A DNA stretch of 64,000 nt. It comes from Candidatus Acetothermia bacterium (GTDB taxonomy: Bacteria > Bipolaricaulota > Bipolaricaulia > RBG-16-55-9). Within the stretch, counting starts at the first letter, position 1. Every line of letters begins with the position of its first letter. The position numbers and the translations under genes are program-made. Location: contig JACQCZ010000014.1 of the NCBI GenBank assembly GCA_016201405.1, forward strand, positions 106,631 to 170,630. Direction: 5' to 3'. Below the pieces are notes generated by a model. The model saw only the letters and a program-made list of their open reading frames with translations, was not told the DNA's origin and ran no database searches. Of this stretch, positions 1 to 64,000 are shown one piece after another.

Positions 1-64
1 TTGCGATGAAGCTAGCCCGCCACTCTAGCCATTCGTAAGTCTGCTCCAAATCGATAAATGAAGA

Positions 65-101
65 GATGCCCGCTTTATCGGCGGGCATCTTCACTTTATT
101 C
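65..101. terminator. GC-rich hairpin (gatgcccgc / 7-nt loop / gcgggcatc) with T-rich flank; possible bidirectional intrinsic terminator downstream of the M32 peptidase gene
   Basis: Perfect 9-bp inverted repeat at 65-73 and 81-89, followed by ttcactttattc on the + strand and a U-rich tract on the - strand. Confidence 0.5.
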
Positions 102-119
102 AGCCGATCAACTCTAATC

Positions 120-1694
120 TTAGTCTAGCTCTCCATAAATGTCTGAGAATTTTGTCTTTATATAGTTGAGATAGCTCCTCGACTGCAACGGCTCACCCGT
201 CACACGCTCAAGAAGCTCATTGGCGGTGAACTTTCGTCCGTGCACATGAATCTTCTTGCGCAGCCAGCTGAGCAAGCCGTCGAACTTGCCGGACTCGATC
301 TGCTTTCCAAGACCTGAAATATCTTTTTGAGCCCGTTCATAGAGCTGAGCAGACATCAAGTTGCCAAGCGCATAAGTCGAGAAGTAGCCAATCCCTCCCA
401 TGGACCAGTGGATGTCTTGCAGAACTCCCTCCGTGTCATTGGAGGGCTTGATTCCGAGATATTCTTCTACTTTTGCATTCCAAAGCTTTGGCAGATCCTT
501 GACGGCAATCTTGCCCGATACCATCTGCGTCTCTAGCTCAAAGCGCAGCATGATGTGAAGGTTGTAGGTCACTTCATCAGCCTCAACCCGAATCAGAGAA
601 GGCTTGACTCTGTTGATGGCCCGATAGAATGTCTCCATAGGCAAACTCTTCAGCTGAGCCGGAAAGGCCTTCTGAATTTTGGGGTAACAAAACTTCCAGA
701 AGCCCCGGCTGCGTCCTACAATATTCTCCCACATCCGAGACTGCGACTCATGGACACCCAGTGATGTGCCATCTGCTAGTAAAGTCCTTGCGAGGTTCTC
801 TCGGACCCCTTGCTCATAGAGACCATGACCACATTCGTGGAAGAGCCCAAAGAGACAGGGCGACAGAAAGTCTCTTTCGACACGAGTCGTTAGCCGCACA
901 TCATCTGAGGTGAAGCCGCTGCAAAATGGATGATGCGAGAGATCTTGCCTTCCCCGCTTGAAATCAAAGCCAAACTCAGCAATCGTCTCATTCCCAAATT
1001 TGAGCTGCGCTTGCTCGTCAAAATCGAGATGAATGCAGGAGTCATCAGATGGAGCGCGCTCTGAAATCTGCTCCACCAATGAGACAAGATGCGGCTTCAG
1101 ATCTGAGAAGATTTTGCTGACATGAGCCGTCTTCATTCCAGGCTCATACTCATCTAGCAATGGGTCGTAGATATGATCCTTGTAGCCATAGGCTTCCGCC
1201 TTCTTGATTGTCAAGGCCAGCACCTTCTCAAGGTGAGGCTGAAAAGTTGAGAACTTTGAGGTGTGATAAGCCTCTTTCCAAGCCTCTTTGGCAGCGGTCG
1301 TGACCTGGGCAAATTCTGCTACAAGACTGCTGGGTAACTTGCGAGCAAGCTCATAATCCCGCTTTACAATGCGGATCAGACTGGCATCATCAGAATCATA
1401 GTCAAGCCCTTTGACCTCTTTGGCAGCAGCATCCAGCAAGGTTCCAGTCTCATCCGCTGTAAAAAGCTCGTGAGAGAGTCGTCCAAGGGTAGCGAGCTGA
1501 TAACCGCGGAATTTTGCCGCACCTGGCGGCATATATGTTTCCTGATCCCAGCTAATCATGGCTAGCGATGAATTGATGTCACTGATTGTTCCCAATCTCT
1601 CTTTTAGAGCGGCAAGCTTTTGTCCCATGCGAAGATTCCTCCCGAGGTTCTCGATGTGTTTGATACGATACTGACTCAAAATATCTTGAGTCAA
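120..1694 (-). CDS. M32 family metallocarboxypeptidase (carboxypeptidase Taq-like)
   Basis: 524 aa; HECGH zinc motif (HEXXH) plus HPF, HESQS and DIHWS motifs typical of M32. Confidence 0.85.
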   Translation of the reverse strand: MTQDILSQYRIKHIENLGRNLRMGQKLAALKERLGTISDINSSLAMISWDQETYMPPGAAKFRGYQLATLGRLSHELFTADETGTLLDAAAKEVKGLDYDSDDASLIRIVKRDYELARKLPSSLVAEFAQVTTAAKEAWKEAYHTSKFSTFQPHLEKVLALTIKKAEAYGYKDHIYDPLLDEYEPGMKTAHVSKIFSDLKPHLVSLVEQISERAPSDDSCIHLDFDEQAQLKFGNETIAEFGFDFKRGRQDLSHHPFCSGFTSDDVRLTTRVERDFLSPCLFGLFHECGHGLYEQGVRENLARTLLADGTSLGVHESQSRMWENIVGRSRGFWKFCYPKIQKAFPAQLKSLPMETFYRAINRVKPSLIRVEADEVTYNLHIMLRFELETQMVSGKIAVKDLPKLWNAKVEEYLGIKPSNDTEGVLQDIHWSMGGIGYFSTYALGNLMSAQLYERAQKDISGLGKQIESGKFDGLLSWLRKKIHVHGRKFTANELLERVTGEPLQSRSYLNYIKTKFSDIYGELD

Positions 1695-1786
1695 GGAGCC
1701 ACCGGAACATCTTGCATTGATTTTGAGGCTTTAGTACATTTGGCATAATGAGGGCAACAACACTGCCGATCAGAAAGGAATAGAGA

Positions 1787-2209
1787 ATGGCCAAGGCGCG
1801 AGTCATCTGGAATCAAGATATGCAATTTGTGGGGATCACCGAGAGCGGACATGCCGTTGTAGTCGATGCAACGCCGGATCACGGCGGCTATGGCTCTGCG
1901 CCCAGCAACACAGAGATGATCGCGGTTGCCCAGGGCGGCTGCACTGGGATGGACATCGTTTCGATCCTGCAAAAGAAGCGTGTTGCGTTTGACCGCTTTG
2001 AGATGGAAGTTGATTTGCAGCCCACAAAAGAGCATCCACGGTATATTCAGAGAGTCGAGATCACTTACAAAATCTGGGGTGAAGACCTCTCGAAAGACGC
2101 CATCCACCGCGCCGTTGAGTTATCGCTTGAGAAATATTGCATTGTGGCGCACACCTTGCGCGGACGCGCGGAGTTAAGCTACAAGATTCTGATCAATCCA
2201 TCAGAATAG
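1787..2209 (+). CDS. OsmC/Ohr family protein
   Basis: 140 aa; size and conserved Cys/Gly pattern (AQGGCTGMD) consistent with OsmC-like peroxiredoxin fold. Confidence 0.75.
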   Translation: MAKARVIWNQDMQFVGITESGHAVVVDATPDHGGYGSAPSNTEMIAVAQGGCTGMDIVSILQKKRVAFDRFEMEVDLQPTKEHPRYIQRVEITYKIWGEDLSKDAIHRAVELSLEKYCIVAHTLRGRAELSYKILINPSE

Positions 2210-3454
2210 ATCGGGGAAATCTCCGCTCACATCCATAACGTCCAACTCGATGATCTTGGCTGTAAAACCAAGTAGCTCTGCCAGATTTGGATCTGTGCGC
2301 CCGCCATCTCCGGAGATCAGTTCTTTCACATAAAGCCCGCCATCACAGCGAAGCTCTATCATAGCCTCTGTAGGGCTTAACAACTCTCCTTGGATAGAAA
2401 ATAGATAGCGCCATCGCGTCAGGTTGGCGCGGCGATGAAGCACTCGCTCTGGCGTCTGCTGCGAGATCTTTCCAGTCAACTTTGCGAGTGTACCATTAAG
2501 AACGACAGAATTTATCGGCTTCTCGAAAGTCACTTTTGCCCGATACGACTTTTGAGCCTTCCCTTCTTTGATCTCTTCAACGACTTTTCTTGAAACAAAA
2601 TGGAGATCTCCGGCTTCGACTTTTCCGCTGGCAGTGGCGTTGATTTCACTCTTTAATCCAGCAAGTTTCAACGTACGTACTTTGGGGCTCTTAATCTCCA
2701 GCACAAAAGGCCGCCCAGTGCCGAGCATTCGCGCGTCAATATCCTCGCGACCAGCGCCATGAAAGGCATGCTCTTTGCTTTTTGCCGCCTCTAGCACGGG
2801 AGCGGCAATCAGCTCTCCCACGCTCTCTGGGTACTGCTTCCCCGTCCCCTTGCAATGAGCACAGCCCTTGCCTTTGCATTTTCGGCAGGGCCAGATAGTT
2901 TGCGGAATATTTCGTACAAATTTTTGGTACCGCCCATAGATGTAGAGCGAATGAATTTCAATTTCCAGTTTCTTTCGTTCCAAATCGATTAAAAAGACGA
3001 CTTCAGGTTGGTTAAAATCGACGGCAATCTCCCGTCCTGTTACGTTTTGAGCCTGGCCGAATCTCTTGCCCACCAACCGATTGAACTCCTGTTTGAAAGG
3101 CTCCACTTGTTCTTGAGGAATCGCATAGCGACTCCAGAAGCTCTGCTCAGCCCGGACCACATTCTCAGGAGGGCGCGTTCCCACCAGGTATTTTGCAAAT
3201 TCGACTCCTTCAATACGATCGGCAGAGAGCCTGCTCCATTCTGCTACCTGCTCGAATAGATTATTGCAGATTGAGCAGATAGCAGGGCTATCGGGCTTCT
3301 TTCCTGATTCCATCGCATAGAGGACGCGAAGCGCCCTTCCCCGCTCTTCAACGCTAAGAGCCGTACCTAGTTTGGCAAAACAGCGACCTAAGCAGTGATC
3401 GCAAATGACTTCGTTTGCCAAGATCTCTCTTGCCATCTCAATGAGTGGTTTCAT
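2201..3454 (-). CDS. pus10: tRNA pseudouridine synthase Pus10 (archaeal/eukaryotic type)
   Basis: 417 aa; N-terminal CxxC...CxxC zinc motif, a second Cys cluster (CRKCKGKGCAHCKG) and catalytic-looking GREDIDARMLGTGRPF motif. Confidence 0.7.
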   Translation of the reverse strand: MKPLIEMAREILANEVICDHCLGRCFAKLGTALSVEERGRALRVLYAMESGKKPDSPAICSICNNLFEQVAEWSRLSADRIEGVEFAKYLVGTRPPENVVRAEQSFWSRYAIPQEQVEPFKQEFNRLVGKRFGQAQNVTGREIAVDFNQPEVVFLIDLERKKLEIEIHSLYIYGRYQKFVRNIPQTIWPCRKCKGKGCAHCKGTGKQYPESVGELIAAPVLEAAKSKEHAFHGAGREDIDARMLGTGRPFVLEIKSPKVRTLKLAGLKSEINATASGKVEAGDLHFVSRKVVEEIKEGKAQKSYRAKVTFEKPINSVVLNGTLAKLTGKISQQTPERVLHRRANLTRWRYLFSIQGELLSPTEAMIELRCDGGLYVKELISGDGGRTDPNLAELLGFTAKIIELDVMDVSGDFPDLF

Positions 3455-3528
3455 TCAGTATGACTCACTCTCTCAATTACTGGAATAACCATTATAGCGT
3501 TTGATCTGGTTCAATCCTTCCGGTATCT

Positions 3529-4467
3529 TTGCACATTGTGAGTAAGCCGATGGAGTGGTGGAAGTATCTCATTTTGGCGATCTTTGGCATTGGCATTGTC
3601 GAAGGGATTAGGCATTTGGAGACAGAGGCACTTCTAGCGCTCTTCTTAGGATCTTCGTTCGTGGCCGCAACATGGCTCATCACTCGATCTTCAATCGGAG
3701 AGGCGATTGCAGACCGCATTCGCAGCAGCCCAAAAACTCCTTCCATTAGCGATGCGGTTGCAGAGCACATCCGAGGTAAGACTCTGGCGCAGTTGGACAA
3801 GATAGACAGACCCGACCTGATCTCTCAGCCTGACAAACTCTTCTCAAAGGGTGACAAGAAGAAGATTGAGTCAGATTTTCCAGAAGGAATCATCGCCATC
3901 ATGTTTACCGACATGGAGAATTTTACAGGTCTCATCGAGCGTGGCGATGAAGAGGCTTATCGATTGTTGAAGAAACACAACCAAGTCATCCATGAATCGG
4001 CCAAGCAGTGGAAGGGATATGTTGTCAAGAGCTATGGCGATGGCTTCATGGTCGCCTTTCCGAGCGCGCGCCGCGCTGTCTATGCCGCCATCAGCATCCA
4101 ACAGCTTCTGGAGAACCAGAATTGCAATTTGATGGCCGATGAACAGATTCATGTGCGCATCGGCATTGATGCGGGAGAGCCGATCAAAGAGGGCGATGAT
4201 TACATTGGCAGGGCGGTCAACCGGGCAGCCCGCATCTCAGCACTTGCCAGCGGCAAGCAGATCTATGTATCCGACACGGTGAGGCAGCTCGTCGGCCCTA
4301 TCCAAAATCTGCAATACATTGATCTCGGAGACCAGTCGCTAAAAGGATTCAAAGACCAGCACCAGATCTTTGAGATCAGCCGCGTCGAGGCCCTGGCCCA
4401 CCCGCTAGATTCTGAGATTGACCGCGGCATTGCAGAGCTGGAGAAGCGCGTCAACACCGGAAAATGA
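3529..4467 (+). CDS. membrane-anchored class III adenylate/guanylate cyclase
   Basis: 312 aa; N-terminal TM helices, then cyclase core (FTDMENFT...YGDGFMVAF...RIGIDAGEPI). Stop overlaps ruvX start (ATGA). Confidence 0.8.
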   Translation: MHIVSKPMEWWKYLILAIFGIGIVEGIRHLETEALLALFLGSSFVAATWLITRSSIGEAIADRIRSSPKTPSISDAVAEHIRGKTLAQLDKIDRPDLISQPDKLFSKGDKKKIESDFPEGIIAIMFTDMENFTGLIERGDEEAYRLLKKHNQVIHESAKQWKGYVVKSYGDGFMVAFPSARRAVYAAISIQQLLENQNCNLMADEQIHVRIGIDAGEPIKEGDDYIGRAVNRAARISALASGKQIYVSDTVRQLVGPIQNLQYIDLGDQSLKGFKDQHQIFEISRVEALAHPLDSEIDRGIAELEKRVNTGK

Positions 4468-4922
4468 GAATCTTGGGGATTGATCTTGGCTCAAAGCGCA
4501 TCGGCCTCGCCCTCAGCGACGAGACAGGAGCACTCGCGTCAGGCTTTGGAACCTATCAGCGCAGAACACAGCCTCAGGACCTTGAATATTTTCGCACTCT
4601 TGTAGAGGACCAGAATATCTCAACCATTGTGCTGGGCATGCCTTTCAACATGAACGGCTCGTTAGGGCCCAAAGCCGATGAGTCGCTGCTCTTCAAAGCA
4701 GAGCTTGAGAGATTGGTGAAGATTCCAGTCGAGCTATTTGATGAGCGCCTCACCTCTGTCGAAGCCGAGCGCGTGCTCATTGAAGCCAATCTGAGCCGCA
4801 AGAGACGCAAAGAGATTCTGGATCAGCAGGCGGCTATTCTTATCCTGCAAGGCTTTCTGGATCAAAGGCGCTTTCAGAACTCAAACAACCAACCAGGCAT
4901 TCCACTGGATAATGCACTCTAG
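4464..4922 (+). CDS. ruvX: Holliday junction resolvase-like protein RuvX/YqgF
   Basis: 152 aa; N-terminus MRILGIDLGSKRIGLALSD is the YqgF/RuvX signature. Confidence 0.9.
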   Translation: MRILGIDLGSKRIGLALSDETGALASGFGTYQRRTQPQDLEYFRTLVEDQNISTIVLGMPFNMNGSLGPKADESLLFKAELERLVKIPVELFDERLTSVEAERVLIEANLSRKRRKEILDQQAAILILQGFLDQRRFQNSNNQPGIPLDNAL

Positions 4923-5016
4923 ATGGCTCCTCAATATTGACTGCCTGCTTCAAATCCTGTACAAACTTTTTCAATGATTGTGCTGAAAATCCAGCATCAT
5001 TCATCAGGAGGTCGCT

Positions 5017-6363
5017 GTGACCACACGGGATAGCAGAGGGCATTGGAGCCGGAGAGAATTTTTGAAAACGGCCGGAGTCGGGTTAGGTGCGCTCTCACTC
5101 GCTTCGTTTGTAGGCTTCTCTCAAGCCACCCCAGCCATTCGCATCGGGCTCATCGATCCACTGCTCTTGCCCGTTGGAACGGCTGCTACGCGCGGCGCAT
5201 CGATTGCTGTCGATGAGATCAACGCCGCCGGGGGCGTCTTGGGCCGGCCCTTCAAAGTTGACTCGTACATCAAAGATGATGGCCTCGACACAAGCGTTGG
5301 GCCACAAAACTTTGAGACGCTTGTCGTTGAGGATAAAGTCTTGGCTGTCGTCGGAGGCTTTCTCGATGAAGTGACTCTGGCCATTGTAGACACAGTTCTG
5401 CCGCGTCTTCGCACCCCATTTTTAAATACAGGAACTGCCACTCCAGAGACAACAGATCGTGTGCGAACTGACTATGCCAATTTCAAATATTATTTCCGGC
5501 TGATGCTGGACACCGACATCCTGACGGCGGACACCGTCAGTGCCGCAGCAGGGGTCCTCGGCAAAGAGGTCCATGTCACATCTGCCGGGATTCTCGTCGA
5601 AGATGGTGTCTTTGGCCGCGATTTCCAAAGCTTCATGGAGACCAAGCTCCCAGGCGTCGGAATCAGCGTCCCAAGCGGTGCTTCCTTCCGCTTTCCAGAG
5701 AGCGGAAGTTTTGATTTCAGCAGCATCCTAAATCAATCGAAAGAGGCTGGTGTGGAGGCATTTATCATTGCCTTTGCCCGAAACGATGGCGTTGGCTTTG
5801 TGACACAGTGGTTCAATCAGGGTCCGCGTGTCCCTGTGCTTGGCATCAATGTCTCTGGCCAGGCCTTTGAATATTATGCAAGCACGCTAGGCAAAGTCGT
5901 CTCACACGTCTATGCGGACGCCGCAACCGGTGCGACGGCCATCACCGAGAAGACTCTCCCATTTTTCAATAGCTATGTGAGCCGTTATACAACGCCTCCA
6001 GTGCAGCCCCTCTTTACGGGATATACGACCTATGATTCTATCTACATCTTAAAGCAGGCGATCGAGCGCATCGGAGAGACGCCGCCACTCACAGGCGATG
6101 AAGCTGGCTATAGCGCTTATAAAGACGAGCTTGTCGCGGCCATCGAGCAGACCGACATCATCTCAACAGTTGGACACGTCCGCTTCCAAGGAAAGAGTGA
6201 CCCTAAGCCTCATGATCCCTTTACTTTAGATGCCCAGGGCAATGTCTTCGTCGTTCCCAAGTGGGTCCAGTGGCAAGTGGAGAATGGCAAAGCGGATCGA
6301 AAGGTCGTCTGGCCAACGGAGTATAAGAACTCGCAATTTGTTCCTCCGCCGCCACAGTCGTGA
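5017..6363 (+). CDS. ABC transporter substrate-binding protein (type 1 periplasmic binding fold, branched-chain amino acid/amide family) with Tat signal
   Basis: 448 aa; twin-arginine motif SRREFLK and hydrophobic region; followed by two permease genes. Confidence 0.75.
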   Translation: MTTRDSRGHWSRREFLKTAGVGLGALSLASFVGFSQATPAIRIGLIDPLLLPVGTAATRGASIAVDEINAAGGVLGRPFKVDSYIKDDGLDTSVGPQNFETLVVEDKVLAVVGGFLDEVTLAIVDTVLPRLRTPFLNTGTATPETTDRVRTDYANFKYYFRLMLDTDILTADTVSAAAGVLGKEVHVTSAGILVEDGVFGRDFQSFMETKLPGVGISVPSGASFRFPESGSFDFSSILNQSKEAGVEAFIIAFARNDGVGFVTQWFNQGPRVPVLGINVSGQAFEYYASTLGKVVSHVYADAATGATAITEKTLPFFNSYVSRYTTPPVQPLFTGYTTYDSIYILKQAIERIGETPPLTGDEAGYSAYKDELVAAIEQTDIISTVGHVRFQGKSDPKPHDPFTLDAQGNVFVVPKWVQWQVENGKADRKVVWPTEYKNSQFVPPPPQS

Positions 6364-6411
6364 TTTTATCTTCGAGTGAGACTGCACTCTGACATGATCG
6401 CGTAAAACTCT

Positions 6412-7281
6412 ATGGAGCAAATTCTGCTCTTTGCCCTATTGAAAAGCTCGCTCTATGCGCTGGTTGCGCTGGGTTTTACGCTCATCTTTAGCGTAGGCGG
6501 GATTCTCAATCTGGCGCACGGAGCGATGCTGATGGCTGGTGGATATTTTGCGCTGATCGCATTTCAATTTCTGGGCGTTCCATTAGAGCTGGCTATAATG
6601 CTGGCCATTGCCGCATCCGCTCTCTTAGCCGCGGCTCTCTATTGGTGCATTGTGCGGCATATTCAATATTCTGGTGTCTTGACGCTGGTAGTAACCCTAT
6701 CATTTGCTCTCGCTCTCCAGATCGGTGCAGTGATTGCCTTTGGAGTCAATGCACGCAGCCTTGAGCCTGTCATTGGCGGGATCTCTCTCATCGCCAATGT
6801 GAGTGTCGAGAATGTGCGAATCGCGGCCTTTGCCAGCTCATGGCTGGCGCTTCTCCTCTTCTGGCTCCTTGTGGAGCGAACAAAGCTTGGCAAAGCGATT
6901 CGCGCCATCTCTATGAGCCAGAAGGGCGCCGCTCTCGCCGGCATTCGCATCGAAAGGACCTATCTCTGGACATGGGCCATCTCGGGCGCACTGGCGGGTC
7001 TGGCAGGAATCTTCTTTGCCTACCCTGGTGGCATCTCACCCACAATGTGGATTGATCCGCTCATCATCTCATTCGCGATTGTAATTTTAGGTGGAATAGG
7101 AAGTCTTTCTGGCTCCATCATCGCGGCCTATCTGATCGGCTTTGTCGAGACTTTTACGTTCTATGCGCCGCAGTTGAAGGTTCCTCTCGGAGCGGCATGG
7201 GTTGGAGTGCCATCTCTATTAATTACCATTCTGATCTTGATCTTCCGCCCGCGCGGGCTCTTGGGGAAGCCCGTCGAATGA
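6412..7281 (+). CDS. branched-chain amino acid ABC transporter permease (LivH-like)
   Basis: 289 aa polytopic membrane protein with typical LivH N-terminus (ALLKSSLYALVALGFTLIF). Confidence 0.8.
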   Translation: MEQILLFALLKSSLYALVALGFTLIFSVGGILNLAHGAMLMAGGYFALIAFQFLGVPLELAIMLAIAASALLAAALYWCIVRHIQYSGVLTLVVTLSFALALQIGAVIAFGVNARSLEPVIGGISLIANVSVENVRIAAFASSWLALLLFWLLVERTKLGKAIRAISMSQKGAALAGIRIERTYLWTWAISGALAGLAGIFFAYPGGISPTMWIDPLIISFAIVILGGIGSLSGSIIAAYLIGFVETFTFYAPQLKVPLGAAWVGVPSLLITILILIFRPRGLLGKPVE

Positions 7282-8342
7282 TCACGCGCAAACGTACGTC
7301 TGCTCACGCTTATCTCATTCTGGTCGGAGTGCTTGCAATCCTTGCCATCTTGCCATGGCTAGGCATCCTCTCCCCGGCGTGGTATCGCACACTGATCGCT
7401 GCTCAATTTTTAGCGATCTTTGCGATGAGCTGGGACTTGCTCGGCGGATGCACAGGGCAAGTCAATTTAGGACAAGCCCTTTTCATTGGAGGAGCTGCCT
7501 ATGCCAGCGGCTTGATTGGCCTCTATCTGCACTGGCCTCCGCTGTTTGCCATTCTGGCTGGAGCGCTGGCTGCTATGCTGATCGGGCTGCTTGTGGTAGT
7601 TCCGGCCATTCGCCTGCGGGGTCCATATTTGGCGCTCGTCACGCTGATCGCGCTGATCGCGGCTCTCAAACTGGTGCTCATCTATTCAGATGTGACAGGC
7701 GGGCTGGCTGGCTTCTCCTTCAAGCCGAATGATTTCTTCCCCCCGCTCGGCTACAGCGTGCCGCTAAAGCAAGCTCTGTCCATTTCGTATTATTATGCGC
7801 TCGGGCTGCTTGCACTCCTTGGGTTCGCAATCCTCTGGATCACCCGATCGCGCTGGGGCGCGATCTTTGAGGGGATACGTGAAGATGAGATGGCCCTTGC
7901 TGCCGTCGGGGTCAATCCTGCAAAATTTAAGATTCTGGCTTTTCTAATCAGCTCGGGCGCAGCAGGGCTTGCGGGTGCTGCATATGTCCACTTGCCCATA
8001 CTTCCCGTAGTTCAACCCGCAGGAGCGGGCGGCGTGCTCAGTCTGGATCTCTCTCTTCTGGTAATTGTGGCCAGCGTGGTTGGCGGACTGGGCACGATCG
8101 TAGGCCCTCTCATTGGAGCCTTTGTTCTGAAATTGGGGGAGTTTGGACTCAATCAGCTGCCAAGCCAGTTTGATGACTTAAAAAACATTGAAGGAACAGG
8201 CTGGATCACACTGGTCTTTCTGCTCTTGTTGATATTTTGGGTGCGTTTTATGCCGCGAGGTCTGGTGCCCACTCTCTTTGGGAATGCGATTCGCGGGGCG
8301 AATCTGACTCTTTTAGGATCGGAAAAGAATCGACCCAACTAG
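7278..8342 (+). CDS. branched-chain amino acid ABC transporter permease (LivM-like)
   Basis: Polytopic membrane protein; in-frame ATG at 7278 overlaps the upstream stop (ATGA), so the 7197 ORF start is probably an artefact. Confidence 0.75.
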   Translation: MITRKRTSAHAYLILVGVLAILAILPWLGILSPAWYRTLIAAQFLAIFAMSWDLLGGCTGQVNLGQALFIGGAAYASGLIGLYLHWPPLFAILAGALAAMLIGLLVVVPAIRLRGPYLALVTLIALIAALKLVLIYSDVTGGLAGFSFKPNDFFPPLGYSVPLKQALSISYYYALGLLALLGFAILWITRSRWGAIFEGIREDEMALAAVGVNPAKFKILAFLISSGAAGLAGAAYVHLPILPVVQPAGAGGVLSLDLSLLVIVASVVGGLGTIVGPLIGAFVLKLGEFGLNQLPSQFDDLKNIEGTGWITLVFLLLLIFWVRFMPRGLVPTLFGNAIRGANLTLLGSEKNRPN

Positions 8343-8902
8343 CCATTAAAGCGGTTCATGGCCGTATCAACGTCATTCTTCAGAAAGCAATCGATCGCTT
8401 CAGCAGCCTGATCTAAGAAGTCATCTAGCTCTTTCTCTTGTTCTTTTGAGAAGGGCTGCAATACATAATCTGCGAGCTCGCTTCGTGCTGTGCCATCACC
8501 AATGCCTAGGCGCAGTCTGGGGAACTCTTCGGTCCCCAAGATGTCGATGATCGACCTCATGCCATTATGGCCACCGGCACCTCCCAGCTTGCGAACCCGA
8601 AGGGTTCCAAAGGGGAGCGCATAATCATCATAGATAACAAGAATATCTTGAGGCTGGATGTTGTAGGTCACGCAAAGCTCGGCGACGGCAACTCCGCTGC
8701 GATTCATAAAGGTCTCAGGTTTGGCTGATAAGAAGCTGCCCACTTTAGATGTGCGAGAAAATTTTGTAGAGATGAGCTTGCTGCCCTTTCCGAAATTGGC
8801 CAGATAATGATCGATGACCAGAAAACCCAAATTGTGGCGAGTCCAGTGATATTGCAGACCGGGGTTTCCTAAGCCAAAGACTGCCTTACGATAGGCAGGC
8901 AT
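8339..8902 (-). CDS. pth: peptidyl-tRNA hydrolase
   Basis: 187 aa; GLGNPG and HNLGF motifs of bacterial Pth. Confidence 0.9.
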   Translation of the reverse strand: MPAYRKAVFGLGNPGLQYHWTRHNLGFLVIDHYLANFGKGSKLISTKFSRTSKVGSFLSAKPETFMNRSGVAVAELCVTYNIQPQDILVIYDDYALPFGTLRVRKLGGAGGHNGMRSIIDILGTEEFPRLRLGIGDGTARSELADYVLQPFSKEQEKELDDFLDQAAEAIDCFLKNDVDTAMNRFNG

Positions 8903-8935
8903 AATCTATGGGAATTGCCAGGCAATAGAGAGAGG

Positions 8936-9670
8936 CTACTTGCCCTTCTTCTCTTCCTTGGGTGCCTCTTTGCCGCCCTTGGCCCCTTCCTTGGAAGGCC
9001 CACCCTTACCCGCTTCCTTTGGCGCAGCTCCCTTGGCTCCCTCTGCAGCCGGAGCAGCACCAGGCTCTCCAGTTGCAGCCGCGCCTTCGGCAGCGGCCTC
9101 GCCTTCGGCAGGTGCAGCCACAGCCTCCTCAATCTTGCGCGGGATCATCACTTGAACCAGCAAGATCTCTTTAGGTGTCAGAAGCTGGATGGCGGATGGC
9201 ACTTTTACCTCTCCGGCCCGGACAGAGTCACCAACATCCAGATGTGAGATATCGACTTCAAGGAGCTCCGGGATTGAGTCGCTCGCTCCCGCCACTTGGA
9301 TTGCATCGCGCAGGCGGTTTGTGGCACCGCCCTTCTTCTTGCCCACGGGCTCACCCACGAACTTTACGGGCACCTGAATCTTTATGGGCTTCCCTTCTGC
9401 GGGGCGGAAGAGATCGATGTGCAGCACTCGATCCGAGAGGGGGTGATAATGAATCTCTTTTATAAAAGTGGGAAAGACTTGTCCATCCAGCTTGAGCGAG
9501 ATGCGCGAGCTTCGGGTGATCTTGGACAAAAGCTTTTCGAGATCATGCTGTGGGATCGTGATCTCTTTGTGAAATTCGCGCCCATAGACGACACCTGGAA
9601 CGAGCCCAGAGCGTCTTAGCTCTTTTGGATTCTTAACCTCGCGAACTGCTGCCGTCAATGTATAGGCCAT
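8936..9670 (-). CDS. ctc: 50S ribosomal protein L25 / general stress protein Ctc with Ala/Glu/Lys/Gly-rich C-terminal tail
   Basis: 244 aa; L25 N-domain (LRRSGLVPGVVYG) plus low-complexity tail; sits in the conserved prs-ctc-pth order. Confidence 0.85.
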   Translation of the reverse strand: MAYTLTAAVREVKNPKELRRSGLVPGVVYGREFHKEITIPQHDLEKLLSKITRSSRISLKLDGQVFPTFIKEIHYHPLSDRVLHIDLFRPAEGKPIKIQVPVKFVGEPVGKKKGGATNRLRDAIQVAGASDSIPELLEVDISHLDVGDSVRAGEVKVPSAIQLLTPKEILLVQVMIPRKIEEAVAAPAEGEAAAEGAAATGEPGAAPAAEGAKGAAPKEAGKGGPSKEGAKGGKEAPKEEKKGK

Positions 9671-9731
9671 ATCGTTTCCCCTCTGGATGAATGGTTATCA
9701 TAACAAACCCAGTAAATCCTTGCCAGTGCCG

Positions 9732-10676
9732 CTAATAGTGCGGGAAGAGCTGGCTGACAGATTCACCACTATAGATGAGCTGAATAATCTCTGCAAAGAC
9801 CTTGCCAACGGAGATCGGGAGGATCTTGGAACTCTTGGGCGGAAGGATGGTATTGGTCACACGCACCGACTTGATCTCAGAGCGCTCGATTCTAGCCACA
9901 GCCTCACCGGCAAAGACGCCGTGCGAGAATGCCGCATGGACTTCGCTCGCTCCTCGCTCTAATAACAACTCAGCAGCAGCCACCACAGTGCCACCCGTGG
10001 CGATAATGTCATCGACGATGATGGCTCGCTTCCCTCCGACGCTGCCGATAAGCGTACGCGCCTCGACCTCGCCTGTCTTCTCGCTGATGCGCGATTTCTC
10101 CACGATGGCATAAGGAAGATTGAGCCGCTCTGCTACAGCGCTGGCACGCTTTGCCGCTCCAACGTCTGGCGCAACAATTACTGCGTTTTCAGCCAATTTT
10201 GCCTGCTGAAGGTGATCGGCCAGAATCGGATCGATGCGCAGATTATCGACGGGAATATTAAAAAAGCCCTGAATCTGTCCGGCGGGAAGATCGAGCGTCA
10301 GCATTCGGTCTGCTCCGGCCGTCTCGATGAAGTTAGCAATCAGCCTGGCGCTGATCGGCACTCTTCCGATGTGCTTGCGGTCCTGGCGTGCATAGCCATA
10401 GTAGGGCACTACAGCCGTGATCTGCCGAGCCGATGCCCGTTTCAGGGCATCGATCATCAGCAGCAATTCCATCGTATGGTCGTTGACAGGCTGAGATGTT
10501 GATTGGATGACGAAGACGTCTTCACCGCGCACGGTCTCGCGGATATGGACGTTGATCTCGCCATCTGGAAAACGGCCTACCGTCACTTCGCAAAGTGCAA
10601 TGTTTAAGGAAGAGCTGATCTCTTGCGCCAATTGCGGATTGGAATTCCCTGCGATCAGTTTCAGTTGGCCAGCCAT
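9732..10676 (-). CDS. prs: ribose-phosphate pyrophosphokinase
   Basis: PRPP synthetase motifs (KLIAGNSNP, DRKHIGRVPISA, IVDDIIATGGT). Start chosen at MAGQLK; the ORF extends to 10694. Confidence 0.9.
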   Translation of the reverse strand: MAGQLKLIAGNSNPQLAQEISSSLNIALCEVTVGRFPDGEINVHIRETVRGEDVFVIQSTSQPVNDHTMELLLMIDALKRASARQITAVVPYYGYARQDRKHIGRVPISARLIANFIETAGADRMLTLDLPAGQIQGFFNIPVDNLRIDPILADHLQQAKLAENAVIVAPDVGAAKRASAVAERLNLPYAIVEKSRISEKTGEVEARTLIGSVGGKRAIIVDDIIATGGTVVAAAELLLERGASEVHAAFSHGVFAGEAVARIERSEIKSVRVTNTILPPKSSKILPISVGKVFAEIIQLIYSGESVSQLFPHY

Positions 10677-10740
10677 CGTCCCCCCTCGACTCAAATTTTA
10701 GCTTATCGAATTTGACAAAAGCCTTCAAATGAAGTGAGGT

Positions 10741-11919
10741 TCATTCATAGCGCAGCGCCTCTACCGGGCGGAGCCCAGCGGCCCGCCGTGCAGGAAGCGC
10801 TCCAGCGATGACGCCAAGCACCACGGCAAGCAGAAGTGCGATGAGCATCAATTCAAAATTGAAGTCTGGCCGAAGCGCAGACAATCCCAGTGCAGGAGCA
10901 AGAAGGAGAGTGAGACTGGCCGAGAGTGAAGCGCCTAAAATGAGCCCCAAGATTCCACCCACCAGCCCCAATGTGGCTGCCTCAACCATGAATAGATTTA
11001 TTATCTGGCTCCGTTTTGCGCCAAGTGCCACAAAGACCCCGATCTCGCGAGTGCGCTCCAGCACAGCCATAAACATGGTATTGGTCAACCCCAATACACC
11101 GACAAAAATTGCAATGCCAGCCATCGAGCCCAGAGCGACGCGAATGAGCGAAAAGATTCCCTCAACAGCATCTTTGAGGCGCCCGGGGGTCTGTATGTTG
11201 ATGGACGTGCCTGAGCTGGCAAATGCGCTGCGCAAAGCCGATTCCAGATCATCCATCGCTGCATCGGGGGCTGCGCGCACCCACGCAAATGAGATCTGGT
11301 CTGTGACAGCCTTGAGCTGCCAAAGCCTTTCAATCTCAATTAAAAAAGAGTTCTCCAGATTCTGATCCCCAGTTGGCGCAAGCAGACCTACGACTTGAAA
11401 CTGCCGTCCCTGAATCTGCAAAGAATCTCCCAGGCTAAGTTGAAGTGAACTGGCCGCCCCATGGGTCAGTAAGACTTCATCGGCATTTGAATTGGGAAGC
11501 CTTCCCTCTGCGATCTGAAAGCTCTGAAAGAAGCGGTCTGCCAAAGAGAATGTGCTCTCGGTGAGCCCCAATCCTGTCAAAAAGCCTTTCGCTTTGTTTG
11601 ATGAGACGGCCAGAGTTGTGCGGAGCACCCATCCCGATTGTAAGACTCCAGGGATCTTCTCGATCTTCTGCGGATCGACCTCAATAGACTCGTCGGATGA
11701 GGGGCTATGAGGCGTTGGTTCAGGCAGAATCAGAATCATGTCAGGTCCAAGCCGCTCAAGTTGCGATGACAACGCCCTCTGTACTCCACCACTGATCGAG
11801 AAGAGGGCCACTACGGCGGTCATTCCTGCTGCTATCCCCAAGATCGTCAGAAAAGATCGAATAGGCCGTCGTCTTATATTCTTAAGGGCGAGTCGTGTGA
11901 GATCAAGAGTCTGCCGCAA
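10741..11919 (-). CDS. ABC transporter permease, FtsX/MacB-like
   Basis: 392 aa; N-terminal TM, large periplasmic domain, C-terminal FtsX-type 3-TM bundle. No ATPase gene adjacent. Confidence 0.75.
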   Translation of the reverse strand: MRQTLDLTRLALKNIRRRPIRSFLTILGIAAGMTAVVALFSISGGVQRALSSQLERLGPDMILILPEPTPHSPSSDESIEVDPQKIEKIPGVLQSGWVLRTTLAVSSNKAKGFLTGLGLTESTFSLADRFFQSFQIAEGRLPNSNADEVLLTHGAASSLQLSLGDSLQIQGRQFQVVGLLAPTGDQNLENSFLIEIERLWQLKAVTDQISFAWVRAAPDAAMDDLESALRSAFASSGTSINIQTPGRLKDAVEGIFSLIRVALGSMAGIAIFVGVLGLTNTMFMAVLERTREIGVFVALGAKRSQIINLFMVEAATLGLVGGILGLILGASLSASLTLLLAPALGLSALRPDFNFELMLIALLLAVVLGVIAGALPARRAAGLRPVEALRYE

Positions 11920-11928
11920 CGGGACTCG

Positions 11929-12585
11929 TCACTCCCGCCGCTCAAAAGCTGTGAGTCTTAGCTGAAAGGTCGTTGTAAATTTCTGAGAGGTGTTTTGCAG
12001 AACGGATAGAACGGAAGTGCAGAAGGGAAGATCGTTTGAGCCCGTCCCCTTGATGTTCTCTCCGGTCTTTTGAAGTTGAATAAACGGCGGAAAGGGAAGC
12101 GTGGGATCCGCCGTGATAGCCAATATCGTTCTTTCGGCAGGTTTTGCATCGGTTGTCAAAACTCCACAGAGTGCTGAGACGCCTTCAATCGTCTCTTGAG
12201 CCCCAGTGACAAAATGCGCTCCGCCTGGCACGATAAATGTGGTGCTGGGGGTCAAGCTGGAGTGGTTTTGCAAAAGCGTCCTGACCGCCTCATCCTGGAT
12301 GATCAGCTGAGTCTGCGCGATGCCATTGACGACGCCATTCTCCATCTCATTGCGTGTCGCCAGCACCTGATTGGTGGTGGTCACCATGAGCTGATGATCA
12401 GCCGTCTCTTCGACTTTCCAGCCCAATTCGAGGGGATTCTGCAAGTCTGCCGTTAGAACTTCATAGGCAGTCTGGGTAAAGCCACCTGGATATTGCGAAA
12501 AATAGTCGCTCGTCTGTGCAAACAAAACCGAGCCGCAAACAACAACCAGAACTCCTGCGAGCACCCAACGATATTCACGTCTCAT
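11929..12585 (-). CDS. hypothetical secreted protein
   Basis: 218 aa; N-terminal signal peptide (VLAGVLVVVCGSVLFA); no recognised motif. Confidence 0.45.
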   Translation of the reverse strand: MRREYRWVLAGVLVVVCGSVLFAQTSDYFSQYPGGFTQTAYEVLTADLQNPLELGWKVEETADHQLMVTTTNQVLATRNEMENGVVNGIAQTQLIIQDEAVRTLLQNHSSLTPSTTFIVPGGAHFVTGAQETIEGVSALCGVLTTDAKPAERTILAITADPTLPFPPFIQLQKTGENIKGTGSNDLPFCTSVLSVLQNTSQKFTTTFQLRLTAFERRE

Positions 12586-12756
12586 AGCGCATCACCTGAC
12601 ACGATCATAGCTTGAAGCCGATAGAGTGGCAATATCGTCCCAAAATGATCGGAATCTCGGAATGTAACCCATATTACACTTGCAAATTTCAATTTTCTGT
12701 ATAATGACAAGTGTCCCTCTACTCTAATTTCCTCTCACCACCGCAAGTGGAGGACA

Positions 12757-12788
12757 AAGCCCTCGCCCCCACCATACGGCGAGGGCTT
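12757..12788. terminator. GC-rich hairpin (aagccctcgcc / 10-nt loop / ggcgagggctt) downstream of the DUF1028 gene
   Basis: Perfect 11-bp inverted repeat; the U tract is only on the + strand side, so assignment is uncertain. Confidence 0.35.
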
Positions 12789-12818
12789 CTATATTTACAT
12801 AGCTTTTGAAGGAAAGTT

Positions 12819-13691
12819 TCACTTCTGTTCGGTGCGGTGTTTCTCTCTCATAAAGTGGAGAACTTTGATATCAATCTGACCTGGCTCGCCCTGCCAGCGC
12901 ATCTCCAGGTTCTCGATATTGTGAAAATTCTGCAGGGCGTCTCGGGTGGGCTGGTCGAGCTCGCCGCTGATCGCTCCGGAGTAGAGCTTGAAATCCAGAA
13001 GCATGGCTTGAATCTCTTTAATATCACCCATTTTGAGCTGGATCGTCTCTCGGGTCTCGCCAAAGTAAAGCTGCTGCAAATGAAAGATACGCTCTAACTC
13101 TTCAATGGGTCTTGTGTGGTCATCCACTCTCAGATCAACGAAGCGATCGGTGTAGCCGCCATAGCCACCTTGGACTTTCACGACATGGAGGGATGCCGAC
13201 TGCTGGCCGCGGCGATCTCCACCAGCGGCCTGACCTGCATGCAAAGAAGCAAGGGGGCGCTCCGCGAGCGCCCCCTTCGTGCTTTCAAATGCTTTAGACA
13301 TGCCGCGCACGACTTCCCCACCGGCTAAGATATTCCCCTGGCAGGCATACTGCTGCCCAACGTGATGCCCTGCCCACGGGAAGCACTCTTCGCCAGTAAA
13401 GGCGGCCGCACGCCCATTTGAATCTACAATCCCAACTTGCCGTTTCTCTCGGTCCTTATCGGCTTCAATCAGTCTCCTTAAGACCTCTTGCGCACTCAGC
13501 CCAGAGCGGAGCAGTCGCAGACCCTGTGCGCCGAAGCTCGTATTGGCATGCGATTGCGTCGCAATCACGCCCACTTCTGCCTCTGCCCACGGAACAACGG
13601 GTCCTACCGCCAGAAACTTCGACTGGACGGCCACACCCCACTCACGAGCCTCCAAATCGCAAGCGACGATCGAGAAGGTCGAGAGTCTCAT
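12819..13691 (-). CDS. DUF1028 family protein (Ntn-hydrolase-like) with C-terminal extension
   Basis: 290 aa; characteristic N-terminus MRLSTFSIVACD...GVAVQSKFLAVGPVVPWAEA...ATQSHAN. Confidence 0.65.
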   Translation of the reverse strand: MRLSTFSIVACDLEAREWGVAVQSKFLAVGPVVPWAEAEVGVIATQSHANTSFGAQGLRLLRSGLSAQEVLRRLIEADKDREKRQVGIVDSNGRAAAFTGEECFPWAGHHVGQQYACQGNILAGGEVVRGMSKAFESTKGALAERPLASLHAGQAAGGDRRGQQSASLHVVKVQGGYGGYTDRFVDLRVDDHTRPIEELERIFHLQQLYFGETRETIQLKMGDIKEIQAMLLDFKLYSGAISGELDQPTRDALQNFHNIENLEMRWQGEPGQIDIKVLHFMREKHRTEQK

Positions 13692-13707
13692 TCTTCTAAG
13701 CTTGCAA

Positions 13708-14736
13708 CTACATCCCTTTTGCCATTGTTATCTCAGCATTCAAGGCATCTTGCTCTGGCTTCGAGAGACCACCGATAAAGGCCGGGCTAAGATCCGAATA
13801 TGAGCCCACGACAATGATCCCGACCTGTCCCATGGCAAAGTGGAGAGCGCAAAAATACGGATAGCTTCCAGCAGGAGCATCGGCTGGGATTTTCCAGTCA
13901 TAGGTTCCACCTGGCATCAGCGTTCCCGTGTCGAATGAGTTCGCCGTACCGGCTGGAATCCCCTGGGTCTTGCCATTCTGGGCGGAGTAGGCAGTAGCGG
14001 TGTGAGGCATGCTTGCGTCTGTGTTGACGAAGTGAATGGTGTCCCCTGGGCTGGCCTTGACGACCTTGGGATCAAAGACGGCCTTGCCGTCGGCAGTCAT
14101 CAACAAGTCGACCTCAATGGTCTGACCCGTCGGCTTGGGTGTGGTGACCGTGATGGCCGTGGCCTTGGAGGCGTTTGTTCCCTTGTCGTTGTCGGTGACT
14201 GTAAGCGTCACATTGTAGGTGCCTGCTGCTGCGTATGGGTGATGAACTTTTGCACCAGAGCCCTTTGTGTTGTCGCCAAAGTCCCACTGATAGTCCGTGA
14301 TCGTTCCATCTGTGTCCTTAGATGAGCTGCCATCAAAGCTGACGTCGAGTGGAGCATCTCCGCTCGTCTTGTCCGCGGTGAAGGCTGCAGTTGGGTTGGC
14401 GTTCTTGACCGTGATGTTGATCGTAACCACTTTGCCCGCTGCGCCTTTGGCTGAATTTGCGGTCACTTTAACAGGGTATGAACCAGGCTTGTCGTAGGTG
14501 TGGCTAGTGGTGGCCGTGGCAACCTTGTCCGCCTTCTTGCCATCTCCAAAGTCCCAGGAGTAGGTCACGCCCGTTTCTTTGCTGTCCGATGAGGCCGTGA
14601 AGCTCACCACTTTGCTGTCCGTCGTGGCTTTGTCTTTTGGAGCAGTGATTGTTGCAGTTGGAGCTGCTGCGCCACAACCTGTGATGATCAACCCGACTAC
14701 GAACAGACACAAAACGAACGACAGTACTTTACTCAT
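13708..14736 (-). CDS. lipoprotein with two PKD domains and a C-terminal amicyanin/plastocyanin-like cupredoxin domain
   Basis: 342 aa; lipobox LIITGC; two PKD repeats (WDFGDG, YQWDFGDN); type-1 copper ligand pattern H...C-x2-H-x2-M (FCALHFAMG). Confidence 0.7.
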   Translation of the reverse strand: MSKVLSFVLCLFVVGLIITGCGAAAPTATITAPKDKATTDSKVVSFTASSDSKETGVTYSWDFGDGKKADKVATATTSHTYDKPGSYPVKVTANSAKGAAGKVVTINITVKNANPTAAFTADKTSGDAPLDVSFDGSSSKDTDGTITDYQWDFGDNTKGSGAKVHHPYAAAGTYNVTLTVTDNDKGTNASKATAITVTTPKPTGQTIEVDLLMTADGKAVFDPKVVKASPGDTIHFVNTDASMPHTATAYSAQNGKTQGIPAGTANSFDTGTLMPGGTYDWKIPADAPAGSYPYFCALHFAMGQVGIIVVGSYSDLSPAFIGGLSKPEQDALNAEITMAKGM

Positions 14737-14868
14737 TCTATATCTTCCCCCTTTAGGTGAAATGCTTTAGCAATCTCTTGATCGATCTCGTTCCGACTGG
14801 ACTCTGCAATGTCATGGCCCGACAGAATCTAACCATCAATGATTCAATCCTGTCAAGGCGGGAGACTC

Positions 14869-15501
14869 TTAACCATGGAGTGTTCTCTCTCTTTCTGGCC
14901 AACCTTCTTTCCCTAAAAGAGGCAAAAAGCTGCAGTCGCAGATCTCGCATTTGATGATCTCTCCTGCAGTCTTCTTCACGAGCAAAAGCTTCTGGATTTG
15001 GCGATTCCCCACAGGGATCACCAGGCGGCCTCCTTCACGAAGCTGCTCTACCAAAGAGGCGGGGATTTCGGGTGCAGCGGCTGTCGAGATTATGGCATCA
15101 AAAGGAGCCTTCTCCGCCCAGCCCTGCGTCCCATCTCCGATCTTGTACTGAATATTCCGATAGCCGATTCTGCTGAGGCGTCCCATCGCCTGACGGGAGA
15201 GAGCTGCCAAACGCTCCACCGTAAAGACTGCGGATGCCAGCTCAGCCAAAATGGCCGTTTGATACCCAGAGCCAGTCCCGATCTCCAAGACCCCATCCGA
15301 TGGCTGAAGCGCCAGACTCTCCGTCATTTTAGCCACAATATAGGGCTGCGAGATCGTCTGACCCTCGTCAATCGGCAATGGATAGTTGGCATACGCCTCT
15401 TCCCATCTCTCGGGTGCAATAAACTGGTGCCTTGGGATCATGCCCATCACATTCAATATCCGTTCATCTTGAATGCCCTGAGCTACCAGATGTCCAATCA
15501 T
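14869..15501 (-). CDS. pcm: protein-L-isoaspartate O-methyltransferase
   Basis: SAM-binding motif VLEIGTGSGYQTAILAEL and Pcm-like N-terminus. Start chosen at MIGHL; the ORF extends to 15567. Confidence 0.85.
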   Translation of the reverse strand: MIGHLVAQGIQDERILNVMGMIPRHQFIAPERWEEAYANYPLPIDEGQTISQPYIVAKMTESLALQPSDGVLEIGTGSGYQTAILAELASAVFTVERLAALSRQAMGRLSRIGYRNIQYKIGDGTQGWAEKAPFDAIISTAAAPEIPASLVEQLREGGRLVIPVGNRQIQKLLLVKKTAGEIIKCEICDCSFLPLLGKEGWPERERTLHG

Positions 15502-15604
15502 CAATTTGCGATCCTTCTGAGGCGAACCGCAAAACCCCTCTGCTCCCCTTTGACCATAATTCCTCACCCTTAAATTCTATGGAAGAAGTGGCCACTCTTC
15601 AACC

Positions 15605-15982
15605 TCAGGAAGGTGAACCGGCCGGAGAAGGTCTGGAATTGACGAAATAATGGCGCGTAGACTTGGGAGGATAGAGTTCGCCACTCAACCCCCTCCGAAT
15701 GACCTCGGTCTTTGAAACATGAATTTCGGGGCGGCGCGATTCCAGCTCGACCTCCACCTCATAGTCGACCAATAAACATGGAACCAGGGCGATCCCCAGC
15801 GCTTTACAGGCGGCATGGCGGTGATGGCCATCTAAGATCACATACGTCTCTTCGTCTACCAGTATCGGGTAATCCTGCAAAAGCTCTCCATTTTTGATCT
15901 CTTGAATTGTCCGCGCCAAATTCGTGGGATCCACCTCTTCATGGGGGCGAAGCGTATCGACTGGCAAAGTGGCCCGGGTCAT
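15605..15982 (-). CDS. ParB/Srx-fold (ParB N-terminal nuclease-like) domain protein
   Basis: 125 aa; DGHHR motif in a ParB-N-like context. Stop/start overlap with the upstream thioesterase gene. Confidence 0.45.
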   Translation of the reverse strand: MTRATLPVDTLRPHEEVDPTNLARTIQEIKNGELLQDYPILVDEETYVILDGHHRHAACKALGIALVPCLLVDYEVEVELESRRPEIHVSKTEVIRRGLSGELYPPKSTRHYFVNSRPSPAGSPS

Positions 15983-16452
15983 CTCAGCTCTTCCCGCAGT
16001 TTTAGCTTGTACTCCCGGTGCTTCTTGGCCTCTTCATACTGCATCTTTTCTTCGGCCGTCTCTGGGATGACTGGAGGAATGGCAGTGGGTCGCCCATCAC
16101 TCCCGAGTGCCACGAATGTGAGATATCCCGAAGTCGTCTTTTTGCGCTCGCCCGTCATGGGGTTTTCAGACTCAATAGAGACTCCGACTTCCATGGATGT
16201 CGTGCCGACATAGTGGACTGCAGCCTTAATGACGACGAATTCCCCAATCTGGATCGGGTGCAGGAAGCTGAGGCTGTCAATCGAAGCGGTGACGACGGGC
16301 ATTCGGGCATGTCGCATCGCGGCCACCGCGGCGGCGCTGTCGATCCATGCGACTACAGCGCCTCCGAAGGCGATTCCAAGCGGATTTGCATCATCGGGGC
16401 GCACAATCTGGATCATTTCGACTATCGATTCTCGGACCGGCTTGCCTTTCAT
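15979..16452 (-). CDS. acyl-CoA thioesterase (hotdog fold)
   Basis: Hotdog-fold thioesterase pattern (IVRPDDANPLGIAFGGAVVAWID). Start chosen at MKGKP to avoid overlap with trmY. Confidence 0.7.
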   Translation of the reverse strand: MKGKPVRESIVEMIQIVRPDDANPLGIAFGGAVVAWIDSAAAVAAMRHARMPVVTASIDSLSFLHPIQIGEFVVIKAAVHYVGTTSMEVGVSIESENPMTGERKKTTSGYLTFVALGSDGRPTAIPPVIPETAEEKMQYEEAKKHREYKLKLREELR

Positions 16453-16462
16453 ACTCTTTATA

Positions 16463-17074
16463 TTAGCTGTGGAGAGAGCGGCGATCCAATTCGTTGTGGA
16501 CAACCGAAATGCAGTGATCTGCGTGGAGCACAACGGGGCCTAGGCTCACTTTTGTGCACTCTTTAAGCAGAAGCTCTTCATCGGGCGAAAAATTCTGGTG
16601 ATCGCTGAGCACAAATGCTACTGGCTGCTGAACTGGAGCAGACCGAATGTCAGTGCCGTGCTCATCTAAAACGTGACACAAGATATTGGTCTTTGCAAAG
16701 AATTCTAAAAGCACTCGCAATCCGCGTCTGGCCACATAGACACCAGGGGTGCTCTCTATCTCTTCGGCTTGGTCTGCAATATTCAATCTCTGAGCGCTTT
16801 CGATTGCATGTTTGATGAGCGCGCCCGTGCTTCGCTCATCGGGATTGAGGCGTTTTACTGTTGCGCCATCAAAACGCAGCGTGAGCTGATCCCGCAGAAT
16901 CAAATAGACTGCCACATCCTTGCGAATGCCATGGGAGAGACAGAACGAAGTGGTAATACAGCGCGCCAAGATGTCCATACGCCCGGCACTGCCCGGAAGA
17001 TCATTCAGAGTAAAATCAGGTGTGATGGAAGCTGCATGTCCCAAAATGACAAAGGTTCTCTGGTGATCAATCAT
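16463..17074 (-). CDS. trmY: tRNA (pseudouridine54-N1)-methyltransferase TrmY-like (SPOUT family)
   Basis: 203 aa; motifs LNDLPGSAGRMDILARCI...LSHGIRKDV and C-terminal LHADHCISVVHNELD match the archaeal TrmY pattern. Confidence 0.7.
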   Translation of the reverse strand: MIDHQRTFVILGHAASITPDFTLNDLPGSAGRMDILARCITTSFCLSHGIRKDVAVYLILRDQLTLRFDGATVKRLNPDERSTGALIKHAIESAQRLNIADQAEEIESTPGVYVARRGLRVLLEFFAKTNILCHVLDEHGTDIRSAPVQQPVAFVLSDHQNFSPDEELLLKECTKVSLGPVVLHADHCISVVHNELDRRSLHS

Positions 17075-17172
17075 GAGTTGTTCTTGAGGCTATTCTAGGC
17101 TCTTTTCATGCAGTTTCAACGGGAGAGCGAGTTGCTGCAGATGACGACATCGCGCTAAAATGGAGTCTCGAA

Positions 17173-18018
17173 ATGGAATTCTTAGAGAAGACTCTCTTAA
17201 TGGCCGGGAAAAATTCGAGCTTGCTTTGTGTGGGGCTTGATCCAGAGATAACACAAATTCCTTCTTCTCTTACCCGACAATATGGCGAGAACGCCGTTGT
17301 TGAATTCAATCGAAGAATTATAGAAAACACAAAAGACCTCGTCTGCGCTTATAAACCAAACAGCGCTTTCTACGAGGCGCTCGGTCCGCATGGCCTGGAG
17401 ATTCTGAGAGAGACGCGCAAGCTCATTCCCAAAGGGATCCCCATGATCTTGGACATCAAGCGCGGCGATATTGATAACACCAATCGAAAGTACGCCGAAG
17501 CGGCATTTGATGTTTACAACGCGGATGCCGTGACCCTCAACCCCTATCTTGGACTAGATTCAATTGAGCCTTTTCTTAGCTATAAAGAACGAGGGCTTTT
17601 ATTGCTCTGTCGCACGTCAAATCCTGGCGCAAAAGATATTCAAGACCTGATCTGCAATGGAAAGCCACTCTACCACGTCATGGCTGAGCGAATTCGTGAA
17701 TGGAGCTCGATCAAAAAAACTTTGCAGATTGGGGCAGTGGTTGGTGCAACTTACCCAGCGGAGCTGGTCAGCGTGCGTCAGATTTTGGGCGATGAGCTGA
17801 TCATTCTCGTTCCTGGCGTCGGCAAACAGGCGGGTGAGCTGGAGAAATCCGCAAAGGCCGCAATCAATTCTCAGGGCGAGCGAGCCGTGATCAATGCCTC
17901 ACGCAGCGTCCTCTATGCTTCACCGAATGAGGATTTTGCCGATGCCGCCCGCAGGGAAGCGATGCGCCTGCGAGAGATCATCCATCAGACGATTGAGCGG
18001 GTGACTCAGTCATCTTAA
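17173..18018 (+). CDS. pyrF: orotidine 5'-phosphate decarboxylase (long type)
   Basis: 281 aa; LCVGLDPE, KPNSAFYEALG and MILDIKRGDI motifs. Confidence 0.9.
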   Translation: MEFLEKTLLMAGKNSSLLCVGLDPEITQIPSSLTRQYGENAVVEFNRRIIENTKDLVCAYKPNSAFYEALGPHGLEILRETRKLIPKGIPMILDIKRGDIDNTNRKYAEAAFDVYNADAVTLNPYLGLDSIEPFLSYKERGLLLLCRTSNPGAKDIQDLICNGKPLYHVMAERIREWSSIKKTLQIGAVVGATYPAELVSVRQILGDELIILVPGVGKQAGELEKSAKAAINSQGERAVINASRSVLYASPNEDFADAARREAMRLREIIHQTIERVTQSS

Positions 18019-18064
18019 CGTTTGGTCAAACCGATCCACATGGCTACAATGTCAGTCAACAAGC

Positions 18065-18316
18065 ATGGCCCAGTTGATCATTGAATACTGCCATGAGTGC
18101 ATGTTTTTGGGACGAGCCATCGAGGTCGCTCAAAAGGCACTTCATCATTACCCTGATGCTTTGGAGTCGGTGACTCTTATCCCTGGCTCAAATGGAGTCT
18201 TTACGGTGATGCTTGATCATCTGCCCATTTACACAATCAATGAAGAAGGATTATTGCCATCTTCAGACCAAGTCCAAAATCTGCTCGCAAAGAAGCTAGG
18301 AGCGAAGCTCGCATGA
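18065..18316 (+). CDS. SelW/Rdx family thioredoxin-like protein (Cys-containing homologue)
   Basis: 83 aa; IEYCHEC (CxxC) at the N-terminus and LIPGSNGVF pattern of the Rdx family. Confidence 0.7.
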   Translation: MAQLIIEYCHECMFLGRAIEVAQKALHHYPDALESVTLIPGSNGVFTVMLDHLPIYTINEEGLLPSSDQVQNLLAKKLGAKLA

Positions 18317-18885
18317 AGAAGAGCACCCGAGCCTTATTTCTTGGGAGATTTCAGCCCTATCACAATGGCCATGATGCGGTCATCCGCAAAATCACGGCAG
18401 AAGTAAACGAGCTGATCATCGCGGTTGGCTCAGCTCAATACAGCCACACTCTGCGCGATCCTTTTACCGCCGGTGAGCGCATTATGATGATCACCCGAGC
18501 TCTGGCTGGCCTGAAGAGCACAAAATATGTCTTGCCCATCGAAGATATTGAGCAAAACGCGCTTTACGTTGCGCATATTCGGCGCCTCACACCCGCGTTT
18601 GATCTTGTCTATTCCAATAATTCACTTGTGATCCGGCTCTTTGAAGAGGCTGGCATTGCCGTAAAACAGCTTCCTCTCATTGATCGTGGCCATCTCTGGG
18701 GAACGAAGATTCGTGACCTAATGACCCAGGGCGGCCTATGGCAAACGTACGTGCCCCCTGCCGTATGCACAATCATTGAAGAGATCGGCGGAATCGAGAG
18801 GCTGCAGCAGATCCAGCAGAGCGATCTGCTCAGTACCGGCCCTTCGAGCAGTGCCTCCAGTCCGAGAAGAGGGGAGTCCGATTGA
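18313..18885 (+). CDS. nadM: nicotinamide-nucleotide adenylyltransferase, archaeal NadM type
   Basis: 190 aa; hallmark GRFQPYHNGH plus IAVGSAQYSHTLRDPFTAGER. Start overlaps upstream stop. Confidence 0.85.
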   Translation: MKKSTRALFLGRFQPYHNGHDAVIRKITAEVNELIIAVGSAQYSHTLRDPFTAGERIMMITRALAGLKSTKYVLPIEDIEQNALYVAHIRRLTPAFDLVYSNNSLVIRLFEEAGIAVKQLPLIDRGHLWGTKIRDLMTQGGLWQTYVPPAVCTIIEEIGGIERLQQIQQSDLLSTGPSSSASSPRRGESD

Positions 18886-19652
18886 ATCTCAGTCTGCCGC
18901 TTCAAGATAACGCAAAGCTCAAGATTGTCGTTGGACGAATCGAGCAGCACATTGCTCTCGAGACTTTTTGGCAATGTTCCAATATTAACGCGGTAGATCG
19001 GCTCGGCTATAACGATCATGGGCCCATCCATATCAAGATTGTGGCCAATCTGGCTCTGAAACTTTTGCGAATGCTCGTAAAGTCGGGAATCAAGACAAGC
19101 ATAGAGCTCAATTACAAAATGACCAGAGAGGATGCCGAGATTGTGGTCATTCTGGCAGCCTGCCTTCATGACATCGGCCACATTGTCCACCGAGCCAACC
19201 ACGAAGAGTTTTCAGTGGCGCTCGCTCCTCCGCTGATCGATGAGCTCTTGGCGGGTGTCTATGAGGGGGCACAAAAAGCGATTATGCTCTCCGAGACATT
19301 GCACGCAATCTACTCGCACCGCGCTGAGATCAGGCCGCTTACTCTGGAAGCGGGGGTCGTCAAGATCGCGGATGCGCTTGATATGGAGCACGGGAGGGCA
19401 CGCATCCCCTTCTCCAAAGGCACGCCATCCATTCATGCTGTCTCAGCCATGGCCATTGAAAAAGTGAGCATTCGCGAGGGTGAGAAGAAGCCGATCTGCA
19501 TTGACATCCGCATGTCAAACTCTGCCGGAATATATCAGCTCGACAATCTTCTCAAAGACAAAGTCGAGAGCTCGGGCATCAAAGAGTATTTTGAGGTCCA
19601 GGCTGAGATCACCGGTGAAGAGAAAAAAATTGTGAGCCGGTACGAGATTTAG
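18882..19652 (+). CDS. HD domain phosphohydrolase
   Basis: 256 aa; HD motif region CLHDIGHIVHR; translationally coupled to nadM. Confidence 0.8.
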   Translation: MNLSLPLQDNAKLKIVVGRIEQHIALETFWQCSNINAVDRLGYNDHGPIHIKIVANLALKLLRMLVKSGIKTSIELNYKMTREDAEIVVILAACLHDIGHIVHRANHEEFSVALAPPLIDELLAGVYEGAQKAIMLSETLHAIYSHRAEIRPLTLEAGVVKIADALDMEHGRARIPFSKGTPSIHAVSAMAIEKVSIREGEKKPICIDIRMSNSAGIYQLDNLLKDKVESSGIKEYFEVQAEITGEEKKIVSRYEI

Positions 19653-19966
19653 CCAGGGGTTGGCGTAATGGCGCTTCGTTGACCTTGTATTGGTTGACTT
19701 TTTACAGACCCCCGTCCTATTTTCCACGTGGGAAATTCTTGGGTGTGGGATTAGCGACCGAGTTGCACAGTACCCCTAATTGACATGTTGCACCCCAGAA
19801 GTATCTCTCGTCCCTAAAGCCGGGCTGATTCCTAGGGATTGGCCCGGCCCCCTAGGGCTCTCTCAAACTCACATCACAAATGTTGATCAAGCTCCAATTG
19901 GCCTGTCAGCACAGGCGTAGAGAATAAGATAATCAATGGGACAATGCATTCATCGAGCATGCCGCC

Positions 19967-19993
19967 TTGACAGCATGCAGATGCAGGCATAAT
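19967..19993 (+). promoter_or_regulatory. putative sigma70-type promoter for the seven-gene operon
   Basis: TTGACA at 19967-19972, 15-nt spacer, CATAAT at 19988-19993; GGAGG RBS at 20021-20025 before ATG 20031. Confidence 0.45.
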
Positions 19994-20030
19994 CTTTCAA
20001 CCAACATCGCGGGCGCGAGCGGAGGCATTG

Positions 20031-21905
20031 ATGAGGGGGGCATTATTTCGCTGGATTCTGAGAGTTCTATTCTCTCTTCTTCTGGTCCTCTCCTTCGCTT
20101 ACCAAACTGGGCTTGCAGATGTCAGTCTAGATGTCGAAGTGGGCTTTGGAGGCCAATTCATGTCCGGCCAGTACACTCTCGTCCAGGTCGTCTTGCAATA
20201 TCAGGGCCCGCCTCTCACGGGAGAGCTGGCACTTCACCAAGAGTACAAATCTCCGCTCGAGAGCGAGAAGTCCTTTTCTGAGCGGCGCACGGTGCGCCTG
20301 GGCTCAAATGTCAACCAGCTCTATCAATTCTATTTCCCCGTCTCCCGCTCTCCCTGGCCCAATGAGGATCAGCCCGCTCTCTCCATCACGCTCTCATCCA
20401 ATGGGAGCGTGGTATTTTCGAAGCGCGTTCCCCTCGCCGGCGACGTTGAGCCACAGCCGCTCGTGCTCGGAGTGAGTGAGACCAACTTTCCCCGCATGCT
20501 CACGACAGGAGAGCGGATAGAGAGCGTGGGACTCAATCAGCTGCCGGAGGACTGGCGAGGATATGACGGAGTGAGAAGAATCTATCTGGGCCGCGCGAGA
20601 ACCGACCAGCTCACCAAGCGCCAACAAGACGCGATCCAGCAGTGGATCACACGGGGCGGAGAATTCGTGGTGCTCGGCGGTGAGAATTTCTACTTGCAGG
20701 ATTCTTCGTGGCTGCGCCAGATCATTCCGTTTGATGTCTCAGGAATCGAAGCGGCACAGGCCTCGTCCGATCTGCCCACGTATGTTGCAGGCAAGCCTCT
20801 CGGGGAAGTCCTCATTCAGCGGGCTGCGATCCCACTTCTGGTAGAGCAGCGGGTCGTCAATGGCATCATCTTCTTTTCCGTGCTCGACTTATCACAGCAG
20901 ACGGAATTGTCTCAAGCCATCTGGAACGACTTGCGGCAGACCTCTTCTCTGCTCGACAATCAGCCTCCTGATCTGGGCTCAAAGATTTTGGGAAACACCC
21001 AGCTCGCTTATCCATCAAAGCCGCTCCTTGGCGCTCTGTTGATTCTTTATCTAATAGGCTTTGCCTATATCAGCCTTTGGATGCTGCGGCAGCCCCTCAA
21101 CACCTTGCTCTCCTCTCCCGAGGGCGGTGAGATGCGCAGAAAGAGGCAGGGCTGGAAGGTGCTCGCCTTTGTTGTCGGCTGGATGCTCATCTTTGCAGTC
21201 CCGAGCCTTGCCTATCTGGGCCAGCCCAGATTTCACAGTTATTTTCAGTCTCTTGAGGTCGGGTTGATCAGAGCCCAGGAGGGATCGTCCTGGGGCTGGA
21301 GCCAGAGCTGGTACAGTGTCATCTCCAAGAAGGAGCGCAGCCTCTCGCTGGCAGCCAGCGACAACTCTCTCATCCTGCCCCTGGGGCAGACGCAGCTGGA
21401 ACTGCTGCAAGAACGCCCCGATGCGTGGGATTTGGACTTTTCACCCAACCCTATGAAAAGCTGGTCCACAGAGAACCTCTATACCGAAGAGATGGTGCCG
21501 CTTGACATCGGCGTACGCGCGGACAAAGAGGGTGGAGATGTCAGAGGCTCTCGGATTCAGGTCTATAATGGCAGCCAATGGAACCTGCGGGATGCCGTGC
21601 TCTTTCGCAACGGAGTCTATTATCCCATCGGAGAGGTCCCAGCCGGAAAGTCGCTCACCGCTGAGCTTAGCGGTCTGGGACTCAATGAGTGGTCACCATG
21701 GAGTGGCTTCAAAGACCTCTGGAGCATCGAGGAGCGGGTGAAGAATGTCATCATGAATCAGCTCGGGATTACGGATGAATTGAAGAGGGATCGCAGCCAA
21801 TGGGTCTTGCTCGGCTGGGCCGAAGTTCGCGCGCTGACTCAGGCTTACCGCGAAAATCGTCAGGGACTTTCACTCATTCTCATTCGCTCCAAGGAGCAAG
21901 AGTAG
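20031..21905 (+). CDS. hypothetical exported/membrane protein, first gene of the MoxR-VWA operon
   Basis: About 624 aa; N-terminal signal peptide, two central TM helices, no recognised catalytic motif. The ORF formally starts at TTG 20028. Confidence 0.5.
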   Translation: MRGALFRWILRVLFSLLLVLSFAYQTGLADVSLDVEVGFGGQFMSGQYTLVQVVLQYQGPPLTGELALHQEYKSPLESEKSFSERRTVRLGSNVNQLYQFYFPVSRSPWPNEDQPALSITLSSNGSVVFSKRVPLAGDVEPQPLVLGVSETNFPRMLTTGERIESVGLNQLPEDWRGYDGVRRIYLGRARTDQLTKRQQDAIQQWITRGGEFVVLGGENFYLQDSSWLRQIIPFDVSGIEAAQASSDLPTYVAGKPLGEVLIQRAAIPLLVEQRVVNGIIFFSVLDLSQQTELSQAIWNDLRQTSSLLDNQPPDLGSKILGNTQLAYPSKPLLGALLILYLIGFAYISLWMLRQPLNTLLSSPEGGEMRRKRQGWKVLAFVVGWMLIFAVPSLAYLGQPRFHSYFQSLEVGLIRAQEGSSWGWSQSWYSVISKKERSLSLAASDNSLILPLGQTQLELLQERPDAWDLDFSPNPMKSWSTENLYTEEMVPLDIGVRADKEGGDVRGSRIQVYNGSQWNLRDAVLFRNGVYYPIGEVPAGKSLTAELSGLGLNEWSPWSGFKDLWSIEERVKNVIMNQLGITDELKRDRSQWVLLGWAEVRALTQAYRENRQGLSLILIRSKEQE

Positions 21906-21907
21906 CG

Positions 21908-22666
21908 GTGTCCGCGCAAGAGCGCGCATCAGTAGCCAATCCCAAGAGCACTGCCCCGAAAATCCCTTGGCTGGGAACCGATTGGGACTACTGGTTCGAC
22001 CGCGAGACGTGGTCATCCCTGATGGCGTTTCTTCTGCTGTCGGGAGGCATCTTGCTCGTTGCCTTGCCGAACACAACCGAAGTCGGCAGGCTCACTCCCA
22101 AATCCATGGAAGCGACTGATCTCTTCTCGGCCCTCTATTCAATCTTATTTGGGATTCTGGCGATCACGCTTGGACAGGCCGAGTTGTCTTGGGGACATCG
22201 GCTCAGCAGCCAGGAGCATTTTGTTCATCTATTTAGCCGTCTGGTGGTGCCGCTGGTGCTCAGTCTGCCCTACTGGATTCTTTATATCTTCGCCAATATC
22301 ATGAGCCCACTTTTAATTATTGTACTCCTTGTGCATTTTATTTTATATGGTTATGTGCTCGGGCTTTGCGGCTGGCGGCTATCGCTGATGGGGCAGTCCG
22401 AGATCTTCCAATTCAACATCAAATATCTGAGCTACTTTGGGCTGGTCGCGATTACCTTCTTTGCTGCGCCGCTCCAGTTCATCAATCCCATCTTGGCGAT
22501 CACGGAGATTTTGGGGGAGAATGGCATGGCTCCCGCACTCAATCTGTTGGGCTTCTATACCGCATGGCTGGCGCTGGGTGCGGTCATAGCGTACTTGATC
22601 TTGCACAAACTGAATACGGAGAATCGAGAAATGGAGGAGTATGAAAACGAACTATCTCGTCGTTGA
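21908..22666 (+). CDS. hypothetical polytopic membrane protein
   Basis: About 253 aa with about 6 predicted TM helices; GTG start immediately after the upstream stop (the ORF track begins at 21800, overlapping the previous gene). Confidence 0.45.
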   Translation: MSAQERASVANPKSTAPKIPWLGTDWDYWFDRETWSSLMAFLLLSGGILLVALPNTTEVGRLTPKSMEATDLFSALYSILFGILAITLGQAELSWGHRLSSQEHFVHLFSRLVVPLVLSLPYWILYIFANIMSPLLIIVLLVHFILYGYVLGLCGWRLSLMGQSEIFQFNIKYLSYFGLVAITFFAAPLQFINPILAITEILGENGMAPALNLLGFYTAWLALGAVIAYLILHKLNTENREMEEYENELSRR

Positions 22667-24380
22667 GCAAGAGGTGATTGAGGCGCGGCGGCGGTTGAAT
22701 CGCCTTCAGGGTGTGCGGCTGGGGTTGACTCTCTCAGCCTCGCTGACGCTCGTCTATCTCATTCTCTTCTTCTTTGGCTGGGTACAGTTGATTCAGCCCT
22801 GGCCGATTCTCATTCTCTTTAACGCCATCTGCGGCGGACTCGGCATGATGTGGGGAGATCGGCGTCCAACGCGCCTCCAGCACGACCTGCTCCGTGTCGA
22901 CCGCGCGCTAGGGCTTGGCGAGAAGCTCACGACGATCTTTGAGCTTCGCCGGGGTGAGCGCTCATCCGACATCTTGGAAGCCCTCTATCGCCGGATTGAC
23001 CAGAGCCACGTCGATCCCAAAGAAGTCTTCAAGCTCCCCCGCACGGAGCAGAATGGCTGGTATGCGCTCGGCGGGATCACTGCCGGCATCTTGCTGATGA
23101 TCGGGCTTTGGGGGAATGGCCTCAGTCTCCTCCATATTGAGCAATGGCTCCAAGGTCTGCCGATAAATGAGCTTTCCAGTCAACAGACTCTCCTGGGTAA
23201 AGATGCACTGGATGGCTCACAAAGCGTTTTAGGGAAGGGCCAGAATCAATCGAATGCCAAAGATAAGAAGAGTGATGACGCAGCCTGTGAAAAGCAAGAC
23301 TCTTCTTCAACAGCCCTGAGCAGCGATGCAAATTGCGTCAATGGCAGAGATCAGAATTCACCTACAGATTCGCAAAATCAGACGGCGAAGAATCAAAATG
23401 GCCAGAATATGCCGCCAAACTTTCCACAGAGTCTGTCCGATTTGCTGCAACAGCTCCAGCAGGGGAATATCTCACAAGATGAAGTGCAAAAAGATCTGAG
23501 CAGCCTCGCCAATCAGCTTCCGCCAGGCCTGTTGCAAGATATGCTAAAAGACGCAGCAAAGAGCATGGATCCTGCTGACCTTGCGAAGCGGCTGGCCGAT
23601 GCCCTCAAGGAAGCACAACGTCAGGATGAGAACCAGAAGAAGCGGGCTCAATCCAATGACAAAAATGACAACCAGCCCTCTCCTCAAGGGGGCCCAGGCT
23701 CCAAAGGCCAGGGGATCCCGGGTATGGCCTCTGGAGACCAATTGGCAAATCAGAATCAAAACAACTCGAATAAATCAGGCACAGAAGCCCCGAACAGCGG
23801 GAGCTCTTCCTCACAATCCGGTGAGAACCCAGATCAGCCCAAAGGTGGGGATCAGTCAAACCAGTCTGGGCAGGCCGGGGGCAAGCAGGGCAGCAGTGAC
23901 TCCCTCTCCCAGAATGGCAAGAGCAAAAATGACTCACCCGACAAGAAAGATGAAAACGGGAAGAGCTCTGATGGCTCCGGCACGAACGACGGATCCAATA
24001 ACAGCGGAAGTAGTAGCGGCTCCCCTGAAAGCTCATCGGATGACGAGGGCTCTGGTGGCAAAGACTCATCGGGTGGCAATGGAGCCGGTGACACCGCTGG
24101 AAATGGCAAGGATGGGAAGAAGGATCAGTCTTTGACCATGGATAAGAGCCTGCTCATCCACGGCGCCAGTCTTCCGCAGGATGCTGAGCAGCTCAAGCGG
24201 TTAATTACGCTTGGATTGCCCGTGGATTTGCAAGGCACTCAAGCCGATGGGACACCCACGCTCAAGCTCAATATCGAGCGTGTCGAGTCGCTGCTCCAGC
24301 TCCGCGAGCTTCCCCCCAATCTGAGAGCGCTGGTCCGGGCCTATTTCTTGGCTATCGCCGGAGAAAAATCGTCCAAATAA
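22641..24380 (+). CDS. hypothetical membrane protein with a roughly 300-aa Q/N/S/D/G/K-rich disordered region
   Basis: 579 aa; N-terminal TM helices, third TM near residue 150, long low-complexity polar segment, conserved-looking C-terminal 80 aa. Start overlaps upstream stop by 26 nt. Confidence 0.5.
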   Translation: MKTNYLVVEQEVIEARRRLNRLQGVRLGLTLSASLTLVYLILFFFGWVQLIQPWPILILFNAICGGLGMMWGDRRPTRLQHDLLRVDRALGLGEKLTTIFELRRGERSSDILEALYRRIDQSHVDPKEVFKLPRTEQNGWYALGGITAGILLMIGLWGNGLSLLHIEQWLQGLPINELSSQQTLLGKDALDGSQSVLGKGQNQSNAKDKKSDDAACEKQDSSSTALSSDANCVNGRDQNSPTDSQNQTAKNQNGQNMPPNFPQSLSDLLQQLQQGNISQDEVQKDLSSLANQLPPGLLQDMLKDAAKSMDPADLAKRLADALKEAQRQDENQKKRAQSNDKNDNQPSPQGGPGSKGQGIPGMASGDQLANQNQNNSNKSGTEAPNSGSSSSQSGENPDQPKGGDQSNQSGQAGGKQGSSDSLSQNGKSKNDSPDKKDENGKSSDGSGTNDGSNNSGSSSGSPESSSDDEGSGGKDSSGGNGAGDTAGNGKDGKKDQSLTMDKSLLIHGASLPQDAEQLKRLITLGLPVDLQGTQADGTPTLKLNIERVESLLQLRELPPNLRALVRAYFLAIAGEKSSK

Positions 24381-24402
24381 ATCTCATTCAACGAGGGATA
24401 TC

Positions 24403-25389
24403 ATGACCATCGAGATGCAACTGGCAAAAACAGAAGAGGTCTTCCAGAAGCTGACGCGTGACATTCAGAAAGTTATTGTCGGCCACCAGGAGACTATCCG
24501 GGGGACGCTGATCTGCCTGCTCTGTGGCGGGCATGCTCTTCTCGAAGGCGTACCCGGGCTCGGCAAGACCCTCACCGTAAAGACGCTGGGTAAATTATTG
24601 GGGCTCTCTTTCTCCAGAATTCAGTTTACGCCCGATCTCATGCCCGCAGACATTTTGGGAACCAATATCATTGTGGAAGAGGGAGGCCGGAGGGCCTTTG
24701 AGTTTTCAAAGGGCCCCATCTTTGCCCATATTGTGCTGGCGGACGAGATAAACCGCGCCACCCCCAAGACGCAATCTGCGCTCCTCGAAGCGATGCAGGA
24801 GCGCGGGGTCACCATCTCCGGCAAAACTTATGTACTGGACGAGCCATTTATCGTTCTGGCCACGCAGAACCCCATCGAGATGGAAGGCACATATCCTCTG
24901 CCTGAGGCACAAGTAGACCGCTTCTTCTTCAAGATTGTCCTCGATCAGCCGACGCAAGAAGAGCTGGACGAGATTCTCAAGCGCCACATGACATCACCGG
25001 AAGTGAAGCACATCGCCGGAAGCGCCATCTCGCGCGAGACTCTAGTCGACGCAAAGAAGCTGATGGCTCAGATCCCTATTGCGGAGCCGTTGCGCCATTA
25101 CATCGTGCGGCTGGTCAATGCCACGCATCCCAAGCGGGATGAGGCAGCTCCGCTGGTCAAAGAATACGTCGAATATGGAGCGAGCCCGCGCGCTGGCATC
25201 GCCCTTCTCTGGGGCGCAAAGGCCAATGCATTCTTAGATGGCCAATTGAACGTTCGCATCGAAGATATTCAGCGCGTCTTTGTGCCTGCATTCCGGCACC
25301 GAATCATCCGCAACTTCCGGGGCGAGGCGGAGGGCATCGCCGTCGATGAGATCTTAAAACAAGTGATCGAGAAGACTCCCGAGGTATAG
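24403..25389 (+). CDS. MoxR family AAA+ ATPase
   Basis: 328 aa; Walker A GVPGLGKT, Walker B VLADEINR, and the MoxR sensor region. Confidence 0.9.
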   Translation: MTIEMQLAKTEEVFQKLTRDIQKVIVGHQETIRGTLICLLCGGHALLEGVPGLGKTLTVKTLGKLLGLSFSRIQFTPDLMPADILGTNIIVEEGGRRAFEFSKGPIFAHIVLADEINRATPKTQSALLEAMQERGVTISGKTYVLDEPFIVLATQNPIEMEGTYPLPEAQVDRFFFKIVLDQPTQEELDEILKRHMTSPEVKHIAGSAISRETLVDAKKLMAQIPIAEPLRHYIVRLVNATHPKRDEAAPLVKEYVEYGASPRAGIALLWGAKANAFLDGQLNVRIEDIQRVFVPAFRHRIIRNFRGEAEGIAVDEILKQVIEKTPEV

Positions 25390-25395
25390 CGGCAC

Positions 25396-26268
25396 ATGCC
25401 CCTTCTGCTCGATTCAGCCTATCTCAAAAAGCTCGAAAACCTGGGTCTGGTCATTCGGGGGCGCTTTCATGGCTATATGACCGGAAAGCGGCTCACTTCC
25501 CGCTCCGGGATGAGCCTGGAATTTGCTGAATACAAAGAATATTCGCCGGGGGATGATTTTCGCTATGTAGACTGGAATCTCTATGGACGCCTTGGGAAGC
25601 TCTTTGTCAAACGCTTTAACCGCGAAGAGGACGTTCCGATCTATCTCTTTTTGGACATTAGCCATTCGATGGCCATCGGAGAAAAGCTCAATTACGCCGT
25701 TCTGCTGGCGGGCACGCTGGCCTATTTAGGACTGAAAGAATTCAATCGCGTCGGGATCTTTCCGTTTGCCAGCGATCTGGCTCTCGGCGTGCCTCCCAAA
25801 GGGAGCTACAAACAGCTCTTCCAGATCTTCCATTTCTTAGAGAAAGTCGTGCCAGCGGGAGAGACCTCCATCAATGAGTCCCTGACGCGCTTTACGCGCA
25901 TCCGCCGTGAGAGCGGGCTGGCCGTCATTATCAGCGACATGCTCAGCGAGGATGGCTTTGAAGAGGGACTGGCACAGCTCCTCTATCATGGCTATGAGGT
26001 GATCGTCCTTCATCTGTTGGCTCCCGATGATTTGAATCCAGCGTGGAATGGCGAGATTCGCCTCAAAAATATTGAAGACCAGAAGGAGATTACAGTCCAT
26101 GTGGATCGCGCTGCGCTGAACGAGTACCAGACGGCCTTGGATAATTATCGTTCAAGACTGGAAGCATTCTGTCGTGAGCGCGGCATCCGCTATGCCCTGG
26201 TCTCTACGGACAGCCCTCTTGAGAAGACAGTCTTCGAGACCTTGCGGGAAGGGGCGCTGGTTCAATGA
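25396..26268 (+). CDS. DUF58 domain protein (MoxR partner)
   Basis: 290 aa; DUF58 signature YVDWNLYGRLGKLFVKRF and LFLDISHSM; directly downstream of MoxR. Confidence 0.85.
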   Translation: MPLLLDSAYLKKLENLGLVIRGRFHGYMTGKRLTSRSGMSLEFAEYKEYSPGDDFRYVDWNLYGRLGKLFVKRFNREEDVPIYLFLDISHSMAIGEKLNYAVLLAGTLAYLGLKEFNRVGIFPFASDLALGVPPKGSYKQLFQIFHFLEKVVPAGETSINESLTRFTRIRRESGLAVIISDMLSEDGFEEGLAQLLYHGYEVIVLHLLAPDDLNPAWNGEIRLKNIEDQKEITVHVDRAALNEYQTALDNYRSRLEAFCRERGIRYALVSTDSPLEKTVFETLREGALVQ

Positions 26269-28154
26269 CCTTTCTATCGGGCATTGCGCTCTGGCTTCTA
26301 GGCCTTGGTGCGATCATCACATTTATTTATTTCTTAAAGCGCCAGGCGCGGGTGCAGCCCGTCTCGACGCTCTTTCTCTGGCAAAGGATTGAGCAGAGGC
26401 CCCAGAGCGCGCTCCGTTTTCAGTGGACCCAGCTCCTCGGGCTCATCTTGCAGTTACTGGCTCTCACAGCCATTGTGGTGGGGATTGCCCAGCCGGTGAT
26501 CTACTCTGCCAGCGGCGGTGTGGGACGAATGGCCATTCTGCTCGATGGAAGCGCCAGCATGCGAGCGCTCATGCCTTCTGAAAAGATCACACGCTTTGAG
26601 CGGGCCGTACAGCGGGCTCAAGGGTTGCTCGATGAGAATCCGGCTGCCGAGGTGACCTTGGTCGAGGCACAGACGCACAGCGCAATCCTTGTACCGCCTA
26701 CCCATGATCATTCCTTCATTCGCAAGGCTCTGAGCGACGCCAGGCCGACGTATCAGGGGAATGCTGACTCGGGCGAGCTGCTCAGCCTTCTTCAAAGTCA
26801 GAGCAGCACAGGCTATGACCAAGTTGTCCTGATCAGCGATCAAGCTGCCAAGCCGCAGCAGCAGCAATTGGGGATTGATGTTGAGTCCGTCTTGGGAGAT
26901 GAATCTTCTGAAAATATTGCCCTTACGGACTTTTCTGTGCGTGAGCAGCCCAATGGCAAGGGGTATGACTTCTATCTCCAAGCCTGGAACTCATCGAGTG
27001 ATGCAGTAAACGTTCCGCTGGATATAGAAGCCGATGGGAAATCCGTCCAGTCGGATGTGATCACCATCCCCGCGCATGGCTCTCTCTCACGAACTTTCTC
27101 ATCGTCGCTTCGCTATGCGGATGAGTTTCGAGCCAAGATCGATACCACGGCTCTTCCCGACGACTGGAGCGATGATGACGTACGCTATGCGACATCTCCA
27201 CAGCCACCCCCCTGGAAGATTTTATGGGTAGGCAAGATCAATTTTTATCTAGAGAGCTTTTTGCAGAATTCAGGAGAGGTTGACCTGACCGAGAAGGCGA
27301 CCCTGGATGAAGCGGGAGATCTCAACCGCTATGACGTGGTCCTGCTCAATCAAGTCGATCTTTCGGATGCTCAGGCTGGCGCGGGTCATTATCTGGCATT
27401 TGGCGGCTCTTTTGGAAGCTATATCCTCTCCAAAAGCATTCATGATCTGACGAGTGGCGCGGTGGATGTCCAGAAAGATGACCCACTCTTGCAAGGGATG
27501 GACCCGACCGCTTGGCGACTGCTCCACATTCCGGACGCGGCCGTCGATCCCAAGGGAGAGGTCTTATTATCTTCCGAGAGTCTTCCGTTTCTTTATATTT
27601 ATGAGAAGCCGGGTCTGCGGCTTTCGTATATCGGAGCCGATTTGGAGGCTTCCAATCTTGTATTGTCGATTGATTTTCCAATACTGATCTATCGTCTGCT
27701 CTCTTGGCTTTCTCCCCGCTCTGGGGAGAGCACAACGCTGACGGCTGGAGACGAGCTTCCGCTATCATCATTAGAAAATATAAAGAGCATTGTCGATCCG
27801 CAAGGCAAGACCTGTCAATACAATTCTTCCGCAAGCCAGTGCGGCAGCTTGGGCGAGATCGGTTTCTATCAGGCCACGCGAGCCGATGGAGAGGCCGTGA
27901 CTTTCGCCGCCAATGCGGATCCAACAGAGTCTATTTGGGAGGATGCTTCGGATGCGGCTGCAACTGCAGTGACTCCGACGAGCTCACAGCAGGCAGGGTC
28001 ACTGGGCGACACGCCGCAAGCGTTAAAAGCGGCGATCCCTGTATGGCCCTATTTGCTGGCGATTGGATTGATCTTATTACTGGCTGAGCTCTTCACATTT
28101 CACCGTCCAACGGCAATTCCATGGCTGCCCTCCCTGGGGAGGAAGAGGGCATGA
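26265..28154 (+). CDS. BatA-like membrane protein with VWA domain
   Basis: 629 aa; N-terminal BatA-type TM region, MIDAS-like DGSAS motif, C-terminal TM helix. Start overlaps upstream stop. Confidence 0.7.
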   Translation: MTFLSGIALWLLGLGAIITFIYFLKRQARVQPVSTLFLWQRIEQRPQSALRFQWTQLLGLILQLLALTAIVVGIAQPVIYSASGGVGRMAILLDGSASMRALMPSEKITRFERAVQRAQGLLDENPAAEVTLVEAQTHSAILVPPTHDHSFIRKALSDARPTYQGNADSGELLSLLQSQSSTGYDQVVLISDQAAKPQQQQLGIDVESVLGDESSENIALTDFSVREQPNGKGYDFYLQAWNSSSDAVNVPLDIEADGKSVQSDVITIPAHGSLSRTFSSSLRYADEFRAKIDTTALPDDWSDDDVRYATSPQPPPWKILWVGKINFYLESFLQNSGEVDLTEKATLDEAGDLNRYDVVLLNQVDLSDAQAGAGHYLAFGGSFGSYILSKSIHDLTSGAVDVQKDDPLLQGMDPTAWRLLHIPDAAVDPKGEVLLSSESLPFLYIYEKPGLRLSYIGADLEASNLVLSIDFPILIYRLLSWLSPRSGESTTLTAGDELPLSSLENIKSIVDPQGKTCQYNSSASQCGSLGEIGFYQATRADGEAVTFAANADPTESIWEDASDAAATAVTPTSSQQAGSLGDTPQALKAAIPVWPYLLAIGLILLLAELFTFHRPTAIPWLPSLGRKRA

Positions 28155-30721
28155 TTCGGTTCAGCCAGCTCTGGCCGCTTCTCTTACTGCTTATCCCTAT
28201 CGGACTGCTCCTCTGGCAGTGGGAGGCGCTGAAGCGCTTTACCCTCGGCGACCGCATTTCGTTTGGGGCGCGGCTCGGAGTTGTGGCGCTTGGCATCCTC
28301 GCACTCTCAGGACCGCAATTGTTGAGCTGGACGGAATCGCACTACGTCTATTTTCTGGCAGATCTTTCCAAAAGCGTGAGCCCTCAAGACCGGGGTCAGC
28401 TGCTCTCGGAGCTTCGCGCACTCGCCAAGCCGCAAGAGTACACTCAATACGGCCTGATCGTCTTTGGGGTCAAGCCGTATGTCGAAGCTCCATTCAGCCC
28501 AATGTTAAATTTGAACGAGGTCTTGACGAATGTCGATAGTGAAGGAACAGATTTGCAGGCCGCACTGGAGCTGGCCATGTCAACCTTCCCCCGTGATGGC
28601 AAGAAGACGATTGTGCTTCTTTCCGATGGCCAGCCAAGCCAGGGAGAGACGACAGAGGCGCTGGCCCGCGCCAAACGGGAAGGGGTAGAGATCTTCACTT
28701 TGCCGATGGACCCGCCAGCCTCTGAGTTTTCAATCCAGACGATCCAGGCTCCACAAGAGGTCGCAGTCCAGCTCCCCTTCTCATTCCAGAGCGTCGTCTA
28801 TGCCTCACGATCCAGCACCGGAAAGCTGCTCACATACCGCAATGAGACACTGATTGACACAAAAGATGTCGCTCTGCGTCCTGGGCTCAATTACTTTTCG
28901 TATAGCGACAAAGTGAATGACCCCGGCAGCTATGAGTACCGAGCCGAGCTTGTTGTCGCTGGCGATGCGCTCCCTCAGAACAATCATTATCGCGCATTGG
29001 TCGATGCGATCGGCGATCCGCGCATTCTTCTGGTAGAGAACAATTCTTCAGAGCAAGAATCGGTGATGGGAAAGCTGTTAAAAAACTCTGGCTATGCCTT
29101 CTCCAAAGTGAGCCTGAATGAGCTGGCGCCGACAGCCAGCTCCCTGCTCTCATACCGAGCTGTGATTATGAACGAAGTGCCGCTCAAAGATCTCACGGCA
29201 CGGCAGACCGAATTTCTAGAAAATTATGTGCGCGATCTCGGCGGAGGGCTCTTCCTCGTCCAGGGCAGGCAGTCCGTCGAAGAGTTTTATGACCGCCAGT
29301 TTGAGCAGATGCTGCCCATCACCTATGAAGGTCCGCAAGAGATCCAGCGCCCCGCGCTCGCTTTGGTGATGCTGCTCGACCGCTCCGGCAGCATGGGCGA
29401 GATCGCCGGCGGTGATACCAAGGGCAGCTATATGAAGATCGATCTCTTAAAACAGGCAGCACGAGAGGCCGTCTCCAAGCTCGATGACAACAGCCTTGTC
29501 GGCATCATCGGCTTTGACTCGACCTACGACTGGCTGGTAGACATTGGCCCCGTGAAAGGTCGGAAAGATGAGATTTTAGCTGCAGTTGATAAGCTCTATG
29601 CCAATGGCGGGACAGACATCTATCAGCCTCTCAAAGATGCCGTCGCCCAGTTGCAGAAGCTGACCGCGCGCGTCAAGCACATTCTGGTCTTCTCCGATGG
29701 AAAAGTATCCCAGCAGGGGCGCGATTTCGATCAAATCTTCCAGGAGATTGCCGGCAGCACGATCAGCGCCTCATCCATTGCCATCGGAGCACAAGCCGAT
29801 TTTGACTTCATGTGGAAGCTGGCGGATGCGGGGAGCGGCGCCAAATATCCAGTGGCCGATGCGCGGGATCTGCCACGAATCACGCTGGAAGAGATGGTGC
29901 GGCTGGAACGCGCCCGCTGGGTCAAAGGGCCATTGGGTGTCGAGGCCGGACCCTTTGCAAATCAGCTGACTGGAATTGACCCCAGCACCATCCCCAATGT
30001 CGATGGCTATGTTCTGACGTTTGAGAAGCCAACGGCGCAGACGCAGCTTCAGGTCCGTGCTGACAAAGATCATGCAGACCCTCTGGTGAGTCAGTGGCAC
30101 TATGGTCTGGGCAAGGTCTTTGTGCTCAACACCAGCTTTGAAGGCGAAGGCCTGGAGCGCTGGAAGTCCTGGAGCGGACTGGGCGAGCTGAGCTCTGAGA
30201 TTCTGAGCCAGGTCTACAGCGAGAGCACCATCAAGCCCAAAGAGCTAGCCGTCTGGACAGATTCTTCTAACTCAACGCTGAGCGTCCATGTTGAAGCGGA
30301 CCGCGACGGCAAATGGCTGGATCAATTGGTAATGAATGGGCAACTCAACACACCGGATGGCAAGTCAATTCCTCTCGACTTGGAACAGACGGGACCAGGG
30401 ACCTATCAGGCCACCGTAAAAGATCTGAGCGAAGGCGTCTATCTGCTCAATTTGGGTGAAGATTCACTCGGTCAAGTCCAAGAGGCTGTCCAGATTCCCT
30501 ATGCAGCGGAGTACAAAAAGATTGGGCTGAATGAGCCACTTTTGCAACAGATCGCAGAAGTGACTGGAGGAGAATATCTTGAGAATCCAGATCGCTTGCA
30601 AGGCCTGTTGCAGGGCCGGACACTGATCTACCGGGATATCTGGCAGGAGATTTTATTGGCAGCCCTCTTCTTCTTTCTGGCCGATCTGGCTCTGAGAAAA
30701 GTGCCTTTTCTGCACGCTTAA
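28151..30721 (+). CDS. BatB-like membrane protein with two VWA domains
   Basis: About 856 aa from ATG 28151 (ATGA overlap); N-terminal TM, two MIDAS-like motifs (DLSKS and DRSGS), C-terminal TM anchor. Confidence 0.7.
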   Translation: MIRFSQLWPLLLLLIPIGLLLWQWEALKRFTLGDRISFGARLGVVALGILALSGPQLLSWTESHYVYFLADLSKSVSPQDRGQLLSELRALAKPQEYTQYGLIVFGVKPYVEAPFSPMLNLNEVLTNVDSEGTDLQAALELAMSTFPRDGKKTIVLLSDGQPSQGETTEALARAKREGVEIFTLPMDPPASEFSIQTIQAPQEVAVQLPFSFQSVVYASRSSTGKLLTYRNETLIDTKDVALRPGLNYFSYSDKVNDPGSYEYRAELVVAGDALPQNNHYRALVDAIGDPRILLVENNSSEQESVMGKLLKNSGYAFSKVSLNELAPTASSLLSYRAVIMNEVPLKDLTARQTEFLENYVRDLGGGLFLVQGRQSVEEFYDRQFEQMLPITYEGPQEIQRPALALVMLLDRSGSMGEIAGGDTKGSYMKIDLLKQAAREAVSKLDDNSLVGIIGFDSTYDWLVDIGPVKGRKDEILAAVDKLYANGGTDIYQPLKDAVAQLQKLTARVKHILVFSDGKVSQQGRDFDQIFQEIAGSTISASSIAIGAQADFDFMWKLADAGSGAKYPVADARDLPRITLEEMVRLERARWVKGPLGVEAGPFANQLTGIDPSTIPNVDGYVLTFEKPTAQTQLQVRADKDHADPLVSQWHYGLGKVFVLNTSFEGEGLERWKSWSGLGELSSEILSQVYSESTIKPKELAVWTDSSNSTLSVHVEADRDGKWLDQLVMNGQLNTPDGKSIPLDLEQTGPGTYQATVKDLSEGVYLLNLGEDSLGQVQEAVQIPYAAEYKKIGLNEPLLQQIAEVTGGEYLENPDRLQGLLQGRTLIYRDIWQEILLAALFFFLADLALRKVPFLHA

Positions 30722-31299
30722 TCAGGCTCAATGATCTTCGCGCTGGGCCGCTCTCTCCCCAATTCGCGCCGCAGCTCGGGGCCAATCTTCTGACCAAAGA
30801 CAACGACCATCTTTTCACTATGAAGGGGCTTCTCGAGCTGGTGCAGCTGATGAAGCAACTGACTTGTCCTTTCGGCAGTCGAAGGGATTTCCGCTAATAT
30901 AATGTTGTATTCATCTCCAACGACGAAGGCAACGGCATTATCCAGGGGGACTTCGGCTAGCTCGATATCGGGCAACTCGCCTGCAACTCTGTGATGGAAT
31001 GCATTGCCCCAGTCTATAAACGGCGTGCGCCAAGGCTCTCCGGAAAGATCGCTCATCAGGAGCTCCCTGATTGTCTTATCGGGCTGTAAAGCATAGCGCA
31101 GTGCGCTGGCCGGGCTCTTCAATCTGGAAAAGAGCATATAGAGCGCAAGAGCTCCGACGACAATCGCTATTCCCCCTACCAAAGAGCCCTCACTCAACGG
31201 CTCCGAAGTAAGCAGCAGATAGATGCCAAAGAGCGGCGTAATCAAGTACGTCACCATGCGGATGAGAAAGCGCTTGCGCGATCCAAATTCAGGTCGCAT
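30718..31299 (-). CDS. hypothetical membrane protein
   Basis: Two N-terminal TM helices and a cytoplasmic domain; start uncertain (the ORF extends to 31338 and overlaps the rhomboid gene). Confidence 0.4.
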   Translation of the reverse strand: MRPEFGSRKRFLIRMVTYLITPLFGIYLLLTSEPLSEGSLVGGIAIVVGALALYMLFSRLKSPASALRYALQPDKTIRELLMSDLSGEPWRTPFIDWGNAFHHRVAGELPDIELAEVPLDNAVAFVVGDEYNIILAEIPSTAERTSQLLHQLHQLEKPLHSEKMVVVFGQKIGPELRRELGRERPSAKIIEPD

Positions 31300-31303
31300 A
31301 GAG

Positions 31304-32047
31304 TCAAACAGGGCTGGGTGGGCTTGGCCTTTTTGCAAAGAAGCGCACGAAGAGCAAGCCTGTTATGAAGCCGCCAATGTGAGCCATATAGGCAATACCA
31401 CCCCCCTGAATTGCACCACCTCCAAGCAGAGAGCTAATCACTTGCAGCAAGAACCAGAAGCCCAAGACAATCATCGCTGGCATCTCGATCAACTGCACGA
31501 TGACAAAGAGGAAGAGAATTGTGAGAACGCGGGCAAAGGGATACAGGAGCAGGTATGCACCCAAGACCCCGGCAATCGCTCCGCTTGCCCCCACCATCGG
31601 GCTCACACTATGGGTGTTCGTCAGAATCTGCGCAATCGCTGCCACTAAGCCAGCCATGAAGTAGAAGAGTGCAAAGCGCACTTTGCCCATGGCATCTTCT
31701 ACATTGTCGCCAAAGATCCATAGAAACCACATATTACTCGCAATGTGCAGAATGTCTCCGTGCAAAAACATGGATGAAAAAAGCTTCATCCAGACTGGAA
31801 AATCTGTGACAGAAAAGAGGGGACAGTTGGACAGAATCTCACAGGGCGTCAGTCCGTATTTGTAGATAAAGTAGTCGTAGTGTGAGATCACGCCGACTTC
31901 GCCGCCAATTTGCACGCGAACTTTGGAGGGATTCTGCCCCATAACCAGCGCCTGATAGAGAAAGACAATCACGTTGATGGCAATAATGAGTACCGTGACC
32001 CAGGGAAAGGACTGGCTACGTCTATAATCCCGCAATGGGAAGAGCAA
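31304..32047 (-). CDS. rhomboid family intramembrane serine protease
   Basis: 247 aa; catalytic Ser in GASGAIAGVLGAY and His in AHIGGF; 6-7 TM helices. Confidence 0.85.
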   Translation of the reverse strand: MLFPLRDYRRSQSFPWVTVLIIAINVIVFLYQALVMGQNPSKVRVQIGGEVGVISHYDYFIYKYGLTPCEILSNCPLFSVTDFPVWMKLFSSMFLHGDILHIASNMWFLWIFGDNVEDAMGKVRFALFYFMAGLVAAIAQILTNTHSVSPMVGASGAIAGVLGAYLLLYPFARVLTILFLFVIVQLIEMPAMIVLGFWFLLQVISSLLGGGAIQGGGIAYMAHIGGFITGLLFVRFFAKRPSPPSPV

Positions 32048-32141
32048 AAGTCCACCTCCTGGTCATTCGTAACTTAGCTCAATGTACAGATCGAATTCAT
32101 TGGCTTCAAGTTGTACAATGCGGCACATAAGGAGACCCATG

Positions 32142-32537
32142 AAGCAAGGAGCCGTCATCAAATTTATTGCGCGCTGGGTAGTGGCCACAATCTCCATCTA
32201 CGCCATCGCTTGGCTCTTTCCGGGCATCATCCAGATTGATGACTTCTCAACAGCGATTTGGGCGGGATTGGCTCTTGGTTTTCTCAACGCAATTGTGAGA
32301 CCCATTCTCATTGTTTTTACGCTGCCAGCCACAATTCTAACCCTTGGGCTTTTTATTCTCGTGATCAATGCTCTAATGCTCTATCTTGTAGGCGCGCTGG
32401 TGGCTGGAGTTCATGTGACTAGCTTTGGCTCAGCATTTTTGGGAGCACTGCTCATCAGCATTCTCTCCTCTGTTATTCACTTCGTATTGTTCCCTGAGGA
32501 GCGCCGCCTGCACGTACAGATCAAGCGAAACTTGTAA
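32142..32537 (+). CDS. DUF360 / phage-holin-family 4-TM membrane protein
   Basis: Four TM helices with conserved NAIVRPILIVFTLP pattern. Start chosen at MKQGAV; the ORF starts at 32082. Confidence 0.55.
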   Translation, partial: KQGAVIKFIARWVVATISIYAIAWLFPGIIQIDDFSTAIWAGLALGFLNAIVRPILIVFTLPATILTLGLFILVINALMLYLVGALVAGVHVTSFGSAFLGALLISILSSVIHFVLFPEERRLHVQIKRNL

Positions 32538-32558
32538 CATTTCTGGCTAAGATTCTCA

Positions 32559-33239
32559 CTAGGACGCCAAGCGACTAGCCAAAAGCACAGTATAGATCAG
32601 ATAAATCGCGCTTCCCCACATAATGAGAGCTGAGACTTTATTAAGAGCTCTTCTGATTTGTGGAAACGATCCCACCCACCGCCCTGCGATAGCCAGAATG
32701 AAGAACCAGAGCCACGAGACAAAGATGCAGGCCAGCACAAAGCCAATCTTTTCACTCGGCTGATATTGAATAGAGCTCGTTCCAATCACGCCAATGGTGT
32801 CAAGAATCGCATGAGGATTGAGGAGCGACACAGACATCGAAAATAATATCAGCCGAGTGATGGGCCATGGGTTTTGAGTCAAGCCACTCTGCGTGTCGTT
32901 TAAGACATTTTGGACGTCGCATTGGTCATCTGTTGAGGCGACCGATGGGGCGGGCGTGTCACTCTTCCAAGTCATCCAGCCGATGTATCCCAGGAATAAG
33001 ACCCCAACACCCACAAGCAGAAGTTTGACCCACGAAAATGTCAAGACGACAGCCGAGATTCCCAGCACCGCAATCAAGATCAAAAATGTATCGCAGAGTG
33101 AGGCGGTGATGATGACCGGAATGACGCGGACAAATTTGGGCTGAATCGCGCCCTGGGTAAGCACAAATAAATTTTGGGCTCCCAGTGGCAAAATGAGCCC
33201 AAGCGCGAGAAGAAAGCCATGGACTGCGGCTGTAATCAT
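32559..33239 (-). CDS. LysE/ArgO family amino acid exporter
   Basis: 226 aa; LysE-type N-terminus (LGLILPLGAQNLFVLTQG) and 6-TM topology. Confidence 0.75.
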   Translation of the reverse strand: MITAAVHGFLLALGLILPLGAQNLFVLTQGAIQPKFVRVIPVIITASLCDTFLILIAVLGISAVVLTFSWVKLLLVGVGVLFLGYIGWMTWKSDTPAPSVASTDDQCDVQNVLNDTQSGLTQNPWPITRLILFSMSVSLLNPHAILDTIGVIGTSSIQYQPSEKIGFVLACIFVSWLWFFILAIAGRWVGSFPQIRRALNKVSALIMWGSAIYLIYTVLLASRLAS

Positions 33240-33297
33240 GCTCTATAGTAGTGAGTTTGGGAGATTCTTCAATCTCGAGGGAGTAAAATAAAAGCCT

Positions 33298-33774
33298 ATG
33301 AAGATCTGGAATTTTGCATTCGGCTCGCATCTGGATCTGGGGCGCTATGCAGAGATCATTGAAGGAAAGCCTGCACAGCGCATGAAGGCAATACTACGAG
33401 ATCATCGGCTCACGGCGTCGGCACTGACTCGATTCCCCAAAGAGCATGAGGATCTGGCAGGAACTGGCGGCGGGCCGCGATTTATTCCACAACAGGAAAG
33501 TCAAGTCTATGGCGTGCTCTATGAGATTGACTCCAAACAATGGGCGCTCCTGGATCAGTACGAGCGGGCCTGGGCTTATGAGAGTCTTCCAGTCGAAGCG
33601 CAAACCGAGAATGGCAGAATAGTAAAAGCCCTTGCTCACAATCTGGTGGAGTTCGGAAGATTCTCTCCCCCTTCGGATCAATTTCTGAAATATATGGCGC
33701 ACGGGTTACGCGATCTGGGATACTCAGAGAAAATTATTGAAGAAGTGCGAAATTCAGTTTTGCTGCCGATATGA
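33298..33774 (+). CDS. gamma-glutamylcyclotransferase (AIG2/GGCT-like) family protein
   Basis: 158 aa; N-terminal FAFGSHL (YGS/T-x-L type motif) and conserved Glu in GVLYEID. Confidence 0.6.
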   Translation: MKIWNFAFGSHLDLGRYAEIIEGKPAQRMKAILRDHRLTASALTRFPKEHEDLAGTGGGPRFIPQQESQVYGVLYEIDSKQWALLDQYERAWAYESLPVEAQTENGRIVKALAHNLVEFGRFSPPSDQFLKYMAHGLRDLGYSEKIIEEVRNSVLLPI

Positions 33775-33815
33775 AATTTGCCGTACCACTGCATGACACT
33801 GTACGTTGTTAATCA

Positions 33816-34052
33816 ATGCCGACTGTGCTCAAAGTGGGGCCGTATCGATTCTTCTTTTACGCAGGAGATCGAGGTGAGCCTCCGCATGTTCATGTCGAAC
33901 ACGACGATAAGATCGCGAAGTTTTGGCTTGATCCAATCCGAATGCACAGAAGTGGAGGATTTTCTAGGGCCGAGGTGAGCAGAATTCAGAAACTGGCAGG
34001 CACGCATCAAAAGAGATTGCTGGAGGCATGGAATGAGTACTTCTCCAATTGA
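33816..34052 (+). CDS. DUF4160 family protein
   Basis: 78 aa; PPHVHVEHDDKIAKFWLDP pattern; overlaps the next gene by 20 nt. Confidence 0.6.
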   Translation: MPTVLKVGPYRFFFYAGDRGEPPHVHVEHDDKIAKFWLDPIRMHRSGGFSRAEVSRIQKLAGTHQKRLLEAWNEYFSN

Positions 34053-34356
34053 GATCACAATTCCATTCGCACAGAATGTGACGATTTCAGCCGACACATT
34101 GAGTGTCGAGCTGAGCGATGGGCGCACAATTTCAGTACCACTCACTTGGTTTCCCAGACTTGTCCAGGCAACAGCTAAAGAGCGCAAGAACTGGAGATGG
34201 ATTGGCCAGGGAGAAGGTATCCACTGGGAAGAACTCGACGAAGATATCAGTGTCGAGAATCTGTTGACTGGAAAACCTTCAGGCGAGAGTCAGGCTTCCT
34301 TTAAGAAGTGGCTCGCCAAACGCGCACCCCGACAGATTGAACGCGGTAATAAATAG
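34033..34356 (+). CDS. DUF2442 family protein
   Basis: 107 aa; typical partner of DUF4160 (LSVELSDGRTISVPLTWFPRL). Confidence 0.6.
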   Translation: MSTSPIEITIPFAQNVTISADTLSVELSDGRTISVPLTWFPRLVQATAKERKNWRWIGQGEGIHWEELDEDISVENLLTGKPSGESQASFKKWLAKRAPRQIERGNK

Positions 34357-34401
34357 CCCACTAGGGCTGCAGGCAAAGCCCACAGCCCCAGTGGCACATG
34401 C

Positions 34402-34617
34402 TTAGCTACTACAACAGCCGTCGGAGCAGCAGCCGGGTGGACAACAGTCCACGCAGCACTTTTCATCCTTACCCGATGCAGGCTGCTGGGCTGCCGTCGC
34501 CCTGCTGCTCGCTGCCGCGACTCCTAGCGCGCCCAAGGCCAGCACAGAAGCAGTCTGACCCAGTTTGTGCAGGAAGGAGCGGCGGTCTGCTCTCTCGTCC
34601 AGCGAAGCGGCATTCAT
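34402..34617 (-). CDS. small Tat-signal secreted protein with C-terminal four vicinal-Cys pairs
   Basis: 71 aa; RRSFLHKLG twin-arginine motif, hydrophobic region, then CCVDCCPPGCCSDGCC; 16 nt downstream of the ArsR gene on the same strand. Confidence 0.5.
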   Translation of the reverse strand: MNAASLDERADRRSFLHKLGQTASVLALGALGVAAASSRATAAQQPASGKDEKCCVDCCPPGCCSDGCCSS

Positions 34618-34633
34618 AAGAAATTCCCCCTTT

Positions 34634-35053
34634 CTATGATTGAGATTGCCGAGAACAGCAGCAGCACGCTGGCTGCTCCGGCTTTGAACTGAGATTATGG
34701 GAAAGCTCTTCCCATTGTCTTGAGAACTTCGATGAGATCTCGAAATAACTCCATCTCCCTTCTCGCTGATTCTCTAATATGCCAGCCTGTACGAGCTGAT
34801 TGAGATGATGAATCACCGTAGAGTGCGAAAGCTCAAAGGCAGACTCAATCTCACAGCCGCAGAGCCGGCCATACTGCCGGACCAATTTGAAGATGGCCAG
34901 CCGATTTTTATCAGCCAAAGCGACCATGGTTCCCAAATCCACGGCAAAGCAGGAGTCATGGGTCAGCCCTTTTACGGCTTGCCGAAAGTCTGCGCTGCAA
35001 CAGCGCGCATCTTCATGAAGCTTCGAGAGTCTCTCTTTTAGCTCATTTTTCAT
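34634..35053 (-). CDS. ArsR/SmtB family metalloregulatory transcription factor
   Basis: ArsR HTH with LCGCEIE metal-site-like motif and C-terminal CCCC cluster. Start chosen at MKNELK (GAGGAG RBS upstream); the ORF extends to 35203. Confidence 0.7.
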   Translation of the reverse strand: MKNELKERLSKLHEDARCCSADFRQAVKGLTHDSCFAVDLGTMVALADKNRLAIFKLVRQYGRLCGCEIESAFELSHSTVIHHLNQLVQAGILENQREGRWSYFEISSKFSRQWEELSHNLSSKPEQPACCCCSRQSQS

Positions 35054-35065
35054 TGTGGCTCTCCT

Positions 35066-35087
35066 CATGTCGATATAAATAGACATG
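35066..35087. promoter_or_regulatory. perfect palindrome CATGTC-N10-GACATG upstream of the ArsR-family gene; candidate autoregulatory operator
   Basis: 6-bp arms, AT-rich 10-nt spacer (gatataaata), directly upstream of the RBS. Confidence 0.45.
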
Positions 35088-35180
35088 GAAGAATAGCACC
35101 AAGAGCTCCATGTTGTCAAGCCAGGGTGTTTGTGCGGGTCGATTTCTAGATAACATGTCCAGTGGTACAATGTCATCGAA

Positions 35181-35774
35181 ATGAACGAGATCCCAAAAGC
35201 CAAATTCTTCCGATCTCAAGCTCAATTGCATGCGTGGTTTGTCAAAAACCACACCGATACAACAGAAGTCTGGATTGGATTTTACAAGAAGGGCTCTGAC
35301 AAAAAGGGAGTCAGCTATTCAGAAGCCGTCGATGAAGCTCTCTCTTTCGGCTGGATCGATGGCATCATGAAGAGCATAGACGAGATCAGCTATGCCAATC
35401 GCTTCACGCCGCGAAGAGCGCGCAGCAACTGGAGCGAAGCCAATATCAAGCGTGTGGCCGAGCTTAGAAAACTGGGACGCATGCAACCATCCGGTCTTAA
35501 AGCTTTTCAAATGCGCGATGCGAAGAAGCCCGCCCAATATTCATACGAAAAGAGCTTCACGCTGGATTCAAAGTACTTAAAAGAGTTTAAGAAGAACAAG
35601 AGTGCCTGGGCATCCATTCAAGCTCAATCTGCTACCTATCAGCGCTCAGCAAGCTGGTGGGTGATGAGTGCAAAGCGAGAGGAGACACGCCTCAGGCGTC
35701 TAGCAATACTGATTGCTGACTCAGAGAATGGACGCAGAATCAGAGAGTTGACGCGTCCTGTCAAACCGAAGTAA
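35181..35774 (+). CDS. YdeI/OmpD-associated family protein
   Basis: 197 aa; WFVKNH...EVWIGFYKK...EALSFGWIDG and C-terminal RLRRLAILI pattern. Confidence 0.6.
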   Translation: MNEIPKAKFFRSQAQLHAWFVKNHTDTTEVWIGFYKKGSDKKGVSYSEAVDEALSFGWIDGIMKSIDEISYANRFTPRRARSNWSEANIKRVAELRKLGRMQPSGLKAFQMRDAKKPAQYSYEKSFTLDSKYLKEFKKNKSAWASIQAQSATYQRSASWWVMSAKREETRLRRLAILIADSENGRRIRELTRPVKPK

Positions 35775-35821
35775 ATAAGTATACTAGTTCGGAACAATCC
35801 ACAAGAAAGGGGAGAAGTATT

Positions 35822-36613
35822 GTGCCAAGGAAGCTCGTTCTATTGGCTCTGCTAAGCTTGGTATTTGGATTAGCAGGTATTCCAATTCTATCCGCACAAT
35901 CATCACAGCCATCCGCAGAAATCACCGTTGCCGCCGCCTCCAATTTGACGAACGCCTTTATGGCCATCGCGGACCAGTTCCAGAGTGCTACCGGAATCAA
36001 AGTGACTCTTAGCTTTGGCTCTACCGGAAGCCTCTCACAGCAGATCAGGAATGGAGCGCCCTTTGATCTCTTTGCCGCAGCCGATGTGGCCACGGTCGAT
36101 TCGCTAGTTCAAGGGGATTTTATTCTTCCAGAGAGTGAGAAATTGTACGCACGCGGAAAGCTCATCATCTGGTGGACTGCAGACAGCACAGTTCAAGTGA
36201 CAAAACTGGATGATCTGCTCGACCCGAAAATTGGTCGAATCGCCATCGCCAATCCTGATGTTGCTCCATACGGCGCCGCTGCCAAAGATACATTGATCGC
36301 AGCGGGTCTCTGGGATGTCTTGCAGCCAAAGATCGTCATAGCCGACAACGTCACGGCTACCAAACAAGTGGTAGCCACGGGTAATGCCGAAGTCGCCTTT
36401 ATTCCGATCTCTCTTGTAACACCTGGGAGAGACGGCTTCTTCGCTATTAGCGGCCAACTGCACAAGCCGCTCGATCAGGCTCTTGGTATTCTAAAGACAT
36501 CAACCCATCAAGATGCCGCACAACAGTTCATCACATTTTTGACAACGGGCGTGGGACGCGTAATTCTAGAAGACTACTGGTACAGCGCTCCCTGTGCTGA
36601 TCCATCTCTATGA
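35822..36613 (+). CDS. modA: molybdate ABC transporter substrate-binding protein
   Basis: 263 aa; signal peptide and ModA motifs (AAASNLTNAF, SFGSTGSL, FAAAD). Confidence 0.9.
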   Translation: MPRKLVLLALLSLVFGLAGIPILSAQSSQPSAEITVAAASNLTNAFMAIADQFQSATGIKVTLSFGSTGSLSQQIRNGAPFDLFAAADVATVDSLVQGDFILPESEKLYARGKLIIWWTADSTVQVTKLDDLLDPKIGRIAIANPDVAPYGAAAKDTLIAAGLWDVLQPKIVIADNVTATKQVVATGNAEVAFIPISLVTPGRDGFFAISGQLHKPLDQALGILKTSTHQDAAQQFITFLTTGVGRVILEDYWYSAPCADPSL

Positions 36614-37293
36614 GTCTCCCTTTCTGGAATGATATAGACTGGTTTCCGATCCAGCTCTCGTTTCGTGTCGCTGCGATCGCGACGTTTATTGCGCTTGTCG
36701 TCGGTCTGTCGTGTGGCTGGCTGCTGGCACGCAAGCGCTTCTGGGGCAAGGAATTTTTGGATTCGCTCATCACACTTCCTCTCGTTCTGCCACCGACTGT
36801 GCTGGGTTATTATCTGCTGGTGATGCTGGGGAACCGCAGCCCCATTGGGCAATTTATTCAAAATACGTTCGGGACACGCCTCACATTTACAGTGACAGCC
36901 GCTGTGATTGCCGCCTCGATTCATGCATTGCCTCTGTTTGTCAAAGCTGTGCGTGCTGCATTTGAACAGGTCTCACCGCAACTTGAACAAGCAGCGAGGC
37001 TGATGGGGGCTTCCGAGTGGCGCGTCTTTCGCACCGTAACTCTTCCACTCGGAGCACGAACTGTGCTGGCAGCGACGACGCTGGCCTTTGCCAGAGCGCT
37101 TGGCGATTTTGGCGTCACGATTATGATTGCAGGGAACATTCCCGGCAAGACCCAAACCGCCGCCGTCGCCATCTATGATGCTGTACAAGCCGGCAAGGAT
37201 GCACAGGCCGGGGCGCTGGTGTTAATCGTTTCCATACTGGCCATTCTGCTTCTCTATATCACCAACCGCATCAGTGCCAAGGCTCTCTGGTAG
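36610..37293 (+). CDS. modB: molybdate ABC transporter permease
   Basis: 227 aa; ABC permease EAA-type loop (AARLMGASEWRVFRTVTLPL). Confidence 0.9.
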   Translation: MSLPFWNDIDWFPIQLSFRVAAIATFIALVVGLSCGWLLARKRFWGKEFLDSLITLPLVLPPTVLGYYLLVMLGNRSPIGQFIQNTFGTRLTFTVTAAVIAASIHALPLFVKAVRAAFEQVSPQLEQAARLMGASEWRVFRTVTLPLGARTVLAATTLAFARALGDFGVTIMIAGNIPGKTQTAAVAIYDAVQAGKDAQAGALVLIVSILAILLLYITNRISAKALW

Positions 37294-37296
37294 GCT

Positions 37297-38403
37297 ATGC
37301 TCACTGCGCAAATCTCGATCAAGCGCACAACTCGCGATTCAGAGCCATTTCAGATAGAGGTCTCAATCCAAGCCAGGCAGGGAATCACAACTCTCTTTGG
37401 CCCTTCGGGCTCTGGCAAAAGCTCAATCTTGCAGGCCATTGCTGGATTGTTAAAACCCGATGCCGGACACATTGAAGTGGATAATCAAATCTTCTTTGAT
37501 TCCACAAAGCAGATTGATCTGCCTCTGAGAGATCGCTGCGTTGGGTATCTCTTTCAAGATCTGGCTCTCTTCCCACACCTCAGTATTGAAGCCAATGTTG
37601 CGTACGGCCTGCACTCGTTGAATAAAAAAGAGAAGCATGAGAAGGCACTCCAGATTCTTGAGAGCTTTGGACTTCAGGCTATGGCATCGCGCAAGCCCAA
37701 GCAGCTTTCGGGAGGGCAACAGCAGCGAGTCGCATTAGCACGAGCTTTGGTCATCAATCCCAGAATCTTGTTATTAGATGAGCCTTTGTCGGCACTCGAT
37801 TCGGCCACCAAGCGCGATCTGATGGCTGAGATCAAGAGAGTGGCTCAAAATTTGTCTATTCCCATTCTCTATGTGACGCACAGCCGCGATGAAGTCTTGG
37901 CACTGGCGCATCATGTCATTGCCCTTGATCGGGGACGAGTCATTGCAGAGGGCGAGCCGCTTCAGGTCCTTGAGAACGCAAGCAACCCGACCATTGCACG
38001 GCTGACGGGTGTCGAGAATCTATTTGTTGGGAAAATAATGGACAAGCATCTAGAGCGCGGCACGATGACCTTTCAGATTGATAAGACTCTCTTAGAGATT
38101 CCGCTTACTGATCAGGCCGTTGGAGAGGTCATTCAGGTTGCGATTCGGGCTGGTGATATCTTGCTCTCGCTGGCAGAGCCGAAGGGACTGAGCGCACGAA
38201 ATCGCATCGTTGGAAAGGTACTAGAAGTCAATCCGCATGAGCACAATCAGCTAGTGCGAGTGGAGTCCAGTCCTGGGGTCGTCTTTTCGGTCTTGATTAC
38301 GAGCAGCGCTCAACACGAGCTGAATGTGCATCCAGGGAAAAATATTTGGCTGCTCATCAAGACTCATGCCTGTCATATTTTGGCTGGCAGAGATTCATAT
38401 TAA
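37297..38403 (+). CDS. modC: molybdate ABC transporter ATP-binding protein with C-terminal MOP/TOBE domain
   Basis: 368 aa; Walker A GPSGSGKS, signature LSGGQQQR, Walker B LLLDEP. Confidence 0.9.
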   Translation: MLTAQISIKRTTRDSEPFQIEVSIQARQGITTLFGPSGSGKSSILQAIAGLLKPDAGHIEVDNQIFFDSTKQIDLPLRDRCVGYLFQDLALFPHLSIEANVAYGLHSLNKKEKHEKALQILESFGLQAMASRKPKQLSGGQQQRVALARALVINPRILLLDEPLSALDSATKRDLMAEIKRVAQNLSIPILYVTHSRDEVLALAHHVIALDRGRVIAEGEPLQVLENASNPTIARLTGVENLFVGKIMDKHLERGTMTFQIDKTLLEIPLTDQAVGEVIQVAIRAGDILLSLAEPKGLSARNRIVGKVLEVNPHEHNQLVRVESSPGVVFSVLITSSAQHELNVHPGKNIWLLIKTHACHILAGRDSY

Positions 38404-38650
38404 CAGTAAATTTCTGGATTCCGGCTCGCGCTTCGCGTGGCCGGAATGACGGGCAAGAAAGCACCCGTCATTCTTGCTTAATTTCGTATGTCATTCCTGC
38501 GAAAGCAGGAATCCAGCGGCTTTCTGTTTTTGGCAAGATTCGTAGATTCCTGGCTTCCGGGTCTACACTTCGCTTGGCTGGAATGACAATCTTATTGATG
38601 CCTGTCATATTTTGGCTGATAGAAATGAATTTCAGTAAAGGCCCAGAAAT
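38366..38650. repeat. composite palindromic repeat insertion at the 3' end of modC: 21-bp perfect direct repeats flanking nested GGAATGAC/GTCATTCC hairpin units
   Basis: atgcctgtcatattttggctg at 38366-38386 and 38598-38618; hairpin units between them. See finding. Confidence 0.6.
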
Positions 38651-38766
38651 GCCAGAACCAGATTGACGATCCACGAGACCCATTTGATGCGGGGCTTTGA
38701 TTTTGCGGCCTTCTCCGACTCCTGCTGTTGGCCACTCTCTTTTATAACTCGCATATCTAGACCCTA

Positions 38767-39201
38767 TCACCTCTTAGCACACTCTTGACAGACTGATGAT
38801 CCTTTGTCAACCACACGTCCGCATTCGCGGCAATTGGACTTCAAATCTTCGTAACAGTTGGGGCAGATGGCATGCTCACGGCCAACCGGCTTTCCGCAGT
38901 GAGGGCATTTGGAGGTAAATGAAAGGTTAAACTTTGAGGCCTTCTCTGCCAAAGGCTCAGGATAGGCGCGCAGCCAGATGGCGATCTGTCTGCTGGCGCG
39001 GAACGAGAATGGAACCCAGAAAAAGGCAAAGATGACCCAACTGATCCATTCTAAGATGGGGGTCAGCTCGCGGGCAAAGAGAATTCCAACCCAGATCAGC
39101 AGCCAAAAGGGGAGCCAGCGAAGCCAGCCACCTCCAAACCACGAGATCGAGCAGATTCTCCGCTCAGATCTTCTCTCGCGTCTCCACGTGCGATAGCTCA
39201 T
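38767..39201 (-). CDS. membrane protein with C-terminal zinc-ribbon
   Basis: Tryptophan-rich TM helices followed by four CxxC pairs (CPHCGK, CPNCYE, CRECGR, CQEC). Start uncertain; the ORF extends to 39255. Confidence 0.5.
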   Translation of the reverse strand: MSYRTWRRERRSERRICSISWFGGGWLRWLPFWLLIWVGILFARELTPILEWISWVIFAFFWVPFSFRASRQIAIWLRAYPEPLAEKASKFNLSFTSKCPHCGKPVGREHAICPNCYEDLKSNCRECGRVVDKGSSVCQECAKR

Positions 39202-40066
39202 TGACTTCCAGTGACTCCTCGTATTCGACTCGCTCAATCTCGCAGCCCAGGCCAATGATCACATTTTTGCCGCGGACAATCTTGGCTTTGGTCGATTCCA
39301 AGTGAATCTCATCGCCTTCAATCGTTTCGGCTTCGAGCACACCATTGCCAATAAAGCCGCTCACGTGGATGCCAAAGTTACCCAAGCTCTCTTTGAGCTG
39401 CCCCATCATGTCGGCTATCTTCTCCAGATCAACATCAATGTTGACCCCGAAGTCATTGAACTTCCAGCGCTTTCCTCGTGCTTTCTCTTCCATGCGTCTC
39501 TTGAATTTATCTTGGTCAAAGCCGCCAAATTTCTGCAAGACTTCGATCTTTTCGCCGCCAATCTCACGGGCATGAGAATCCCCACCTAGCCGAATTGAGA
39601 TCTCGTCGGCGCTGAGCAGACCGCCAATCTCAAAAGAGCCTTCCGAGTTGAATTTGTCGGCCTCGACGTCACCGCCGACTGCGCATGTGCCGCTGATCTT
39701 GATATAGCTGGTAGTTAGCTTACCGCCGATCTTCTGCGTGCCAGAGCACTTAAAGACATCTGCTGAGACATCGCCATTGACCACCGCTGAGCCTGTGGTG
39801 CGCAGGTCTTCGGCTTTCACGTTGCCATCGACGCGGCATGAGCCTGCTGAGTGAAACTCTTCCGCTTCGGCATCCCCTTCGATCGCGCATGACCCTGCAA
39901 TGCTGATCGACTCGGCTTTGACATCACCGGCAATTGTCCCTGAGCCGGCCACTTTGATGCTCTGGTAGGTGCCGCCGCTGATCCGGCCCGAGCCGGCAAT
40001 CGTGACGCGCTCTGCGCCCTCTTCTTCTTTGGCCTCTGATCTCATGACCATAATCGCTCCTTTCAC
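39164..40066 (-). CDS. bactofilin-like (polymer-forming, beta-helical repeat) protein with two repeat domains
   Basis: 300 aa; repeated G-x-G beta-strand pattern (GSGRISGG, VAGSGTIAGDV, IAGSCAIEGD, ISGTCAVGGDV) typical of bactofilin/YhbE-YhbF-type proteins. Confidence 0.6.
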   Translation of the reverse strand: MKGAIMVMRSEAKEEEGAERVTIAGSGRISGGTYQSIKVAGSGTIAGDVKAESISIAGSCAIEGDAEAEEFHSAGSCRVDGNVKAEDLRTTGSAVVNGDVSADVFKCSGTQKIGGKLTTSYIKISGTCAVGGDVEADKFNSEGSFEIGGLLSADEISIRLGGDSHAREIGGEKIEVLQKFGGFDQDKFKRRMEEKARGKRWKFNDFGVNIDVDLEKIADMMGQLKESLGNFGIHVSGFIGNGVLEAETIEGDEIHLESTKAKIVRGKNVIIGLGCEIERVEYEESLEVNELSHVETREKI

Positions 40067-40260
40067 CGCCCGTATTTCTTATGCTGCAGCCAGCGGAAGA
40101 GCAAGTAGATTCCTCCGCCAATCAGAACCCACGGCAAGACCGCAGCCACCAATTCGACGGCTGCCGTCAGAATCTTGAACAGAATCAATATTCCAATGAG
40201 CAGAAGAACCCCTGCGCCGATGAGAAAGAGCAGATTCTTGAATGGATTGTCATTGTTCAT
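40063..40260 (-). CDS. small two-TM membrane protein
   Basis: 65 aa, two hydrophobic helices; ATGA-type overlap with the downstream bactofilin-like gene. Confidence 0.4.
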   Translation of the reverse strand: MNNDNPFKNLLFLIGAGVLLLIGILILFKILTAAVELVAAVLPWVLIGGGIYLLFRWLQHKKYGR

Positions 40261-40277
40261 GACTAGTCTTCACTCCT

Positions 40278-40931
40278 TCAGATACCCCGTAAGCTCAGTT
40301 TCGTCTCTTCGACAAGCTGACTCAGATCCAGTTGTGCGACAATCTGCGTCTCGGGGTCAAATCGCACCTTCGATTTGGGAGCGATGCAGCAGAGGCTGCT
40401 CCCCTTCTCTTTGCGCAGCACCCATAGAGTCCAGTCGGCTTCGGATTCGCTTGCCGGCAATACATCGGCGTTGAGCGTGGAGAGAACAAGCCTTAACTCT
40501 TCCTGAGCCAGCTCTTTCGTCCCCAGCTCTTCGAGCGCCGCAATCTGAATGACATCTCGAAATGGGAATGGACTCTCATGCCCAGTGATCGTCTGAAAGC
40601 GCTTTAAGGTCTCAGTCGAGATAAATTTATTGACCAGCTCTTTAAGATCAAACCTGGCTTCCGTAGATTCAGGCGAGAGCATCTCTGTGATCTCTTCCAG
40701 GCTGTAATCTTCCTTGAGCTTCATGATCCGCTCGATGCGCTCAATGATCTTATCGCTCGGCAAAAAAGTCTCTTGGCCAGTAAAGGTGCTCTTGCGGATA
40801 AACCAGGACTCGGGGATGAGCCCCTTCCGCTTCCAGCGGTAAAACTGGCCATACGAGATGCCAAATTTATCTAGAATCCCTTTCTTGGAGATCAGTTCCG
40901 GCTCTCGCTGTGTAACCTCTTTGTCAGCCAT
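40278..40931 (-). CDS. DUF4004 (YhbD-like) MerR-type HTH protein
   Basis: N-terminal motif ISKKGILDKFGISYGQFYRWKRKGLIPESWFIRKSTFTGQETF. Start chosen at MADKEV so the pspA promoter lies in intergenic DNA; the ORF extends to 41012. Confidence 0.55.
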   Translation of the reverse strand: MADKEVTQREPELISKKGILDKFGISYGQFYRWKRKGLIPESWFIRKSTFTGQETFLPSDKIIERIERIMKLKEDYSLEEITEMLSPESTEARFDLKELVNKFISTETLKRFQTITGHESPFPFRDVIQIAALEELGTKELAQEELRLVLSTLNADVLPASESEADWTLWVLRKEKGSSLCCIAPKSKVRFDPETQIVAQLDLSQLVEETKLSLRGI

Positions 40932-40980
40932 AACGATTGCATTGTAACATAACACTGTTACGATTACAAGAGGGAAGAGT

Positions 40981-41009
40981 TTTGCAGGACCGGCTCGCTC
41001 TCTTATAAT
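40981..41009 (+). promoter_or_regulatory. putative sigma70-type promoter of pspA-like gene
   Basis: TTTGCA at 40981-40986, 17-nt spacer, TATAAT at 41004-41009; about 65 nt upstream of ATG 41075. Confidence 0.45.
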
Positions 41010-41074
41010 CAATGGGCTAGGCGAGCTTATGAGGATTCAACCCACATGAGACTCGGAGCGAAAGGGGCATCTGA

Positions 41075-42175
41075 ATGAGCATATTTAGCCGTTTTCGAGA
41101 CATCATCAAATCCAATCTCCACGCTGCAGCCGACAAGATTGAGAACCCGGAATATATTCTGGATTCCAAATATGACGACTTGCTCCATGAGCGGAAGCGT
41201 ATCGAGCAAGGCGTGCGGGATTCCATCGCCCACCGCATCATGATCCAGAATGAGATGGAAGATCTGCGCAAAAAGATCGGCAAGGTCTTTGAGCAAGCCA
41301 AGCTTCACCGCCTGAAAGCCCTTTCATTGGAAGAGAAGGCCAAAGAGGACCCCAAGTCACAGGTTCAGCTGGAGAAGCACAATAGCGAAGCCCTAAAGCG
41401 CCTGCAAGACAAGATGCGCATGGAAGAGAAGCTGGGCGAGTTTCAAGAGAAGTTCCAGAAGGCCGAGCTGCGCATCAATGCCATGAAAGAGAAGCAGATC
41501 GCTCTCCAAGCCAAGCTGGAAGATCTGAGATTGCGCAAAGAGGAGATCAAGAGCGAGCTGCGCATGGCTGAGGCGGAGCGCAAGATTTCGTCCGCCCTTT
41601 CCGGTCTGGATGGCGACTTTGGCGATGTTGACCTCACCATTCAGCGCATCGAAGACAAAGTGAAGCGGACCAAAGCCCTGGCTGAAGCCACAACCGAGAT
41701 GGCCCTGGAGATGGGGCGCGCACGGGGTGATGTGATCGAGATTGAAGGGGTCACAGAGCTTCGCGCCGAATCGGCATTGAAGAAACTGGATATTGAGCTG
41801 CTTGGCGAAGGACAGATCGAGAGACTCGCTCCAGGTGAGATCGAATTCTTCACTATTGAGGTCTCGGGCGGCGGAACGTGGGCCTTCCCCGCCAGCGATA
41901 AGAAGGAGATCTTGGCATCGCTCAACCAGATTGACAAAGAGATGACCCGACTCAAAGAGAAGAATGAGCTCGACCATGACGGCTTTGAAGAGAATTACAA
42001 AAAGATCTTTCAGATCATCCGCAAGCGCGGCAAACTTGTAGGCCGGGACATCAAGATGAGCGCCGTGGCACGAGACAAAGCCACAACTGAGCCGGCAATT
42101 CGCATCCCACCTGAAGATTTGGAGTACAGCGAGGCGATCAAGCTGCTCGAAGGTGAAGGGCTGATCGCGGATTAA
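41075..42175 (+). CDS. pspA: PspA/IM30 family protein with roughly 130-aa C-terminal extension
   Basis: 366 aa; N-terminus MSIFSRFRDIIKSNLHAAADKIENPE and coiled-coil PspA core to about residue 230; unrecognised C-terminal domain. Confidence 0.8.
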   Translation: MSIFSRFRDIIKSNLHAAADKIENPEYILDSKYDDLLHERKRIEQGVRDSIAHRIMIQNEMEDLRKKIGKVFEQAKLHRLKALSLEEKAKEDPKSQVQLEKHNSEALKRLQDKMRMEEKLGEFQEKFQKAELRINAMKEKQIALQAKLEDLRLRKEEIKSELRMAEAERKISSALSGLDGDFGDVDLTIQRIEDKVKRTKALAEATTEMALEMGRARGDVIEIEGVTELRAESALKKLDIELLGEGQIERLAPGEIEFFTIEVSGGGTWAFPASDKKEILASLNQIDKEMTRLKEKNELDHDGFEENYKKIFQIIRKRGKLVGRDIKMSAVARDKATTEPAIRIPPEDLEYSEAIKLLEGEGLIAD

Positions 42176-43011
42176 TGCTCGATCTCGCGTTTGAGTTTGG
42201 CTTCGAGCTCCATCAATCTCTGCTCTAGCTCGTGCTTTTCTGGTGATTCTAGCGCCTCGATCTTGACCACTTCACAGAGGTGCTGCGGCTCTGTGAATCC
42301 TTGCAAGCGCTGTGTGCCACGCTCCACAAACTGAAAATCCCGTGAGGGCCCGACCAAGTTTCGAATAATATCAGAGACCCAGATCTCTCCACCCCGAGCA
42401 CAATCCGCGATGCGGGCGGCCAGATTGACTGTGCGCCCGATATAATCGCCATGCTCTTGGATCGGCTCACCTGAGTTGATGCCAATACGCACACGAATCG
42501 GCTCCATGTGCTTGAAATTATAAGTCTTAAAGATCTCCTGGATATCGAGCGAGCACTGGACGGCCTTACGCGCCGATGAGAACGAGACCATAAAGCCGTC
42601 GCCGTAATTCTTCACTTCCAGCCCGTCGTGGCTCTTGATCTGATCCCTCATAATGCGATTATGGATCTGCAGAATCTCATGTCCAAGCTCATCCCCTCGG
42701 TCGACAAAACGGGAAAAGTTCTCGATATCACTGAAGAGAATCGTCACAGTCCCTTGTGATGGGCCCATCTCACGCCGGATGCGCTCGGTCTCTTCTTTGC
42801 CGACCCGCTGGGCGAGCTGATCCGCCCTGTCTTTGCGGGAGAGCTTCTTTTCCAGCATCTCGATGCGATCGGCCAGAGCTGGGTCAGAGCCTGACTTTCC
42901 CGCGATGCGGGTCGCCCAAGCCTTGGCCGGCGGTGAGTTCAAGATGATCTTCAAGATCGACCCGGAGAAGATAAAGACGACTGCAATTAGAGCGATTAAG
43001 TCCCAACCCAT
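42172..43011 (-). CDS. membrane-anchored class III adenylate/guanylate cyclase (paralogue of 3529-4467)
   Basis: 279 aa; N-terminal TM helix and cyclase core (FSDIENFS...YGDGFMVSF...RIGINSGEPI). Confidence 0.8.
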   Translation of the reverse strand: MGWDLIALIAVVFIFSGSILKIILNSPPAKAWATRIAGKSGSDPALADRIEMLEKKLSRKDRADQLAQRVGKEETERIRREMGPSQGTVTILFSDIENFSRFVDRGDELGHEILQIHNRIMRDQIKSHDGLEVKNYGDGFMVSFSSARKAVQCSLDIQEIFKTYNFKHMEPIRVRIGINSGEPIQEHGDYIGRTVNLAARIADCARGGEIWVSDIIRNLVGPSRDFQFVERGTQRLQGFTEPQHLCEVVKIEALESPEKHELEQRLMELEAKLKREIEH

Positions 43012-43073
43012 TCGATCCGCCTCATTTATTCAAGTTTGCTTGCTACAATTATGGAGGATAGGAGTTTGAAAGG

Positions 43074-44921
43074 TCAATCTTCGCCCACTTCGACTGGAGC
43101 GCGCTCCGCTTGATCTCTAGTGCTGATGCCCGTCTCGCCAAATTGCAAGGTGTACAAGGCATGATAGAGACCTCTGCGCGCGAAGAGCTCCTCGTGATTG
43201 CCCTGCTCGATGATTCGCCCCTTTTGCAACACAATGATCTGATTTGAATCGCGAATTGTCGAGAGCCGGTGGGCGATCACAATCGAAGTCCTCCCCTTCA
43301 AGATTCGCTCAATCGACTCTTGAATCAGACTTTCGGTTTTTGAGTCAATGTTGGCTGTCGCCTCGTCGAGGACGAGCACCTTGGGATCAAAAGCAATGGC
43401 CCTGGCAAAGGCGAGCAGCTGACGCTGGCCCACGGAGAGCGTGGCGCCACGCTCCTTTACTTCGGTGCTGTACTCATTTGGCAGCTCTTGAATGAAGGGG
43501 TCGGCCTGGACGAATCGCGCTGCGCTCATGGCTTTCTCGGAAGAGATCGAATCAGCCTGCAGCCGAATATTTCCCATGATGTCTCCTGAGAACAAAAAGA
43601 CATCTTGCAAAACCACGGCCATCTTCGAGCGCAGAGATTGCAAATCCATCTCTTTGATATCGACCCCGTCAAAGAGAATCTGCCCCTTCTGAATCTCATA
43701 GAGTCTCAGCAGCAAGCTGATGATTGTCGTTTTGCCTGAGCCAGTCGGCCCGACAATGGCCACCCGCTCTCCAGGCTCAGCCAGAAACGAGACGCCGCGC
43801 AGCACCCAGTCTGAATCTTTTTTCTGCTCGGCCTGATATGAGAACCAGACATTGCGAAACTCGATTCTTCCCAGCCCCGTTTGAAGAGTCTTTCCGTCAT
43901 AGCGCTCTTCTGACTCGTCTAGCAACATGAAAATTCGCTCAGAAGAGGCCATAGCGCCCTGCAAGATGTTATATTTTTCTGCAATGTCTCGAATGGGCTG
44001 GAAGAGCATGTCAACGTAGTTCAAAAACTGAACCAGCATTCCGAGCGTAAAGATGCCAGACAAAATGTTGAGTCCGCCGTACCAGAGAATGACCGCTGTG
44101 GCGATGGCGCTCATCTGGTGGATGAGCGGCTGAAAGACAGCAAAGATATTGATCTGGCGCATGTTGGCTTCATACTCTTCGCGGTTGATCTCGGAAAATC
44201 TGTAAAAACTGGGCTTCTCTTGCACAAAGAGGTGTGTAATCCGCATTCCCGAGATGTTCTCTGCCAGATAGGCGTTGAGCTTGGCCAGCTTACGGCGTAC
44301 TTCGCGATAGGCGTCCCGCACCCGCCTGCGAAATTCAAAGGTGATCCAGAAGAGCAGCGGAAAGAGGATTAGTACAAAGAGCGCGAGCCGCCAGTTGATC
44401 AAGAACATCACAATCAAGACACCCGCAATCAAAAATACATCTTTAAATAGATTGACCAGAACCGCGCTGTACATCTCGTTGATGGCACCCACGTCATTTG
44501 TAGCGCGCGTCACCAGGCGGCCTACCGGATTGCGGTCAAAGAATTTGGCAGGCAGTCTCATCAGGCGGGCAAAGATCTCGGTGCGCATGTCATACATGAT
44601 CTTTTGGCCCGTGTATTGCAAGACATAGACCTGAACGAACGAAAATAAGAGACGAAAGACCAGCAGAATCATAAAAAATAGCGCCAGCTGCGTGATTCCC
44701 TGAACGGCTTCGTCCTTGGGAATGGAAGCTTTTAGATAATTATCAATCATCACGGCAGTCAAGTAGGGCAGCGCCAGCTCGACAACTGTGATCAGCGCGG
44801 ACAGAACGACAGTGATGACAAAGAGCCATTTATAAGGACGAATATATTGTAGAAGTCGGCCCATCAGACCGGCATCAAAGGCTTTGCCCAATTTTTCTTC
44901 TTCCCAAAAAAAATCATCCAT
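43074..44921 (-). CDS. ABC exporter, fused permease/ATP-binding subunit
   Basis: 615 aa; 6-TM domain plus NBD (GPTGSGKTT, LSVGQRQ, LVLDEATA). Confidence 0.85.
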   Translation of the reverse strand: MDDFFWEEEKLGKAFDAGLMGRLLQYIRPYKWLFVITVVLSALITVVELALPYLTAVMIDNYLKASIPKDEAVQGITQLALFFMILLVFRLLFSFVQVYVLQYTGQKIMYDMRTEIFARLMRLPAKFFDRNPVGRLVTRATNDVGAINEMYSAVLVNLFKDVFLIAGVLIVMFLINWRLALFVLILFPLLFWITFEFRRRVRDAYREVRRKLAKLNAYLAENISGMRITHLFVQEKPSFYRFSEINREEYEANMRQINIFAVFQPLIHQMSAIATAVILWYGGLNILSGIFTLGMLVQFLNYVDMLFQPIRDIAEKYNILQGAMASSERIFMLLDESEERYDGKTLQTGLGRIEFRNVWFSYQAEQKKDSDWVLRGVSFLAEPGERVAIVGPTGSGKTTIISLLLRLYEIQKGQILFDGVDIKEMDLQSLRSKMAVVLQDVFLFSGDIMGNIRLQADSISSEKAMSAARFVQADPFIQELPNEYSTEVKERGATLSVGQRQLLAFARAIAFDPKVLVLDEATANIDSKTESLIQESIERILKGRTSIVIAHRLSTIRDSNQIIVLQKGRIIEQGNHEELFARRGLYHALYTLQFGETGISTRDQAERAPVEVGED

Positions 44922-46642
44922 CAGAGCGTCACCCCCTCTTCCGCTTTCTGCAATTCGTAGAGGTGGGCGTAGATGCCATTGGCGTGAATCAGCTCTTCGT
45001 GTGTCCCCTGTTCAATCAGCTTGGAGTGATCGAGCACGATGATGTGGTCCAAGTCTTTTACAGCGGAGATGCGATGCGCGATCACAATGGCCGTCCGCTC
45101 CTGGAAGATCTGGCGCAGGTTGCCCAAAATCTCTTCCTCTTTTTCCGCGTCTACAGCTGAGAGCGCGTCATCCAAAATCAAAATCTTTGGGTCTGTGAGA
45201 AGCGCTCGGGCAATCGCGACGCGCTGCTTCTGCCCACCGGAGAGCGAGACGCCGCGCTCTCCCAATAATGTATTAAATTGCTGTGGCATATCGAGAATCT
45301 CTTCGTAAATCCCGGCCAGCTTTGCGACACGCTCGATCTCTTCTTGTGTCGCCTCCGGTTTCCCGTAGGCCAGGTTGTCCCGAATGGTTGTAGAGAAGAG
45401 AAAGCCATCTTGAGGGACAAGCGCAATCTGACGGCGCAGGTCATAGAGTTGATATTCATGGACTGGGAGCCCATCAATCAGAAGCTGGTCTCGCTGCGGC
45501 TCAAAGAGACGCACCATCAAATGAACGAGCGTGCTCTTGCCAGAGCCTGTCAGGCCGATCACACCCAGCGTCTCTCCAGGCTCGATAGAAATATTTATAT
45601 GCTCAAGCACGTTGGTGCCTTGGAGATAGGCAAAGGTCAGGTCTTTATATTCAATTCGCCCTGGGCCATCGAAGGGCTTGGCGCCAGGAACATCTTTGAT
45701 CTCCGGAATGCTGGCCAAAATCGTCTCGATGCGCTTCATCGAGGCGCTGCCACGCTGCATCATGTTGACCATCATCCCCACCGCCATCATCGGCCAGGTG
45801 AGAAGTCCCAGATAGAGCATGAAGGCGACAAAATCGCCAATATTGATCTCTTGATGAACAACTGCCAATCCACCAAAGAAGAGGACCATCAGAAACGACA
45901 ACTCGCTGAGCGTTGAGATCATCGGGTCGAGCAGACCAGAGATCTTGACGAGGCTCATGTTCTGGTCAATGAAGAGCTGATTCGTCTTGGCGAAGTCGCG
46001 GCTCATCCCCTCTTCCTGCGTAAAGCTCTTGATGACTCGAATCCCGGCGAGCGATTCGCGAACTTTCTCCATCAGCAATGAGAAGGTCTCTTGGACGGCC
46101 TCGAAGCGGTTATGAATAATCCGGCCAAAGAAGATGACGATAAAGGTCAGTATGGGAAGCGGCAAAAAGGCATAGAGCGTCAGCATGGGGTGAATCGAGA
46201 TCATCGCGGCGATGCAGAAGGTCATCATGATGCAGAAGTCGGCGCAAGCGAGCACGCCAAAGCCGCAGGCCATCATCACCGCATCGGCGTCGTTGGTGAA
46301 ATGGGCCATCAAGTCTCCAGTGGTGTTGTTATAAAAAAATTTGGCAGAGAGCTTGACAATATGCTGATAGATCTGATTGCGGACGTCGCGGCGGATGCGG
46401 CGCGACGCACCTAACAGAAAGAAGCGCCAGAAGAAGCGGCCAATCCCGACGAGAATGGCCATAGCCACAATGAGCAGCGCATTTCGCACCAGCGCCTCTG
46501 AGCTCCCAGCCGTCAGTTGGTTGACCGCGTTTCGGATGAAGAGGGGCACGAAGAGCTGTCCCGCGTCCACCAGCAGCAACGCGAAGAGCCCGATCAGCAC
46601 TCGGCCTCGATAGCGTCTGAGATGCTTGAAGATGCCACGCAT
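44921..46642 (-). CDS. ABC exporter, fused permease/ATP-binding subunit (heterodimer partner)
   Basis: TMD plus NBD (GLTGSGKST, LSGGQKQR, LILDDALS). Start chosen at MRGIFK; the ORF extends to 46696; 1-nt overlap with the downstream partner. Confidence 0.85.
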   Translation of the reverse strand: MRGIFKHLRRYRGRVLIGLFALLLVDAGQLFVPLFIRNAVNQLTAGSSEALVRNALLIVAMAILVGIGRFFWRFFLLGASRRIRRDVRNQIYQHIVKLSAKFFYNNTTGDLMAHFTNDADAVMMACGFGVLACADFCIMMTFCIAAMISIHPMLTLYAFLPLPILTFIVIFFGRIIHNRFEAVQETFSLLMEKVRESLAGIRVIKSFTQEEGMSRDFAKTNQLFIDQNMSLVKISGLLDPMISTLSELSFLMVLFFGGLAVVHQEINIGDFVAFMLYLGLLTWPMMAVGMMVNMMQRGSASMKRIETILASIPEIKDVPGAKPFDGPGRIEYKDLTFAYLQGTNVLEHINISIEPGETLGVIGLTGSGKSTLVHLMVRLFEPQRDQLLIDGLPVHEYQLYDLRRQIALVPQDGFLFSTTIRDNLAYGKPEATQEEIERVAKLAGIYEEILDMPQQFNTLLGERGVSLSGGQKQRVAIARALLTDPKILILDDALSAVDAEKEEEILGNLRQIFQERTAIVIAHRISAVKDLDHIIVLDHSKLIEQGTHEELIHANGIYAHLYELQKAEEGVTL

Positions 46643-46756
46643 GTGAGTACGTCCCCCCAAAAACTCTCCCGGATCAGGGGAGAAAGAAGAATTCAATTCT
46701 AAGTGTCAATTTTAGGATTGTCAAAAATCTCGTGATTTGTGGACAGGATGATATTT

Positions 46757-49450
46757 TTATGAGCCAAGCTTTGTTTGTAGCGTCTTTCTCACTTCTTGCA
46801 AGGCTCTCTCAAGATGCTTAGGCTGGTCGCCGCCGCCCTGGGCGAAGCGCGGATTCCCGCCGCCCTTGCCGCCCACAATCTGGGCTGCATCCCGAACGAG
46901 ATCGCCAGCGCGAATCTTCTTGGTGAGTGATTCGCTCACTTTTGCGATGAGCAGGGCACGTCCATTCTGCTCGCTGCCAAATAAAACTACACCGTGCTCC
47001 AATTGCCCTTCGACGAGATCCGCCAGCTCTTTGAGGGCATCCACATCAAGATCAATTTTTTTGAAAAGAATCTGACAATCAGAGACCCGCTCAGCACTTT
47101 GAACCAGCTCATCGCGCATCGTTATGAGACTGGCTGTCGTAAGTTTCTTGAGTTGTTGCTCTAGTTGTGATTTCTCGTTGATTAATAATTCAAGCTTGGA
47201 TGGAATCTCACTCTCAGACGTCTTCAATTGAGTTGAGAGTGTGCTGAGAATCTGCTCTTTCTCATGAAGATAACGCAACAGATTTTCGCCAGTGGCCACA
47301 TAGACACGCCGCACCCCCGCAGCCACTCCCTCTTCTCGAACAATCTTGAAGAGCCCAATCTCGCCTGTGCGGCTGACATGAGTTCCGCCGCAGAGCTCAA
47401 TGCTAAAGGGCGAGCCAATTCCAGTCTCGCTCACAATCGAGACGACACGGACCTTCTCTTTGCCTTGATAATCTTCGGGGAAGAGCGCCATTGCGCCTTT
47501 TGCCTTGGCATCTTCCAATCTCTCTTCTGCAATACGCACCGGCAGATCGCGCAAGATTATTTCGTTTGACATCTCGTCGATCTTGCGAATCTCATCCTCA
47601 GTAAGCGCGGAAAAGTGTGTGAAGTCAAAGCGCAGCTCATCGGGAGCCACTAGCGATCCCGCTTGAATTCCCGTTTTGTGATTCAAGACTTTGCGAAGCG
47701 CCGCATGCAAAATATGCGTGGCGGTATGGTTTCGCTGCGTTGCTTTGCGAGATGGAAGGTCAATTTCAAGTTTGCAATTCTCTCCTTTTTCAAAATAGCC
47801 ATCAATCACCTCTACCTGATGGAAGAAAATTCTATGTTGCCGTTTTTCTACATTAATTACCTTCGCTTTACTTGTCTGGTCAATATTTTGGATAATTCCA
47901 GTGTCAGACACTTGACCTCCACCGTCAGGGTAGAAAGGGCTAGCGTTAAACACAATGTATCCTTGCATCCCTGGTGTCAATCTTGTAGTCACACCTATTT
48001 GTTTATCTAGTTGTTTATCGAAAATACCGAGAATTTCTGAGGTTTGTTGAGCTGATTCATACCCAACAAACTGAGTAGGAGGCAAAGCTTCAACCTTATA
48101 TTCAAGCCTCAATGATCCACTTACAGTTACCTTTGACCTCTTTCGCTGCATATCCATCTCTGCTTCAAATCCTACTCGGTCTACTGAAAAACCTTGTTCC
48201 TTGGCAATGTCTTCAATGATTTGAATGTGCAGGCCCTCTCTGTCATGTAGAGGGAAGACCTCTGCACCTGTGAGAACTTTTTCGGCTTTCTTCGATTTGA
48301 TCTCGAACAACTGCTCTAAATATCTCATGCTCGAGTTATAAGTCTTGTCAAAGCGCTCCTCTTCCACAGAGATAGCCTTGAGAATAAAATCATGCCGCCC
48401 GCGTAATTCTGGATATACATCACCCATGTGGTCAATGACAGATTTCGAAACAGAACTCAGAAATGGCCCATTCAGCCCAAGCTTCATGCCAAAGCGGATG
48501 GCGCGGCGGATGAGCATTCGCAGCACATAGCTGCGGTCTTCGTTTCCAGGCAAGACGCCATCTGCAATGAGGAAGGTCATCGCCCGCCCGTGATCAGCAA
48601 TGACGCGATAGGGCACAATCTGCTCTCTCATCTGAGCTACTGAATGACCCGTCAGCTTGCGAATCGCTGCAAAGATTGGCTCAAATAGATCGGTGTCATA
48701 GTTGGCCTCTTTATTCTGGAGGACTGCGGTTATGCGCTCAAGACCCATGCCAGTGTCTACGCTGGGGGTGGCCAAAGGCGTCGTCTTGCCACTGGAGTCG
48801 ATGTTATACTGCATAAAGACCAGATTCCAGATCTCCCAGAAGCGCTCGCACTTTTCCACTTCAGATGAGGTCTTTGGCGTGCACTTTCCTTTGAGCGAGC
48901 AGATGCAGCGCTCAATGCCTCGATCATAATAGATCTCGGAATTGGGGCCATTGGGACCCGTATCCCCCATCGACCACCAGTTGTCTGCTTTGCCTAAGCG
49001 CTCGATACGGGATTCAGGAAGCTTTGCGATCTCGCGCCACAGACTGGCGGCTTCATCATCGTCTTGATAGACCGTGACTGAGATGAGCATGGGGTCTATT
49101 TTCAATGTTTTGGTGACAAACTCCCAAGCGTAAAAAATGGCCTCCCGCTTGAAATAGTCGCCAAAGCTGAAGTTACCCAGCATCTCGAAAAAGGTCTGAT
49201 GGCGCGGGCTAGGCCCGACCTCTTCGAGGTCATTGTGCTTTCCTGAGAGGCGGGCGCATTTCTGAGCCGTCGTTGCCCGCGTGTATGGGCGCTTTTCGCG
49301 CCCCAGAAATAGATCCTTGAACTGCACCATGCCCGAATTGACCAGCAACAGTGTTGGGTCGTCAGGCACAAGCGACGAGCTCGGGACAATGGTATGCCCC
49401 TGAGCCTCAAAATACTTCAAAAATGCCTTGCGAATCTCAAATGATTTCAT
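46757..49450 (-). CDS. alaS: alanine--tRNA ligase
   Basis: 897 aa; class II core, editing domain zinc motif (HTATH...CGGTH) and C-terminal DHHA1-like domain. Confidence 0.95.
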   Translation of the reverse strand: MKSFEIRKAFLKYFEAQGHTIVPSSSLVPDDPTLLLVNSGMVQFKDLFLGREKRPYTRATTAQKCARLSGKHNDLEEVGPSPRHQTFFEMLGNFSFGDYFKREAIFYAWEFVTKTLKIDPMLISVTVYQDDDEAASLWREIAKLPESRIERLGKADNWWSMGDTGPNGPNSEIYYDRGIERCICSLKGKCTPKTSSEVEKCERFWEIWNLVFMQYNIDSSGKTTPLATPSVDTGMGLERITAVLQNKEANYDTDLFEPIFAAIRKLTGHSVAQMREQIVPYRVIADHGRAMTFLIADGVLPGNEDRSYVLRMLIRRAIRFGMKLGLNGPFLSSVSKSVIDHMGDVYPELRGRHDFILKAISVEEERFDKTYNSSMRYLEQLFEIKSKKAEKVLTGAEVFPLHDREGLHIQIIEDIAKEQGFSVDRVGFEAEMDMQRKRSKVTVSGSLRLEYKVEALPPTQFVGYESAQQTSEILGIFDKQLDKQIGVTTRLTPGMQGYIVFNASPFYPDGGGQVSDTGIIQNIDQTSKAKVINVEKRQHRIFFHQVEVIDGYFEKGENCKLEIDLPSRKATQRNHTATHILHAALRKVLNHKTGIQAGSLVAPDELRFDFTHFSALTEDEIRKIDEMSNEIILRDLPVRIAEERLEDAKAKGAMALFPEDYQGKEKVRVVSIVSETGIGSPFSIELCGGTHVSRTGEIGLFKIVREEGVAAGVRRVYVATGENLLRYLHEKEQILSTLSTQLKTSESEIPSKLELLINEKSQLEQQLKKLTTASLITMRDELVQSAERVSDCQILFKKIDLDVDALKELADLVEGQLEHGVVLFGSEQNGRALLIAKVSESLTKKIRAGDLVRDAAQIVGGKGGGNPRFAQGGGDQPKHLERALQEVRKTLQTKLGS

Positions 49451-49678
49451 TTGTTTTTGCCTTCATTTGGAACGTCCGATTCTAGGCATGATGCTCTAGA
49501 ATTGCAACATTCAGAGTGCGAGCGTGAATCACAGAAGCCACTCGGTTCCGGCTGGAATTTACCCTGGACATGATCCGGGGCAGGAACGACAGGCACTTTA
49601 ATTTGCATGTGTTGTCTGATTACTTGCCGATCAATAGAATGGCTGCATCAAACAAAAAATCACTGTAACGGAGGAATG

Positions 49679-50749
49679 ATGAAGAAGAATTCACTGGCAT
49701 TCTTGAAGAGATTGATGGAGACAATCAGCCCATCTGGCTTTGAGCAGGAGGCCGCCAAAGTCTGGATGGCCGAAGCAAAGACATTTGCCGATAAAGTCTG
49801 GAGCGACCAGCACGGCAATTGCTATGCCCTAATCAATGGCGGTGGTGGCCCCCGCGTGATGCTGGCAGGCCACATCGATGAGATCGGCCTGATGATCACG
49901 CACATTGATGAGAAGGGCTTCTTGTACTTCACCAACATCGGCGGCTGGGATGCGCAAGTGCTCGTTGGACAGCGCGTCTGGGTCAATGCCAAGCGCGGGC
50001 GGGTGCTGGGCGTCATCGGGAAGAAGCCGATTCACCTGATGCAGGCCAAAGAGCGCGAAAATGCCGTCAAGATTGATGATCTTTGGATCGATATCGGCTC
50101 CAAAGATAAGAAGGACGCCGAGAAGCGCGTGGGCGTTGGCGATCCAACGGTATTGGCCTATGGAATGGAAGAGCTTCCCAATGACCTGCTAGTCTCTCGG
50201 GGTTTTGATGATAAAGCGGGCGCATTTGTCGTTCTAGAGGCCGCTCGCTTGCTCTCCCAGATGAATCCCAAAGCGGAAGTCTATGCAGTGGCGACTGTGC
50301 AAGAAGAGATTGGGCTGCGCGGCGCAACGACCAGTTCCTTCCACATCGATCCGCAAGTCGGAATCGCCGTAGACGTCGAATTTGCGACAGACTTCCCATC
50401 AATGGACAGCGAGAAGAAGAAGCTGGGCGAGATTTTGATCGGTAAAGGACCAGGAGTCATGCGTGGGGCAAATATCAACCACGTTCTCTTTGATCTGATG
50501 GTCGAGGCTGGCGACAAAGAGAAGATCCCCTACCAGGTGACGGGCTATCCAGGCGGGACTGGGACCGATGCCAATGCGATGCAGCTTGCGCGTGCAGGGG
50601 TTGCAACAGGTTTGATCGGCGTACCCAACCGCTACATGCACAGCCCATGCGAGATTGTTCATATGGATGATCTGGAGAACTCAGCCAAGATCATTGCTCA
50701 TGCTGTCAGGAGAATTGACAAGAAGAGTGATTTCACCTGGGCAAAGTAG
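49679..50749 (+). CDS. M42 family peptidase (aminopeptidase/FrvX-like)
   Basis: M42 motifs (GHIDEIGLMITHID, RGFDDKAG, VQEEIGLRGA). Start chosen at MKKNSL; the ORF starts at 49607. Confidence 0.85.
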   Translation: MKKNSLAFLKRLMETISPSGFEQEAAKVWMAEAKTFADKVWSDQHGNCYALINGGGGPRVMLAGHIDEIGLMITHIDEKGFLYFTNIGGWDAQVLVGQRVWVNAKRGRVLGVIGKKPIHLMQAKERENAVKIDDLWIDIGSKDKKDAEKRVGVGDPTVLAYGMEELPNDLLVSRGFDDKAGAFVVLEAARLLSQMNPKAEVYAVATVQEEIGLRGATTSSFHIDPQVGIAVDVEFATDFPSMDSEKKKLGEILIGKGPGVMRGANINHVLFDLMVEAGDKEKIPYQVTGYPGGTGTDANAMQLARAGVATGLIGVPNRYMHSPCEIVHMDDLENSAKIIAHAVRRIDKKSDFTWAK

Positions 50750-50758
50750 AGTATTGAT

Positions 50759-51550
50759 TTAACGCGGCGCAGCCTTGCGCATCATTTTGGCAAAGCGGTT
50801 GGGGAAGAATCTCTTGATGTAAATGAGCTTTATATCCCGTCCCGCGATGAAGATCTCATTCTCGTCTTGCTCGATTCCTTGCAGAATCTTCTCTGCACAG
50901 ACCGCAGGGGGCTGGCCATTCGCCACAGCCTGGTCCATTTTGTTAAAAACTGCCCCGTCGCCTTTAAGCGCATTGAGCGAGATATTCGTGTGAATGTAGC
51001 CAGGACAGACAATCATGACTTTGATCCCATCTTGCCACGTCTCAGCGCGGAGCGATTCGAAGAAGCCGTGCAGAGCGTGCTTTGAGGCCGAATAAGCCGA
51101 GCGCAGCGGCGTCCCGAACTTTCCGGCCAAGCTGCTGATGGCCACAATGTGACCCGATTTCTGTTTCAACATGATGGGCAGAACGGCCTTTGTCAGTGCC
51201 ACTGTGCCAAAGTAATTGACGGCCATGATCTTCTTGTCGACTTCAAGTCTCGTATCTTTGGTGAGTGCACGCTGGCTGATTCCGCCATTGTTGACGAGAA
51301 CATCAATTCTTCCGAATTTTGCGAGCGCCGTCTCAGTTTTCTTGGTAAGAGAGTCGTGATCAGCCAGATCAAGGGGCAAAACAAGTATATCCTCTGGTTT
51401 AGCTCCCAAACTGGCTTGAGCCCGGTTGAGCTCGTCCTCGCGGCGCGCTGACAGAATCACTTTCGCGCCCTTCTGATAAAACAAACGAGCCAGAGCCTCC
51501 CCAATTCCTGAAGATGCACCCGTGATCCATACGACTTTTTCTTGAAAGCT
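50759..51550 (-). CDS. SDR family oxidoreductase
   Basis: Rossmann motif TGASSGIGEA, NNGG and catalytic YSASK. Start chosen at MSFQEK; the ORF extends to 51592. Confidence 0.85.
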   Translation of the reverse strand, partial: SFQEKVVWITGASSGIGEALARLFYQKGAKVILSARREDELNRAQASLGAKPEDILVLPLDLADHDSLTKKTETALAKFGRIDVLVNNGGISQRALTKDTRLEVDKKIMAVNYFGTVALTKAVLPIMLKQKSGHIVAISSLAGKFGTPLRSAYSASKHALHGFFESLRAETWQDGIKVMIVCPGYIHTNISLNALKGDGAVFNKMDQAVANGQPPAVCAEKILQGIEQDENEIFIAGRDIKLIYIKRFFPNRFAKMMRKAAPR

Positions 51551-52245
51551 CATGCTTGCACCCCACGCTTGAGATAGTTGCACCAGCCGCACTCCGGATC
51601 AGCCTCTGGCGCTTCGACTCTCTCCAGTACATCCAGAACATTGTCTAGCAGCCTCAAGAAGACTTGTGGGTCTTGCCTCACTTCAATCCAGGAGAGAGAA
51701 CCAGCCATCGTCGCGCTGCCGCCTCCATTATGCACAAAGAGCTCTGGCTCAAAGATGAGCAGCCCCAATCGGGTGACTGGGCTTAGCGAAAGCTTTCCAA
51801 GGGCTGCATTTTGCAAGGAGTAAGCATATGCATTGAGCTGCTTAAAATAGACATCGGCGTGGGCTGCCGATGGCCTTGAGGTCTTGAAGTCAATCACCCC
51901 ATAGGAGCCATCATCAAAGGCCACAACCGCATCGAGCTTGCCTCGAATATAGCAGCTTGTTGAATGATTTTTAAGCGAAATGGGCTTCGATTCGATCCAC
52001 TTCTCTCCAAATTTGACGATGCCACTGGGAAGCTGGCTGCTGATGCGCTCTGTGCGCTCATTGATGAGACAATCTTTCATCTTGGAGTCAATCACCGTAA
52101 AGATCTTGGGCATGGCCATTCGCGGGCGGTCAAAATGATCAACAAGCTTGAGGTAAAAGCAGCGTTTGCACTCTTCCCAAAGAAAGACCAGATCACTCGG
52201 CGTCAGTTTCCAGCAGGCCTCTTCTGGAAAGAGGGACTTGATCAT
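51550..52245 (-). CDS. PD-(D/E)XK nuclease superfamily protein, Cas4/RecB-like with Cys clusters
   Basis: 231 aa; N-terminal CKRC, nuclease motifs VIDFKTS and YFKQLNAYAYSL (QxxxY), C-terminal CGWC. Confidence 0.6.
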   Translation of the reverse strand: MIKSLFPEEACWKLTPSDLVFLWEECKRCFYLKLVDHFDRPRMAMPKIFTVIDSKMKDCLINERTERISSQLPSGIVKFGEKWIESKPISLKNHSTSCYIRGKLDAVVAFDDGSYGVIDFKTSRPSAAHADVYFKQLNAYAYSLQNAALGKLSLSPVTRLGLLIFEPELFVHNGGGSATMAGSLSWIEVRQDPQVFLRLLDNVLDVLERVEAPEADPECGWCNYLKRGVQA

Positions 52246-52440
52246 TGAGATGTTCGCTCGCCTCCTCAGTTTTCACGATTGTCAAGCCGCGTAATGTAAT
52301 CTTTAGAACCGCCTGCCCTATAGCCTACCAGTAAGATGAGCGAGGAGCCAAATAGTAGATGAGCGATCTACTGATTTATTATGCATGGGTAGCGACCCAT
52401 GCTATAGCGTTACCGAATGAGGTAAGCAATAGGAGGGCAC

Positions 52441-54954
52441 ATGTTTAAGGGAACCTTAGCAAAGCCATACAAACTATTATTTTGTCTGCTCGCCTTGGCA
52501 GGGCTGTTGGCATTCTTTAGCAATGCATCTGTCTTAGCCCAGCGGCAGCCCGCCACTTCGAACCCGGCGCCGACGACGCTCCCTAAAGGGGACATCGTCT
52601 TTGTGATGGATGAATCTGGCAGCATCTTCAATGATGCGATGGCCGTAGACGCCAATTTGAACCAGATTGTCCAGCTCCTTGAGGGCGTCCTTGATTATCA
52701 AGTCGGCATCGTCGGCTTTGGCTCATATGTGGGGCACATGGGCACTCAATATGAAGGCCAGCCCTACATCAACCTAAAGCTGACGTCTGACATGAAGGCT
52801 TTTTCAAAAGCCCTCAAGACGCTAGTGACAGATGGCAATTTTGAGTATGGATTCGATGCCGTCAAGCTGGCCACTCAGGACGAGCTGGGCTTCCGCCCAG
52901 GCGCGGGCGTCTGCGTCGTGCTCATCACCGATGAAGATGCCGATCTCTCCAGTGAGCAGCCAGTCAGCCGCGAGGATGCTATTGCGGCCTTACAGAAGAT
53001 CCACGCCGATTTTCTCGGAATTGTGGACCCGTCGTATGGAACGACCATGCAAGATTACGGGCCATTGGCTGGAAGTCTGGCGCAGGCGACCGGTGGAAAA
53101 ATCTTTGATATCGCGAAGTTCCGCAAAGATGCAGGCCCGGTCCTGCGTGAGCTGATCTCATCGTGCGTCAGCACGGTTCAGAATAATAATCAAAACAATA
53201 ACCAAAACAACGGAAACACGGGCACCCCAAGCACACAGCCTCAACAACCCCAGCCTAGCTATGCAACCAGCGAAGAGCTCGATCAGCTCAAGATCGCCTT
53301 CACGGCGCTCTCCAACCAGAACACGGACTTTTTGGCTCGCCTGAGCCAGATTGTGAGCCGCATCGAGGCACTGGAAGCGAAGGGCAATGGGCTGCCAGCC
53401 GATCTTGAAGCGCGGCTCACGACCTATGAGCGCAACTTCCAGCGCATTGACATCACTTTCCAGAACTTTACTGCCAACTTCAATCAGTACAATTTGCGCC
53501 TTAATGACGCCGAGCAGAATATTGCCTCGCTACGGACTACAATTGCCGCTCTGCAAGAATCCAACCAGAATATGGCGATCCGAATGCAGAGCTTGGAGGA
53601 CCGCATCAAAGCCCTGGAAGGCTCTGACATTGGCGACCGCGTCAAGGCACTCGAAGCCGTCTTTGTCGAATTTGACAGCTTCAAGACCGACTTTGGCGCT
53701 CTGCTCAACTGGCGTGACGACGCCAAGCAGAGACTGGATGCGCTGGAGAAGGCATTTGCCGATGCGAATAACCAATTCAATGCTATCCACGCAACCCTGA
53801 CAGACTTACAAAACTCAGACAGCGGCATAAACTCGCGCGTCGACGACCTGACGGGACGTCTGAAGAGCTTGGAGGATCAGACCGCACAGCTCTCTTCGGG
53901 TCTTGGAGCACGGATCGATGCATTAGAGAAGCAGCTCGCCGGATTTGCTGGATATGAGGCCCGCTTCCAGGAGATCGAATCGAAACTCAATGGCATTGAT
54001 CTGAGTGTATATGATGCCAAATTCCAAACATTTGCTGGCGAGATTGATGCACTGCAAAAAGCCGTCACAGAGAACTCTCAAGATATCGCTTCGTTCAAAG
54101 ACCGGGCTTCCGCTTGGGATTTGGATCTTTCTAACTTGAAAGGAGCGGTTGGCTCCCTGGTCGATAAAGTGAGCGCCCTGGGCGGCCTGGTCCAGCAGGT
54201 CGCAGACTTGCAATCCGCCGTTCAGGGACTTCAGACAAAGCTCCAGGATACGCAAGACTCATTCTCAGCCCGATTTCAGACGAACGAAGCAAATTTGGAT
54301 GCCCTTAAGAAAGAGATCGATGGCGTCAATAGCGATCTTCAAGATTTGATCAAGCGCCTCAGCGACAAACCGTTCGCGCTTCAATCCGACTTGGATTCGC
54401 TCGCCTCAAGCTTGGGCAGCCGCATCCAGTCTCTCTTGCACCGCATCCAAAACTTGGAGGCGGCAGGACAGGGACCTGATCCCGAGACGAAGAGCCAGCT
54501 TGAGAACCTGGCCAACTTGATCTCGCAGCTCCAGGTGAGCCTGGCACAGCAGGCATCGAAACAGAATGCCGATTACGAAGAAGTGAAGAATCTGATCGCG
54601 GGTCATGAGGAATGGCTCCAAAAGATCGAGGCTTGGAAGTCGATGGATGACGAGCGGGTGGCTGGCCTCGATCAACGACTGACGACTGTGGAGGGTAGTC
54701 TCAATGACCTCTCTGCACAGCTGAAAGATAGCCAGAACAAGCTGACTGCGAATCAGAAGACGATGGGAGATCTCCAGCACTCTCTCACCGACTTGAAGAC
54801 CAAGCTGGATGACCTTGCCAATCGAATGGATGGACAGAGCAATGCGCTCGATCCCGCCAAGCTGCGCTCGGCTCAGCGTCTGGCAGAGATTGCCTTCCTG
54901 ACCGCAGTGGCAGCCATCGGAATCTCGCTGCTCTTCTTTCTATCCAAATCGTAA
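52441..54954 (+). CDS. secreted VWA-domain protein with long coiled-coil region and C-terminal TM anchor
   Basis: 837 aa; signal peptide, VWA with MIDAS DESGS, N/Q-rich linker, about 550 aa of heptad-like repeats (RIEALEA, RIKALEG, RVKALEA, RIDALEK), C-terminal TM helix. Confidence 0.7.
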   Translation: MFKGTLAKPYKLLFCLLALAGLLAFFSNASVLAQRQPATSNPAPTTLPKGDIVFVMDESGSIFNDAMAVDANLNQIVQLLEGVLDYQVGIVGFGSYVGHMGTQYEGQPYINLKLTSDMKAFSKALKTLVTDGNFEYGFDAVKLATQDELGFRPGAGVCVVLITDEDADLSSEQPVSREDAIAALQKIHADFLGIVDPSYGTTMQDYGPLAGSLAQATGGKIFDIAKFRKDAGPVLRELISSCVSTVQNNNQNNNQNNGNTGTPSTQPQQPQPSYATSEELDQLKIAFTALSNQNTDFLARLSQIVSRIEALEAKGNGLPADLEARLTTYERNFQRIDITFQNFTANFNQYNLRLNDAEQNIASLRTTIAALQESNQNMAIRMQSLEDRIKALEGSDIGDRVKALEAVFVEFDSFKTDFGALLNWRDDAKQRLDALEKAFADANNQFNAIHATLTDLQNSDSGINSRVDDLTGRLKSLEDQTAQLSSGLGARIDALEKQLAGFAGYEARFQEIESKLNGIDLSVYDAKFQTFAGEIDALQKAVTENSQDIASFKDRASAWDLDLSNLKGAVGSLVDKVSALGGLVQQVADLQSAVQGLQTKLQDTQDSFSARFQTNEANLDALKKEIDGVNSDLQDLIKRLSDKPFALQSDLDSLASSLGSRIQSLLHRIQNLEAAGQGPDPETKSQLENLANLISQLQVSLAQQASKQNADYEEVKNLIAGHEEWLQKIEAWKSMDDERVAGLDQRLTTVEGSLNDLSAQLKDSQNKLTANQKTMGDLQHSLTDLKTKLDDLANRMDGQSNALDPAKLRSAQRLAEIAFLTAVAAIGISLLFFLSKS

Positions 54955-54990
54955 CGCTAAGGTTCCCATACCGGAGACGCGTGCGCTGGG

Positions 54991-55797
54991 TCACATATAG
55001 CCCAGCGCGCGGAGTCTCTCCATCAATTCTTCTTTATCCTGCTCACGGCCTGCGCGCTCATTGACGCCCAGCTCTTGCTCCCAGGCCGGGCGGTCGTCGA
55101 GCGGCTCGGCACCAATCGAATCAAGAGAGCGAAAGCCCTTTGCATAGAGCGGATGGATGGGGAGCTTCTCCTGCATCATCACAGTCCAAATATCCCGCTC
55201 AGTCAATGGCAGAATTGGGTGGACGCGGAAGTGATCGGGAGCCGTTCGTTTTGAAAAGAAAGTCTCCGTGGCGCGGGCAGGATGCTCATCCCAGCGGATT
55301 CCTACAAATGCATAATCAAAGCCATGCTCCCGGAACGCCTGATTCATAGCGACTGTTTTTAATAGATGATTCCCCACATCGGAATCTAGGCTGAAAGGGA
55401 ATGTGGCATTGTGATAGCTCAATCGATCTGTCACTTCATGCTGGTTCTCAGCACTTAGACTTGAGACTGAGATTGGCTCACCCATTCGCCTAGCTTCTTT
55501 CAGCACATCGGCGTTGCGGGCAATCACAAGCTTGAAGTTGTATCTCTTCTGCATTTCTCCAATGAACTTCCACGTCTCGGGAAAGTGCAGGCCGTGATCC
55601 AAGATCAACGCCGGGATCTTTTCAAGCGAGCCAACGGTCTGGTGAATCATCCATAAGAGAATAGTCGAATCTTTGCCACCGGTATAGAGCAGCACGGGAT
55701 GTCTGGCTTTTTGCAGTGTTTCTCGCACAATCTGTTGCCCGTGATCTGTTCTTTCTTTCAAAGTTCTAAACAAATGCTGATGTGAGTCGGTCGTCAT
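54991..55797 (-). CDS. PAPS reductase / sulfate adenylyltransferase subunit 2 (CysD)-like PP-loop protein
   Basis: 268 aa; PP-loop LYTGGKDS and CysD-like blocks including C-terminal LRALGYM. Confidence 0.6.
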   Translation of the reverse strand: MTTDSHQHLFRTLKERTDHGQQIVRETLQKARHPVLLYTGGKDSTILLWMIHQTVGSLEKIPALILDHGLHFPETWKFIGEMQKRYNFKLVIARNADVLKEARRMGEPISVSSLSAENQHEVTDRLSYHNATFPFSLDSDVGNHLLKTVAMNQAFREHGFDYAFVGIRWDEHPARATETFFSKRTAPDHFRVHPILPLTERDIWTVMMQEKLPIHPLYAKGFRSLDSIGAEPLDDRPAWEQELGVNERAGREQDKEELMERLRALGYM

Positions 55798-55890
55798 CTA
55801 ATATTTCCTCCCAGTGGCACCCTTCTCGAGAATTAGGCGCATCCAGAACGATACTAGGAGAGAGAGAAGCGTGCAATCGCCACCCAAAAC

Positions 55891-56850
55891 CTAGGCCCGA
55901 ATGGAAACTCGATCTCTCTCCAGCGCGTTGAGCGCTCGCTTCAGCAGCCCAGCCAAGGCCGCCATTCCGTTCAAGCCATTGCGTTCCTCGACGGCTGGTG
56001 AGTAGTTGGTCGTGCCATTGACATCATAAGTGACCTTGCGCCCATTGCGGTCTTCAATAAACTCAATTCCAGCCAAGTCAAGTCCATTGGCCTCCATAAA
56101 TTGGATGTATTGAGCCACAATTGGGTCATCAAAATCTTCACGGAGTGAAAAGAGACTCTGAGGATCGATCTGCAGCGACTCTTCCGGTGCGCAGCCATCT
56201 GCCGGACAGAGCAGAAATCCCCGGCTGGTCTCTGAGCGAATGGCATAAAGAAATTGGCCAGCTACGATCTCGACCCGTGTGATATAGGGTTCTGGCGCTT
56301 CGATGTACTCTTGCAAGAGAGTGATATTGTCGATCGGGTATTCAAATTCCGGTGAGTCTGCATATTCCTCAAATTCATGGTGAGAGCGGAAGAGCCGCAC
56401 ACCAAGCCCTTTGCCGCCCCGATTGTGTTTGGTAATAAATGGCGTCTCAATCTTCTTCGCGGCATCTTTGAGCGACTTTCCAGTGCCCGACGCGACAATT
56501 GTGTGAGGAGTTTGAATCTCGAATCTTCTTAAGCACTCATATTGGCGCACTTTGCTGATCTCAAGGCTGAAAGCACGGCTGCCATTGATGACGCGCCGCC
56601 CGTGGCTCTCCAGCCAGACGAGCAGCTCTCTTGTGAAATCGACGCTCTCGCGGTGGTCGCGGGTATGGGATGAGGGGCTCATCCTGTTCAGAAAGATGCC
56701 GATCGGAGGCACTTCGCTGAGATCGAAGCTGCCGGTGTGAATCAGCCACTTTTCGTAGGGCAGTCTTGCACGCTCGAGCTCCCGAATGAGGGGCGGCAGC
56801 CAAGCATCATTCTCATAGAGAATATAAATTTTCGGCTCTTTAAAATTCAT
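55891..56850 (-). CDS. ATP-grasp domain protein
   Basis: 319 aa; ATP-grasp-like region PFITKHNRGGKGLGVRLF with acidic residues downstream; specific family not recognised. Confidence 0.55.
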   Translation of the reverse strand: MNFKEPKIYILYENDAWLPPLIRELERARLPYEKWLIHTGSFDLSEVPPIGIFLNRMSPSSHTRDHRESVDFTRELLVWLESHGRRVINGSRAFSLEISKVRQYECLRRFEIQTPHTIVASGTGKSLKDAAKKIETPFITKHNRGGKGLGVRLFRSHHEFEEYADSPEFEYPIDNITLLQEYIEAPEPYITRVEIVAGQFLYAIRSETSRGFLLCPADGCAPEESLQIDPQSLFSLREDFDDPIVAQYIQFMEANGLDLAGIEFIEDRNGRKVTYDVNGTTNYSPAVEERNGLNGMAALAGLLKRALNALERDRVSIRA

Positions 56851-57097
56851 GAGTCCTCCCTATTGAAAGATTTGAATTCAGTTCTAAACGGGATATTCGC
56901 TCTGTGAGAAACGCCAATCGGGTCAAATTCCGAAGTGATGCTGATCTGTCTCTGCAGAGTTAAATTTGGTGGAGCATGATTTGAATCAAAAGCCAGGTGG
57001 GAAGACTCAACAAATGCAGTTGCTGATGCTAAACAATTCTACAAAGGCGCTCGCGTGACATCGCTTCCTCCCTTCAAAAGCTAATAACTCAACTCAT

Positions 57098-58204
57098 CTA
57101 TCGTCTTCCTCTCGGATCGAGTGCGTCGCGCAATCCGTCGCCAAGGAAGTTAAAGCAGAGCACCGTGAGAAAAATGCAGATGCCTGGGAAGAGGGCCACA
57201 AAGATACCATTCGGCTGAAAGATTAGATCTTGGGCCATCGCCAGCATGTTGCCCCAGGAGACTGTCGGCTCTTTGATCCCGAATCCGAGAAATGAGAGAC
57301 CCGATTCGGTCAGAATTGCATCTCCCACCCAGAGTGTTGCCTGAACAATGATGAGATGCATCGTGTTAGGCAGTAGATGGCGCACAATAATCCGGAGTTT
57401 TGAGAAGCCCATCGAATGGGCGGCCTGAATGAAGTCACGCTCACGCAGGCTGAGGATCTCTCCTCGCACCAGGCGCGCCGTGCTCATCCAAGAGAGTAAG
57501 ACAATGACCAAGATAATAATCACAATACTTTCGGAATCTCCCAGCGCCGCCCGCATATTTTTGATGAATGCTGCGTCGCTTGTAGCCAGCAGACCTGACG
57601 TAATGAGAAGCAGGGGCAAAGTGGGAATTGAAAGCATAATATCAATGAAGCGGCTGATCAGAACATCAATACGCCCTCCGAAGAAGGCGGCGAACCCACC
57701 CAGCATCGCTCCCAGCAGAGTCGCTGCAAGCGCCGCCACAAATCCTACGATCAGCGAAACACGCCCCCCATACATGACCCGCGTCAAAATGTCACGACCC
57801 AGCTGATCTGTCCCCAAAGGATGTAAGCCACACTCCCAGATGAGAACTTCCGGTCTGATGCAGTGGCCCACGAGACGTGAGTCCGACGGGACTTCGGTGA
57901 TTGGGCCGCATGGATGCGCGGCTCCAAATTGCCCTGGCGGCAGACCTCCACATTCCCGGAGAAGAAGCTGACGATTCTGTTCAGTCGGCTCGTAGGGGCT
58001 TAAAATGGGTGCCAAAATGGCGACCAGCACGAAGAAGGTGATGAACGAGATGCCAACGATCGCTCCTTTATGCCGGCGAAAGCGCCTCCAGGCGAGTTGT
58101 CCCGCAGAGGGCCCATAATCAATCTTTTGATTACGATTTCGCGACCCGGGAGCCTTACCTTGCTTACCCGCTAAGCTCTTATTCTTTTCGTGAACTCGGA
58201 TCAT
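57098..58204 (-). CDS. ABC transporter permease (peptide/nickel, DppC/OppC-like)
   Basis: 368 aa; N-terminal extension, 6 TM helices, EAA-type loop. Confidence 0.85.
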   Translation of the reverse strand: MIRVHEKNKSLAGKQGKAPGSRNRNQKIDYGPSAGQLAWRRFRRHKGAIVGISFITFFVLVAILAPILSPYEPTEQNRQLLLRECGGLPPGQFGAAHPCGPITEVPSDSRLVGHCIRPEVLIWECGLHPLGTDQLGRDILTRVMYGGRVSLIVGFVAALAATLLGAMLGGFAAFFGGRIDVLISRFIDIMLSIPTLPLLLITSGLLATSDAAFIKNMRAALGDSESIVIIILVIVLLSWMSTARLVRGEILSLRERDFIQAAHSMGFSKLRIIVRHLLPNTMHLIIVQATLWVGDAILTESGLSFLGFGIKEPTVSWGNMLAMAQDLIFQPNGIFVALFPGICIFLTVLCFNFLGDGLRDALDPRGRR

Positions 58205-58219
58205 AGTCTCAGCTTTGCC

Positions 58220-59257
58220 TTATTCGTACCGAATTCGCGGATCGACCAGTGCGTAGACAATGTCCGCCATCAGATTGAAGAAGAGAATTAAGATGGAAAT
58301 GAACAAGAGAGAGACCATCGCCACATTAAAATCGTTGTTCAGAACTGCCTCAAAGATAGCCCTTCCCATCCCCGGCCAATTGAATACTGTCTCGGTAAGC
58401 ACAGCGCCCGACATCAGGAGTGGCACAGCCAGAGCGACCAGTGTAATGATGGGTAGAATCGCATTGCGTATCTCGTGCTTGAGCACGATCGATCGCTCTG
58501 AAAGCCCTTTGGCACGTGCTGTTCTCACATAATCAAGATTCAGCACTTCCAGCATAGAGCTTCGCATAAAGCGGGTCCATGAGGCCATCTGCAGGGAGGA
58601 GAGGGCTGCTACTGGCAAGATCAGGTGCGCGATGCGATCTAAAATGACGGGCCAGAGCCCCTGAATATACATGCCGATCCCGCTTAGGCCTCCGCCAGTC
58701 TGAGCCACAACGTCATTCCACGAGGCAGCTTGCAGGCCTGCGGTCTGGACGCTGCCCGCAGGCAAAATATTCCATTTGACAGAGAAGAGATACATGAGCA
58801 TGATTCCAAGCCAAAAAATGGGAATGGAGACCCCAATAAAGTTGATGAAGGTCACACTATAGTCAAAGATGCTATGTTGCTTTAACGAGCTAAGAACACC
58901 CGTCGGTATGGCAATACAAAACGCAATTAAGAGCGACAATCCAGAAAGAATAAGCGTCAGTGGAAGTCGTTCATAAAATACATACTGTGCCGCAGGGATG
59001 CCGTGCTGTCTCGAGGGGCCAAAATCTCCTTGGGCGGCCCGCGCCAACCAGTACCAGTAGCGCACGTACCAAGGCTGATTGAGGCCATAGAGCTGAGCTA
59101 AGCGCTCATAATCAGCCGAAGTGAAGCCGGGGTTGCCGCGTCGCAATTCATCCAGCGGGTCTCCGGGCTTCAGGGCAAGGAGGCCATAGACAATGACCGA
59201 AATAATAAAAATCGTCGGAATGATCTGTAAGAGCCTTCGTAAAATATAGGTCAGCAT
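58220..59257 (-). CDS. ABC transporter permease (peptide/nickel, DppB/OppB-like)
   Basis: DppB-like N-terminus YILRRLLQIIPTIFIISVIVYGL. Start chosen at MLTYIL; the ORF extends to 59275. Confidence 0.85.
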   Translation of the reverse strand: MLTYILRRLLQIIPTIFIISVIVYGLLALKPGDPLDELRRGNPGFTSADYERLAQLYGLNQPWYVRYWYWLARAAQGDFGPSRQHGIPAAQYVFYERLPLTLILSGLSLLIAFCIAIPTGVLSSLKQHSIFDYSVTFINFIGVSIPIFWLGIMLMYLFSVKWNILPAGSVQTAGLQAASWNDVVAQTGGGLSGIGMYIQGLWPVILDRIAHLILPVAALSSLQMASWTRFMRSSMLEVLNLDYVRTARAKGLSERSIVLKHEIRNAILPIITLVALAVPLLMSGAVLTETVFNWPGMGRAIFEAVLNNDFNVAMVSLLFISILILFFNLMADIVYALVDPRIRYE

Positions 59258-59350
59258 CTTGCCCCTTGTCACCAACGCCGGGGAAGGTTGGCAGCCCCTT
59301 CCCCGGTGTCGTGATTATAGCTGATTGTATCATGAACTCTGACGAACAGA

Positions 59351-61237
59351 CTAGCGGACGGATTGAGCTCCGTTCGCGGTCCAGCCCCACTCCCATGCGT
59401 TCCAGAAGGGGGTCCTCGTCAATGGATTGCCCTTTACATAGTTGGCCAATCCAGTCTTAGCACTGATGATATCCGTTCTCTCATAGAGCGGAATGAAGGG
59501 GAGCTCGGCGCTGAAGATATCTTGCATTTTGCTGATAACGGCAGCTCTTGCGTCCAGATCGAACGTCGCAAGTGCCTGGACTCGCAATTTATCGAAATCG
59601 GAGTTGATCCAACCGATGACGTTGCCACCTGAGAAGTTGTTCGAGGCTCGGGCCAGGTTGTCATAAGCAGCCGGAGTGCTTGGATCATCAGCCCACAGCC
59701 CACCTGAGAGCTCATCGGCAGGGGCCTCGCCGATGCCACCGGCGCTCGCGAACTCAATGATTCCTTGCCAGTTGCAGTTCGATCCATTGACATAGTTGGT
59801 GCTGAAGAGAATCGCCGCTGGCTCATTGGTCGGCTCAAGAGCGATGCCCACACCCTTGAGGTCTTGCTGCAAGAAGGCTTGGGTGTTCTTACGGAAGCCG
59901 GCTGTGGTCGTCACATGAGGCAGGCGGAACTCAACTCGGCGCCCGTCTGTAGTCAATCGATCCAGAATGCCATTGCCATCGGAGTCAGCCCAGCCCAGTT
60001 GAGCCAAAATCGTCTTGGCCGCATCTTGGTTGAACTCGTAAGTATTTAAATTGGGGTTGTACCCGGTGTCACCCTTGACCACGAATGAGTTGCTTGGCAC
60101 GCCGCCAGGGAAGACGACCGGTGCAAGTGTCGCCCGGTCAATGGCCTGGATGATGGCCTGCCGGGTTCGTGGATCGCCAAGCTGCAGGTCATCAGCAATT
60201 TGACACTCTGGAAGACCGAGACCTCGCTTGGTGTAGCTGTTGAAGTTGAGCTGCTCAATAAATCCAGATGGGCTCACTTCTACGGTACCCGCATTCCCCA
60301 ACGATGTCTGAAGCTGAGACGGGTTGACGCCGGCCAAGCCGATGTCATCGGTGGCATCAACAGCTCCATTGAGAACGTTGGCCTGTAGAGTCTCTTGCGC
60401 AACGAAGTACTGAACGACTACTTCTTGGACATATTTGCTGGCATCTCCACCTGGAGGAGCAATGAAGAAGTCGCCGCGGCGGGCGAGCCTCATAAACTGG
60501 CCGCGCTGCCACTCAACGAGCTTGAATGCACCGCTGCCTACTACAGAGGTCGCTTTAGCACCTGCTGGGTCAGCACCAAGGAACTGTGCTGAAATGATGG
60601 AGGCGGCATTCCCCTGGTCCGCTTGTGCGGCGGCAACGGCACTGTTGAAGACACTCTCCCAAACGTGCTTGGGAGCCACATCATAGAAACGGGCGAGACC
60701 CAATCGGCCCGTCGGGCTGGCGTAAAAGAGATTGGGCTGGTTGTACACAATCGTGAAGCTCTTTGGATCTTTGACTTTGATCTCTTTGACGGTGTCAGAG
60801 AATGTGCGGAATGAGGCAGGAATGAACTGGTTCTGCTGTACGGTATAGGTGAAGGTCACATCGTCCGTGGTGATATCGACCCCATCACTCCACTTGGCGT
60901 CCGTGCGGATTGTCCAATCCACTTCCTGGCTGACGAAGTTGCCGCTTGAGTCTTTGTTGATCCGGACGCGGCCATTGGCCTCCGTTGGAATCTCAGTTGC
61001 CAGCCCTGGCTGGATCTTTCCGTTAGAATCAAAATAGCTAAAGCCGATGTCCATGAGCGCCAGCGCGTTCTCTTTCGTGTCCGCTGAGCCTTCCCACGGA
61101 TTGAGATTGTCCGGCTCTTGGTTGGCGCCGATGACCAAGTTGTTATGATCTGCACTGTTTACGACGGGGCTAGCGCCCGCCCACCCGGTAGAGATAAGCA
61201 TGAGAACGGCTAATACAGCTAACGACAGTCTTTTCAT
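59351..61237 (-). CDS. ABC transporter substrate-binding protein, family 5 (peptide/nickel type)
   Basis: 628 aa; signal peptide and family-5 SBP architecture; no ATPase genes in the cluster. Confidence 0.8.
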   Translation of the reverse strand: MKRLSLAVLAVLMLISTGWAGASPVVNSADHNNLVIGANQEPDNLNPWEGSADTKENALALMDIGFSYFDSNGKIQPGLATEIPTEANGRVRINKDSSGNFVSQEVDWTIRTDAKWSDGVDITTDDVTFTYTVQQNQFIPASFRTFSDTVKEIKVKDPKSFTIVYNQPNLFYASPTGRLGLARFYDVAPKHVWESVFNSAVAAAQADQGNAASIISAQFLGADPAGAKATSVVGSGAFKLVEWQRGQFMRLARRGDFFIAPPGGDASKYVQEVVVQYFVAQETLQANVLNGAVDATDDIGLAGVNPSQLQTSLGNAGTVEVSPSGFIEQLNFNSYTKRGLGLPECQIADDLQLGDPRTRQAIIQAIDRATLAPVVFPGGVPSNSFVVKGDTGYNPNLNTYEFNQDAAKTILAQLGWADSDGNGILDRLTTDGRRVEFRLPHVTTTAGFRKNTQAFLQQDLKGVGIALEPTNEPAAILFSTNYVNGSNCNWQGIIEFASAGGIGEAPADELSGGLWADDPSTPAAYDNLARASNNFSGGNVIGWINSDFDKLRVQALATFDLDARAAVISKMQDIFSAELPFIPLYERTDIISAKTGLANYVKGNPLTRTPFWNAWEWGWTANGAQSVR

Positions 61238-61476
61238 AGATACCCTCCTCTGGGATTTGATGATCTTTTGTCTCTACAGCCGGAAGCCGATGATCGCGTC
61301 ACCTCCTGCGCACCACATCCAGCCAAGAGTTTGCCTCATCAGAACATTAGCACAACTGGCTGAAACGAATCAAGTCACGGCCATCCTACCTGTAATTTTC
61401 GCCCCGCTGACAACACGGGCCGGCTCACATCTTGTCCTCTCAGAAATTGTTTTGGGAAGAGATCACTGCCATGCCC

Positions 61477-61506
61477 TTGACATGGGTGCATCTTGAAGTT
61501 TATAAT
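61477..61506 (+). promoter_or_regulatory. sigma70-type promoter of hsp20
   Basis: TTGACA at 61477-61482, 18-nt spacer, TATAAT at 61501-61506. Confidence 0.6.
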
Positions 61507-61507
61507 A

Positions 61508-61538
61508 ACTTAGCAGTCGTTAGTATAGACTGCTAAGT
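61508..61538 (+). promoter_or_regulatory. CIRCE-like inverted repeat (TTAGCAGTC-N9-GACTGCTAA) between the -10 box and the hsp20 start
   Basis: Perfect 11-bp arms with 9-nt spacer; one compensatory change per arm relative to CIRCE (TTAGCACTC-N9-GAGTGCTAA). Confidence 0.55.
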
Positions 61539-61571
61539 GAATGCGAACCATTCAGAAGGAGTGATAAGAAT

Positions 61572-62006
61572 ATGATTAGATTGCCACGAGTGTGGGTGCA
61601 GCCAGCAGGTCTAAGCCGTCATATGGATGAGATGTTCAATGAGCTCTTCACGGACTGGCCAGAGGCAGCTTCGTTCGGTCGCACAGACATCTATGAGAAG
61701 GATGGAACTCTTCTCTTTGAGACGGAGATGCCTGGGGTAAAGCGCGAGGACATCAATATCAGAGTCGAGGAGGGCCACCTCATCATAAGCGGAGAGACGA
61801 AGCGTGAGGAGAAGATTGAAGAGCAGAACTTCTTCCGCATGGGACGCCGCTATGGAAAGTTCCAGCGCTCCTTCCCGCTCCCAGAGGAGGCTGGCGATCC
61901 CAGGAAGATCGAGGCCAAGTTCCAAGATGGAATCTTGAAGGTCTCCGTGCCTCTTAGCCATTCGCTGAGAGAGAAGGATAAGCCCGTCCAGATAGCAGTC
62001 GGATAA
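61572..62006 (+). CDS. Hsp20/alpha-crystallin family small heat shock protein
   Basis: 144 aa; alpha-crystallin domain (FETEMPGVKREDINIRVEEGHLIISGE...GILKVSVP). Confidence 0.9.
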   Translation: MIRLPRVWVQPAGLSRHMDEMFNELFTDWPEAASFGRTDIYEKDGTLLFETEMPGVKREDINIRVEEGHLIISGETKREEKIEEQNFFRMGRRYGKFQRSFPLPEEAGDPRKIEAKFQDGILKVSVPLSHSLREKDKPVQIAVG

Positions 62007-62036
62007 ACACGAATAAACGGGATTTCTTGCTAGACA

Positions 62037-62076
62037 GGGGCATGGTGCTGGCTGCCATGCCCCACTTCCTTTCTTG
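62037..62076 (+). terminator. intrinsic terminator downstream of hsp20
   Basis: 9-bp GC-rich stem (ggggcatgg / ccatgcccc), 9-nt loop, T-rich tail acttcctttcttg. Confidence 0.6.
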
Positions 62077-62103
62077 ATCTGGATACATCCTCTTTTTTAT
62101 AAT
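62074..62103 (+). promoter_or_regulatory. putative sigma70-type promoter of pyrBI
   Basis: TTGATC at 62074-62079, 18-nt spacer, TATAAT at 62098-62103; RBS GAGAGGGG before ATG 62126. Confidence 0.45.
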
Positions 62104-62107
62104 GTGA

Positions 62108-63500
<1,393 letters not shown>

Positions 63501-63501
<1 letters not shown>

Positions 63502-64000
63502 TGAGGGCCTTCTTCTGCCTCGAGCTTGATTCCACTCTTAGAGAAGCAATCTCAAAGATTTCATCAAGGCTTAAACGCTCAGATGCGCGGGTTAGCTGGG
63601 TAAGACCTGCCAGCCTGCACATCACACTCAAATTTCTTGGCGACATTTCAGAAGATCTGATCCCGAAACTTAAAGAGTCCGTGCATCATGCAATCCACTC
63701 GACAGAGACGACAAGTCCTGTTTCATGTCAATTCAATCAACTGGGAGCCTTCCCCAATATCAATCGCCCGCGTGTGGTCTGGGTCGGCTGCAAAGAAGAA
63801 CCCGCAAGGCTTCAGGCTTTGGCAAAGCGGCTCGAAGAATCGCTCGCTCAATTGGGCTTTGAACCAGAGCGCGGTGGAATTGTAACGCACGTCACACTCG
63901 GCCGGGTGAAGGAAGAGGGCGCTGGCGTTGCCCGACTGGTGCAATCTATGCAAAAGATTGAGCCCTTCTCATTTCCAACAAAACTCGATCACATCACGCT
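63501..64000 (+). CDS. thpR: RNA 2',3'-cyclic phosphodiesterase / 2'-5' RNA ligase (LigT/ThpR family), 3'-partial at window end
   Basis: Hand-translated from ATG 63501 (1-nt overlap with the pyrI stop): MRAFFCLELD...; two H-x-T-x motifs (HITLKF and HVTLGRV). Not in the ORF track because no stop lies within the window. Confidence 0.7.

Follow-up and report, generated by a model that had tools for sequence, protein, structure and literature searches.

A Bipolaricaulota bacterium carries a stably inherited Pus10/TrmY pair of probable euryarchaeal origin, predicted to make N1-methylpseudouridine at tRNA position 54

The stretch of bacterial DNA analyzed here (64,000 nucleotides, referred to as the window) encodes Pus10 and TrmY, two enzymes that in archaeal-type tRNA modification act one after the other on position 54 of the T-loop. 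Our analysis gives good reason to believe that the source, a bacterium of the Bipolaricaulota, possesses a stably inherited Pus10/TrmY pair of euryarchaeal descent that makes m1-pseudouridine-54, an interpretation in which we infer the in vivo products, a single transfer and the replacement of ribothymidine at position 54 (T54). According to reviews published up to 2023, Pus10 is absent from Bacteria, and pseudouridine-54 as well as m1-pseudouridine-54 are regarded as archaeal and partly eukaryotic traits (PMC6380271; PMC7912444; PMC9957541). Our literature search found no paper linking Pus10 with Acetothermia or Bipolaricaulota and none linking pseudouridine with Acetothermia. Papers retrieved by pairing truB with Bipolaricaulota did not deal with tRNA modification, as judged by their titles and abstracts, and the supplements of Acetothermia and Bipolaricaulota genome papers contained no truB, pseudouridine or Pus10 term. 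The NCBI pipeline already names both the Pus10 and the TrmY protein correctly.

The pus10 gene, encoding tRNA pseudouridine(54/55) synthase Pus10, is located on the minus strand at positions 2201..3454 as a complete open reading frame of 417 amino acids with an ATG start, which is exactly the frame that an earlier reading of the sequence (the sequence-only reading) had designated as Pus10. That reading had proposed a search with HMMs of the Pus10 family as a check, and this search returned a full-length match to the Pus10 equivalog model of NCBIfam, TIGR01213, in which residues 7-409 span profile positions 2-401 of 402 with a score of 491.7 bits (cut-off 200, E 1.4e-147), far beyond chance. 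TIGR01213, like COG1258, is what we take to be the Pus10 family. The THUMP domain (residues 73-157; positions 2984..3238, minus strand) precedes the catalytic domain and matches the Pfam model PF22023 (Pus10_THUMP_arc) over profile positions 1-78 of 78 (70.2 bits, cut-off 28), and the pseudouridine synthase catalytic domain (residues 171-409; 2228..2944, minus strand) matches PF21238 (Pus10_C) over profile positions 1-231 of 232 with 240.1 bits. In a phmmer comparison the window protein matched residues 281-526 of human PUS10 (2v9k) with an E-value of 1.8e-36. The AlphaFold (AF2) model of the protein had a pLDDT of 93.7 and a pTM of 0.86, and when it was compared with the PDB by Foldseek, human PUS10 (2v9k) ranked first (E 4.2e-32, TMq 0.79), while TruA reached a TMq of only 0.39. 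The equivalog model, the Pus10-specific Pfam domains and the whole-length match of the model to human PUS10 place the protein in Pus10 and not in another THUMP-domain family, the outcome that had been named as speaking against the assignment. As judged from the encoded protein, the open reading frame at 2201-3454 is a full-length and intact Pus10. A scan for promoters and terminators around pus10 gave nothing relevant above shuffled expectation, and the 64-kb window is free of tRNA genes and of other Rfam RNA genes.

The residues on which Pus10 function is known to depend are present in the translation and highly conserved. An N-terminal four-cysteine, zinc-ribbon-like segment (C18, C21, C60 and C63; 3266..3403, minus strand) is invariant in 57 relatives. 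The four zinc-ligand cysteines of human PUS10 and Cys31/34/106/109 of Methanocaldococcus jannaschii Pus10 constitute the corresponding N-terminal set (PMC3753934), and the cysteine pairs of the window protein appear to be their counterparts, forming the putative zinc site that the sequence-only reading had recognized. The motif that it had described as catalytic-looking, GREDIDARMLGTGRPF, is encoded at 2705..2752 on the minus strand (residues 235-250) and contains R236 and the catalytic D238, both invariant in the 57 relatives, as well as D240, which is conserved in at least 90% of them. When matched to M. jannaschii Pus10 by way of the residue numbers given in the literature, at constant offsets of 36-37 (37 from the catalytic Asp), and not by sequence alignment, these three residues are the predicted equivalents of Arg273, Asp275 and Asp277. 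The other members of the list of Pus10 catalytic residues (R-x-D-x-D, Tyr, hydrophobic-Lys and Leu; PMC3753934) are present as Y304, V376-K377 and L404, of which Y304, K377 and L404 are invariant in the same relatives, the list as a whole being fully or almost fully conserved.

Further elements distinguish pseudouridine-54 activity from pseudouridine-55 activity. The forefinger loop of the window protein carries a cysteine cluster, CRKCKGKGCAHC (C190, C193, C198 and C201; 2852..2887, minus strand), which is followed by KGTGKQYPESV. All four cysteines are invariant in the 57 relatives, and the whole forefinger stretch CRKCKGKGCAHCKGTGKQYPESV (residues 190-212) is conserved as invariant within the clade. 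By residue numbering this segment would correspond to ffl1 (Cys227-Arg231) and ffl2 (Cys238-Val249) of M. jannaschii Pus10, whose deletion abolished the pseudouridine-54 activity of that enzyme but left its pseudouridine-55 activity intact (PMC3753934). Likewise, the thumb loop contains His340-Arg341 (2432..2437, minus strand), both invariant in the 57 relatives and the likely equivalents of M. jannaschii His376/Arg377. The pseudouridine-55-only enzyme of Pyrococcus furiosus has Asn and Ser in place of the thumb His and Arg and is devoid of ffl1/ffl2 (PMC3753934). Since ffl1/ffl2, the thumb His-Arg, Tyr339 and Leu440 were found to be needed for pseudouridine-54 formation (Joardar et al. 2013, PMC3753934) and the invariant residues of the window Pus10 map onto this set, the protein is predicted to be of the M. 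jannaschii-like subtype.

The dual 54/55 enzyme of M. jannaschii has the same arrangement of N-terminal four-Cys segment, THUMP and Pus10 catalytic domain as the window protein, the same core residues (the R-x-D-x-D triplet, Tyr, hydrophobic-Lys and Leu) and, as matched by residue numbers, the same full-length forefinger with Cys-rich ffl1/ffl2 and the same thumb His-Arg; the difference lies in the host, which in the case of the window is a bacterium. P. furiosus Pus10 shares family and catalytic core with the window protein, but differs in the forefinger and thumb features, both of which are present in the latter. Moreover, P. furiosus has T54 and no need for TrmY, whereas the window genome encodes TrmY. 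Human PUS10 (2v9k) and the window protein have the motifs GREDxDxRxLGxGRPF and LHRR in common. However, the human protein is 530 amino acids long with an enlarged N-terminal accessory domain, its forefinger has no Cys cluster, the corresponding sequences being WIIDGERKLE in the human and WPCRKCKGKGCAHCKGTGKQYPE in the window protein, and the identity in the structural alignment is only 23%.

The second gene, trmY, encodes a tRNA (pseudouridine(54)-N1)-methyltransferase of the SPOUT type (DUF358/COG1901) with 203 amino acids and is located at 16463..17074 on the minus strand, 13 kb from pus10, where a TrmY-like gene had been noticed before. Against NF002560, the equivalog model for TrmY, its product reaches 221.2 bits (cut-off 183), residues 6-200 spanning profile positions 2-198 of 200; the score for Pfam PF04013 is 169.9 bits. 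Among 40 relatives, 34 alignment columns are invariant. A phmmer search of the PDB yielded a full-length alignment with the experimentally characterized M. jannaschii MJ1640 (138 bits, E 2e-39), followed by AF_1056 (114 bits), while Vibrio VC_A1059 reached 52 bits. These scores indicate that the window protein is of the archaeal TrmY type and not a member of the divergent bacterial branch, although V. cholerae VC_A1059 (PDB 2qwv), a bacterial DUF358/PF04013 protein, has the Pfam family and the SPOUT fold in common with it. The open reading frame is accordingly assigned to TrmY by its sequence match, with a predicted methylation activity; relative to M. jannaschii TrmY (MJ1640; PDB 3ai9/3aia), to which it aligns over the full length, it differs in its bacterial host and in that its activity is predicted.

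TrmY requires prior formation of pseudouridine-54 by Pus10 (PMC9508554; PMC7912444), and the m1-pseudouridine that results is isosteric with ribothymidine (PMC6380271). In the pathway that we propose, Pus10 would isomerize U54, and probably U55 too, to pseudouridine in tRNA, and TrmY would then methylate N1 of pseudouridine-54 with SAM to give m1-pseudouridine-54. The formation of m1-pseudouridine-54 in bacterial tRNA is the most likely function of the pair, its products being predicted from the two proteins. The archaeal-type pseudouridine-54/N1-methylpseudouridine-54 pathway suggested by the sequence-only reading has thereby gained substance at the level of sequence, as both genes are present and are found together in these lineages, probably often sharing a contig.

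Ribothymidine at position 54 is normally made in bacteria by TrmA or TrmFO. These enzymes and TruB act on the same T-loop nucleotides of tRNA as Pus10 and TrmY, U54 and U55, but belong to unrelated enzyme families, and at position 54 they proceed by C5 methylation of U instead of isomerization followed by N1 methylation. When TruB and TrmA of E. coli and TrmFO of B. subtilis were used as tblastn queries, nothing was found below E 0.4 in the window and 15 loci, and there was no match at E 1e-4 in 99 loci comprising 1.13 Mb local to the pus10 and trmY genes. In addition, no TruB_N, GIDA or U5-methyltransferase domain was present in the sampled gene contexts on contigs of 459-870 kb. Because the TruB, TrmA and TrmFO searches cover local sequence only, and because the in vivo product of certain archaeal Pus10 enzymes is pseudouridine-55 alone (PMC3753934; PMC7912444), one might consider that the window Pus10, similar to that of P. 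furiosus, forms only pseudouridine-55 and replaces or backs up TruB, position 54 being left to a bacterial methyltransferase. We consider this improbable, since ffl1/ffl2 and the thumb His-Arg, which the pseudouridine-55-only enzyme lacks or has replaced by other residues, are present and invariant, and since TrmY, which is without a known substrate besides pseudouridine-54, has been conserved in the phylum and follows the distribution of Pus10 there. Should TruB, TrmA or TrmFO coexist with the pair, m1-pseudouridine-54 might be confined to some of the tRNAs, a situation comparable to that of human PUS10.

Somewhat less probable still is a recruitment of the two genes to another RNA target, such as tmRNA or T-loop-like motifs in rRNA, or to a non-catalytic role in RNA binding or as a chaperone. 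Precedents exist in the catalysis-independent (nuclear) roles of human PUS10 (PMC9957541) and in the ability of T-loop enzymes to act on other T-loop-containing RNAs (PMC7912444). However, the catalytic Asp and all core residues show no variation within the clade, the THUMP and N-terminal domains that serve in recognition of the tRNA acceptor end are complete, and the partnership with TrmY has been kept; moreover, additional targets would add to tRNA modification and not replace it. The modification of tRNA position 54 by Pus10 and TrmY is the reading that we favor over both of these alternatives.

The genes are surrounded by bacterial ones, as had been stated earlier for this DNA. AlaS encoded on the same contig scored 875 bits against the model TIGR00344 (cut-off 457) but only 401 against the archaeal AlaS model TIGR03683, below its cut-off of 745. 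Pth and RuvX/YqgF match TIGR00447 and TIGR00250, respectively, and further genes encode ribosomal protein L25/TL5, Prs (PRPP synthetase), MacB/FtsX, bactofilin and PspA. An identical Pus10 protein has been deposited under the name '[Candidatus Acetothermia bacterium]' from a 488 kb contig, and the contig analyzed here is bacterial, from Bipolaricaulota (Acetothermia/OP1). Codon usage of pus10 and trmY is typical of the window (ranks 15 and 35 of 52). An assembly or binning artefact, by which an archaeal fragment ended up in a bacterial contig or bin, could be suspected because the sequence is a metagenome-assembled genome (MAG) and both genes rank low in GC3 within the window (z -2.1 and -1.85), but is effectively refuted by the similarly low GC3 of alaS and pth, the typical codon usage, the position of both genes within an unbroken run of bacterial genes on one contig, the recurrence of the gene order in independent JGI, ENA, NCBI and Logan assemblies, and the presence of close homologues in 15 representative MAGs that are bacterial by label. 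The possibility that the genes form a recently acquired island was also considered and was rejected, since their low GC3 is within the range of the housekeeping genes alaS and pth, their codon usage is typical, and their chromosomal positions are kept down to about 51% protein identity.

Relatives of both proteins are widespread in MAGs of Bipolaricaulota, Acetothermia and "Fraserbacteria". Among the best 120 matches to Pus10, and likewise among the best 120 to TrmY, every named one was Bipolaricaulota, Acetothermia or Fraserbacteria, and the same applies to the representative genomes with close homologues (14 of 15), the remaining one being labelled only 'uncultured bacterium'. The lengths of the longest contigs (121680, 90701, 97813, 67439 and 32527) coincided between the Pus10 and TrmY lists of the best 120 matches each, so that pus10 and trmY are probably located on the same contigs. 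The gene order around pus10 was RuvX-(cyclase)-Pus10-OsmC in one locus (L019) and RuvX-Pus10 in another (L104), in which Pus10 has 51% identity, and the order PyrF...TrmY-(4HBT)-PCMT-PKD/cupredoxin was found in three loci (L017, L100 and L102). A comparison of pus10 with its 82%-identical homologue in L019 gave a dN of 0.099, a dS of 0.761 and a dN/dS of 0.13, demonstrating that the gene is under purifying selection. Both genes are stably and vertically inherited in conserved bacterial positions. They are not adjacent in the window, and trmY was found within 10 kb of pus10 in no other locus of the Bipolaricaulota clade.

This arrangement is unlike that in many archaeal contigs, in which the two genes are neighbors. 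Outside the Bipolaricaulota clade trmY directly adjoins pus10 in 19 loci; in one of these, on a contig of 2.09 Mb that also encodes an SRP54 of archaeal type, the TrmY stop overlaps the Pus10 start. The nearest named outgroups of the Bipolaricaulota proteins were Halobacteria, Methanosarcinales and Halobacteriota archaea, and the closest archaeal Pus10 representatives are only about 43-47% identical to the window protein. In a neighbor-joining tree, 88 of 100 bootstraps contained the core of the main clade, but only 18 of 100 contained the best archaeal sister grouping. Most likely the pair was acquired long ago from a euryarchaeote, and the neighboring positions of trmY and pus10 in the closest archaeal contigs are consistent with an ancient joint transfer, plausibly of one adjacent trmY-pus10 unit in a single event, after which the genes would have drifted apart on the chromosome. 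The argument for a single transfer is drawn only from the archaeal gene order, because pus10 and trmY are not adjacent in Bipolaricaulota. A second, more divergent group of Pus10 proteins labelled Bipolaricaulota (P0125/P0153) joined the main clade in only 2 of 100 bootstraps, and its position outside this clade suggests that the history may involve more than one transfer.

In a more far-reaching version, which we put forward as a tentative proposal and regard as rather unlikely in its entirety, Bipolaricaulota would be the first bacterial lineage with m1-pseudouridine-54 instead of ribothymidine, Pus10 and TrmY having displaced TrmA/TrmFO and TruB, with one enzyme making both pseudouridine-54 and pseudouridine-55 as in Archaea; for this, a single transfer of one trmY-pus10 operon from a euryarchaeote would have sufficed. 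The two proteins are ordinary members of their families and imply no new mechanism. Nevertheless, the stable retention of both enzymes throughout a bacterial phylum contradicts the statement that Pus10 is absent from Bacteria, and the pair represents a clean case of a two-step RNA-modification pathway crossing domains. A first cultured isolate of Bipolaricaulota was recently reported in a preprint (10.1101/2025.11.21.689855), which makes direct nucleoside analysis now feasible. The lineage provides a natural experiment in which to ask if m1-pseudouridine-54 is able to replace T54 when ribosomes, elongation factors and tRNA-processing enzymes are bacterial.

The minus-strand open reading frame at 2201-3454, described in the sequence-only reading as a Pus10 with a zinc-binding N-terminus and a catalytic-looking motif, starts with ATG and encodes 417 amino acids. 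Translation of this strand revealed the catalytic motif GREDIDARMLGTGRPF at 2705-2752, two CxxC pairs (C18/C21 and C60/C63) at 3266-3403, which fit the putative zinc-binding N-terminus, and a further Cys cluster, CRKCKGKGCAHC, at 2852-2887. In the HMM search suggested by that reading, the protein matched the NCBIfam equivalog TIGR01213, 'tRNA pseudouridine(54/55) synthase Pus10', end-to-end with 491.7 bits (cut-off 200), and the Pfam domains Pus10_C (240 bits) and Pus10_THUMP_arc (70 bits) were also recognized. Human PUS10 (2v9k) was the sole solved relative found by sequence, with an E value of 1.8e-36 for the catalytic domain alignment. It was likewise the best whole-chain PDB match (E 4e-32, TM 0.79) of a predicted structure obtained with AlphaFold2 from 57 relatives (pLDDT 93.7, pTM 0.86), and the next PDB family, TruA, matched the catalytic domain of this model only (TM 0.39). 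The equivalog, the Pfam domains and the match to 2v9k together rule out that the reading frame belongs to a different THUMP family. At its 3' end pus10 converges with an OsmC-like gene (1787-2209, plus strand), the two overlapping by 9 bases (2201-2209) as they also do in the homologous locus L019 from another assembly. On its other side lies a divergent gene (3529-4467, plus strand) for one of the window's two class III adenylate/guanylate cyclase domain proteins, an arrangement kept in L019; the second is encoded at 42172-43011 (minus strand).

The TrmY-like gene of the same reading (16463-17074, minus strand) proved equally genuine, its 203-amino-acid product passing the TrmY equivalog NF002560 with 221 bits (cut-off 183). 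Full-length alignments of this protein scored 138 bits against MJ1640, the characterized M. jannaschii TrmY, and 114 bits against AF_1056, whereas the bacterial DUF358 protein VC_A1059 from Vibrio was distant (52 bits); 34 columns were invariant among 40 relatives. Counted from a TTG at 16533, the longest reading frame of the neighboring 4HBT thioesterase gene shares 71 bases with the end of trmY (16463-16533), but its true start probably lies further downstream, because the shorter thioesterases called in relatives (158-165 amino acids) begin past the end of trmY. Between the thioesterase and PCMT genes, a 125-amino-acid reading frame (15605-15982, minus strand) had no Pfam match and showed a sub-threshold similarity (57.9 bits, cut-off 380) to SbnI and the archaeal ADP-dependent serine kinase SerK, in their ParB/Srx-like N-terminal part; a 123-amino-acid frame, also with no Pfam match, occupies the equivalent position in L100. 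Directly upstream of trmY, other Bipolaricaulota lineages (L017, L100, L102) carry co-oriented trkA-trkH, which are missing from 17074-17173 in the window, where trmY is abutted by a subfamily-2 pyrF (17173-18018, plus strand). A second archaeal-type gene of this neighborhood, encoding a nicotinamide-nucleotide adenylyltransferase (18313-18885, plus strand; TIGR01527 arch_NMN_Atrans, 213 bits, cut-off 181), is found 1.2 kb away from trmY, within a conserved PyrF-Rdx/SelW-NMNAT-HD block that is also present in L100.

The host of the contig is bacterial, as the sequence-only reading had supposed. Its AlaS is of the bacterial type (TIGR00344, 875 bits, the archaeal model remaining under its cut-off), and the contig carries a pth-rplY(L25/TL5)-prs cluster, a MacB/FtsX permease and genes for RuvX/YqgF, bactofilin, PspA and BatA/MoxR/vWA proteins. 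A 488 kb NCBI contig of 'Candidatus Acetothermia bacterium' encodes a 100% identical Pus10 and a 100% identical TrmY, both of them correctly named there. The gene order recurs in assemblies made independently of this one, which excludes an assembly artefact: L019 has Prs-L25-Pth-ABC-RuvX-cyclase-Pus10-OsmC, an ENA contig of 460 kb has RuvX-Pus10 with a 51% identical Pus10, and L017, L100 and L102 have PyrF...TrmY-(4HBT)-PCMT-PKD/cupredoxin. In more divergent members of the clade, pus10 has other bacterial genes next to it, recognized by eye from N-terminal sequences and including those for ValRS, UppS, bacterial MetK, LigA, RlmN and a sigma-70 factor. Elsewhere in the window, three consecutive large reading frames of 625, 288 and 579 amino acids without Pfam or NCBIfam match (20028-24380, plus strand) directly precede a MoxR AAA-DUF58-BatA/vWA-vWA cluster (24403-30721). 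Pyrimidine biosynthesis genes are scattered, with pyrF beside trmY and with pyrB and pyrI (aspartate carbamoyltransferase regulatory chain; Pfam PyrI) at the window's end (62111-63501, plus strand).

Among the best 120 database clusters for each of Pus10 and TrmY, all named matches were Bipolaricaulota, Acetothermia or Fraserbacteria, the last of which we take to lie within Bipolaricaulota in GTDB. A scan of GTDB representative genomes returned 15 loci, 14 of them labelled Bipolaricaulota, Acetothermia, Fraserbacteria or, once, 'uncultured Thermotogae', and the remaining one just 'uncultured bacterium'. In five cases the size of the longest contig agreed between the Pus10 and TrmY match lists, suggesting that both genes probably reside on the same contigs in these organisms. 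They are 13 kb apart in the window, and in none of the Bipolaricaulota-clade loci examined was trmY found within 10 kb of pus10.

Searched exhaustively with HMMER at E <= 1e-3, Pus10 had 2670 matches among proteins that each represent a 50% identity cluster, and the top match was 47% identical. In a neighbor-joining tree the top 120 matches formed one clade, the core of which received 88 of 100 bootstraps when the placement of one homologue (P0122) was ignored. Sequences from Halobacteria, Methanosarcinales and Halobacteriota archaea lay nearby, with an unsupported sister relationship (18/100). A second group of homologues, approximately 37-39% identical to the window protein and comprising P0125 and P0153, both labelled Bipolaricaulota/Acetothermia, and the unnamed P0144, was placed near halophilic and marine euryarchaeal sequences and did not join the main clade (2 of 100 bootstraps); this may reflect a further transfer, or else an effect of composition or of long branches. 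Outside the Bipolaricaulota clade, a metagenome scan revealed trmY immediately beside pus10 in 19 loci. The two genes are co-oriented, with trmY directly upstream, in Methanosarcinales-like and Halobacteriota-like loci as well as in L051 and L062, are also adjacent in L032, L040, L070, L071 and other metagenome contigs, and are divergent in the P0152-like group, where a tRNA-Pro(CGG) gene adjoins. On the 2.09 Mb contig L051, FtsY-SRP54-TrmY-Pus10 occupy 7052-11227, the stop of TrmY and the start of Pus10 overlap, and SRP54 is archaeal-type (419 bits to P. furiosus SRP54 vs no more than 253 bits to Ffh of bacteria). Since trmY and pus10 are adjacent in such archaeal-type loci, we infer that a single archaeal unit could have delivered both steps at once. 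The codon usage of pus10 and trmY is host-like (ranks 15 and 35 out of the window's 52), and their GC3, although low (z -2.1 and -1.85), resembles the values of alaS and pth, which fits an old acquisition.

The catalytic core of M. jannaschii Pus10 comprises Arg273, Asp275, Asp277, Tyr339, Ile412, Lys413 and Leu440; pseudouridine-54 formation additionally requires the forefinger-loop segments ffl1 (Cys227-Arg231) and ffl2 (Cys238-Val249) and, in vitro, is aided by the thumb residues His376-Arg377 (Joardar et al. 2013, PMC3753934). Mapped from these published residue numbers by constant offsets of 36-37 rather than by alignment with the M. jannaschii sequence, the window Pus10 is alike in its core (R236, D238, D240, Y304, V376-K377, L404), forefinger (C190...C201 followed by KGTGKQYPESV) and thumb (H340-R341) equivalents. 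In contrast, the pseudouridine-55-only Pus10 of P. furiosus has neither ffl1 nor ffl2, and its thumb carries Asn-Ser (PMC3753934). In an alignment of 57 relatives with identities of 47-82%, the core, forefinger and thumb residues listed for the window Pus10, and likewise its four N-terminal cysteines, show complete or at least 90% conservation, with the one exception of V376, whose counterpart Ile412 is merely hydrophobic. Comparison with the L019 homologue, which is 82% identical, gave dN 0.099 and dS 0.761 and points to purifying selection on pus10.

The presence of Pus10 and TrmY, both orthodox family members, is confirmed, and the reading of a possible archaeal-type pathway is supported. 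Pus10 would bind tRNA via its THUMP and N-terminal domains and isomerize U54, and probably U55 too. TrmY, for which pseudouridine-54 is the sole substrate accepted (PMC9508554; PMC7912444), would then methylate its N1, giving m1-pseudouridine-54, an isostere of T54. We consider it likely that tRNA of this organism carries m1-pseudouridine-54, while a displacement of TruB as well appears rather doubtful. Public annotation pipelines have already named Pus10 and TrmY in these MAGs, and our literature search found no paper joining Pus10 or pseudouridine with Acetothermia or Bipolaricaulota. The kind of system is already known; what is new is the domain of life that carries the pair. According to reviews and primary papers, Bacteria have no Pus10 (PMC6380271, abstract and introduction; PMC7912444, section 4.4; PMC9957541, section 5.5); the finding reported here, which is now directly testable, contradicts this repeated statement of the field.

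Follow-up and report, generated by a model that had tools for sequence, protein, structure and literature searches.

Two membrane-anchored class III cyclases of a Candidatus Acetothermia bacterium share an N-terminal module with small proteins of pspA operons, a possible link between membrane stress and cAMP

Introduction

What could a cyclase respond to if it appears to consist of a membrane anchor and a catalytic core and little else? To our knowledge, only a minority of bacterial class III cyclases have a known input, and those described as 'sensor-less' are usually set aside as uninterpretable. Two such genes, here called cyc1 and cyc2, lie in the 64-kb window (the whole stretch of DNA analysed), and in their case what looks like a bare anchor points to one input in particular, the Psp system of membrane stress.

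Catalytic domains of the two cyclases

Both reading frames that an earlier note had assigned to cyclases (3529-4467, forward strand, and 42172-43011, reverse strand) are present, with the start of cyc1 shifted to ATG 3550 as the likelier one (Table 1). From this start the product is identical to NCBI MBI1729949.1, whose source is a Candidatus Acetothermia/Bipolaricaulota MAG, and all homologues start at the matching position; the alternative TTG 3529 yields 312 aa, and it is this 312-aa numbering that cyc1 residue numbers follow throughout. The cyc2 sequence is exactly that of NCBI MBI1729994.1. The description of the two as paralogous, membrane-anchored class III cyclases of small architecture was borne out, as the proteins are 38% identical over nearly their full length (E 2e-60), carry the blocks YGDGFMV, RIGI..GEPI and YIGR.VN.AARI said to be common to both, and match PF00211 above its gathering score (E 4e-18 and 66 bits for cyc1, E 1.4e-21 and 77 bits for cyc2). 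Ma1120 is the closest solved relative (cyc1 E 2.4e-32, 116 bits; cyc2 E 1e-27, 100 bits), the other top solved relatives being 3mr7, Rv1900c and Rv1264. The AF2 model of cyc1, with a catalytic-domain pLDDT above 90, matches Ma1120 in Foldseek at TM 0.90 and rmsd 1.4-2.0.

Catalytic residues, with roles assigned from PMC4215837 and PMC7384201, comprise in cyc1 D128 and D171 (metal), K167 and D224 (adenine), R210 (phosphate), N231 and R235 (transition state) and K272 (gamma-phosphate), and in cyc2 D95, D138, K134, D189, R175, N196 and R200; the gamma-phosphate Lys is replaced by Gln237 in cyc2 and is Gln throughout the cyc2 clade. Without exception, the 34 family sequences keep the Asp pair for metal, the Lys/Asp for substrate, the Asn/Arg of the transition state and the phosphate Arg. 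A loss of metal-binding Asp or transition-state residues, by which the earlier note would have recognised pseudo-cyclases, is thus not seen in either protein, and the invariant catalytic residues, with the six canonical ones all present, rule that reading out. Substrate specificity had been left unresolved, and alignment of the substrate-specifying residues now yields a prediction: K167/D224 of cyc1 and K134/D189 of cyc2 align with K101/D157 of Ma1120, its ATP-specifying pair (PMC4215837), and under the rule that a Lys/Asp pair denotes ATP and a Glu/Cys-type pair GTP, ATP is therefore the predicted substrate. From their sequences, then, we infer that cyc1 and cyc2 are almost certainly active adenylyl cyclases making cAMP. 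They also appear to belong to subclass IIIc, judging from their IIIc nearest relatives and from a shortened segment between the phosphate and transition-state Arg residues (R210-R235 of cyc1 are 25 residues apart, versus 32 for Arg545-Arg577 of RhGC, PMC7384201).

Table 1. Coordinates of the two cyclase genes, their domains and their neighbours in the window
Feature	Position	Strand	Details and basis
Pus10-type pseudouridine synthase gene, divergent from cyc1	2201..3454	-	PF21238 E 3e-71, PF22023
cyc1, predicted membrane-anchored class IIIc-like adenylyl cyclase	3550..4467	+	305 aa; ORF, PF00211, Ma1120 match
cyc1 two-helix membrane hairpin	3556..3687	+	TM1 10-27, ~4-residue loop, TM2 32-53; AF2, hydropathy
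cyc1 juxtamembrane amphipathic motif RSSIGEAIADRIR	3685..3723	+	residues 53-65; AF2 helix 55-65
cyc1 cyclase homology domain	3889..4383	+	residues 121-285
cyc1 conserved C-terminal helix, ALAHPLDSEIDRGIAELEKRV region	4405..4458	+	residues 293-310; AF2, family conservation
ruvX (YqgF-type)	4464..4922	+	PF03652 E 1.5e-41
pspA-PspAA fusion gene, convergent with cyc2	41075..42175	+	PF04012 E 2.3e-14, PF22743 E 1.5e-6
cyc2, predicted paralogous membrane-anchored class IIIc-like adenylyl cyclase	42172..43011	-	279 aa; ORF, PF00211, Ma1120 match
cyc2 conserved C-terminal helix	42178..42243	-	residues 257-278; AF2 pLDDT ~82-84, kept in clade
cyc2 cyclase homology domain	42262..42756	-	residues 86-250
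cyc2 N-terminal module	42766..43005	-	TM 3-24, degenerate motif NSPPAKAWATRIAG 25-38, linker helix 44-82; AF2
Two ABC exporter genes	43074-44921 and 44921-46696 (43074..46696)	-	ORFs; orthologues carry ABC_membrane + ABC_tran

Gene neighbourhoods

The claimed ATGA overlap between cyc1 and the next gene is real, the ruvX ATG (4464-4466) overlapping the cyc1 stop TGA (4465-4467), and the Pfam match confirms RuvX. On its other side cyc1 shares a 95-nt intergenic region with the divergent Pus10-type gene, and scanning upstream of cyc1 by consensus matching returned no strong sigma-70-like site. The Pus10/cyc1/ruvX order recurs in half of the eight cyc1-type loci (the window, L002, L081 and L085), the 4-nt overlap being found also in L081 and L085 and replaced by a 28-nt gap in L002; it is absent from L001, L082, L086 and L087. 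In the loci that keep cyc1 beside ruvX the cyclases are only 45-55% identical. We take the overlap as the mark of a locally conserved operon whose two genes are co-transcribed and translationally coupled, and not as a demonstrated functional tie.

At the second locus the proposed convergence of cyc2 with a PspA-like gene was confirmed, this gene encoding PspA_IM30 and PspAA domains and its stop codon overlapping that of cyc2 within TTAA at 42172-42175; being convergent, the two are not co-transcribed. The ABC exporter pair lies upstream of cyc2 in the same direction, and cyc2 may be transcribed in an operon with it or from its own promoter-like site at 43077-43048 (score 10/12, a consensus match only); a further such site, again a consensus match only, lies upstream of pspA at 40981-41009. 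The tail-to-tail cyc2/pspA-PspAA pair is found in four contigs (the window, L084, L088 and L089), which broadly keep the same gene order across about 10 genes and whose neighbouring proteins are 34-72% identical; they are syntenic relatives and therefore do not represent independent events. No pspA gene adjoins the cyc2-type genes of L083 and L003 or the third-clade gene of L090, and cyc1, which has the best motif (see below), is likewise not adjacent to pspA.

The N-terminal membrane module

Two TM helices are predicted in cyc1 and one in cyc2, so that the single TM previously assigned to cyc1 gives way to a two-helix hairpin, which is conserved among its homologues and whose loop of about 4 residues is too short for an external sensor domain. 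Immediately after the membrane segment both proteins carry an amphipathic motif (hydrophobic moment 0.54 in cyc1), which the AF2 models of both place at the cytoplasmic face, the one at which PspA acts. The conservation of this motif exceeds that of the TM helices, and between two phyla its sequence hardly changes. When the N-termini of cyc1 and cyc2 were searched by themselves against Pfam, with E allowed up to 10, nothing meaningful emerged.

A profile search with the cyclase N-terminus identified at least 119 small proteins free of Pfam domains that carry FRSP(I/V)GEAIAERIR directly after a TM helix. The conserved module, a TM helix followed by the amphipathic motif RSPIGEAIAERIR, is thus common to the cyclases and to a family of single-pass proteins of 85-128 aa (2,603 clusters) for which there is no Pfam or NCBIfam model. 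Cyclases are missing among the matches listed for this profile because the abundant small family filled them, and further domain fusions of the module may exist beyond those matches. An hhalign comparison of the small-protein alignment (A3) with the cyclase side (A1) gave a probability of 97% and E 7.6e-11 over 23 columns. The relationship holds in the reverse direction, where an HMM built from the small proteins only (A3) matched, among all ORFs of the window, just cyc1 (E 9e-8) and cyc2, the latter weakly (E 0.011), its motif being the most degenerate. With the same HMM, 22 of 33 family cyclases score 19-37 bits, and no match is seen to other cyclase-domain proteins or in about 75 other cyclase loci.

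In cyc2-type proteins the likeness extends beyond the motif, the N-terminus being colinear with the whole small protein (alignment A5): positions 25-82 of the A3 HMM align to the N-terminus of cyc2, and 26-93 to that of its orthologue in L084. The C-terminus of the small proteins is a coiled coil ending in ELAERLDFAERLL, with which the cyc2-type linker helix is colinear, the ERLDFAERLL signature not being kept; the C-terminal tail of cyc1-type proteins gives weak secondary alignments to the coiled-coil part of the A3 HMM. The similarity spans a short stretch, it was the cyclase profile that first led to the small proteins, and there is some chance that the likeness reflects convergence of a juxtamembrane amphipathic helix instead of common origin.

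Of the earlier description as cyclases with 'no sensor domains' the part that refers to Pfam domains stands, and the rest does not, the N-terminus being a conserved module common to another protein family. Nor is it 'only' a short TM anchor, since it bears a juxtamembrane motif conserved in small proteins of pspA operons.

Linkage of the stand-alone proteins to pspA

The pspA adjacency of cyc2, treated as incidental by the earlier note, proved the more telling clue. In soil metagenome contigs of Gemmatimonadota type, the genes for the stand-alone small proteins sit immediately upstream of pspA, often as tandem copies, and one operon comprises four tandem small-protein paralogues followed by pspA. 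Of 58 evaluable metagenomic small-protein loci, 47 have a PspA ORF downstream in the same orientation, and in 41 it is immediately adjacent (locus P0020, where the gene lies at a contig end, is uninformative for neighbourhood). Where a source is named, the stand-alone members come from a single phylum, Gemmatimonadota, so that the linkage could be lineage-specific.

Interpretation

The reading we prefer is that cyc1 and cyc2 join an adenylyl cyclase to a PspA-partner membrane module and plausibly couple membrane stress to cAMP, a proposal for which we find the case evenly poised. Like all class III enzymes, they would act as head-to-tail homodimers, here at the cytoplasmic membrane face. Their N-terminal region would be more than an inert anchor, with one or two TM helices leading into the amphipathic cytoplasmic helix RSPIGEAIAERIR and, in the cyc2 type, a coiled-coil helix after it. 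This module may dock PspA or sense the same membrane perturbation as PspA does, and either event could alter how near the two catalytic domains lie to each other or how they are oriented, thereby setting cAMP output; binding to PspA and regulation by stress are what we infer from the company the module keeps. A broader version, to be held more tentatively, is that the TM helix with RSPIGEAIAERIR constitutes an unrecognised PspA-docking or membrane-stress-sensing element, PspB-like when it stands alone and fused to cyclases in Acetothermia/Bipolaricaulota, where it would link phage-shock (ESCRT-III-like) repair to cAMP.

These proteins may instead be plain membrane-tethered adenylyl cyclases, constitutive or substrate-limited, whose helix is generic and whose adjacency to pspA or ruvX is inherited gene order. 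Such an account would explain why Pfam finds no known sensor domain and why the cyc1 hairpin offers so short an external loop; the synteny around the cyc2-pspA pairs suits vertical inheritance of the adjacency, several family cyclases sit in unrelated contexts, and cyc2 and pspA are convergent. It fits poorly with a motif that outdoes the TM helices in conservation and stays near-identical across two phyla, with the tight pspA linkage of the stand-alone module, and with a cyc2-type N-terminus that matches an entire small protein. Moreover, pspA is present at about one gene per genome, and a module-bearing cyclase is therefore unlikely to have landed beside it by chance. On this evidence we consider the plain-cyclase account somewhat unlikely.

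Considerably less probable is the functional coupling suggested by the earlier note, which tied cNMP signalling to a nucleic-acid-processing gene and under which cAMP would control or respond to the RuvX/YqgF-type nuclease or Pus10. The ATGA overlap and adjacency, retained at such divergence of the cyclases, speak for it, as does the divergent Pus10 gene kept in the same four loci; against it, the tie consists of operon position alone, the order is lost in the other four cyc1-type loci, Pfam detects no cNMP-binding domain in RuvX or in Pus10, no literature link was found, and RuvX is a housekeeping gene of the sort that compact genomes often co-transcribe with unrelated neighbours. Very improbable indeed is a role outside cAMP signalling, whether in Pycsar-like defence, as cyclases of a substrate other than ATP or as dead pseudo-cyclases. 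Weak PADLOC PycC matches (38 and 31 bits) and the Gln that the cyc2 clade has for the gamma-phosphate Lys would favour it, but those scores fall far below the PF00211 and Ma1120 ones, the K/D pair is that of ATP-specific enzymes, metal and transition-state residues are all invariant, and no adjacent effector gene encodes a cNMP-binding or TIR/TM domain. A defence role was accordingly rejected, the PycC matches being generic and the neighbours being RuvX, Pus10, PspA and ABC exporters, with no effector.

As to possible receptors, scanning 58 of the window's 61 predicted genes and two further ORFs against Pfam (the two ABC exporters and AlaRS were identified via orthologues instead) found no cNMP_binding, CRP, CARF, GAF or phosphodiesterase domain in the 64 kb. 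The only signalling routes known to us so far for Psp are PspF, two-component systems and ClgR-type regulators. If the proposed link is true, Psp biology gains a second-messenger output, and a large, unannotated family of small proteins emerges as operon partners of PspA; if it is false, the finding shrinks to two ordinary, generically annotated adenylyl cyclases.

Comparison with known systems

Among characterised enzymes, Ma1120 of Mycobacterium avium and the related mycobacterial class IIIc cyclases Rv1900c/LipJ and Rv1264 share the fold and short-arm type of cyc1 and cyc2 at 36-39% identity, and Ma1120 has the same ATP-specifying Lys/Asp pair. The transition-state Asn, canonical in cyc1 and cyc2, is Ala164 in Ma1120 (PMC4215837). 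Further, cyc1 and cyc2 are anchored by the TM module and end in a conserved C-terminal helix, whereas the solved Ma1120 constructs are without a TM region, and the N-terminal domains of Rv1900c and Rv1264 are other than this module. Class III cyclases with multi-TM sensors, such as Rv1625c/Cya and P. aeruginosa CyaB, likewise combine a membrane tether with a cyclase domain that must dimerise, and their membrane part is presumed to control catalysis. These belong to classes IIIa/IIIb and have 6 TM helices or MASE2, with a helical transducer leading straight into the catalytic domain, in contrast to the one or two TM helices, juxtamembrane amphipathic helix, low-confidence linker and IIIc-type core of cyc1 and cyc2.

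On the Psp side, PspB, PspC, LiaI and PspM are membrane partners of PspA, and the stand-alone small proteins resemble PspB in being small, single-pass, equipped with a cytoplasmic helical part, encoded in a pspA operon and sometimes duplicated. Homology to PspB is not demonstrable: TIGR02976 gave E 0.068 and 13.5 bits against a cutoff of 51.7, hhalign a probability of 2% against E. coli PspB and a PspB alignment, and PspB (PF06667) no Pfam match at E up to 1. Two comparative-genomics surveys of Psp name neither a cyclase partner nor DUF4004 nor small proteins of Gemmatimonadota, and literature on PspA together with adenylate cyclase concerned only two-hybrid methodology. PspC proteins fused to signalling outputs such as histidine kinases have been described (PMC11237479), and it is these PspC-histidine kinase fusions that the joining of the module to a cyclase parallels.

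Catalytic core and substrate

It is well supported that cyc1 and cyc2, the two class III cyclases of the window, look like working adenylyl cyclases of the IIIc type, specific for ATP, and that their membrane tether is a module also encoded on its own in pspA operons. Both reading frames claimed in the earlier note exist, match PF00211 (adenylate/guanylate cyclase; Pfam E 4e-18 for cyc1, 1.4e-21 for cyc2) and alike contain the blocks YGDGFMV, RIGI..GEPI and YIGR.VN.AARI that it had listed; at 38% identity across nearly their full length (E 2e-60) they are true paralogues, as it had stated. ATG 3550 is a likelier cyc1 start than 3529, since homologues start there and the 305-aa product is identical to NCBI MBI1729949.1, while the cyc2 product exactly matches MBI1729994.1. 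Both entries, on one 488-kb contig, carry generic annotation only; Acetothermia corresponds to phylum Bipolaricaulota.

The closest solved structure for both is that of Ma1120, a characterised class III adenylyl cyclase from Mycobacterium avium (cyc1 E 2.4e-32, cyc2 E 1e-27), followed by 3mr7, Rv1900c and Rv1264, a ranking that places the pair in the short-arm IIIc group. In AlphaFold models made from family alignments the catalytic domain has pLDDT mostly >90, and that of cyc1 superimposes on Ma1120 with a TM-score of 0.90 (rmsd 1.4-2.0 Å). Loss of catalytic residues had been named as the mark of pseudo-cyclases, a reading excluded by a 34-sequence family alignment in which the canonical metal, substrate, phosphate and transition-state residues are all present and invariant; cyc1 and cyc2 keep the canonical Asn even where Ma1120 has Ala164. 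Because cyc1 K167/D224 align with Ma1120 K101/D157, identified by mutagenesis as the ATP-specifying pair (PMC4215837), the predicted substrate of both enzymes is ATP. The counterpart of RhGC Lys612, which contacts the gamma-phosphate (PMC7384201), is K272 in cyc1 and Gln in cyc2. Gln takes the place of this Lys, which belongs to an LKGF motif, in the cyc2 clade and one further clade (10 sequences of 34), and at cyc2 residue 237 the exchange may alter kinetics or triphosphate binding. A Pycsar-type role was rejected, PADLOC matches to PycC being weak and generic and no effector gene lying nearby.

Features of the cyclases, their relatives and the window (cyc1 residues in 312-aa numbering; L091-L095, small-protein loci)
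Feature	Position	Remarks
Cyclase reading frames	3529-4467 (+), cyc1; 42172-43011 (-), cyc2	
cyc1 amphipathic helix RSSIGEAIADRIR	residues 53-65	directly after TM2
cyc1 past motif	cyclase domain 121-285; C-terminal helix 293-310	preceded by low-confidence linker
cyc2 N-terminal part	one TM 3-24; degenerate motif 25-38; long linker helix 44-82	AlphaFold model
cyc2 remainder	cyclase domain about 89-250; C-terminal helix 257-278	AlphaFold model
C-terminal helices	4405-4458 (cyc1); 42178-42243 (cyc2)	family alignment columns about 345-380
Metal Asp pair	cyc1 D128, D171; cyc2 D95, D138	invariant in alignment
Substrate Lys	cyc1 K167; cyc2 K134	invariant in alignment
Substrate Asp	cyc1 D224; cyc2 D189	invariant in alignment
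Phosphate Arg	cyc1 R210; cyc2 R175	invariant in alignment
Transition-state Asn, Arg	cyc1 N231, R235; cyc2 N196, R200	invariant in alignment
cyc2 Gln237 codon	42301-42303	replaces Lys of LKGF motif
Four tandem TM-SPIGEAIAERIR-coiled-coil paralogues	L091 2614-4640 (also L092-L095)	102/93/91/113 aa; directly 5' of pspA
Pus10-type gene	2201-3454 (-)	
625-aa and 579-aa ORFs	20028-21905 (+); 22641-24380 (+)	
MoxR (AAA_3), DUF58, BatA/VWA, VWA operon	24403-30721	
DUF4004, two-TM ORF, bactofilin-like and zinc-ribbon cluster	38767-41012 (-)	65-aa ORF at 40063-40260; bactofilin-like protein 300 aa; TM protein with double zinc ribbon
pspA-PspAA	41075-42175 (+)	
837-aa VWA protein	52441-54954 (+)	

A conserved membrane module and its stand-alone relatives

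Where a short single TM anchor had been described for cyc1, the AlphaFold model has two predicted TM helices (TM1, residues 10-27, and TM2, 32-53) joined by a ~4-residue loop. The claim that the cyclases lack sensor domains holds insofar as their N-terminal regions have no Pfam match, but these regions form a conserved module known also as a stand-alone protein. Its juxtamembrane motif, consensus RSPIGEAIAERIR, is kept across the family and is more conserved than the TM helices. Also kept is the helix following the cyclase domain (consensus ALAHPLDSEIExxLAELE in the cyc1 type, EALESPExRELExRLxELE in the cyc2 type), which is similar to the N-terminal linker helix of the cyc2 type and faintly so to the coiled coil of the small proteins. 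The full-length architecture is rare (~33 clusters among 5.8 billion proteins), and the genomes carrying it are Bipolaricaulota MAGs, a few Fraserbacteria and unclassified MAGs.

When the cyclase N-termini were turned into a search profile, it picked up 119 proteins, 85-128 aa long and lacking Pfam domains, with a common layout: a Pro-rich N-terminal tail in some, a single TM, FRSP(I/V)GEAIAERIR, a basic/Gly-rich linker and a coiled coil ending ELAERLDFAERLL. The family was thus first found using the cyclase profile, and the segment in common is short; over its 23 columns (TM end plus motif), profile-profile comparison of the two alignments gave 97% probability (E 7.6e-11). An HMM made from the small proteins only matched cyc1 (E 9e-8) and cyc2 (E 0.011) and nothing else among window ORFs of at least 40 aa, and its matches among ORFs of 90 other loci were confined to the family's own cyclases; it recognised 22 of 33 family cyclases, none of 30 proteins in which the cyclase domain follows a different N-terminus, and nothing in ~75 unrelated cyclase-domain loci. 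In alignment, the first 65-76 residues of cyc2-type proteins are colinear with a complete small protein. The small family comprises 2,603 clusters (50% identity) at E ≤ 1e-3 and 365 at E ≤ 1e-10, is covered by neither a Pfam nor an NCBIfam model, and its named members all come from Gemmatimonadetes/Gemmatimonadales MAGs.

In the operon of one small protein, P0089, four tandem small-protein paralogues are followed directly by pspA. A metagenome scan yielded 80 loci, 58 of which could be evaluated because they had either sufficient downstream sequence or a PspA ORF; such an ORF lies downstream on the same strand in 47 of these, immediately adjacent in 41. Together with the tandem operon, these counts identify the module as a conserved pspA operon partner; most of the documented linkage comes from a single phylum. 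At the L091-L095 arrays pspA is followed by an AI-2E-family transporter gene.

Genomic neighbourhoods

As reported earlier, the cyc1 stop overlaps the start of a genuine RuvX gene in ATGA (PF03652, E 1.5e-41). The order Pus10 ← → cyc1 → ruvX recurs in three loci with related cyclases (cyclase identity 45-55%) and is absent from four others (L001, L082, L086, L087). Of the three, L081 and L085 keep the 4-nt overlap, and in L002 the two genes are 28 nt apart. The proposal that cNMP signalling is tied to ruvX is not borne out, a cAMP-RuvX link being supported by position alone, and tight packing of genes into an operon of a compact genome is the preferred explanation of the overlap. Pus10 is usually archaeal or eukaryotic; the Pus10-type pseudouridine synthase of this bacterial genome (Pus10_C plus archaeal THUMP) is divergent from cyc1-ruvX in four loci (the window, L002, L081, L085), and L081 also has CLP1_P, Rad52_Rad22 and V-type ATPase genes nearby.

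The pspA neighbour of cyc2, a PspA_IM30+PspAA fusion gene of a kind reported earlier for Actinobacteria and Chloroflexi, is convergent as described, the stops overlapping in TTAA (42172-42175), which is palindromic and leaves no space for a terminator. With stops overlapping, or 3-14 nt apart as in L084, L088 and L089, convergent transcripts would enter each other's coding regions. The whole block (alaS, ABC, ABC, cyc2 → ← pspA-PspAA, DUF4004, 62-65 aa ORF, bactofilin-like, TM + double zinc ribbon) recurs in the same three loci (cyc2 identity 62-68%, neighbours 34-72%); these contigs are broadly syntenic relatives and so should be counted as about one independent event. The cluster from DUF4004 onwards, divergent from pspA-PspAA, is conserved there too; two comparative Psp surveys make no mention of DUF4004 or bactofilin as Psp partners. 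The cyc2-type genes of L083 and L003 and the third-clade gene of L090 are not adjacent to pspA. In two pairs of homologues (P0008/P0026 from one metagenome, P0009/P0025 from another), matched at metagenome level and not assigned to single genomes, the cyc2 type is still beside pspA and the cyc1 type unlinked from ruvX.

Among 60 Pfam-scanned window ORFs (58/61 predicted genes), none has a cNMP-binding, CRP, CARF, GAF or phosphodiesterase domain. Elsewhere in the window, the 625- and 579-aa ORFs, lacking Pfam matches, lie directly upstream of the MoxR operon, and the 837-aa protein combines an N-terminal VWA with ~600 residues of coiled coil (many weak coiled-coil family matches, including DUF7310).

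A possible link to the Psp response

The module may serve as a dock for PspA, or respond to the same perturbation of the membrane; its input would then gate the dimeric catalytic core, yielding a cAMP output for membrane stress. Caveats are that cyc2 and pspA are convergent and not co-transcribed, that cyc1, with the best motif, has no adjacent pspA, and that the window's cyc2 copy has the most degenerate motif. The main rival holds that the cyclases are tethered but unregulated, with gene neighbourhoods that are simply inherited order; the pspA linkage of the stand-alone module in 47/58 evaluable loci argues against mere inherited order. That the Psp system feeds directly into cAMP signalling, and that the small proteins are a so far unrecognised set of PspA partners, is a tentative proposal, possible but on the doubtful side. 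The earlier note's observations are confirmed, and its interpretation partly supported.

By annotation both proteins are unremarkable representatives of an established enzyme class, and what is new is the N-terminal module and its link to Psp; two comparative Psp surveys make no mention of a cyclase as a Psp partner. The small proteins are reminiscent of PspB in their single TM, cytoplasmic helix and within-operon duplication, with sequence homology undemonstrable (TIGR02976 E 0.068; hhalign probability 2%). A precedent for the proposed arrangement is found in PspC, a Psp membrane partner that occurs fused to a signalling output, histidine kinases (PMC11237479).

Follow-up and report, generated by a model that had tools for sequence, protein, structure and literature searches.

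A predicted Bipolaricaulota lipoprotein with two PKD domains and a pseudoazurin-like cupredoxin domain in which Gln is most likely the axial copper ligand

Cupredoxins are the standard system for redox-potential tuning by a protein, and the axial copper ligand is the main tuning element. Natural sites with an axial Gln are known chiefly in the stellacyanins of plants and, in bacteria, in auracyanin D. The auracyanins of Chloroflexus, of which auracyanin A is lipid-anchored, are membrane-tethered cupredoxins regarded as the probable link between an ACIII-type quinol oxidoreductase and terminal enzymes. The phylum Bipolaricaulota, to which the protein described here belongs, is mostly described as one of anaerobic acetogens and fermenters. 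Auracyanin D has an axial Gln, is green, and, at +90 mV, has the lowest potential known of any type-1 copper protein (PMC10804444). For RBG-16-55-9, which the literature treats as an order or a MAG of Bipolaricaulota, the MAG encodes an NrfD subunit of menaquinone:cytochrome c oxidoreductase (PMC7327174), and two further reports (PMC9586279; PMC9992828, citing Youssef 2019) describe cytochrome c oxidases, Nar, and Nrf in related Acetothermia, including 'Ca. Acetothermum autotrophicum'.

We analyzed a gene for a putative tethered cupredoxin in a 64-kb stretch of DNA, hereafter the window, of an uncultured Acetothermia/Bipolaricaulota bacterium. The gene and the parts of its product are as follows.

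13708-14736, minus strand: complete ORF of 342 aa plus stop (ATG 14736-14734, stop 13710-13708), a lipoprotein with two PKD domains and a pseudoazurin-like cupredoxin domain
14746-14753, minus strand: strong Shine-Dalgarno sequence, AAGGGGGA, located by inspection 9 nt upstream of the start codon
14674-14736, minus strand: signal peptide with lipobox I-T-G-C, residues 1-21, with Cys21 predicted to be lipidated; helix 4-17 in the model
14407-14658, minus strand: PKD domain 1, approximately residues 27-110 (Pfam PKD_4/PKD; aligned with the ColH PKD from residue 47; beta strands 27-110 in the model)
14146-14403, minus strand: PKD domain 2, residues 112-197 (best PKD_4 stretch 112-197, model match 1-85 of 85; collagenase PKD structures at E 1e-14 to 1e-15)
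13804-14121, minus strand: cupredoxin beta-sandwich, residues 206-311
14002-14004, minus strand: codon of His245, predicted N-terminal equatorial copper ligand, invariant and aligned to the ligand His of plastocyanin
13825-13851, minus strand: ligand loop Cys296-Ala-Leu-His299-Phe-Ala-Met302-Gly-Gln304, aligned without gaps to C78/H81/M84/M86 of pseudoazurin and to plastocyanin
13711-13803, minus strand: C-terminal extension with two helices (318-322 and 326-341, AlphaFold2) and the family-conserved DLSxxFLNSLP...AK

An earlier note on this DNA had the coordinates exactly right, but the gene runs on the minus strand; the strings that the note quoted (LIITGC, FVNTDASMPH, and FCALHFAMG) are all found in the translation. 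The protein is identical to NCBI MBI1729960.1 / MBI3643266.1 and is thus already public, annotated as "PKD domain-containing protein" and nothing more; some homologues are labelled "plastocyanin" by JGI. The practical gain for the public record is a better annotation than the present one.

The N-terminus (MSKVLSFVLCLFVVGLIITG followed by Cys) has a positively charged n-region and a hydrophobic h-region, and fits the lipobox pattern [LVI][ASTVI][GAS]C. Cys21 is invariant in the family alignment (17 of 17 full-length homologues), which agrees with the earlier claim of a lipoprotein and suggests that Cys21 is lipidated. The two PKD domains claimed in the same place were recovered by Pfam (PF18911 / PF00801): PKD_4 matched above threshold in two stretches (133.8 bits, E 2.3e-39), with the motifs WDFGDG and WDFGDN and an Ig-like beta-sandwich. 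The C-terminal domain, taken in the earlier note for a cupredoxin, matched Copper-bind (PF00127) at residues 214-310 (37.5 bits, gathering threshold 21.2, E 3.3e-9) and has the Greek-key beta-sandwich of the plastocyanin/azurin family. Among window ORFs of at least 80 aa, this protein is the sole carrier of a C-x2-H-x4-[MQ] or C-x2-H-x2-M motif. Given the Pfam matches, the uniqueness of the motif in the window, and the invariance of Cys21 and of the three ligand residues described below, the assignment is real far beyond chance. The protein is clearly within the cupredoxin superfamily, its domains are already recognized by automated pipelines, and it is not surprising in principle; it is a modest variant of a well-known protein type, distinguished by a probable axial Gln in place of Met.

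The cupredoxin domain is pseudoazurin-like and not, as the earlier note had it, amicyanin-like. Searched by sequence against the PDB, the C-terminal domain matched cyanobacterial plastocyanins at E 2.5e-11, pseudoazurins at about 1e-8, and amicyanin at E 0.55. The NCBIfam models for plastocyanin (TIGR02656: 42.4 bits, cut-off 87.85) and for the pseudoazurin equivalog (TIGR02375: 41.9 bits, cut-off 109.85) both matched weakly, below their cut-offs and with similar strength. AlphaFold2 modeled the full-length protein with a pLDDT of 90.3 and the cupredoxin domain alone with a pLDDT of 94.4 and a pTM of 0.89; in these models the beta-sandwich is followed by two C-terminal helices, which are the hallmark of pseudoazurin. 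In a Foldseek search of the PDB, the top 14 matches were all pseudoazurins (E about 1e-10, about 30% identity), with alignments spanning 137-141 columns for the 139-residue query, i.e., the whole domain. Plastocyanins made up most of the remaining matches among the top 50, and native amicyanin was absent from those 50.

His245, Cys296, and His299 are invariant in the 17 full-length homologues and line up with the equatorial ligands in both plastocyanin and pseudoazurin, so that the His placed by the earlier note in FVNTDASMPH and the Cys and His placed in FCALHFAMG stand at homologous ligand positions. The wider family was collected by exhaustive profile search (a word-indexed homologue search with the cupredoxin domain alone gave one weak match), and the H/C/H triad was present in 597 of its 663 domain matches. 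The protein may be expected to bind copper. The loop, C-x2-H-x4-X, has the length found in plastocyanin and pseudoazurin. The pseudoazurin CTPHYAMGM and our CALHFAMGQ align without gaps, with Met302 on Met84, a known non-ligand, and Gln304 on Met86, the true axial ligand. The ligand numbering of the pseudoazurin sequence used is the known one, and variant names in PDB titles agree with its residues Met16, Pro80, and Glu51/Glu54. The alignment with plastocyanin puts Gln304 on the axial Met, in the same register. The fourth, axial ligand is therefore most likely Gln304 instead of the usual Met. The gapless match of the loop to solved structures is indirect support for a spatial clustering of the predicted ligands, whose absence the earlier note had named as a refuting result.

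The C-x2-H-x2-M spacing reported in the earlier note is literally present (Cys296, His299, and Met302), but Met302 is not a conserved axial position: it occurs in two of the 17 homologues, our protein and a 92%-identical relative, whereas the other 15 have L, I, A, or V, and it falls in the register of Met84. The +5 position of the loop, in contrast, is always Q, M, or H in the 17, followed by an invariant V-G. Short-loop domains of the wider family continue as M-x-G-T-[IV]-V-V, whereas our protein continues as [Q]-V-G-I-I-V-V, the register of plastocyanin-length loops. Membership among the amicyanins, with their short loop and a conserved axial Met at this place, was thus rejected, and Met302 is predicted not to be a copper ligand. 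Neither closest similarity to amicyanin nor a methylamine dehydrogenase (mau) context was found.

We assigned loop classes by explicit patterns over 608 domains. Among the retrieved domains with plastocyanin-length loops, the axial residue is Met in 87, Gln in 22, and His in four. In a neighbour-joining tree the identity of the axial residue goes by clade: one deep clade, reaching down to about 45% identity, has retained Gln throughout, other clades have Met at this position, and His arises twice. Its persistence throughout that clade shows axial Gln to be a maintained character and not a sporadic substitution. The clade includes the only two reference-genome orthologues found, both labelled "Candidatus Fraserbacteria bacterium" (one of them RBG_16_55_9).

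Several variations were seen within this family. The His variants, four domains among the 608, include P0003 (CAVHEMIGHVG) and P0181 (CTLHEGLGHLG). An extra Cys pair by the first His ligand, [VIT]-C-x-x-G-C-P-H at alignment columns of about 301-310, is found in most close relatives of the Gln clade and in the His-type P0003 (P0003, P0004, P0006, P0012, P0013, P0014, and P0024), and a different pair (AYC...SLCF) in some Met-type relatives (P0018-P0021 and P0025); neither is present in our protein or in P0002. These extra Cys pairs may be disulfides or additional metal ligands. Metagenomes also yielded giant proteins with tandem cupredoxin domains (P0122, 1452 aa with nine domains; P0125, 3670 aa with 12; P0128, 2938 aa with 10), many of which have short (C-x2-H-x2-M) or long (C-x2-H-G-x-P-G-x-G-M) loops. 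Two homologues, P0028 (L012 431-1900) and P0129, carry two tandem cupredoxin heads, and a third, P0067 (L007 996-2267), has the same architecture as our protein plus a C-terminal cytochrome c domain (CGACH; PF13442 and PF00034).

Two genes directly flank the cupredoxin gene in the window.

12819-13691, minus strand: DUF1028 (Ntn-hydrolase fold) plus PG_binding_2 gene, downstream, 16 nt after the stop
14869-15567, minus strand: PCMT (protein-L-isoaspartate O-methyltransferase) gene, directly upstream on the same strand

Of 13 places, 12 have PCMT as the next gene upstream and 11 have DUF1028/PG_binding_2 as the next gene downstream (DUF1028 at L001 9029-9892, L010 9021-9896, L011 9047-9919, and L012 1897-2772, among others). 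In six loci the stop of the cupredoxin gene and the start of DUF1028 overlap or are separated by at most 3 nt. DUF1028 persists where other flanking genes differ (L004 and L012, the latter without PCMT upstream), and it is absent in L006 and L007 although the cupredoxin gene is intact. The copy in L004 / L005 (9111-9719) is internally deleted to 202 aa, with approximately residues 72-165 of the window orthologue gone, next to an intact cupredoxin gene. The DUF1028 family is uncharacterized: the PDB offers just one relative, the hypothetical protein 2imh, and one searchable paper names the family in passing. By eye, the N-terminus of the DUF1028 protein is unlike a signal peptide. No terminator-like site was found between the cupredoxin gene and its neighbours, and promoter and terminator scans were no richer than shuffled sequence, so that they are no ground for claiming an operon. 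The order of PCMT and cupredoxin genes is reminiscent of pcm-nlpD in E. coli, where pcm likewise precedes a lipoprotein gene.

The genes upstream in the window encode an RNA methyltransferase (PF04013), a 4HBT thioesterase, a small ParB_N-like protein, and PCMT; those downstream encode the DUF1028/PG_binding_2 protein, a 218-aa protein without a Pfam match, an MacB/FtsX permease, PRPP synthetase, L25, and Pth. These neighbours are housekeeping genes, and the block is syntenic in orthologous loci, with identities of 42-50% for the cupredoxin, 55-64% for PCMT, 62-67% for intact DUF1028, and about 71% for PRPP synthetase. The cupredoxin gene is thus the least conserved of the block, which would fit a faster-evolving surface protein. 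No oxidase or reductase was found among window genes annotated with Pfam, no CxxCH haem motif in window ORFs of at least 80 aa, and no respiratory or redox gene either in the window or beside the gene in 12 related loci; NirK was likewise absent from the window and the related loci. Membership in a copper-resistance operon was rejected, there being no gene for a copper ATPase, CopZ, CueR, or a multicopper oxidase in the vicinity.

Other genes of the window deserve a brief record. The RNA methyltransferase (16463-17074, minus strand) is a putative SAM-dependent enzyme of the Methyltrn_RNA_2 family (PF04013), here in a bacterial genome; the family is typical of archaea. The 218-aa protein (11929-12585, minus strand) has a signal-peptide-like N-terminus and recurs, with 47-51% identity, right after DUF1028 in L001, L002, L008, and L009. 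On the plus strand, 22641-30721 holds an 'aerotolerance'-type Bat operon (MoxR-type AAA_3 ATPase, DUF58, BatA/VWA, and double-VWA genes) preceded by genes for 579-aa and 625-aa (20028-21905) proteins without a Pfam match, and 52441-54954 encodes a protein of 837 aa whose N-terminus resembles a signal peptide and which combines an N-terminal VWA domain with a very long coiled coil.

We propose, with moderate confidence, that the protein is a lipid-anchored, low-potential type-1 copper shuttle between a quinol-oxidizing complex and a terminal oxidase or N-oxide reductase. Signal peptidase II would cleave the precursor, and the lipidated Cys21 would anchor the protein to the outer face of the cytoplasmic membrane, with the two Ig-like PKD domains serving as a semi-rigid stalk. 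The head, of pseudoazurin/plastocyanin fold, would bind one type-1 copper through His245, Cys296, His299, and the axial Gln304 (C-x2-H-x4-Q). If stellacyanin and auracyanin D are a guide, the axial Gln would give a perturbed (greenish) site, and the reduction potential is predicted to be low, at about +90 to +200 mV. In facultatively respiring Bipolaricaulota, single electrons would then be ferried to a terminal oxidase or N-oxide reductase from a membrane quinol-oxidizing complex (e.g., an NrfD/ACIII-type menaquinol:cytochrome c oxidoreductase such as that reported for RBG-16-55-9). We infer a low-potential shuttle with respiratory partners from the potentials of axial-Gln sites, the oxidases, Nar, and Nrf of related Acetothermia, and the NrfD subunit in RBG-16-55-9. 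Against it stand the mostly acetogenic or fermentative anaerobic life of the phylum, the lack of redox genes in the window and beside the gene in the 12 related loci, and the tight coupling to a DUF1028 protein apparently without a signal peptide, which a respiratory shuttle leaves unexplained.

That coupling is the basis of a different explanation, in which the cupredoxin is a dedicated partner of the co-transcribed DUF1028/PG_binding_2 protein, possibly together with PCMT, in an uncharacterized process specific to Bipolaricaulota. The adjacency in 11 of 13 places, the overlaps or short gaps in six loci, the retention of DUF1028 in L004 and L012 despite differing flanks, the PCMT gene upstream in 12 of 13, and the continuity of the genes without a terminator-like site all speak for it. 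The loci, however, all come from a single lineage in which synteny is broadly conserved (OMP decarboxylase, TrkAH, Methyltrn_RNA_2, 4HBT, PRPP synthetase, L25, and Pth), which could make the linkage a historical one. The partners would also sit in a compartment other than that of the lipoprotein, DUF1028 having no evident signal peptide and PCMT being normally a cytoplasmic repair enzyme, and the cupredoxin stays intact where DUF1028 is internally deleted (L004/L005) or missing (L006 and L007). We regard a dedicated partnership as unlikely. A broader proposal, that the Gln-type PKD-cupredoxins of Bipolaricaulota form a natural pseudoazurin-fold lineage in which axial Gln has long been retained, providing an unusually low-potential copper carrier for the low-potential, menaquinone-based chains of acetogens, and that this carrier works as a unit with the translationally coupled DUF1028/PG_binding_2 protein, is to us distinctly doubtful; if true, the joint unit would give DUF1028 its first functional context.

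The remaining explanations concern the site and its use. A role in copper handling (periplasmic sequestration or a chaperone, like CopI or CupA) seems quite improbable: apart from the absence of copper-homeostasis genes nearby, the ligand set is that of a classical type-1 electron-transfer site, the closest structures are all electron carriers, and the cytochrome c fusion in P0067 points the same way, which together argue for electron transfer. If the site were instead of the amicyanin type, Met302 would be the axial ligand and Gln304 would have no part. The string C-A-L-H-F-A-M is literally there, Met302 stands two residues ahead of Gln304, and short loops of the form C-x2-H-x2-M-x-G are frequent across the wider family, in 205 of 608 domains; given the register and conservation described above, we still judge this very improbable. 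The earlier note also suggested extracellular electron transfer, in which an outward-facing protein would deliver electrons to minerals or other cells. A surface tether and a PKD stalk could push a redox centre off the membrane, but two PKD domains make only a short stalk, no multihaem or porin-cytochrome genes were seen in the window (no CxxCH ORF of at least 80 aa) or in the related loci, and the searchable literature offers no precedent; the suggestion is left unsupported and has, in our view, only the slimmest chance of being correct. The membrane-bound respiratory shuttle remains the reading that we prefer.

In the searchable literature we found no description of axial Gln as a natural, clade-wide trait of a pseudoazurin/plastocyanin-type scaffold whose sister clades have Met and His, of the lipobox/two-PKD/pseudoazurin-like architecture, or of a blue copper protein in the phylum Bipolaricaulota. 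The Gln, Met, and His sister clades on one pseudoazurin-like scaffold provide a natural mutational series for the tuning of potential. The gene would also mark Bipolaricaulota/Acetothermia lineages with respiratory-type electron carriers, although these organisms are usually taken as strict acetogens or fermenters.

Among known systems, pseudoazurin (Alcaligenes faecalis 1PAZ and Methylobacterium extorquens 1PMY) has an identical loop length, C-x2-H-x4-M, but its axial Met86 is replaced by Gln304 in our protein. Pseudoazurin is also a soluble, single-domain protein of 124 aa, whereas ours is a lipoprotein with two PKD domains, and it is the donor to copper nitrite reductase, of which there is no gene (NirK) near ours. 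Cyanobacterial plastocyanin (2GIM and 1FA4) is the best sequence match in the PDB, with the four ligand positions aligned and the C-x2-H-x4-X loop shared; unlike our protein, plastocyanin lacks the C-terminal helices, uses Met as the axial ligand, is soluble, and serves photosynthesis. Amicyanin is likewise a cupredoxin, and the literal C-x2-H-x2-M string occurs in both. Stellacyanin and other phytocyanins share the axial Gln in a type-1 copper site, as judged for our protein from the alignment, but they come from plants, have the rusticyanin/stellacyanin sub-fold, and do not appear among the best structural matches.

Tethered arrangements of this kind are general in the family. Halocyanin-type relatives found by profile search (P0255, P0259, and P0266) carry a TAT signal and a lipobox, followed by a low-complexity spacer and the same cupredoxin domain with a C-terminal helix; they differ from our protein in the TAT signal, the axial Met, and the lack of PKD domains, and the corresponding model TIGR03102 matched our protein at only E 0.012. 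Auracyanin, as a membrane-tethered bacterial cupredoxin, is the functional analogy, and auracyanin D of Chloroflexus sets the bacterial precedent for combining axial Gln with a very low potential (PMC10804444). By this analogy, our protein would do the work of an auracyanin or a halocyanin on the scaffold of a pseudoazurin.

Follow-up and report, generated by a model that had tools for sequence, protein, structure and literature searches.

Two enzymes of archaeal tRNA modification, TrmY and Pus10, are encoded in one 64,000-nucleotide stretch of a contig from Candidatus Acetothermia bacterium (hereafter the window), and intact copies of both genes are fixed in the phylum Bipolaricaulota/Acetothermia, including Fraserbacteria. 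We propose, with a probability of about 0.8, that a functional TrmY forms together with Pus10 a two-step m1-pseudouridine-54 pathway of archaeal type in this bacterial phylum. In the first step, Pus10 would isomerise U54 (and U55) to pseudouridine; in the second, TrmY, predicted to be a dimeric, SAM-dependent methyltransferase of the SPOUT class, would methylate N1 of pseudouridine-54 in the tRNA T-loop to yield m1-pseudouridine-54.

How a tRNA is modified at positions 54 and 55 is regarded as a signature of its domain of life. In bacteria and eukaryotes, TrmA/TrmFO form T54 and TruB forms pseudouridine-55; in most archaea, Pus10 and TrmY form pseudouridine-54 or m1-pseudouridine-54, the latter being the archaeal structural equivalent of bacterial ribothymidine-54. 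The first-pass annotation had called a complete pathway of this kind rare in bacteria, an apt description of the present bacterial host; reviews go further, stating that Bacteria lack both Pus10 and pseudouridine-54 and listing TrmY as archaeal only, a distribution from which the TrmY of the window departs. We found no paper in the literature mentioning Pus10 or TrmY in these bacteria, and the supplementary gene tables of a study of Acetothermia genomes (PMC6092417) mention neither pseudouridine nor TruB nor Pus10. Databases have already made the identification: the NCBI pipeline names both proteins correctly, and each is 100% identical to an NCBI record ('TrmY [Candidatus Acetothermia bacterium]' and 'Pus10 [Candidatus Acetothermia bacterium]'). 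Much is already known about the TrmY family, and in practical terms the novelty is limited.

An intact trmY gene and its surroundings

The assignment of the trmY product (Table 1) to the TrmY/DUF358 family, for which the first-pass annotation had suggested a profile search, was borne out by sequence profiles, by matches to solved structures and by the predicted fold. Pfam family PF04013 matched residues 6-199 (E=7.4e-50; 169.9 bits, above the cutoff of 25.5; the match spans profile positions 2-196 of 198), and the NCBIfam TrmY equivalog model NF002560 matched residues 6-200 of 203 with 221.2 bits, exceeding its cutoff of 183. PDB entry 3AIA (MJ1640, Methanocaldococcus jannaschii TrmY) was matched with E=2e-39, and with E=1.6e-53 in a profile search; this protein and AF_1056 are the best solved relatives of the window TrmY. 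An AF2 model (pLDDT 91.5, pTM 0.91) aligned in Foldseek with 3AI9/3AIA at a TM of 0.86-0.88 (rmsd 2.4-2.5 Å, identity 32-36%) and with 2QMM at a TM of 0.82, the SPOUT fold being judged here by superposition on solved TrmY structures.

Table 1. Features of the window bearing on the proposed pathway, with coordinates counted from its first nucleotide
Feature	Position	Strand	Description
pus10	2201..3454	minus	417 aa; predicted tRNA pseudouridine(54/55) synthase; TIGR01213 491.7 bits, cutoff 200
Pus10 thumb-loop H340-R341 'hook'	2432..2437	minus	counterpart of MjPus10 H376/R377
Pus10 catalytic motif R236-E-D238-I-D240	2735..2749	minus	aligns with GREDVD of human PUS10
Pus10 forefinger-loop Cys cluster C190-x2-C193-x4-C198-x2-C201	2852..2887	minus	full length; Pyrococcus-type deletions absent
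pcm	14869-15567	minus	family by profile match; context, outside the pathway
ParB-like domain protein gene	15605-15982	minus	family by profile match; context, outside the pathway
hotdog thioesterase gene	15979-16452	minus	downstream of trmY; family by profile match; context, outside the pathway
trmY	16463..17074	minus	ATG start, 203 aa, stop codon within coordinates; predicted tRNA (pseudouridine54-N1)-methyltransferase, SPOUT fold
TrmY C-terminal motif LHADHCISVVHNELD	16484..16528	minus	residues 183-197; start of the last SPOUT-knot helix
TrmY S157-D158-H159	16598..16606	minus	C-terminal knot region; clade-specific variant of archaeal GDH
TrmY N-terminal motif DLPGSAGRMDILARC	16958..17002	minus	residues 25-39; common to MJ1640 (experimentally characterised) and AF_1056
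promoter-like candidate TTGAAA-16-TAGAAT	17092..17119	minus	directly upstream of the trmY ATG; consensus scan 10/12; weak
pyrF			upstream of trmY, divergent; 98-bp gap to trmY

Since the knotted core is common to all SPOUT enzymes, a member of another family (RlmH, TrmD, TrmH or Nep1) might be misread as TrmY, and Nep1, RsmE and TrmH-type structures did appear as distant fold matches. However, PF04013 was the sole Pfam match at E≤1 and the TrmY model the sole NCBIfam match. Neither Pfam nor NCBIfam gave a match at E≤1 to the RlmH (PF02590), TrmD (PF01746) or SpoU families, which appeared as distant fold matches only, with a TM of at most 0.5. Nep1/Emg1, the next-best fold match after the TrmY family, also belongs to the SPOUT superfamily and methylates N1 of pseudouridine, but its substrate is small-subunit rRNA, it gave no profile match, and it reached a TM of ~0.65 with 11-17% identity, compared to the values given above for the TrmY structures. 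The probability of such a misreading is negligible; an RlmH, TrmD, TrmH or Nep1 identity is refuted by Pfam, NCBIfam and Foldseek, and with it the RlmH or TrmD-like alternative that the first-pass annotation had named.

The three motifs quoted in that annotation were all located in the translation, namely the N-terminal and C-terminal motifs of Table 1 and LSHGIRKDV at residues 46-54. The N-terminal motif follows the pattern DLPGSxGRxDxLxRC, common to the window TrmY and archaeal TrmYs, and 42 bacterial homologues all retain its residues D25, G28, G31, R32, D34, L36 and R38. The C-terminal motif aligns with LHANHCITIIHNVLD of MJ1640; among the same 42 proteins C188, N194, L196 and D197 are invariant and H184, A185, D186 and H187 are conserved in at least 90%, and the model places a helix at residues 185-202. 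In SPOUT enzymes, the GDH and LHA(D/N)HC motifs of the knot region form the cofactor pocket. S157, D158 and H159, at the position of GDH, are invariant in the 42 homologues; SDH was found in 16/16 bacterial TrmYs and GDH in 21/21 archaeal TrmYs among the sequences compared. All 16 bacterial sequences also share a 4-residue deletion after residue 63, where archaeal TrmYs have G-x-P-x-P-P. A few Methanotrichales-type TrmYs carry this segment one residue shorter.

Overall, like M. jannaschii TrmY (MJ1640, 3AI9/3AIA; COG1901/DUF358/PF04013), the window protein is a single-domain SPOUT protein of ~200 aa with the DLPGSxGRxDxLxRC, PDER and LHA(D/N)HC motifs, and it is likewise paired with a pseudouridine-54-type Pus10; it differs in having a bacterial instead of an archaeal host, SDH for GDH and the G-x-P-x-P-P segment deleted. 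An orthologue of TrmY is also present in Haloferax volcanii. By family membership, fold and motif conservation, the window gene encodes an intact TrmY.

The trmY, thioesterase, ParB-like and pcm genes are co-oriented, and this gene order is conserved in Fraserbacteria RBG_16_55_9, with amino acid identities of 57-72%. The first-pass annotation had stated that trmY overlaps neither neighbour. This holds on the pyrF side, and on the other side with a thioesterase start at 16452; the longest mechanical thioesterase ORF (TTG at 16533) would instead run 71 nt into trmY. Homologues of the thioesterase at two related loci, one of them in Fraserbacteria RBG_16_55_9, align from the Met at 16452, and this start leaves a 10-nt spacer, TATAAAGAGT, following the trmY stop; the next two junctions are a 4-nt overlap and a 37-nt spacer. 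The promoter-like site upstream of trmY is a candidate only, because the number of such sites near the gene (3 found) was not above that in shuffled sequence (1.7 +/- 1.4 expected). A search for tRNA genes and Rfam matches across the 64-kb window returned none.

A Pus10 partner with the determinants of the dual enzyme

The first-pass annotation had placed a pus10 gene 13 kb from trmY. The gene was recovered there, on the same strand and 13,009 bp apart, and its product scored far above the family cutoff (Table 1). The Pfam domains of the protein are Pus10_C and the archaeal Pus10 THUMP (PF22023 and PF21238 both matched), and an N-terminal Cys4 (Zn) site is present (C18/C21/C60/C63).

R236, D238 and D240 are the counterparts of R273, D275 and D277 of M. 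jannaschii Pus10 (MjPus10; PMC3753934), an equivalence which, as for the other MjPus10 positions named here, rests on published residue numbers and an alignment with human PUS10. Among 38 bacterial Pus10s, R236 and D238 never vary and D240 is kept in at least 90%; at all seven positions of the catalytic core the window protein has the same or an equivalent residue. The ffl1 and ffl2 forefinger segments and the H-R thumb hook are present. The four forefinger Cys are invariant among the 38 proteins, and the spacings C190 to D238 (48) and C201 to D238 (37) equal those from C227 and C238 to D275 in MjPus10; the cluster also occurs in Pus10 of Methanosarcinales and Halobacteriota. In MjPus10, H376/R377 favour pseudouridine-54 synthesis, and the Pyrococcus enzyme, which makes pseudouridine-55 only, has N-S there; the corresponding H340 and R341 are invariant across the 38 bacterial sequences.

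As in archaeal Pus10 of the M. jannaschii dual 54/55 type, the window protein combines the Zn-Cys4, THUMP and catalytic domains with R-x-D-x-D, Tyr, the H-R thumb hook, (I/V)-K, Leu and an identical forefinger Cys spacing, but it has V376 for Ile and a bacterial host. Judged by these residues, the window Pus10 looks competent for pseudouridine-54 synthesis, which is consistent with the two-step pathway envisaged in the first-pass annotation.

Bacterial host, distribution and origin

The host belongs to the bacterial phylum Acetothermia/Bipolaricaulota. The alanyl-tRNA synthetase (AlaRS) in the window matched the bacterial model TIGR00344 with 875 bits, and the archaeal AlaRS model stayed below its cutoff; the window also encodes RuvX, Pth and L25/TL5, which are bacterial genes. 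An assembly or binning artefact, in which archaeal DNA with trmY and pus10 was misjoined to a bacterial genome, would account for the presence of two genes that are otherwise archaeal hallmarks, and an archaeal-type NMN adenylyltransferase is encoded 1.2 kb away. However, RuvX, Pth, L25/TL5 and the bacterial AlaRS lie between and around both genes in one contiguous sequence. In GC content, GC3 and codon usage, trmY and pus10 fall inside the range of native genes (among them alaS, pth and pyrF), and no signal of recent transfer was detected in these measures. Moreover, the matching trmY neighbourhood described above belongs to an independent Fraserbacteria MAG, and the bacterial TrmY clade has sequence signatures of its own. 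Each protein also had more than 100 distinct 90%-identity clusters among the matches listed; in the Pus10 list, all names that include an organism are from Bipolaricaulota, Acetothermia or Fraserbacteria, and the same is true of the TrmY list except for unclassified JGI labels. Taken together, an artefact is extremely improbable, and trmY and pus10 are widespread in Bipolaricaulota/Fraserbacteria, no oddity of one genome. Six contigs apparently occur in both the TrmY and the Pus10 match lists, suggesting that the two genes share contigs in other members of the phylum.

In a tree of 16 bacterial and 21 archaeal TrmYs, for which the Vibrio cholerae protein VC_A1059 was taken as the root by assumption and not as a result, the 16 bacterial sequences grouped in a single clade with 98% bootstrap support, and this clade lay within archaeal TrmYs of the Halobacteriota type. 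VC_A1059 (PDB 2QWV; function unassigned) typifies a bacterial DUF358 subgroup, and the window protein might belong to this subgroup and not be a true TrmY. The two proteins share a bacterial host, Pfam family PF04013 and the same fold (TM 0.81-0.84). However, MJ1640 is far closer to the window protein (E as given above) than VC_A1059 (E=7e-13, ~25% identity). VC_A1059 also lacks the N-terminal DLPGSxGRxD motif, reading DEIGGKCHTEILAHC there, and has TDH in place of GDH/SDH. Furthermore, the bacterial clade lies inside the archaeal TrmYs under the assumed root, and a Pus10 co-occurs with the window TrmY. A VC_A1059-type identity is very improbable and is essentially refuted by the MJ1640 match, the N-terminal motif and the tree placement.

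The phylogeny that the first-pass annotation had suggested for detecting acquisition from archaea gave different outcomes for the two proteins. For TrmY, the nesting supports an archaeal origin, and the clade, the 4-residue deletion and the change from GDH to SDH fit one old archaea-to-bacteria transfer. An ancestor of the phylum probably obtained trmY from a euryarchaeon, likely a Halobacteriota-type one, after which the gene would have been inherited under purifying selection. For Pus10, the closest named archaeal relatives are from Methanosarcinales and Halobacteriota, with an identity of only 44-47%, and the tree, sampled as 50%-representatives, is star-like and poorly resolved (48% and 12% support): the core bacterial group has 48% support, and a second Acetothermia lineage is placed elsewhere. 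An archaeal origin of Pus10 would be compatible with this weakly supported placement. Because the Pus10 tree is star-like and the second Acetothermia lineage stands apart, we claim neither a single acquisition of Pus10 nor a donor shared with TrmY.

Predicted pathway and its scope

The enzymatic activity, the nucleotide that is modified and the occurrence of m1-pseudouridine in the host tRNA are inferred. Several observations speak against the proposed pathway: SDH for GDH and the missing 4-residue segment in TrmY, the poorly resolved Pus10 tree and the absence of pseudouridine-54 from Bacteria according to reviews. M. jannaschii TrmY is promiscuous, methylating many pseudouridine-U contexts both in vitro and in human cells (PMC13171889), and because of this promiscuity the target of TrmY is not deducible from the enzyme alone.

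The two enzymes might also perform the same chemistry with another scope or target: TruB and TrmA/TrmFO would be kept, and Pus10 and TrmY would act on a subset of tRNAs or on a different pseudouridine-U RNA such as rRNA. If encoded beside the pair, TruB and TrmA/TrmFO would compete for U54 or confine the pathway to part of the tRNAs. A restricted scope has a precedent in human PUS10, which according to a review makes pseudouridine-54 in selected tRNAs only, beside TRUB1 and TRMT2A. A different target is in line with the promiscuity of MjTrmY, and the clade-specific SDH and the 4-residue deletion could mean an altered substrate. However, the TrmY score lies above the equivalog cutoff, and the window Pus10 lacks none of the determinants of the dual, all-tRNA MjPus10 type. 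MjPus10 is active on bacterial tRNAs in E. coli, where it converts essentially all tRNAs and outcompetes TrmA, blocking it even at basal expression (PMC3753934). TruB, TrmA and TrmFO had no match among the scanned window ORFs of at least 150 aa, a search that covers 64 kb of a ~2 Mb genome and is uninformative genome-wide. We consider a restricted scope or another target unlikely, and favour the two-step pathway acting on the T-loop of the tRNAs; the tRNA genes of a related MAG encode standard G53-U54-U55-C56 T-loops.

A tentative extension of the two-step pathway, to which we give somewhat less than even odds, is that the archaeal Pus10 and TrmY may have replaced TrmA/TrmFO (T54) and TruB (pseudouridine-55) throughout the phylum, leaving tRNAs with m1-pseudouridine-54 and pseudouridine-55. 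If so, bacterial tRNAs would be seen to carry pseudouridine-54 or m1-pseudouridine-54 for the first time. A deep-branching bacterial phylum with both archaeal enzymes is an exception to the rule given in reviews; it would be a case of both enzymes of a two-step RNA-modification pathway crossing domains, and would allow a natural test of whether m1-pseudouridine-54 and m5U54 can stand in for each other. The prediction is cheaply testable, because a pure culture of the phylum, strain J31, and its closed genome have been reported.

As recounted in PMC6380271, Thermococcales took a RumA-type tRNA (U54-C5) methyltransferase from Bacteria (Urbonavicius et al. 2008). Both cases involve the cross-domain transfer of a position-54 enzyme that alters, or here would alter, a domain-typical modification. 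Different from the Thermococcales case, in which a single enzyme passed from bacteria to archaea, both enzymes of a two-step pathway are found here on the bacterial side, and a replacement in Bipolaricaulota would be its mirror image.

TrmY identity and gene context

The first-pass annotation had read an ORF in the window, from three motifs, as a TrmY-like SPOUT methyltransferase partnering Pus10. All three motifs are present in its translation, and the proposed coordinates were exact, stop codon included; the strand, which had been omitted, is minus. The sole Pfam match was PF04013 (Methyltrn_RNA_2, formerly DUF358; E = 7.4e-50, almost the entire profile covered), with no second family at E ≤ 1, and the sole NCBIfam match was NF002560, the equivalog model "tRNA (pseudouridine(54)-N(1))-methyltransferase TrmY", at 221.2 bits (curated cutoff 183). 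The profile searches thus confirmed the TrmY/DUF358 assignment, and identity with RlmH or TrmD was rejected, all matches being to TrmY. Among solved structures, Methanocaldococcus jannaschii TrmY (MJ1640; 3AIA/3AI9) ranked first (E = 2e-39), followed by A. fulgidus AF_1056 (E = 5e-32), with the bacterial DUF358 protein VC_A1059 of Vibrio cholerae far weaker (E = 7e-13); a profile from 42 homologues gave the same ranking. An AlphaFold2 model computed from the alignment of these 42 homologues was confident (mean pLDDT 91.5, pTM 0.91), and its best Foldseek matches in the PDB were 3AI9/3AIA (TM 0.86-0.88, rmsd 2.4-2.5 Å), then AF_1056 and VC_A1059. Nep1/Emg1 ranked behind these TrmY/DUF358 structures (TM ~0.65), and TrmH, RlmB and RsmE-type SPOUT proteins reached TM 0.5 at most. 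Together, the protein is a TrmY family member by every sequence and structure comparison that could be made.

Read as its longest mechanical ORF, with a TTG start at 16533, the downstream hotdog thioesterase gene would share 71 nt with trmY; alignments with its homologues in two related genomes begin at the Met at 16452, so that 10 nt (TATAAAGAGT) separate it from the trmY stop codon. With this start and a 98-bp gap to the divergent upstream pyrF, trmY overlaps neither neighbour, as had been noted. Because the spacers are short, trmY and three downstream genes may form one transcript. A -35/-10-like pair lies directly upstream of trmY, found by a scan that carries no statistical meaning.

A gene for a ParB-like N-terminal domain protein lies within the trmY-thioesterase-pcm string, a position kept in Candidatus Fraserbacteria. 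Its Pfam search gave no match, and its top NCBIfam match, far under cutoff at 57.9 bits, was to the N-terminal part of the archaeal ADP-dependent serine kinase SerK. A further archaeal-flavoured gene in this bacterial genome, 1.2 kb from trmY, encodes an archaeal-type nicotinamide-nucleotide adenylyltransferase (TIGR01527 arch_NMN_Atrans equivalog, 213 bits, cutoff 181), whose start overlaps the preceding Rdx/SelW-like gene by 4 nt.

Features of the window discussed in the text
Feature	Position	Strand	Remarks
pus10	2201-3454	-	417 aa
Class III adenylate/guanylate cyclase domain protein	3529-4467	+	divergent from pus10
PKD/copper-binding protein	13708-14736	-	secreted
ParB-like protein	15605-15982	-	125 aa
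Hotdog thioesterase	start 16452		Met start from homologues
trmY	16463-17074	-	six-frame ORF list; ATG start, 203 aa
pyrF	17173-18018
Rdx/SelW-like protein	18065-18316
NMN adenylyltransferase	18313-18885	+
Co-oriented block	20028-30721	+
MoxR AAA+ ATPase	24403-25389	+
DUF58 protein	25396-26268	+
BatA/VWA protein	26265-28154	+
Double-VWA protein	28121-30721	+	866 aa
Bactofilin/zinc-ribbon pair	38767-40066	-
Double-zinc-ribbon protein	38767-39255	-
Bactofilin-domain protein	39164-40066	-
Second class III cyclase domain protein	42172-43011	-
AlaRS	46757-49450
PD-(D/E)XK/Cas4-like nuclease	51550-52245
VWA/coiled-coil protein	52441-54954	+	837 aa

Pus10 and the predicted m1-pseudouridine-54 pathway

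The pus10 gene, placed 13 kb from trmY at first pass, lies 13,009 bp away on the same strand; its product passes the TIGR01213 equivalog model at 491.7 bits (cutoff 200) and contains the archaeal Pus10 THUMP and Pus10_C domains. In the M. jannaschii enzyme MjPus10, the key residues are the catalytic D275 together with R273 and D277, as well as Y339, I412/K413 and L440; H376/R377 form the thumb-loop "hook", and the forefinger segments ffl1 and ffl2 run from C227 and C238 (Joardar et al. 2013, PMC3753934). Deletion of ffl1/ffl2 abolishes pseudouridine-54 synthesis while pseudouridine-55 synthesis is kept, the pseudouridine-55-only Pus10 of Pyrococcus is without both segments, and four Zn cysteines are among the defined determinants (PMC3753934). 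Equivalences were drawn through the published numbering and a human PUS10 alignment rather than a direct MjPus10/PfuPus10 alignment, and gave R236-E-D238-I-D240 as the catalytic motif, Y304 for Y339, H340-R341 for the hook, V376-K377 for I412/K413 and L404 for L440. The Zn cysteines are C18/C21/C60/C63 and the forefinger cluster is C190/C193/C198/C201. C190 and C201 stand 48 and 37 residues from the catalytic Asp, the same spacings as from C227 and C238 to D275 in MjPus10, and the forefinger region is therefore full length. Across 38 bacterial Pus10s, all these determinants are invariant except D240 (≥90% conserved). From these residues, we infer that the window Pus10 is a dual pseudouridine-54/55 enzyme. 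Immediately upstream of pus10 is a class III adenylate/guanylate cyclase domain gene, and a second one lies elsewhere in the window.

In archaea, Pus10 converts U54 and U55 to pseudouridine, and TrmY, with SAM as methyl donor, then methylates pseudouridine-54 at N1, uridine not being a substrate; TrmY prefers pseudouridine followed by U or pseudouridine, an isolated T-arm suffices, and m1-pseudouridine-54 is the structural equivalent of ribothymidine (PMC7912444, PMC9508554). In E. coli, MjPus10 modifies essentially all tRNAs in vivo, pre-empting TrmA (PMC3753934). Given this activity, the intact and conserved Pus10 and TrmY of the window bacterium, and the ordinary G53-U54-U55-C56-R57-A58 T-loops in the tRNA genes of one related MAG, we assign the same two-step mechanism as in archaea a probability of roughly 0.8. 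Pus10 would turn U54 and U55 into pseudouridine, and SAM-dependent TrmY would methylate N1 of pseudouridine-54, yielding m1-pseudouridine-54; the activity, the position modified and the occurrence of m1-pseudouridine are all predicted from sequence. The "complete two-step pathway" of the first-pass annotation is supported as a predicted function by the intact TrmY and a Pus10 with pseudouridine-54 determinants. Whether it would fully replace the bacterial system, or supply pseudouridine-54 in some tRNAs as in humans, depends on the presence of TruB and TrmA/TrmFO.

Bacterial host and origin of the two genes

The host is a bacterium. Its AlaRS passed the bacterial model TIGR00344 (875 bits, cutoff 457) and failed the archaeal one (401 bits, cutoff 745), and the window also encodes RuvX, ribosomal protein L25/TL5 and a bacterial-type peptidyl-tRNA hydrolase (the latter two within a prs-L25-pth cluster), as well as BatA and MacB/FtsX-type proteins. 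The window Pus10 and TrmY are each 100% identical to a "[Candidatus Acetothermia bacterium]" NCBI record on a 488,165-bp contig. The closest TrmY loci in GTDB species genomes are in two Bipolaricaulota MAGs (62-63%) and Candidatus Fraserbacteria RBG_16_55_9 (61%), and the latter shares the window's order pyrF / trmY / thioesterase / ParB-like / pcm / PKD-cupredoxin protein / DUF1028 at 50-72% amino acid identity. These markers, record identities and gene order rule out, for practical purposes, that archaeal DNA entered the sequence through chimerism or mis-binning. The PKD-cupredoxin protein has two PKD domains and a C-terminal plastocyanin/azurin-type copper-binding domain, and its gene adjoins DUF1028 in Fraserbacteria too. 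The Fraserbacteria trmY contains a short X run (masked or N bases; ~4330-4345 of that locus), where this reference copy is incomplete.

Reviews list TrmY as archaeal only and place Pus10 outside the bacteria (PMC7912444, PMC9508554, PMC6380271), going further than the earlier remark that the pathway is rare in bacteria. The bacterial host is the only point on which the window TrmY departs from its family, and it concerns distribution, not function. Full-text literature searches returned no paper on Pus10 or TrmY with Acetothermia, Bipolaricaulota or Fraserbacteria and no report of a bacterial Pus10, and the published Acetothermia supplements (PMC6092417) do not mention TruB, Pus10 or pseudouridine. 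Since the NCBI pipeline already names both proteins correctly, their identification is not new; enzyme family, mechanism and database annotation are established, and this is a known kind of enzyme in an unusual host domain. In the literature searched, the implied biology has apparently gone without comment, and it runs counter to statements made in reviews. The observation is confirmed, its original interpretation is supported, and the finding is solid. [quoted passage not shown] For the phylum, a pure culture and its closed genome are now reported (bioRxiv 10.1101/2025.11.21.689855), making the predicted bacterial m1-pseudouridine-54 directly testable.

Among the best 120 matches for each protein, all at least 48-51% identical, the organisms, where named, were solely Bipolaricaulota, Bipolaricaulia, Acetothermia or Fraserbacteria. 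Six contig sizes (488165, 121680, 97813, 90701, 67439 and 32527) recur in both lists, suggesting that elsewhere in the phylum, too, trmY and pus10 lie together on one contig. Neighbour-joining analysis of 38 named TrmYs over 190 columns, with 300 bootstraps and VC_A1059 as the root, placed the 16 bacterial sequences in one clade (98% support) nested amid Methanosarcinia, Methanotrichales, Syntropharchaeia and Halobacteriota sequences. Those of M. jannaschii, A. fulgidus, Methanofastidiosum and Bathyarchaeia branched outside this assemblage, and support for the immediate sister group was 10-40%. Two derived characters, GDH replaced by SDH and four residues deleted after residue 63, occur in 16/16 bacterial and 0/21 archaeal TrmYs. 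Archaeal sequences have a G-x-P-x-P-P segment at the deletion, shorter by one residue in a few Methanotrichales-type TrmYs.

When 1.84 billion representatives at 50% identity were searched with Pus10 (E ≤ 1e-30), 545 matched, the nearest named archaeal clusters being Methanosarcinales (47%), a DPANN MAG (46%), Halobacteriota (45%) and Halobacteria (44%). The Pus10 tree was star-like, its core bacterial group (48% support) lying beside a Methanosarcinales/Halobacteriota/Halobacteria group. A divergent second Acetothermia/Bipolaricaulota lineage (search hits P0365/P0533/P0536; MFP4588751.1 and others), 39% identical to the window Pus10, fell outside this core in the neighbour-joining tree; it may have been acquired separately, or its placement may be a long-branch artefact. 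In GC, GC3 and codon usage, trmY and pus10 are inside the native-gene range. Hence the archaeal origin that phylogeny was to examine stands for TrmY, whose clade and nesting indicate that the phylum received the gene once, long ago, from a euryarchaeon; the Pus10 data would fit a source in that part of the archaeal tree. A trmY (~3602-4180) at a locus labelled "uncultured Thermotogaceae bacterium" (CAYSZC010000043.1), with pcm nearby, has both SDH and the 4-residue deletion and groups tightly with Bipolaricaulota SKW192, reflecting either a mis-binned contig or a secondary transfer into Thermotogota.

Other genes in the window

A long co-oriented block opens with 625-aa and 579-aa ORFs without Pfam match and a 288-aa ORF, continues with MoxR and DUF58 genes and ends with BatA/VWA and double-VWA genes; the block is an aerotolerance-like cluster of the Bat/MoxR type whose upstream genes lack annotation. 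Adjoining a PD-(D/E)XK/Cas4-like nuclease gene, another ORF encodes a protein whose VWA domain, at the N-terminus, precedes a coiled coil of ~600 residues; the latter gives many weak coiled-coil family matches, DUF7310 included. A bactofilin-domain gene overlaps that of a double-zinc-ribbon protein, a pair that may bear on the unusual cell shapes, prosthecate or toga-like, published for this phylum (bioRxiv 10.1101/2025.11.21.689855 among the sources).
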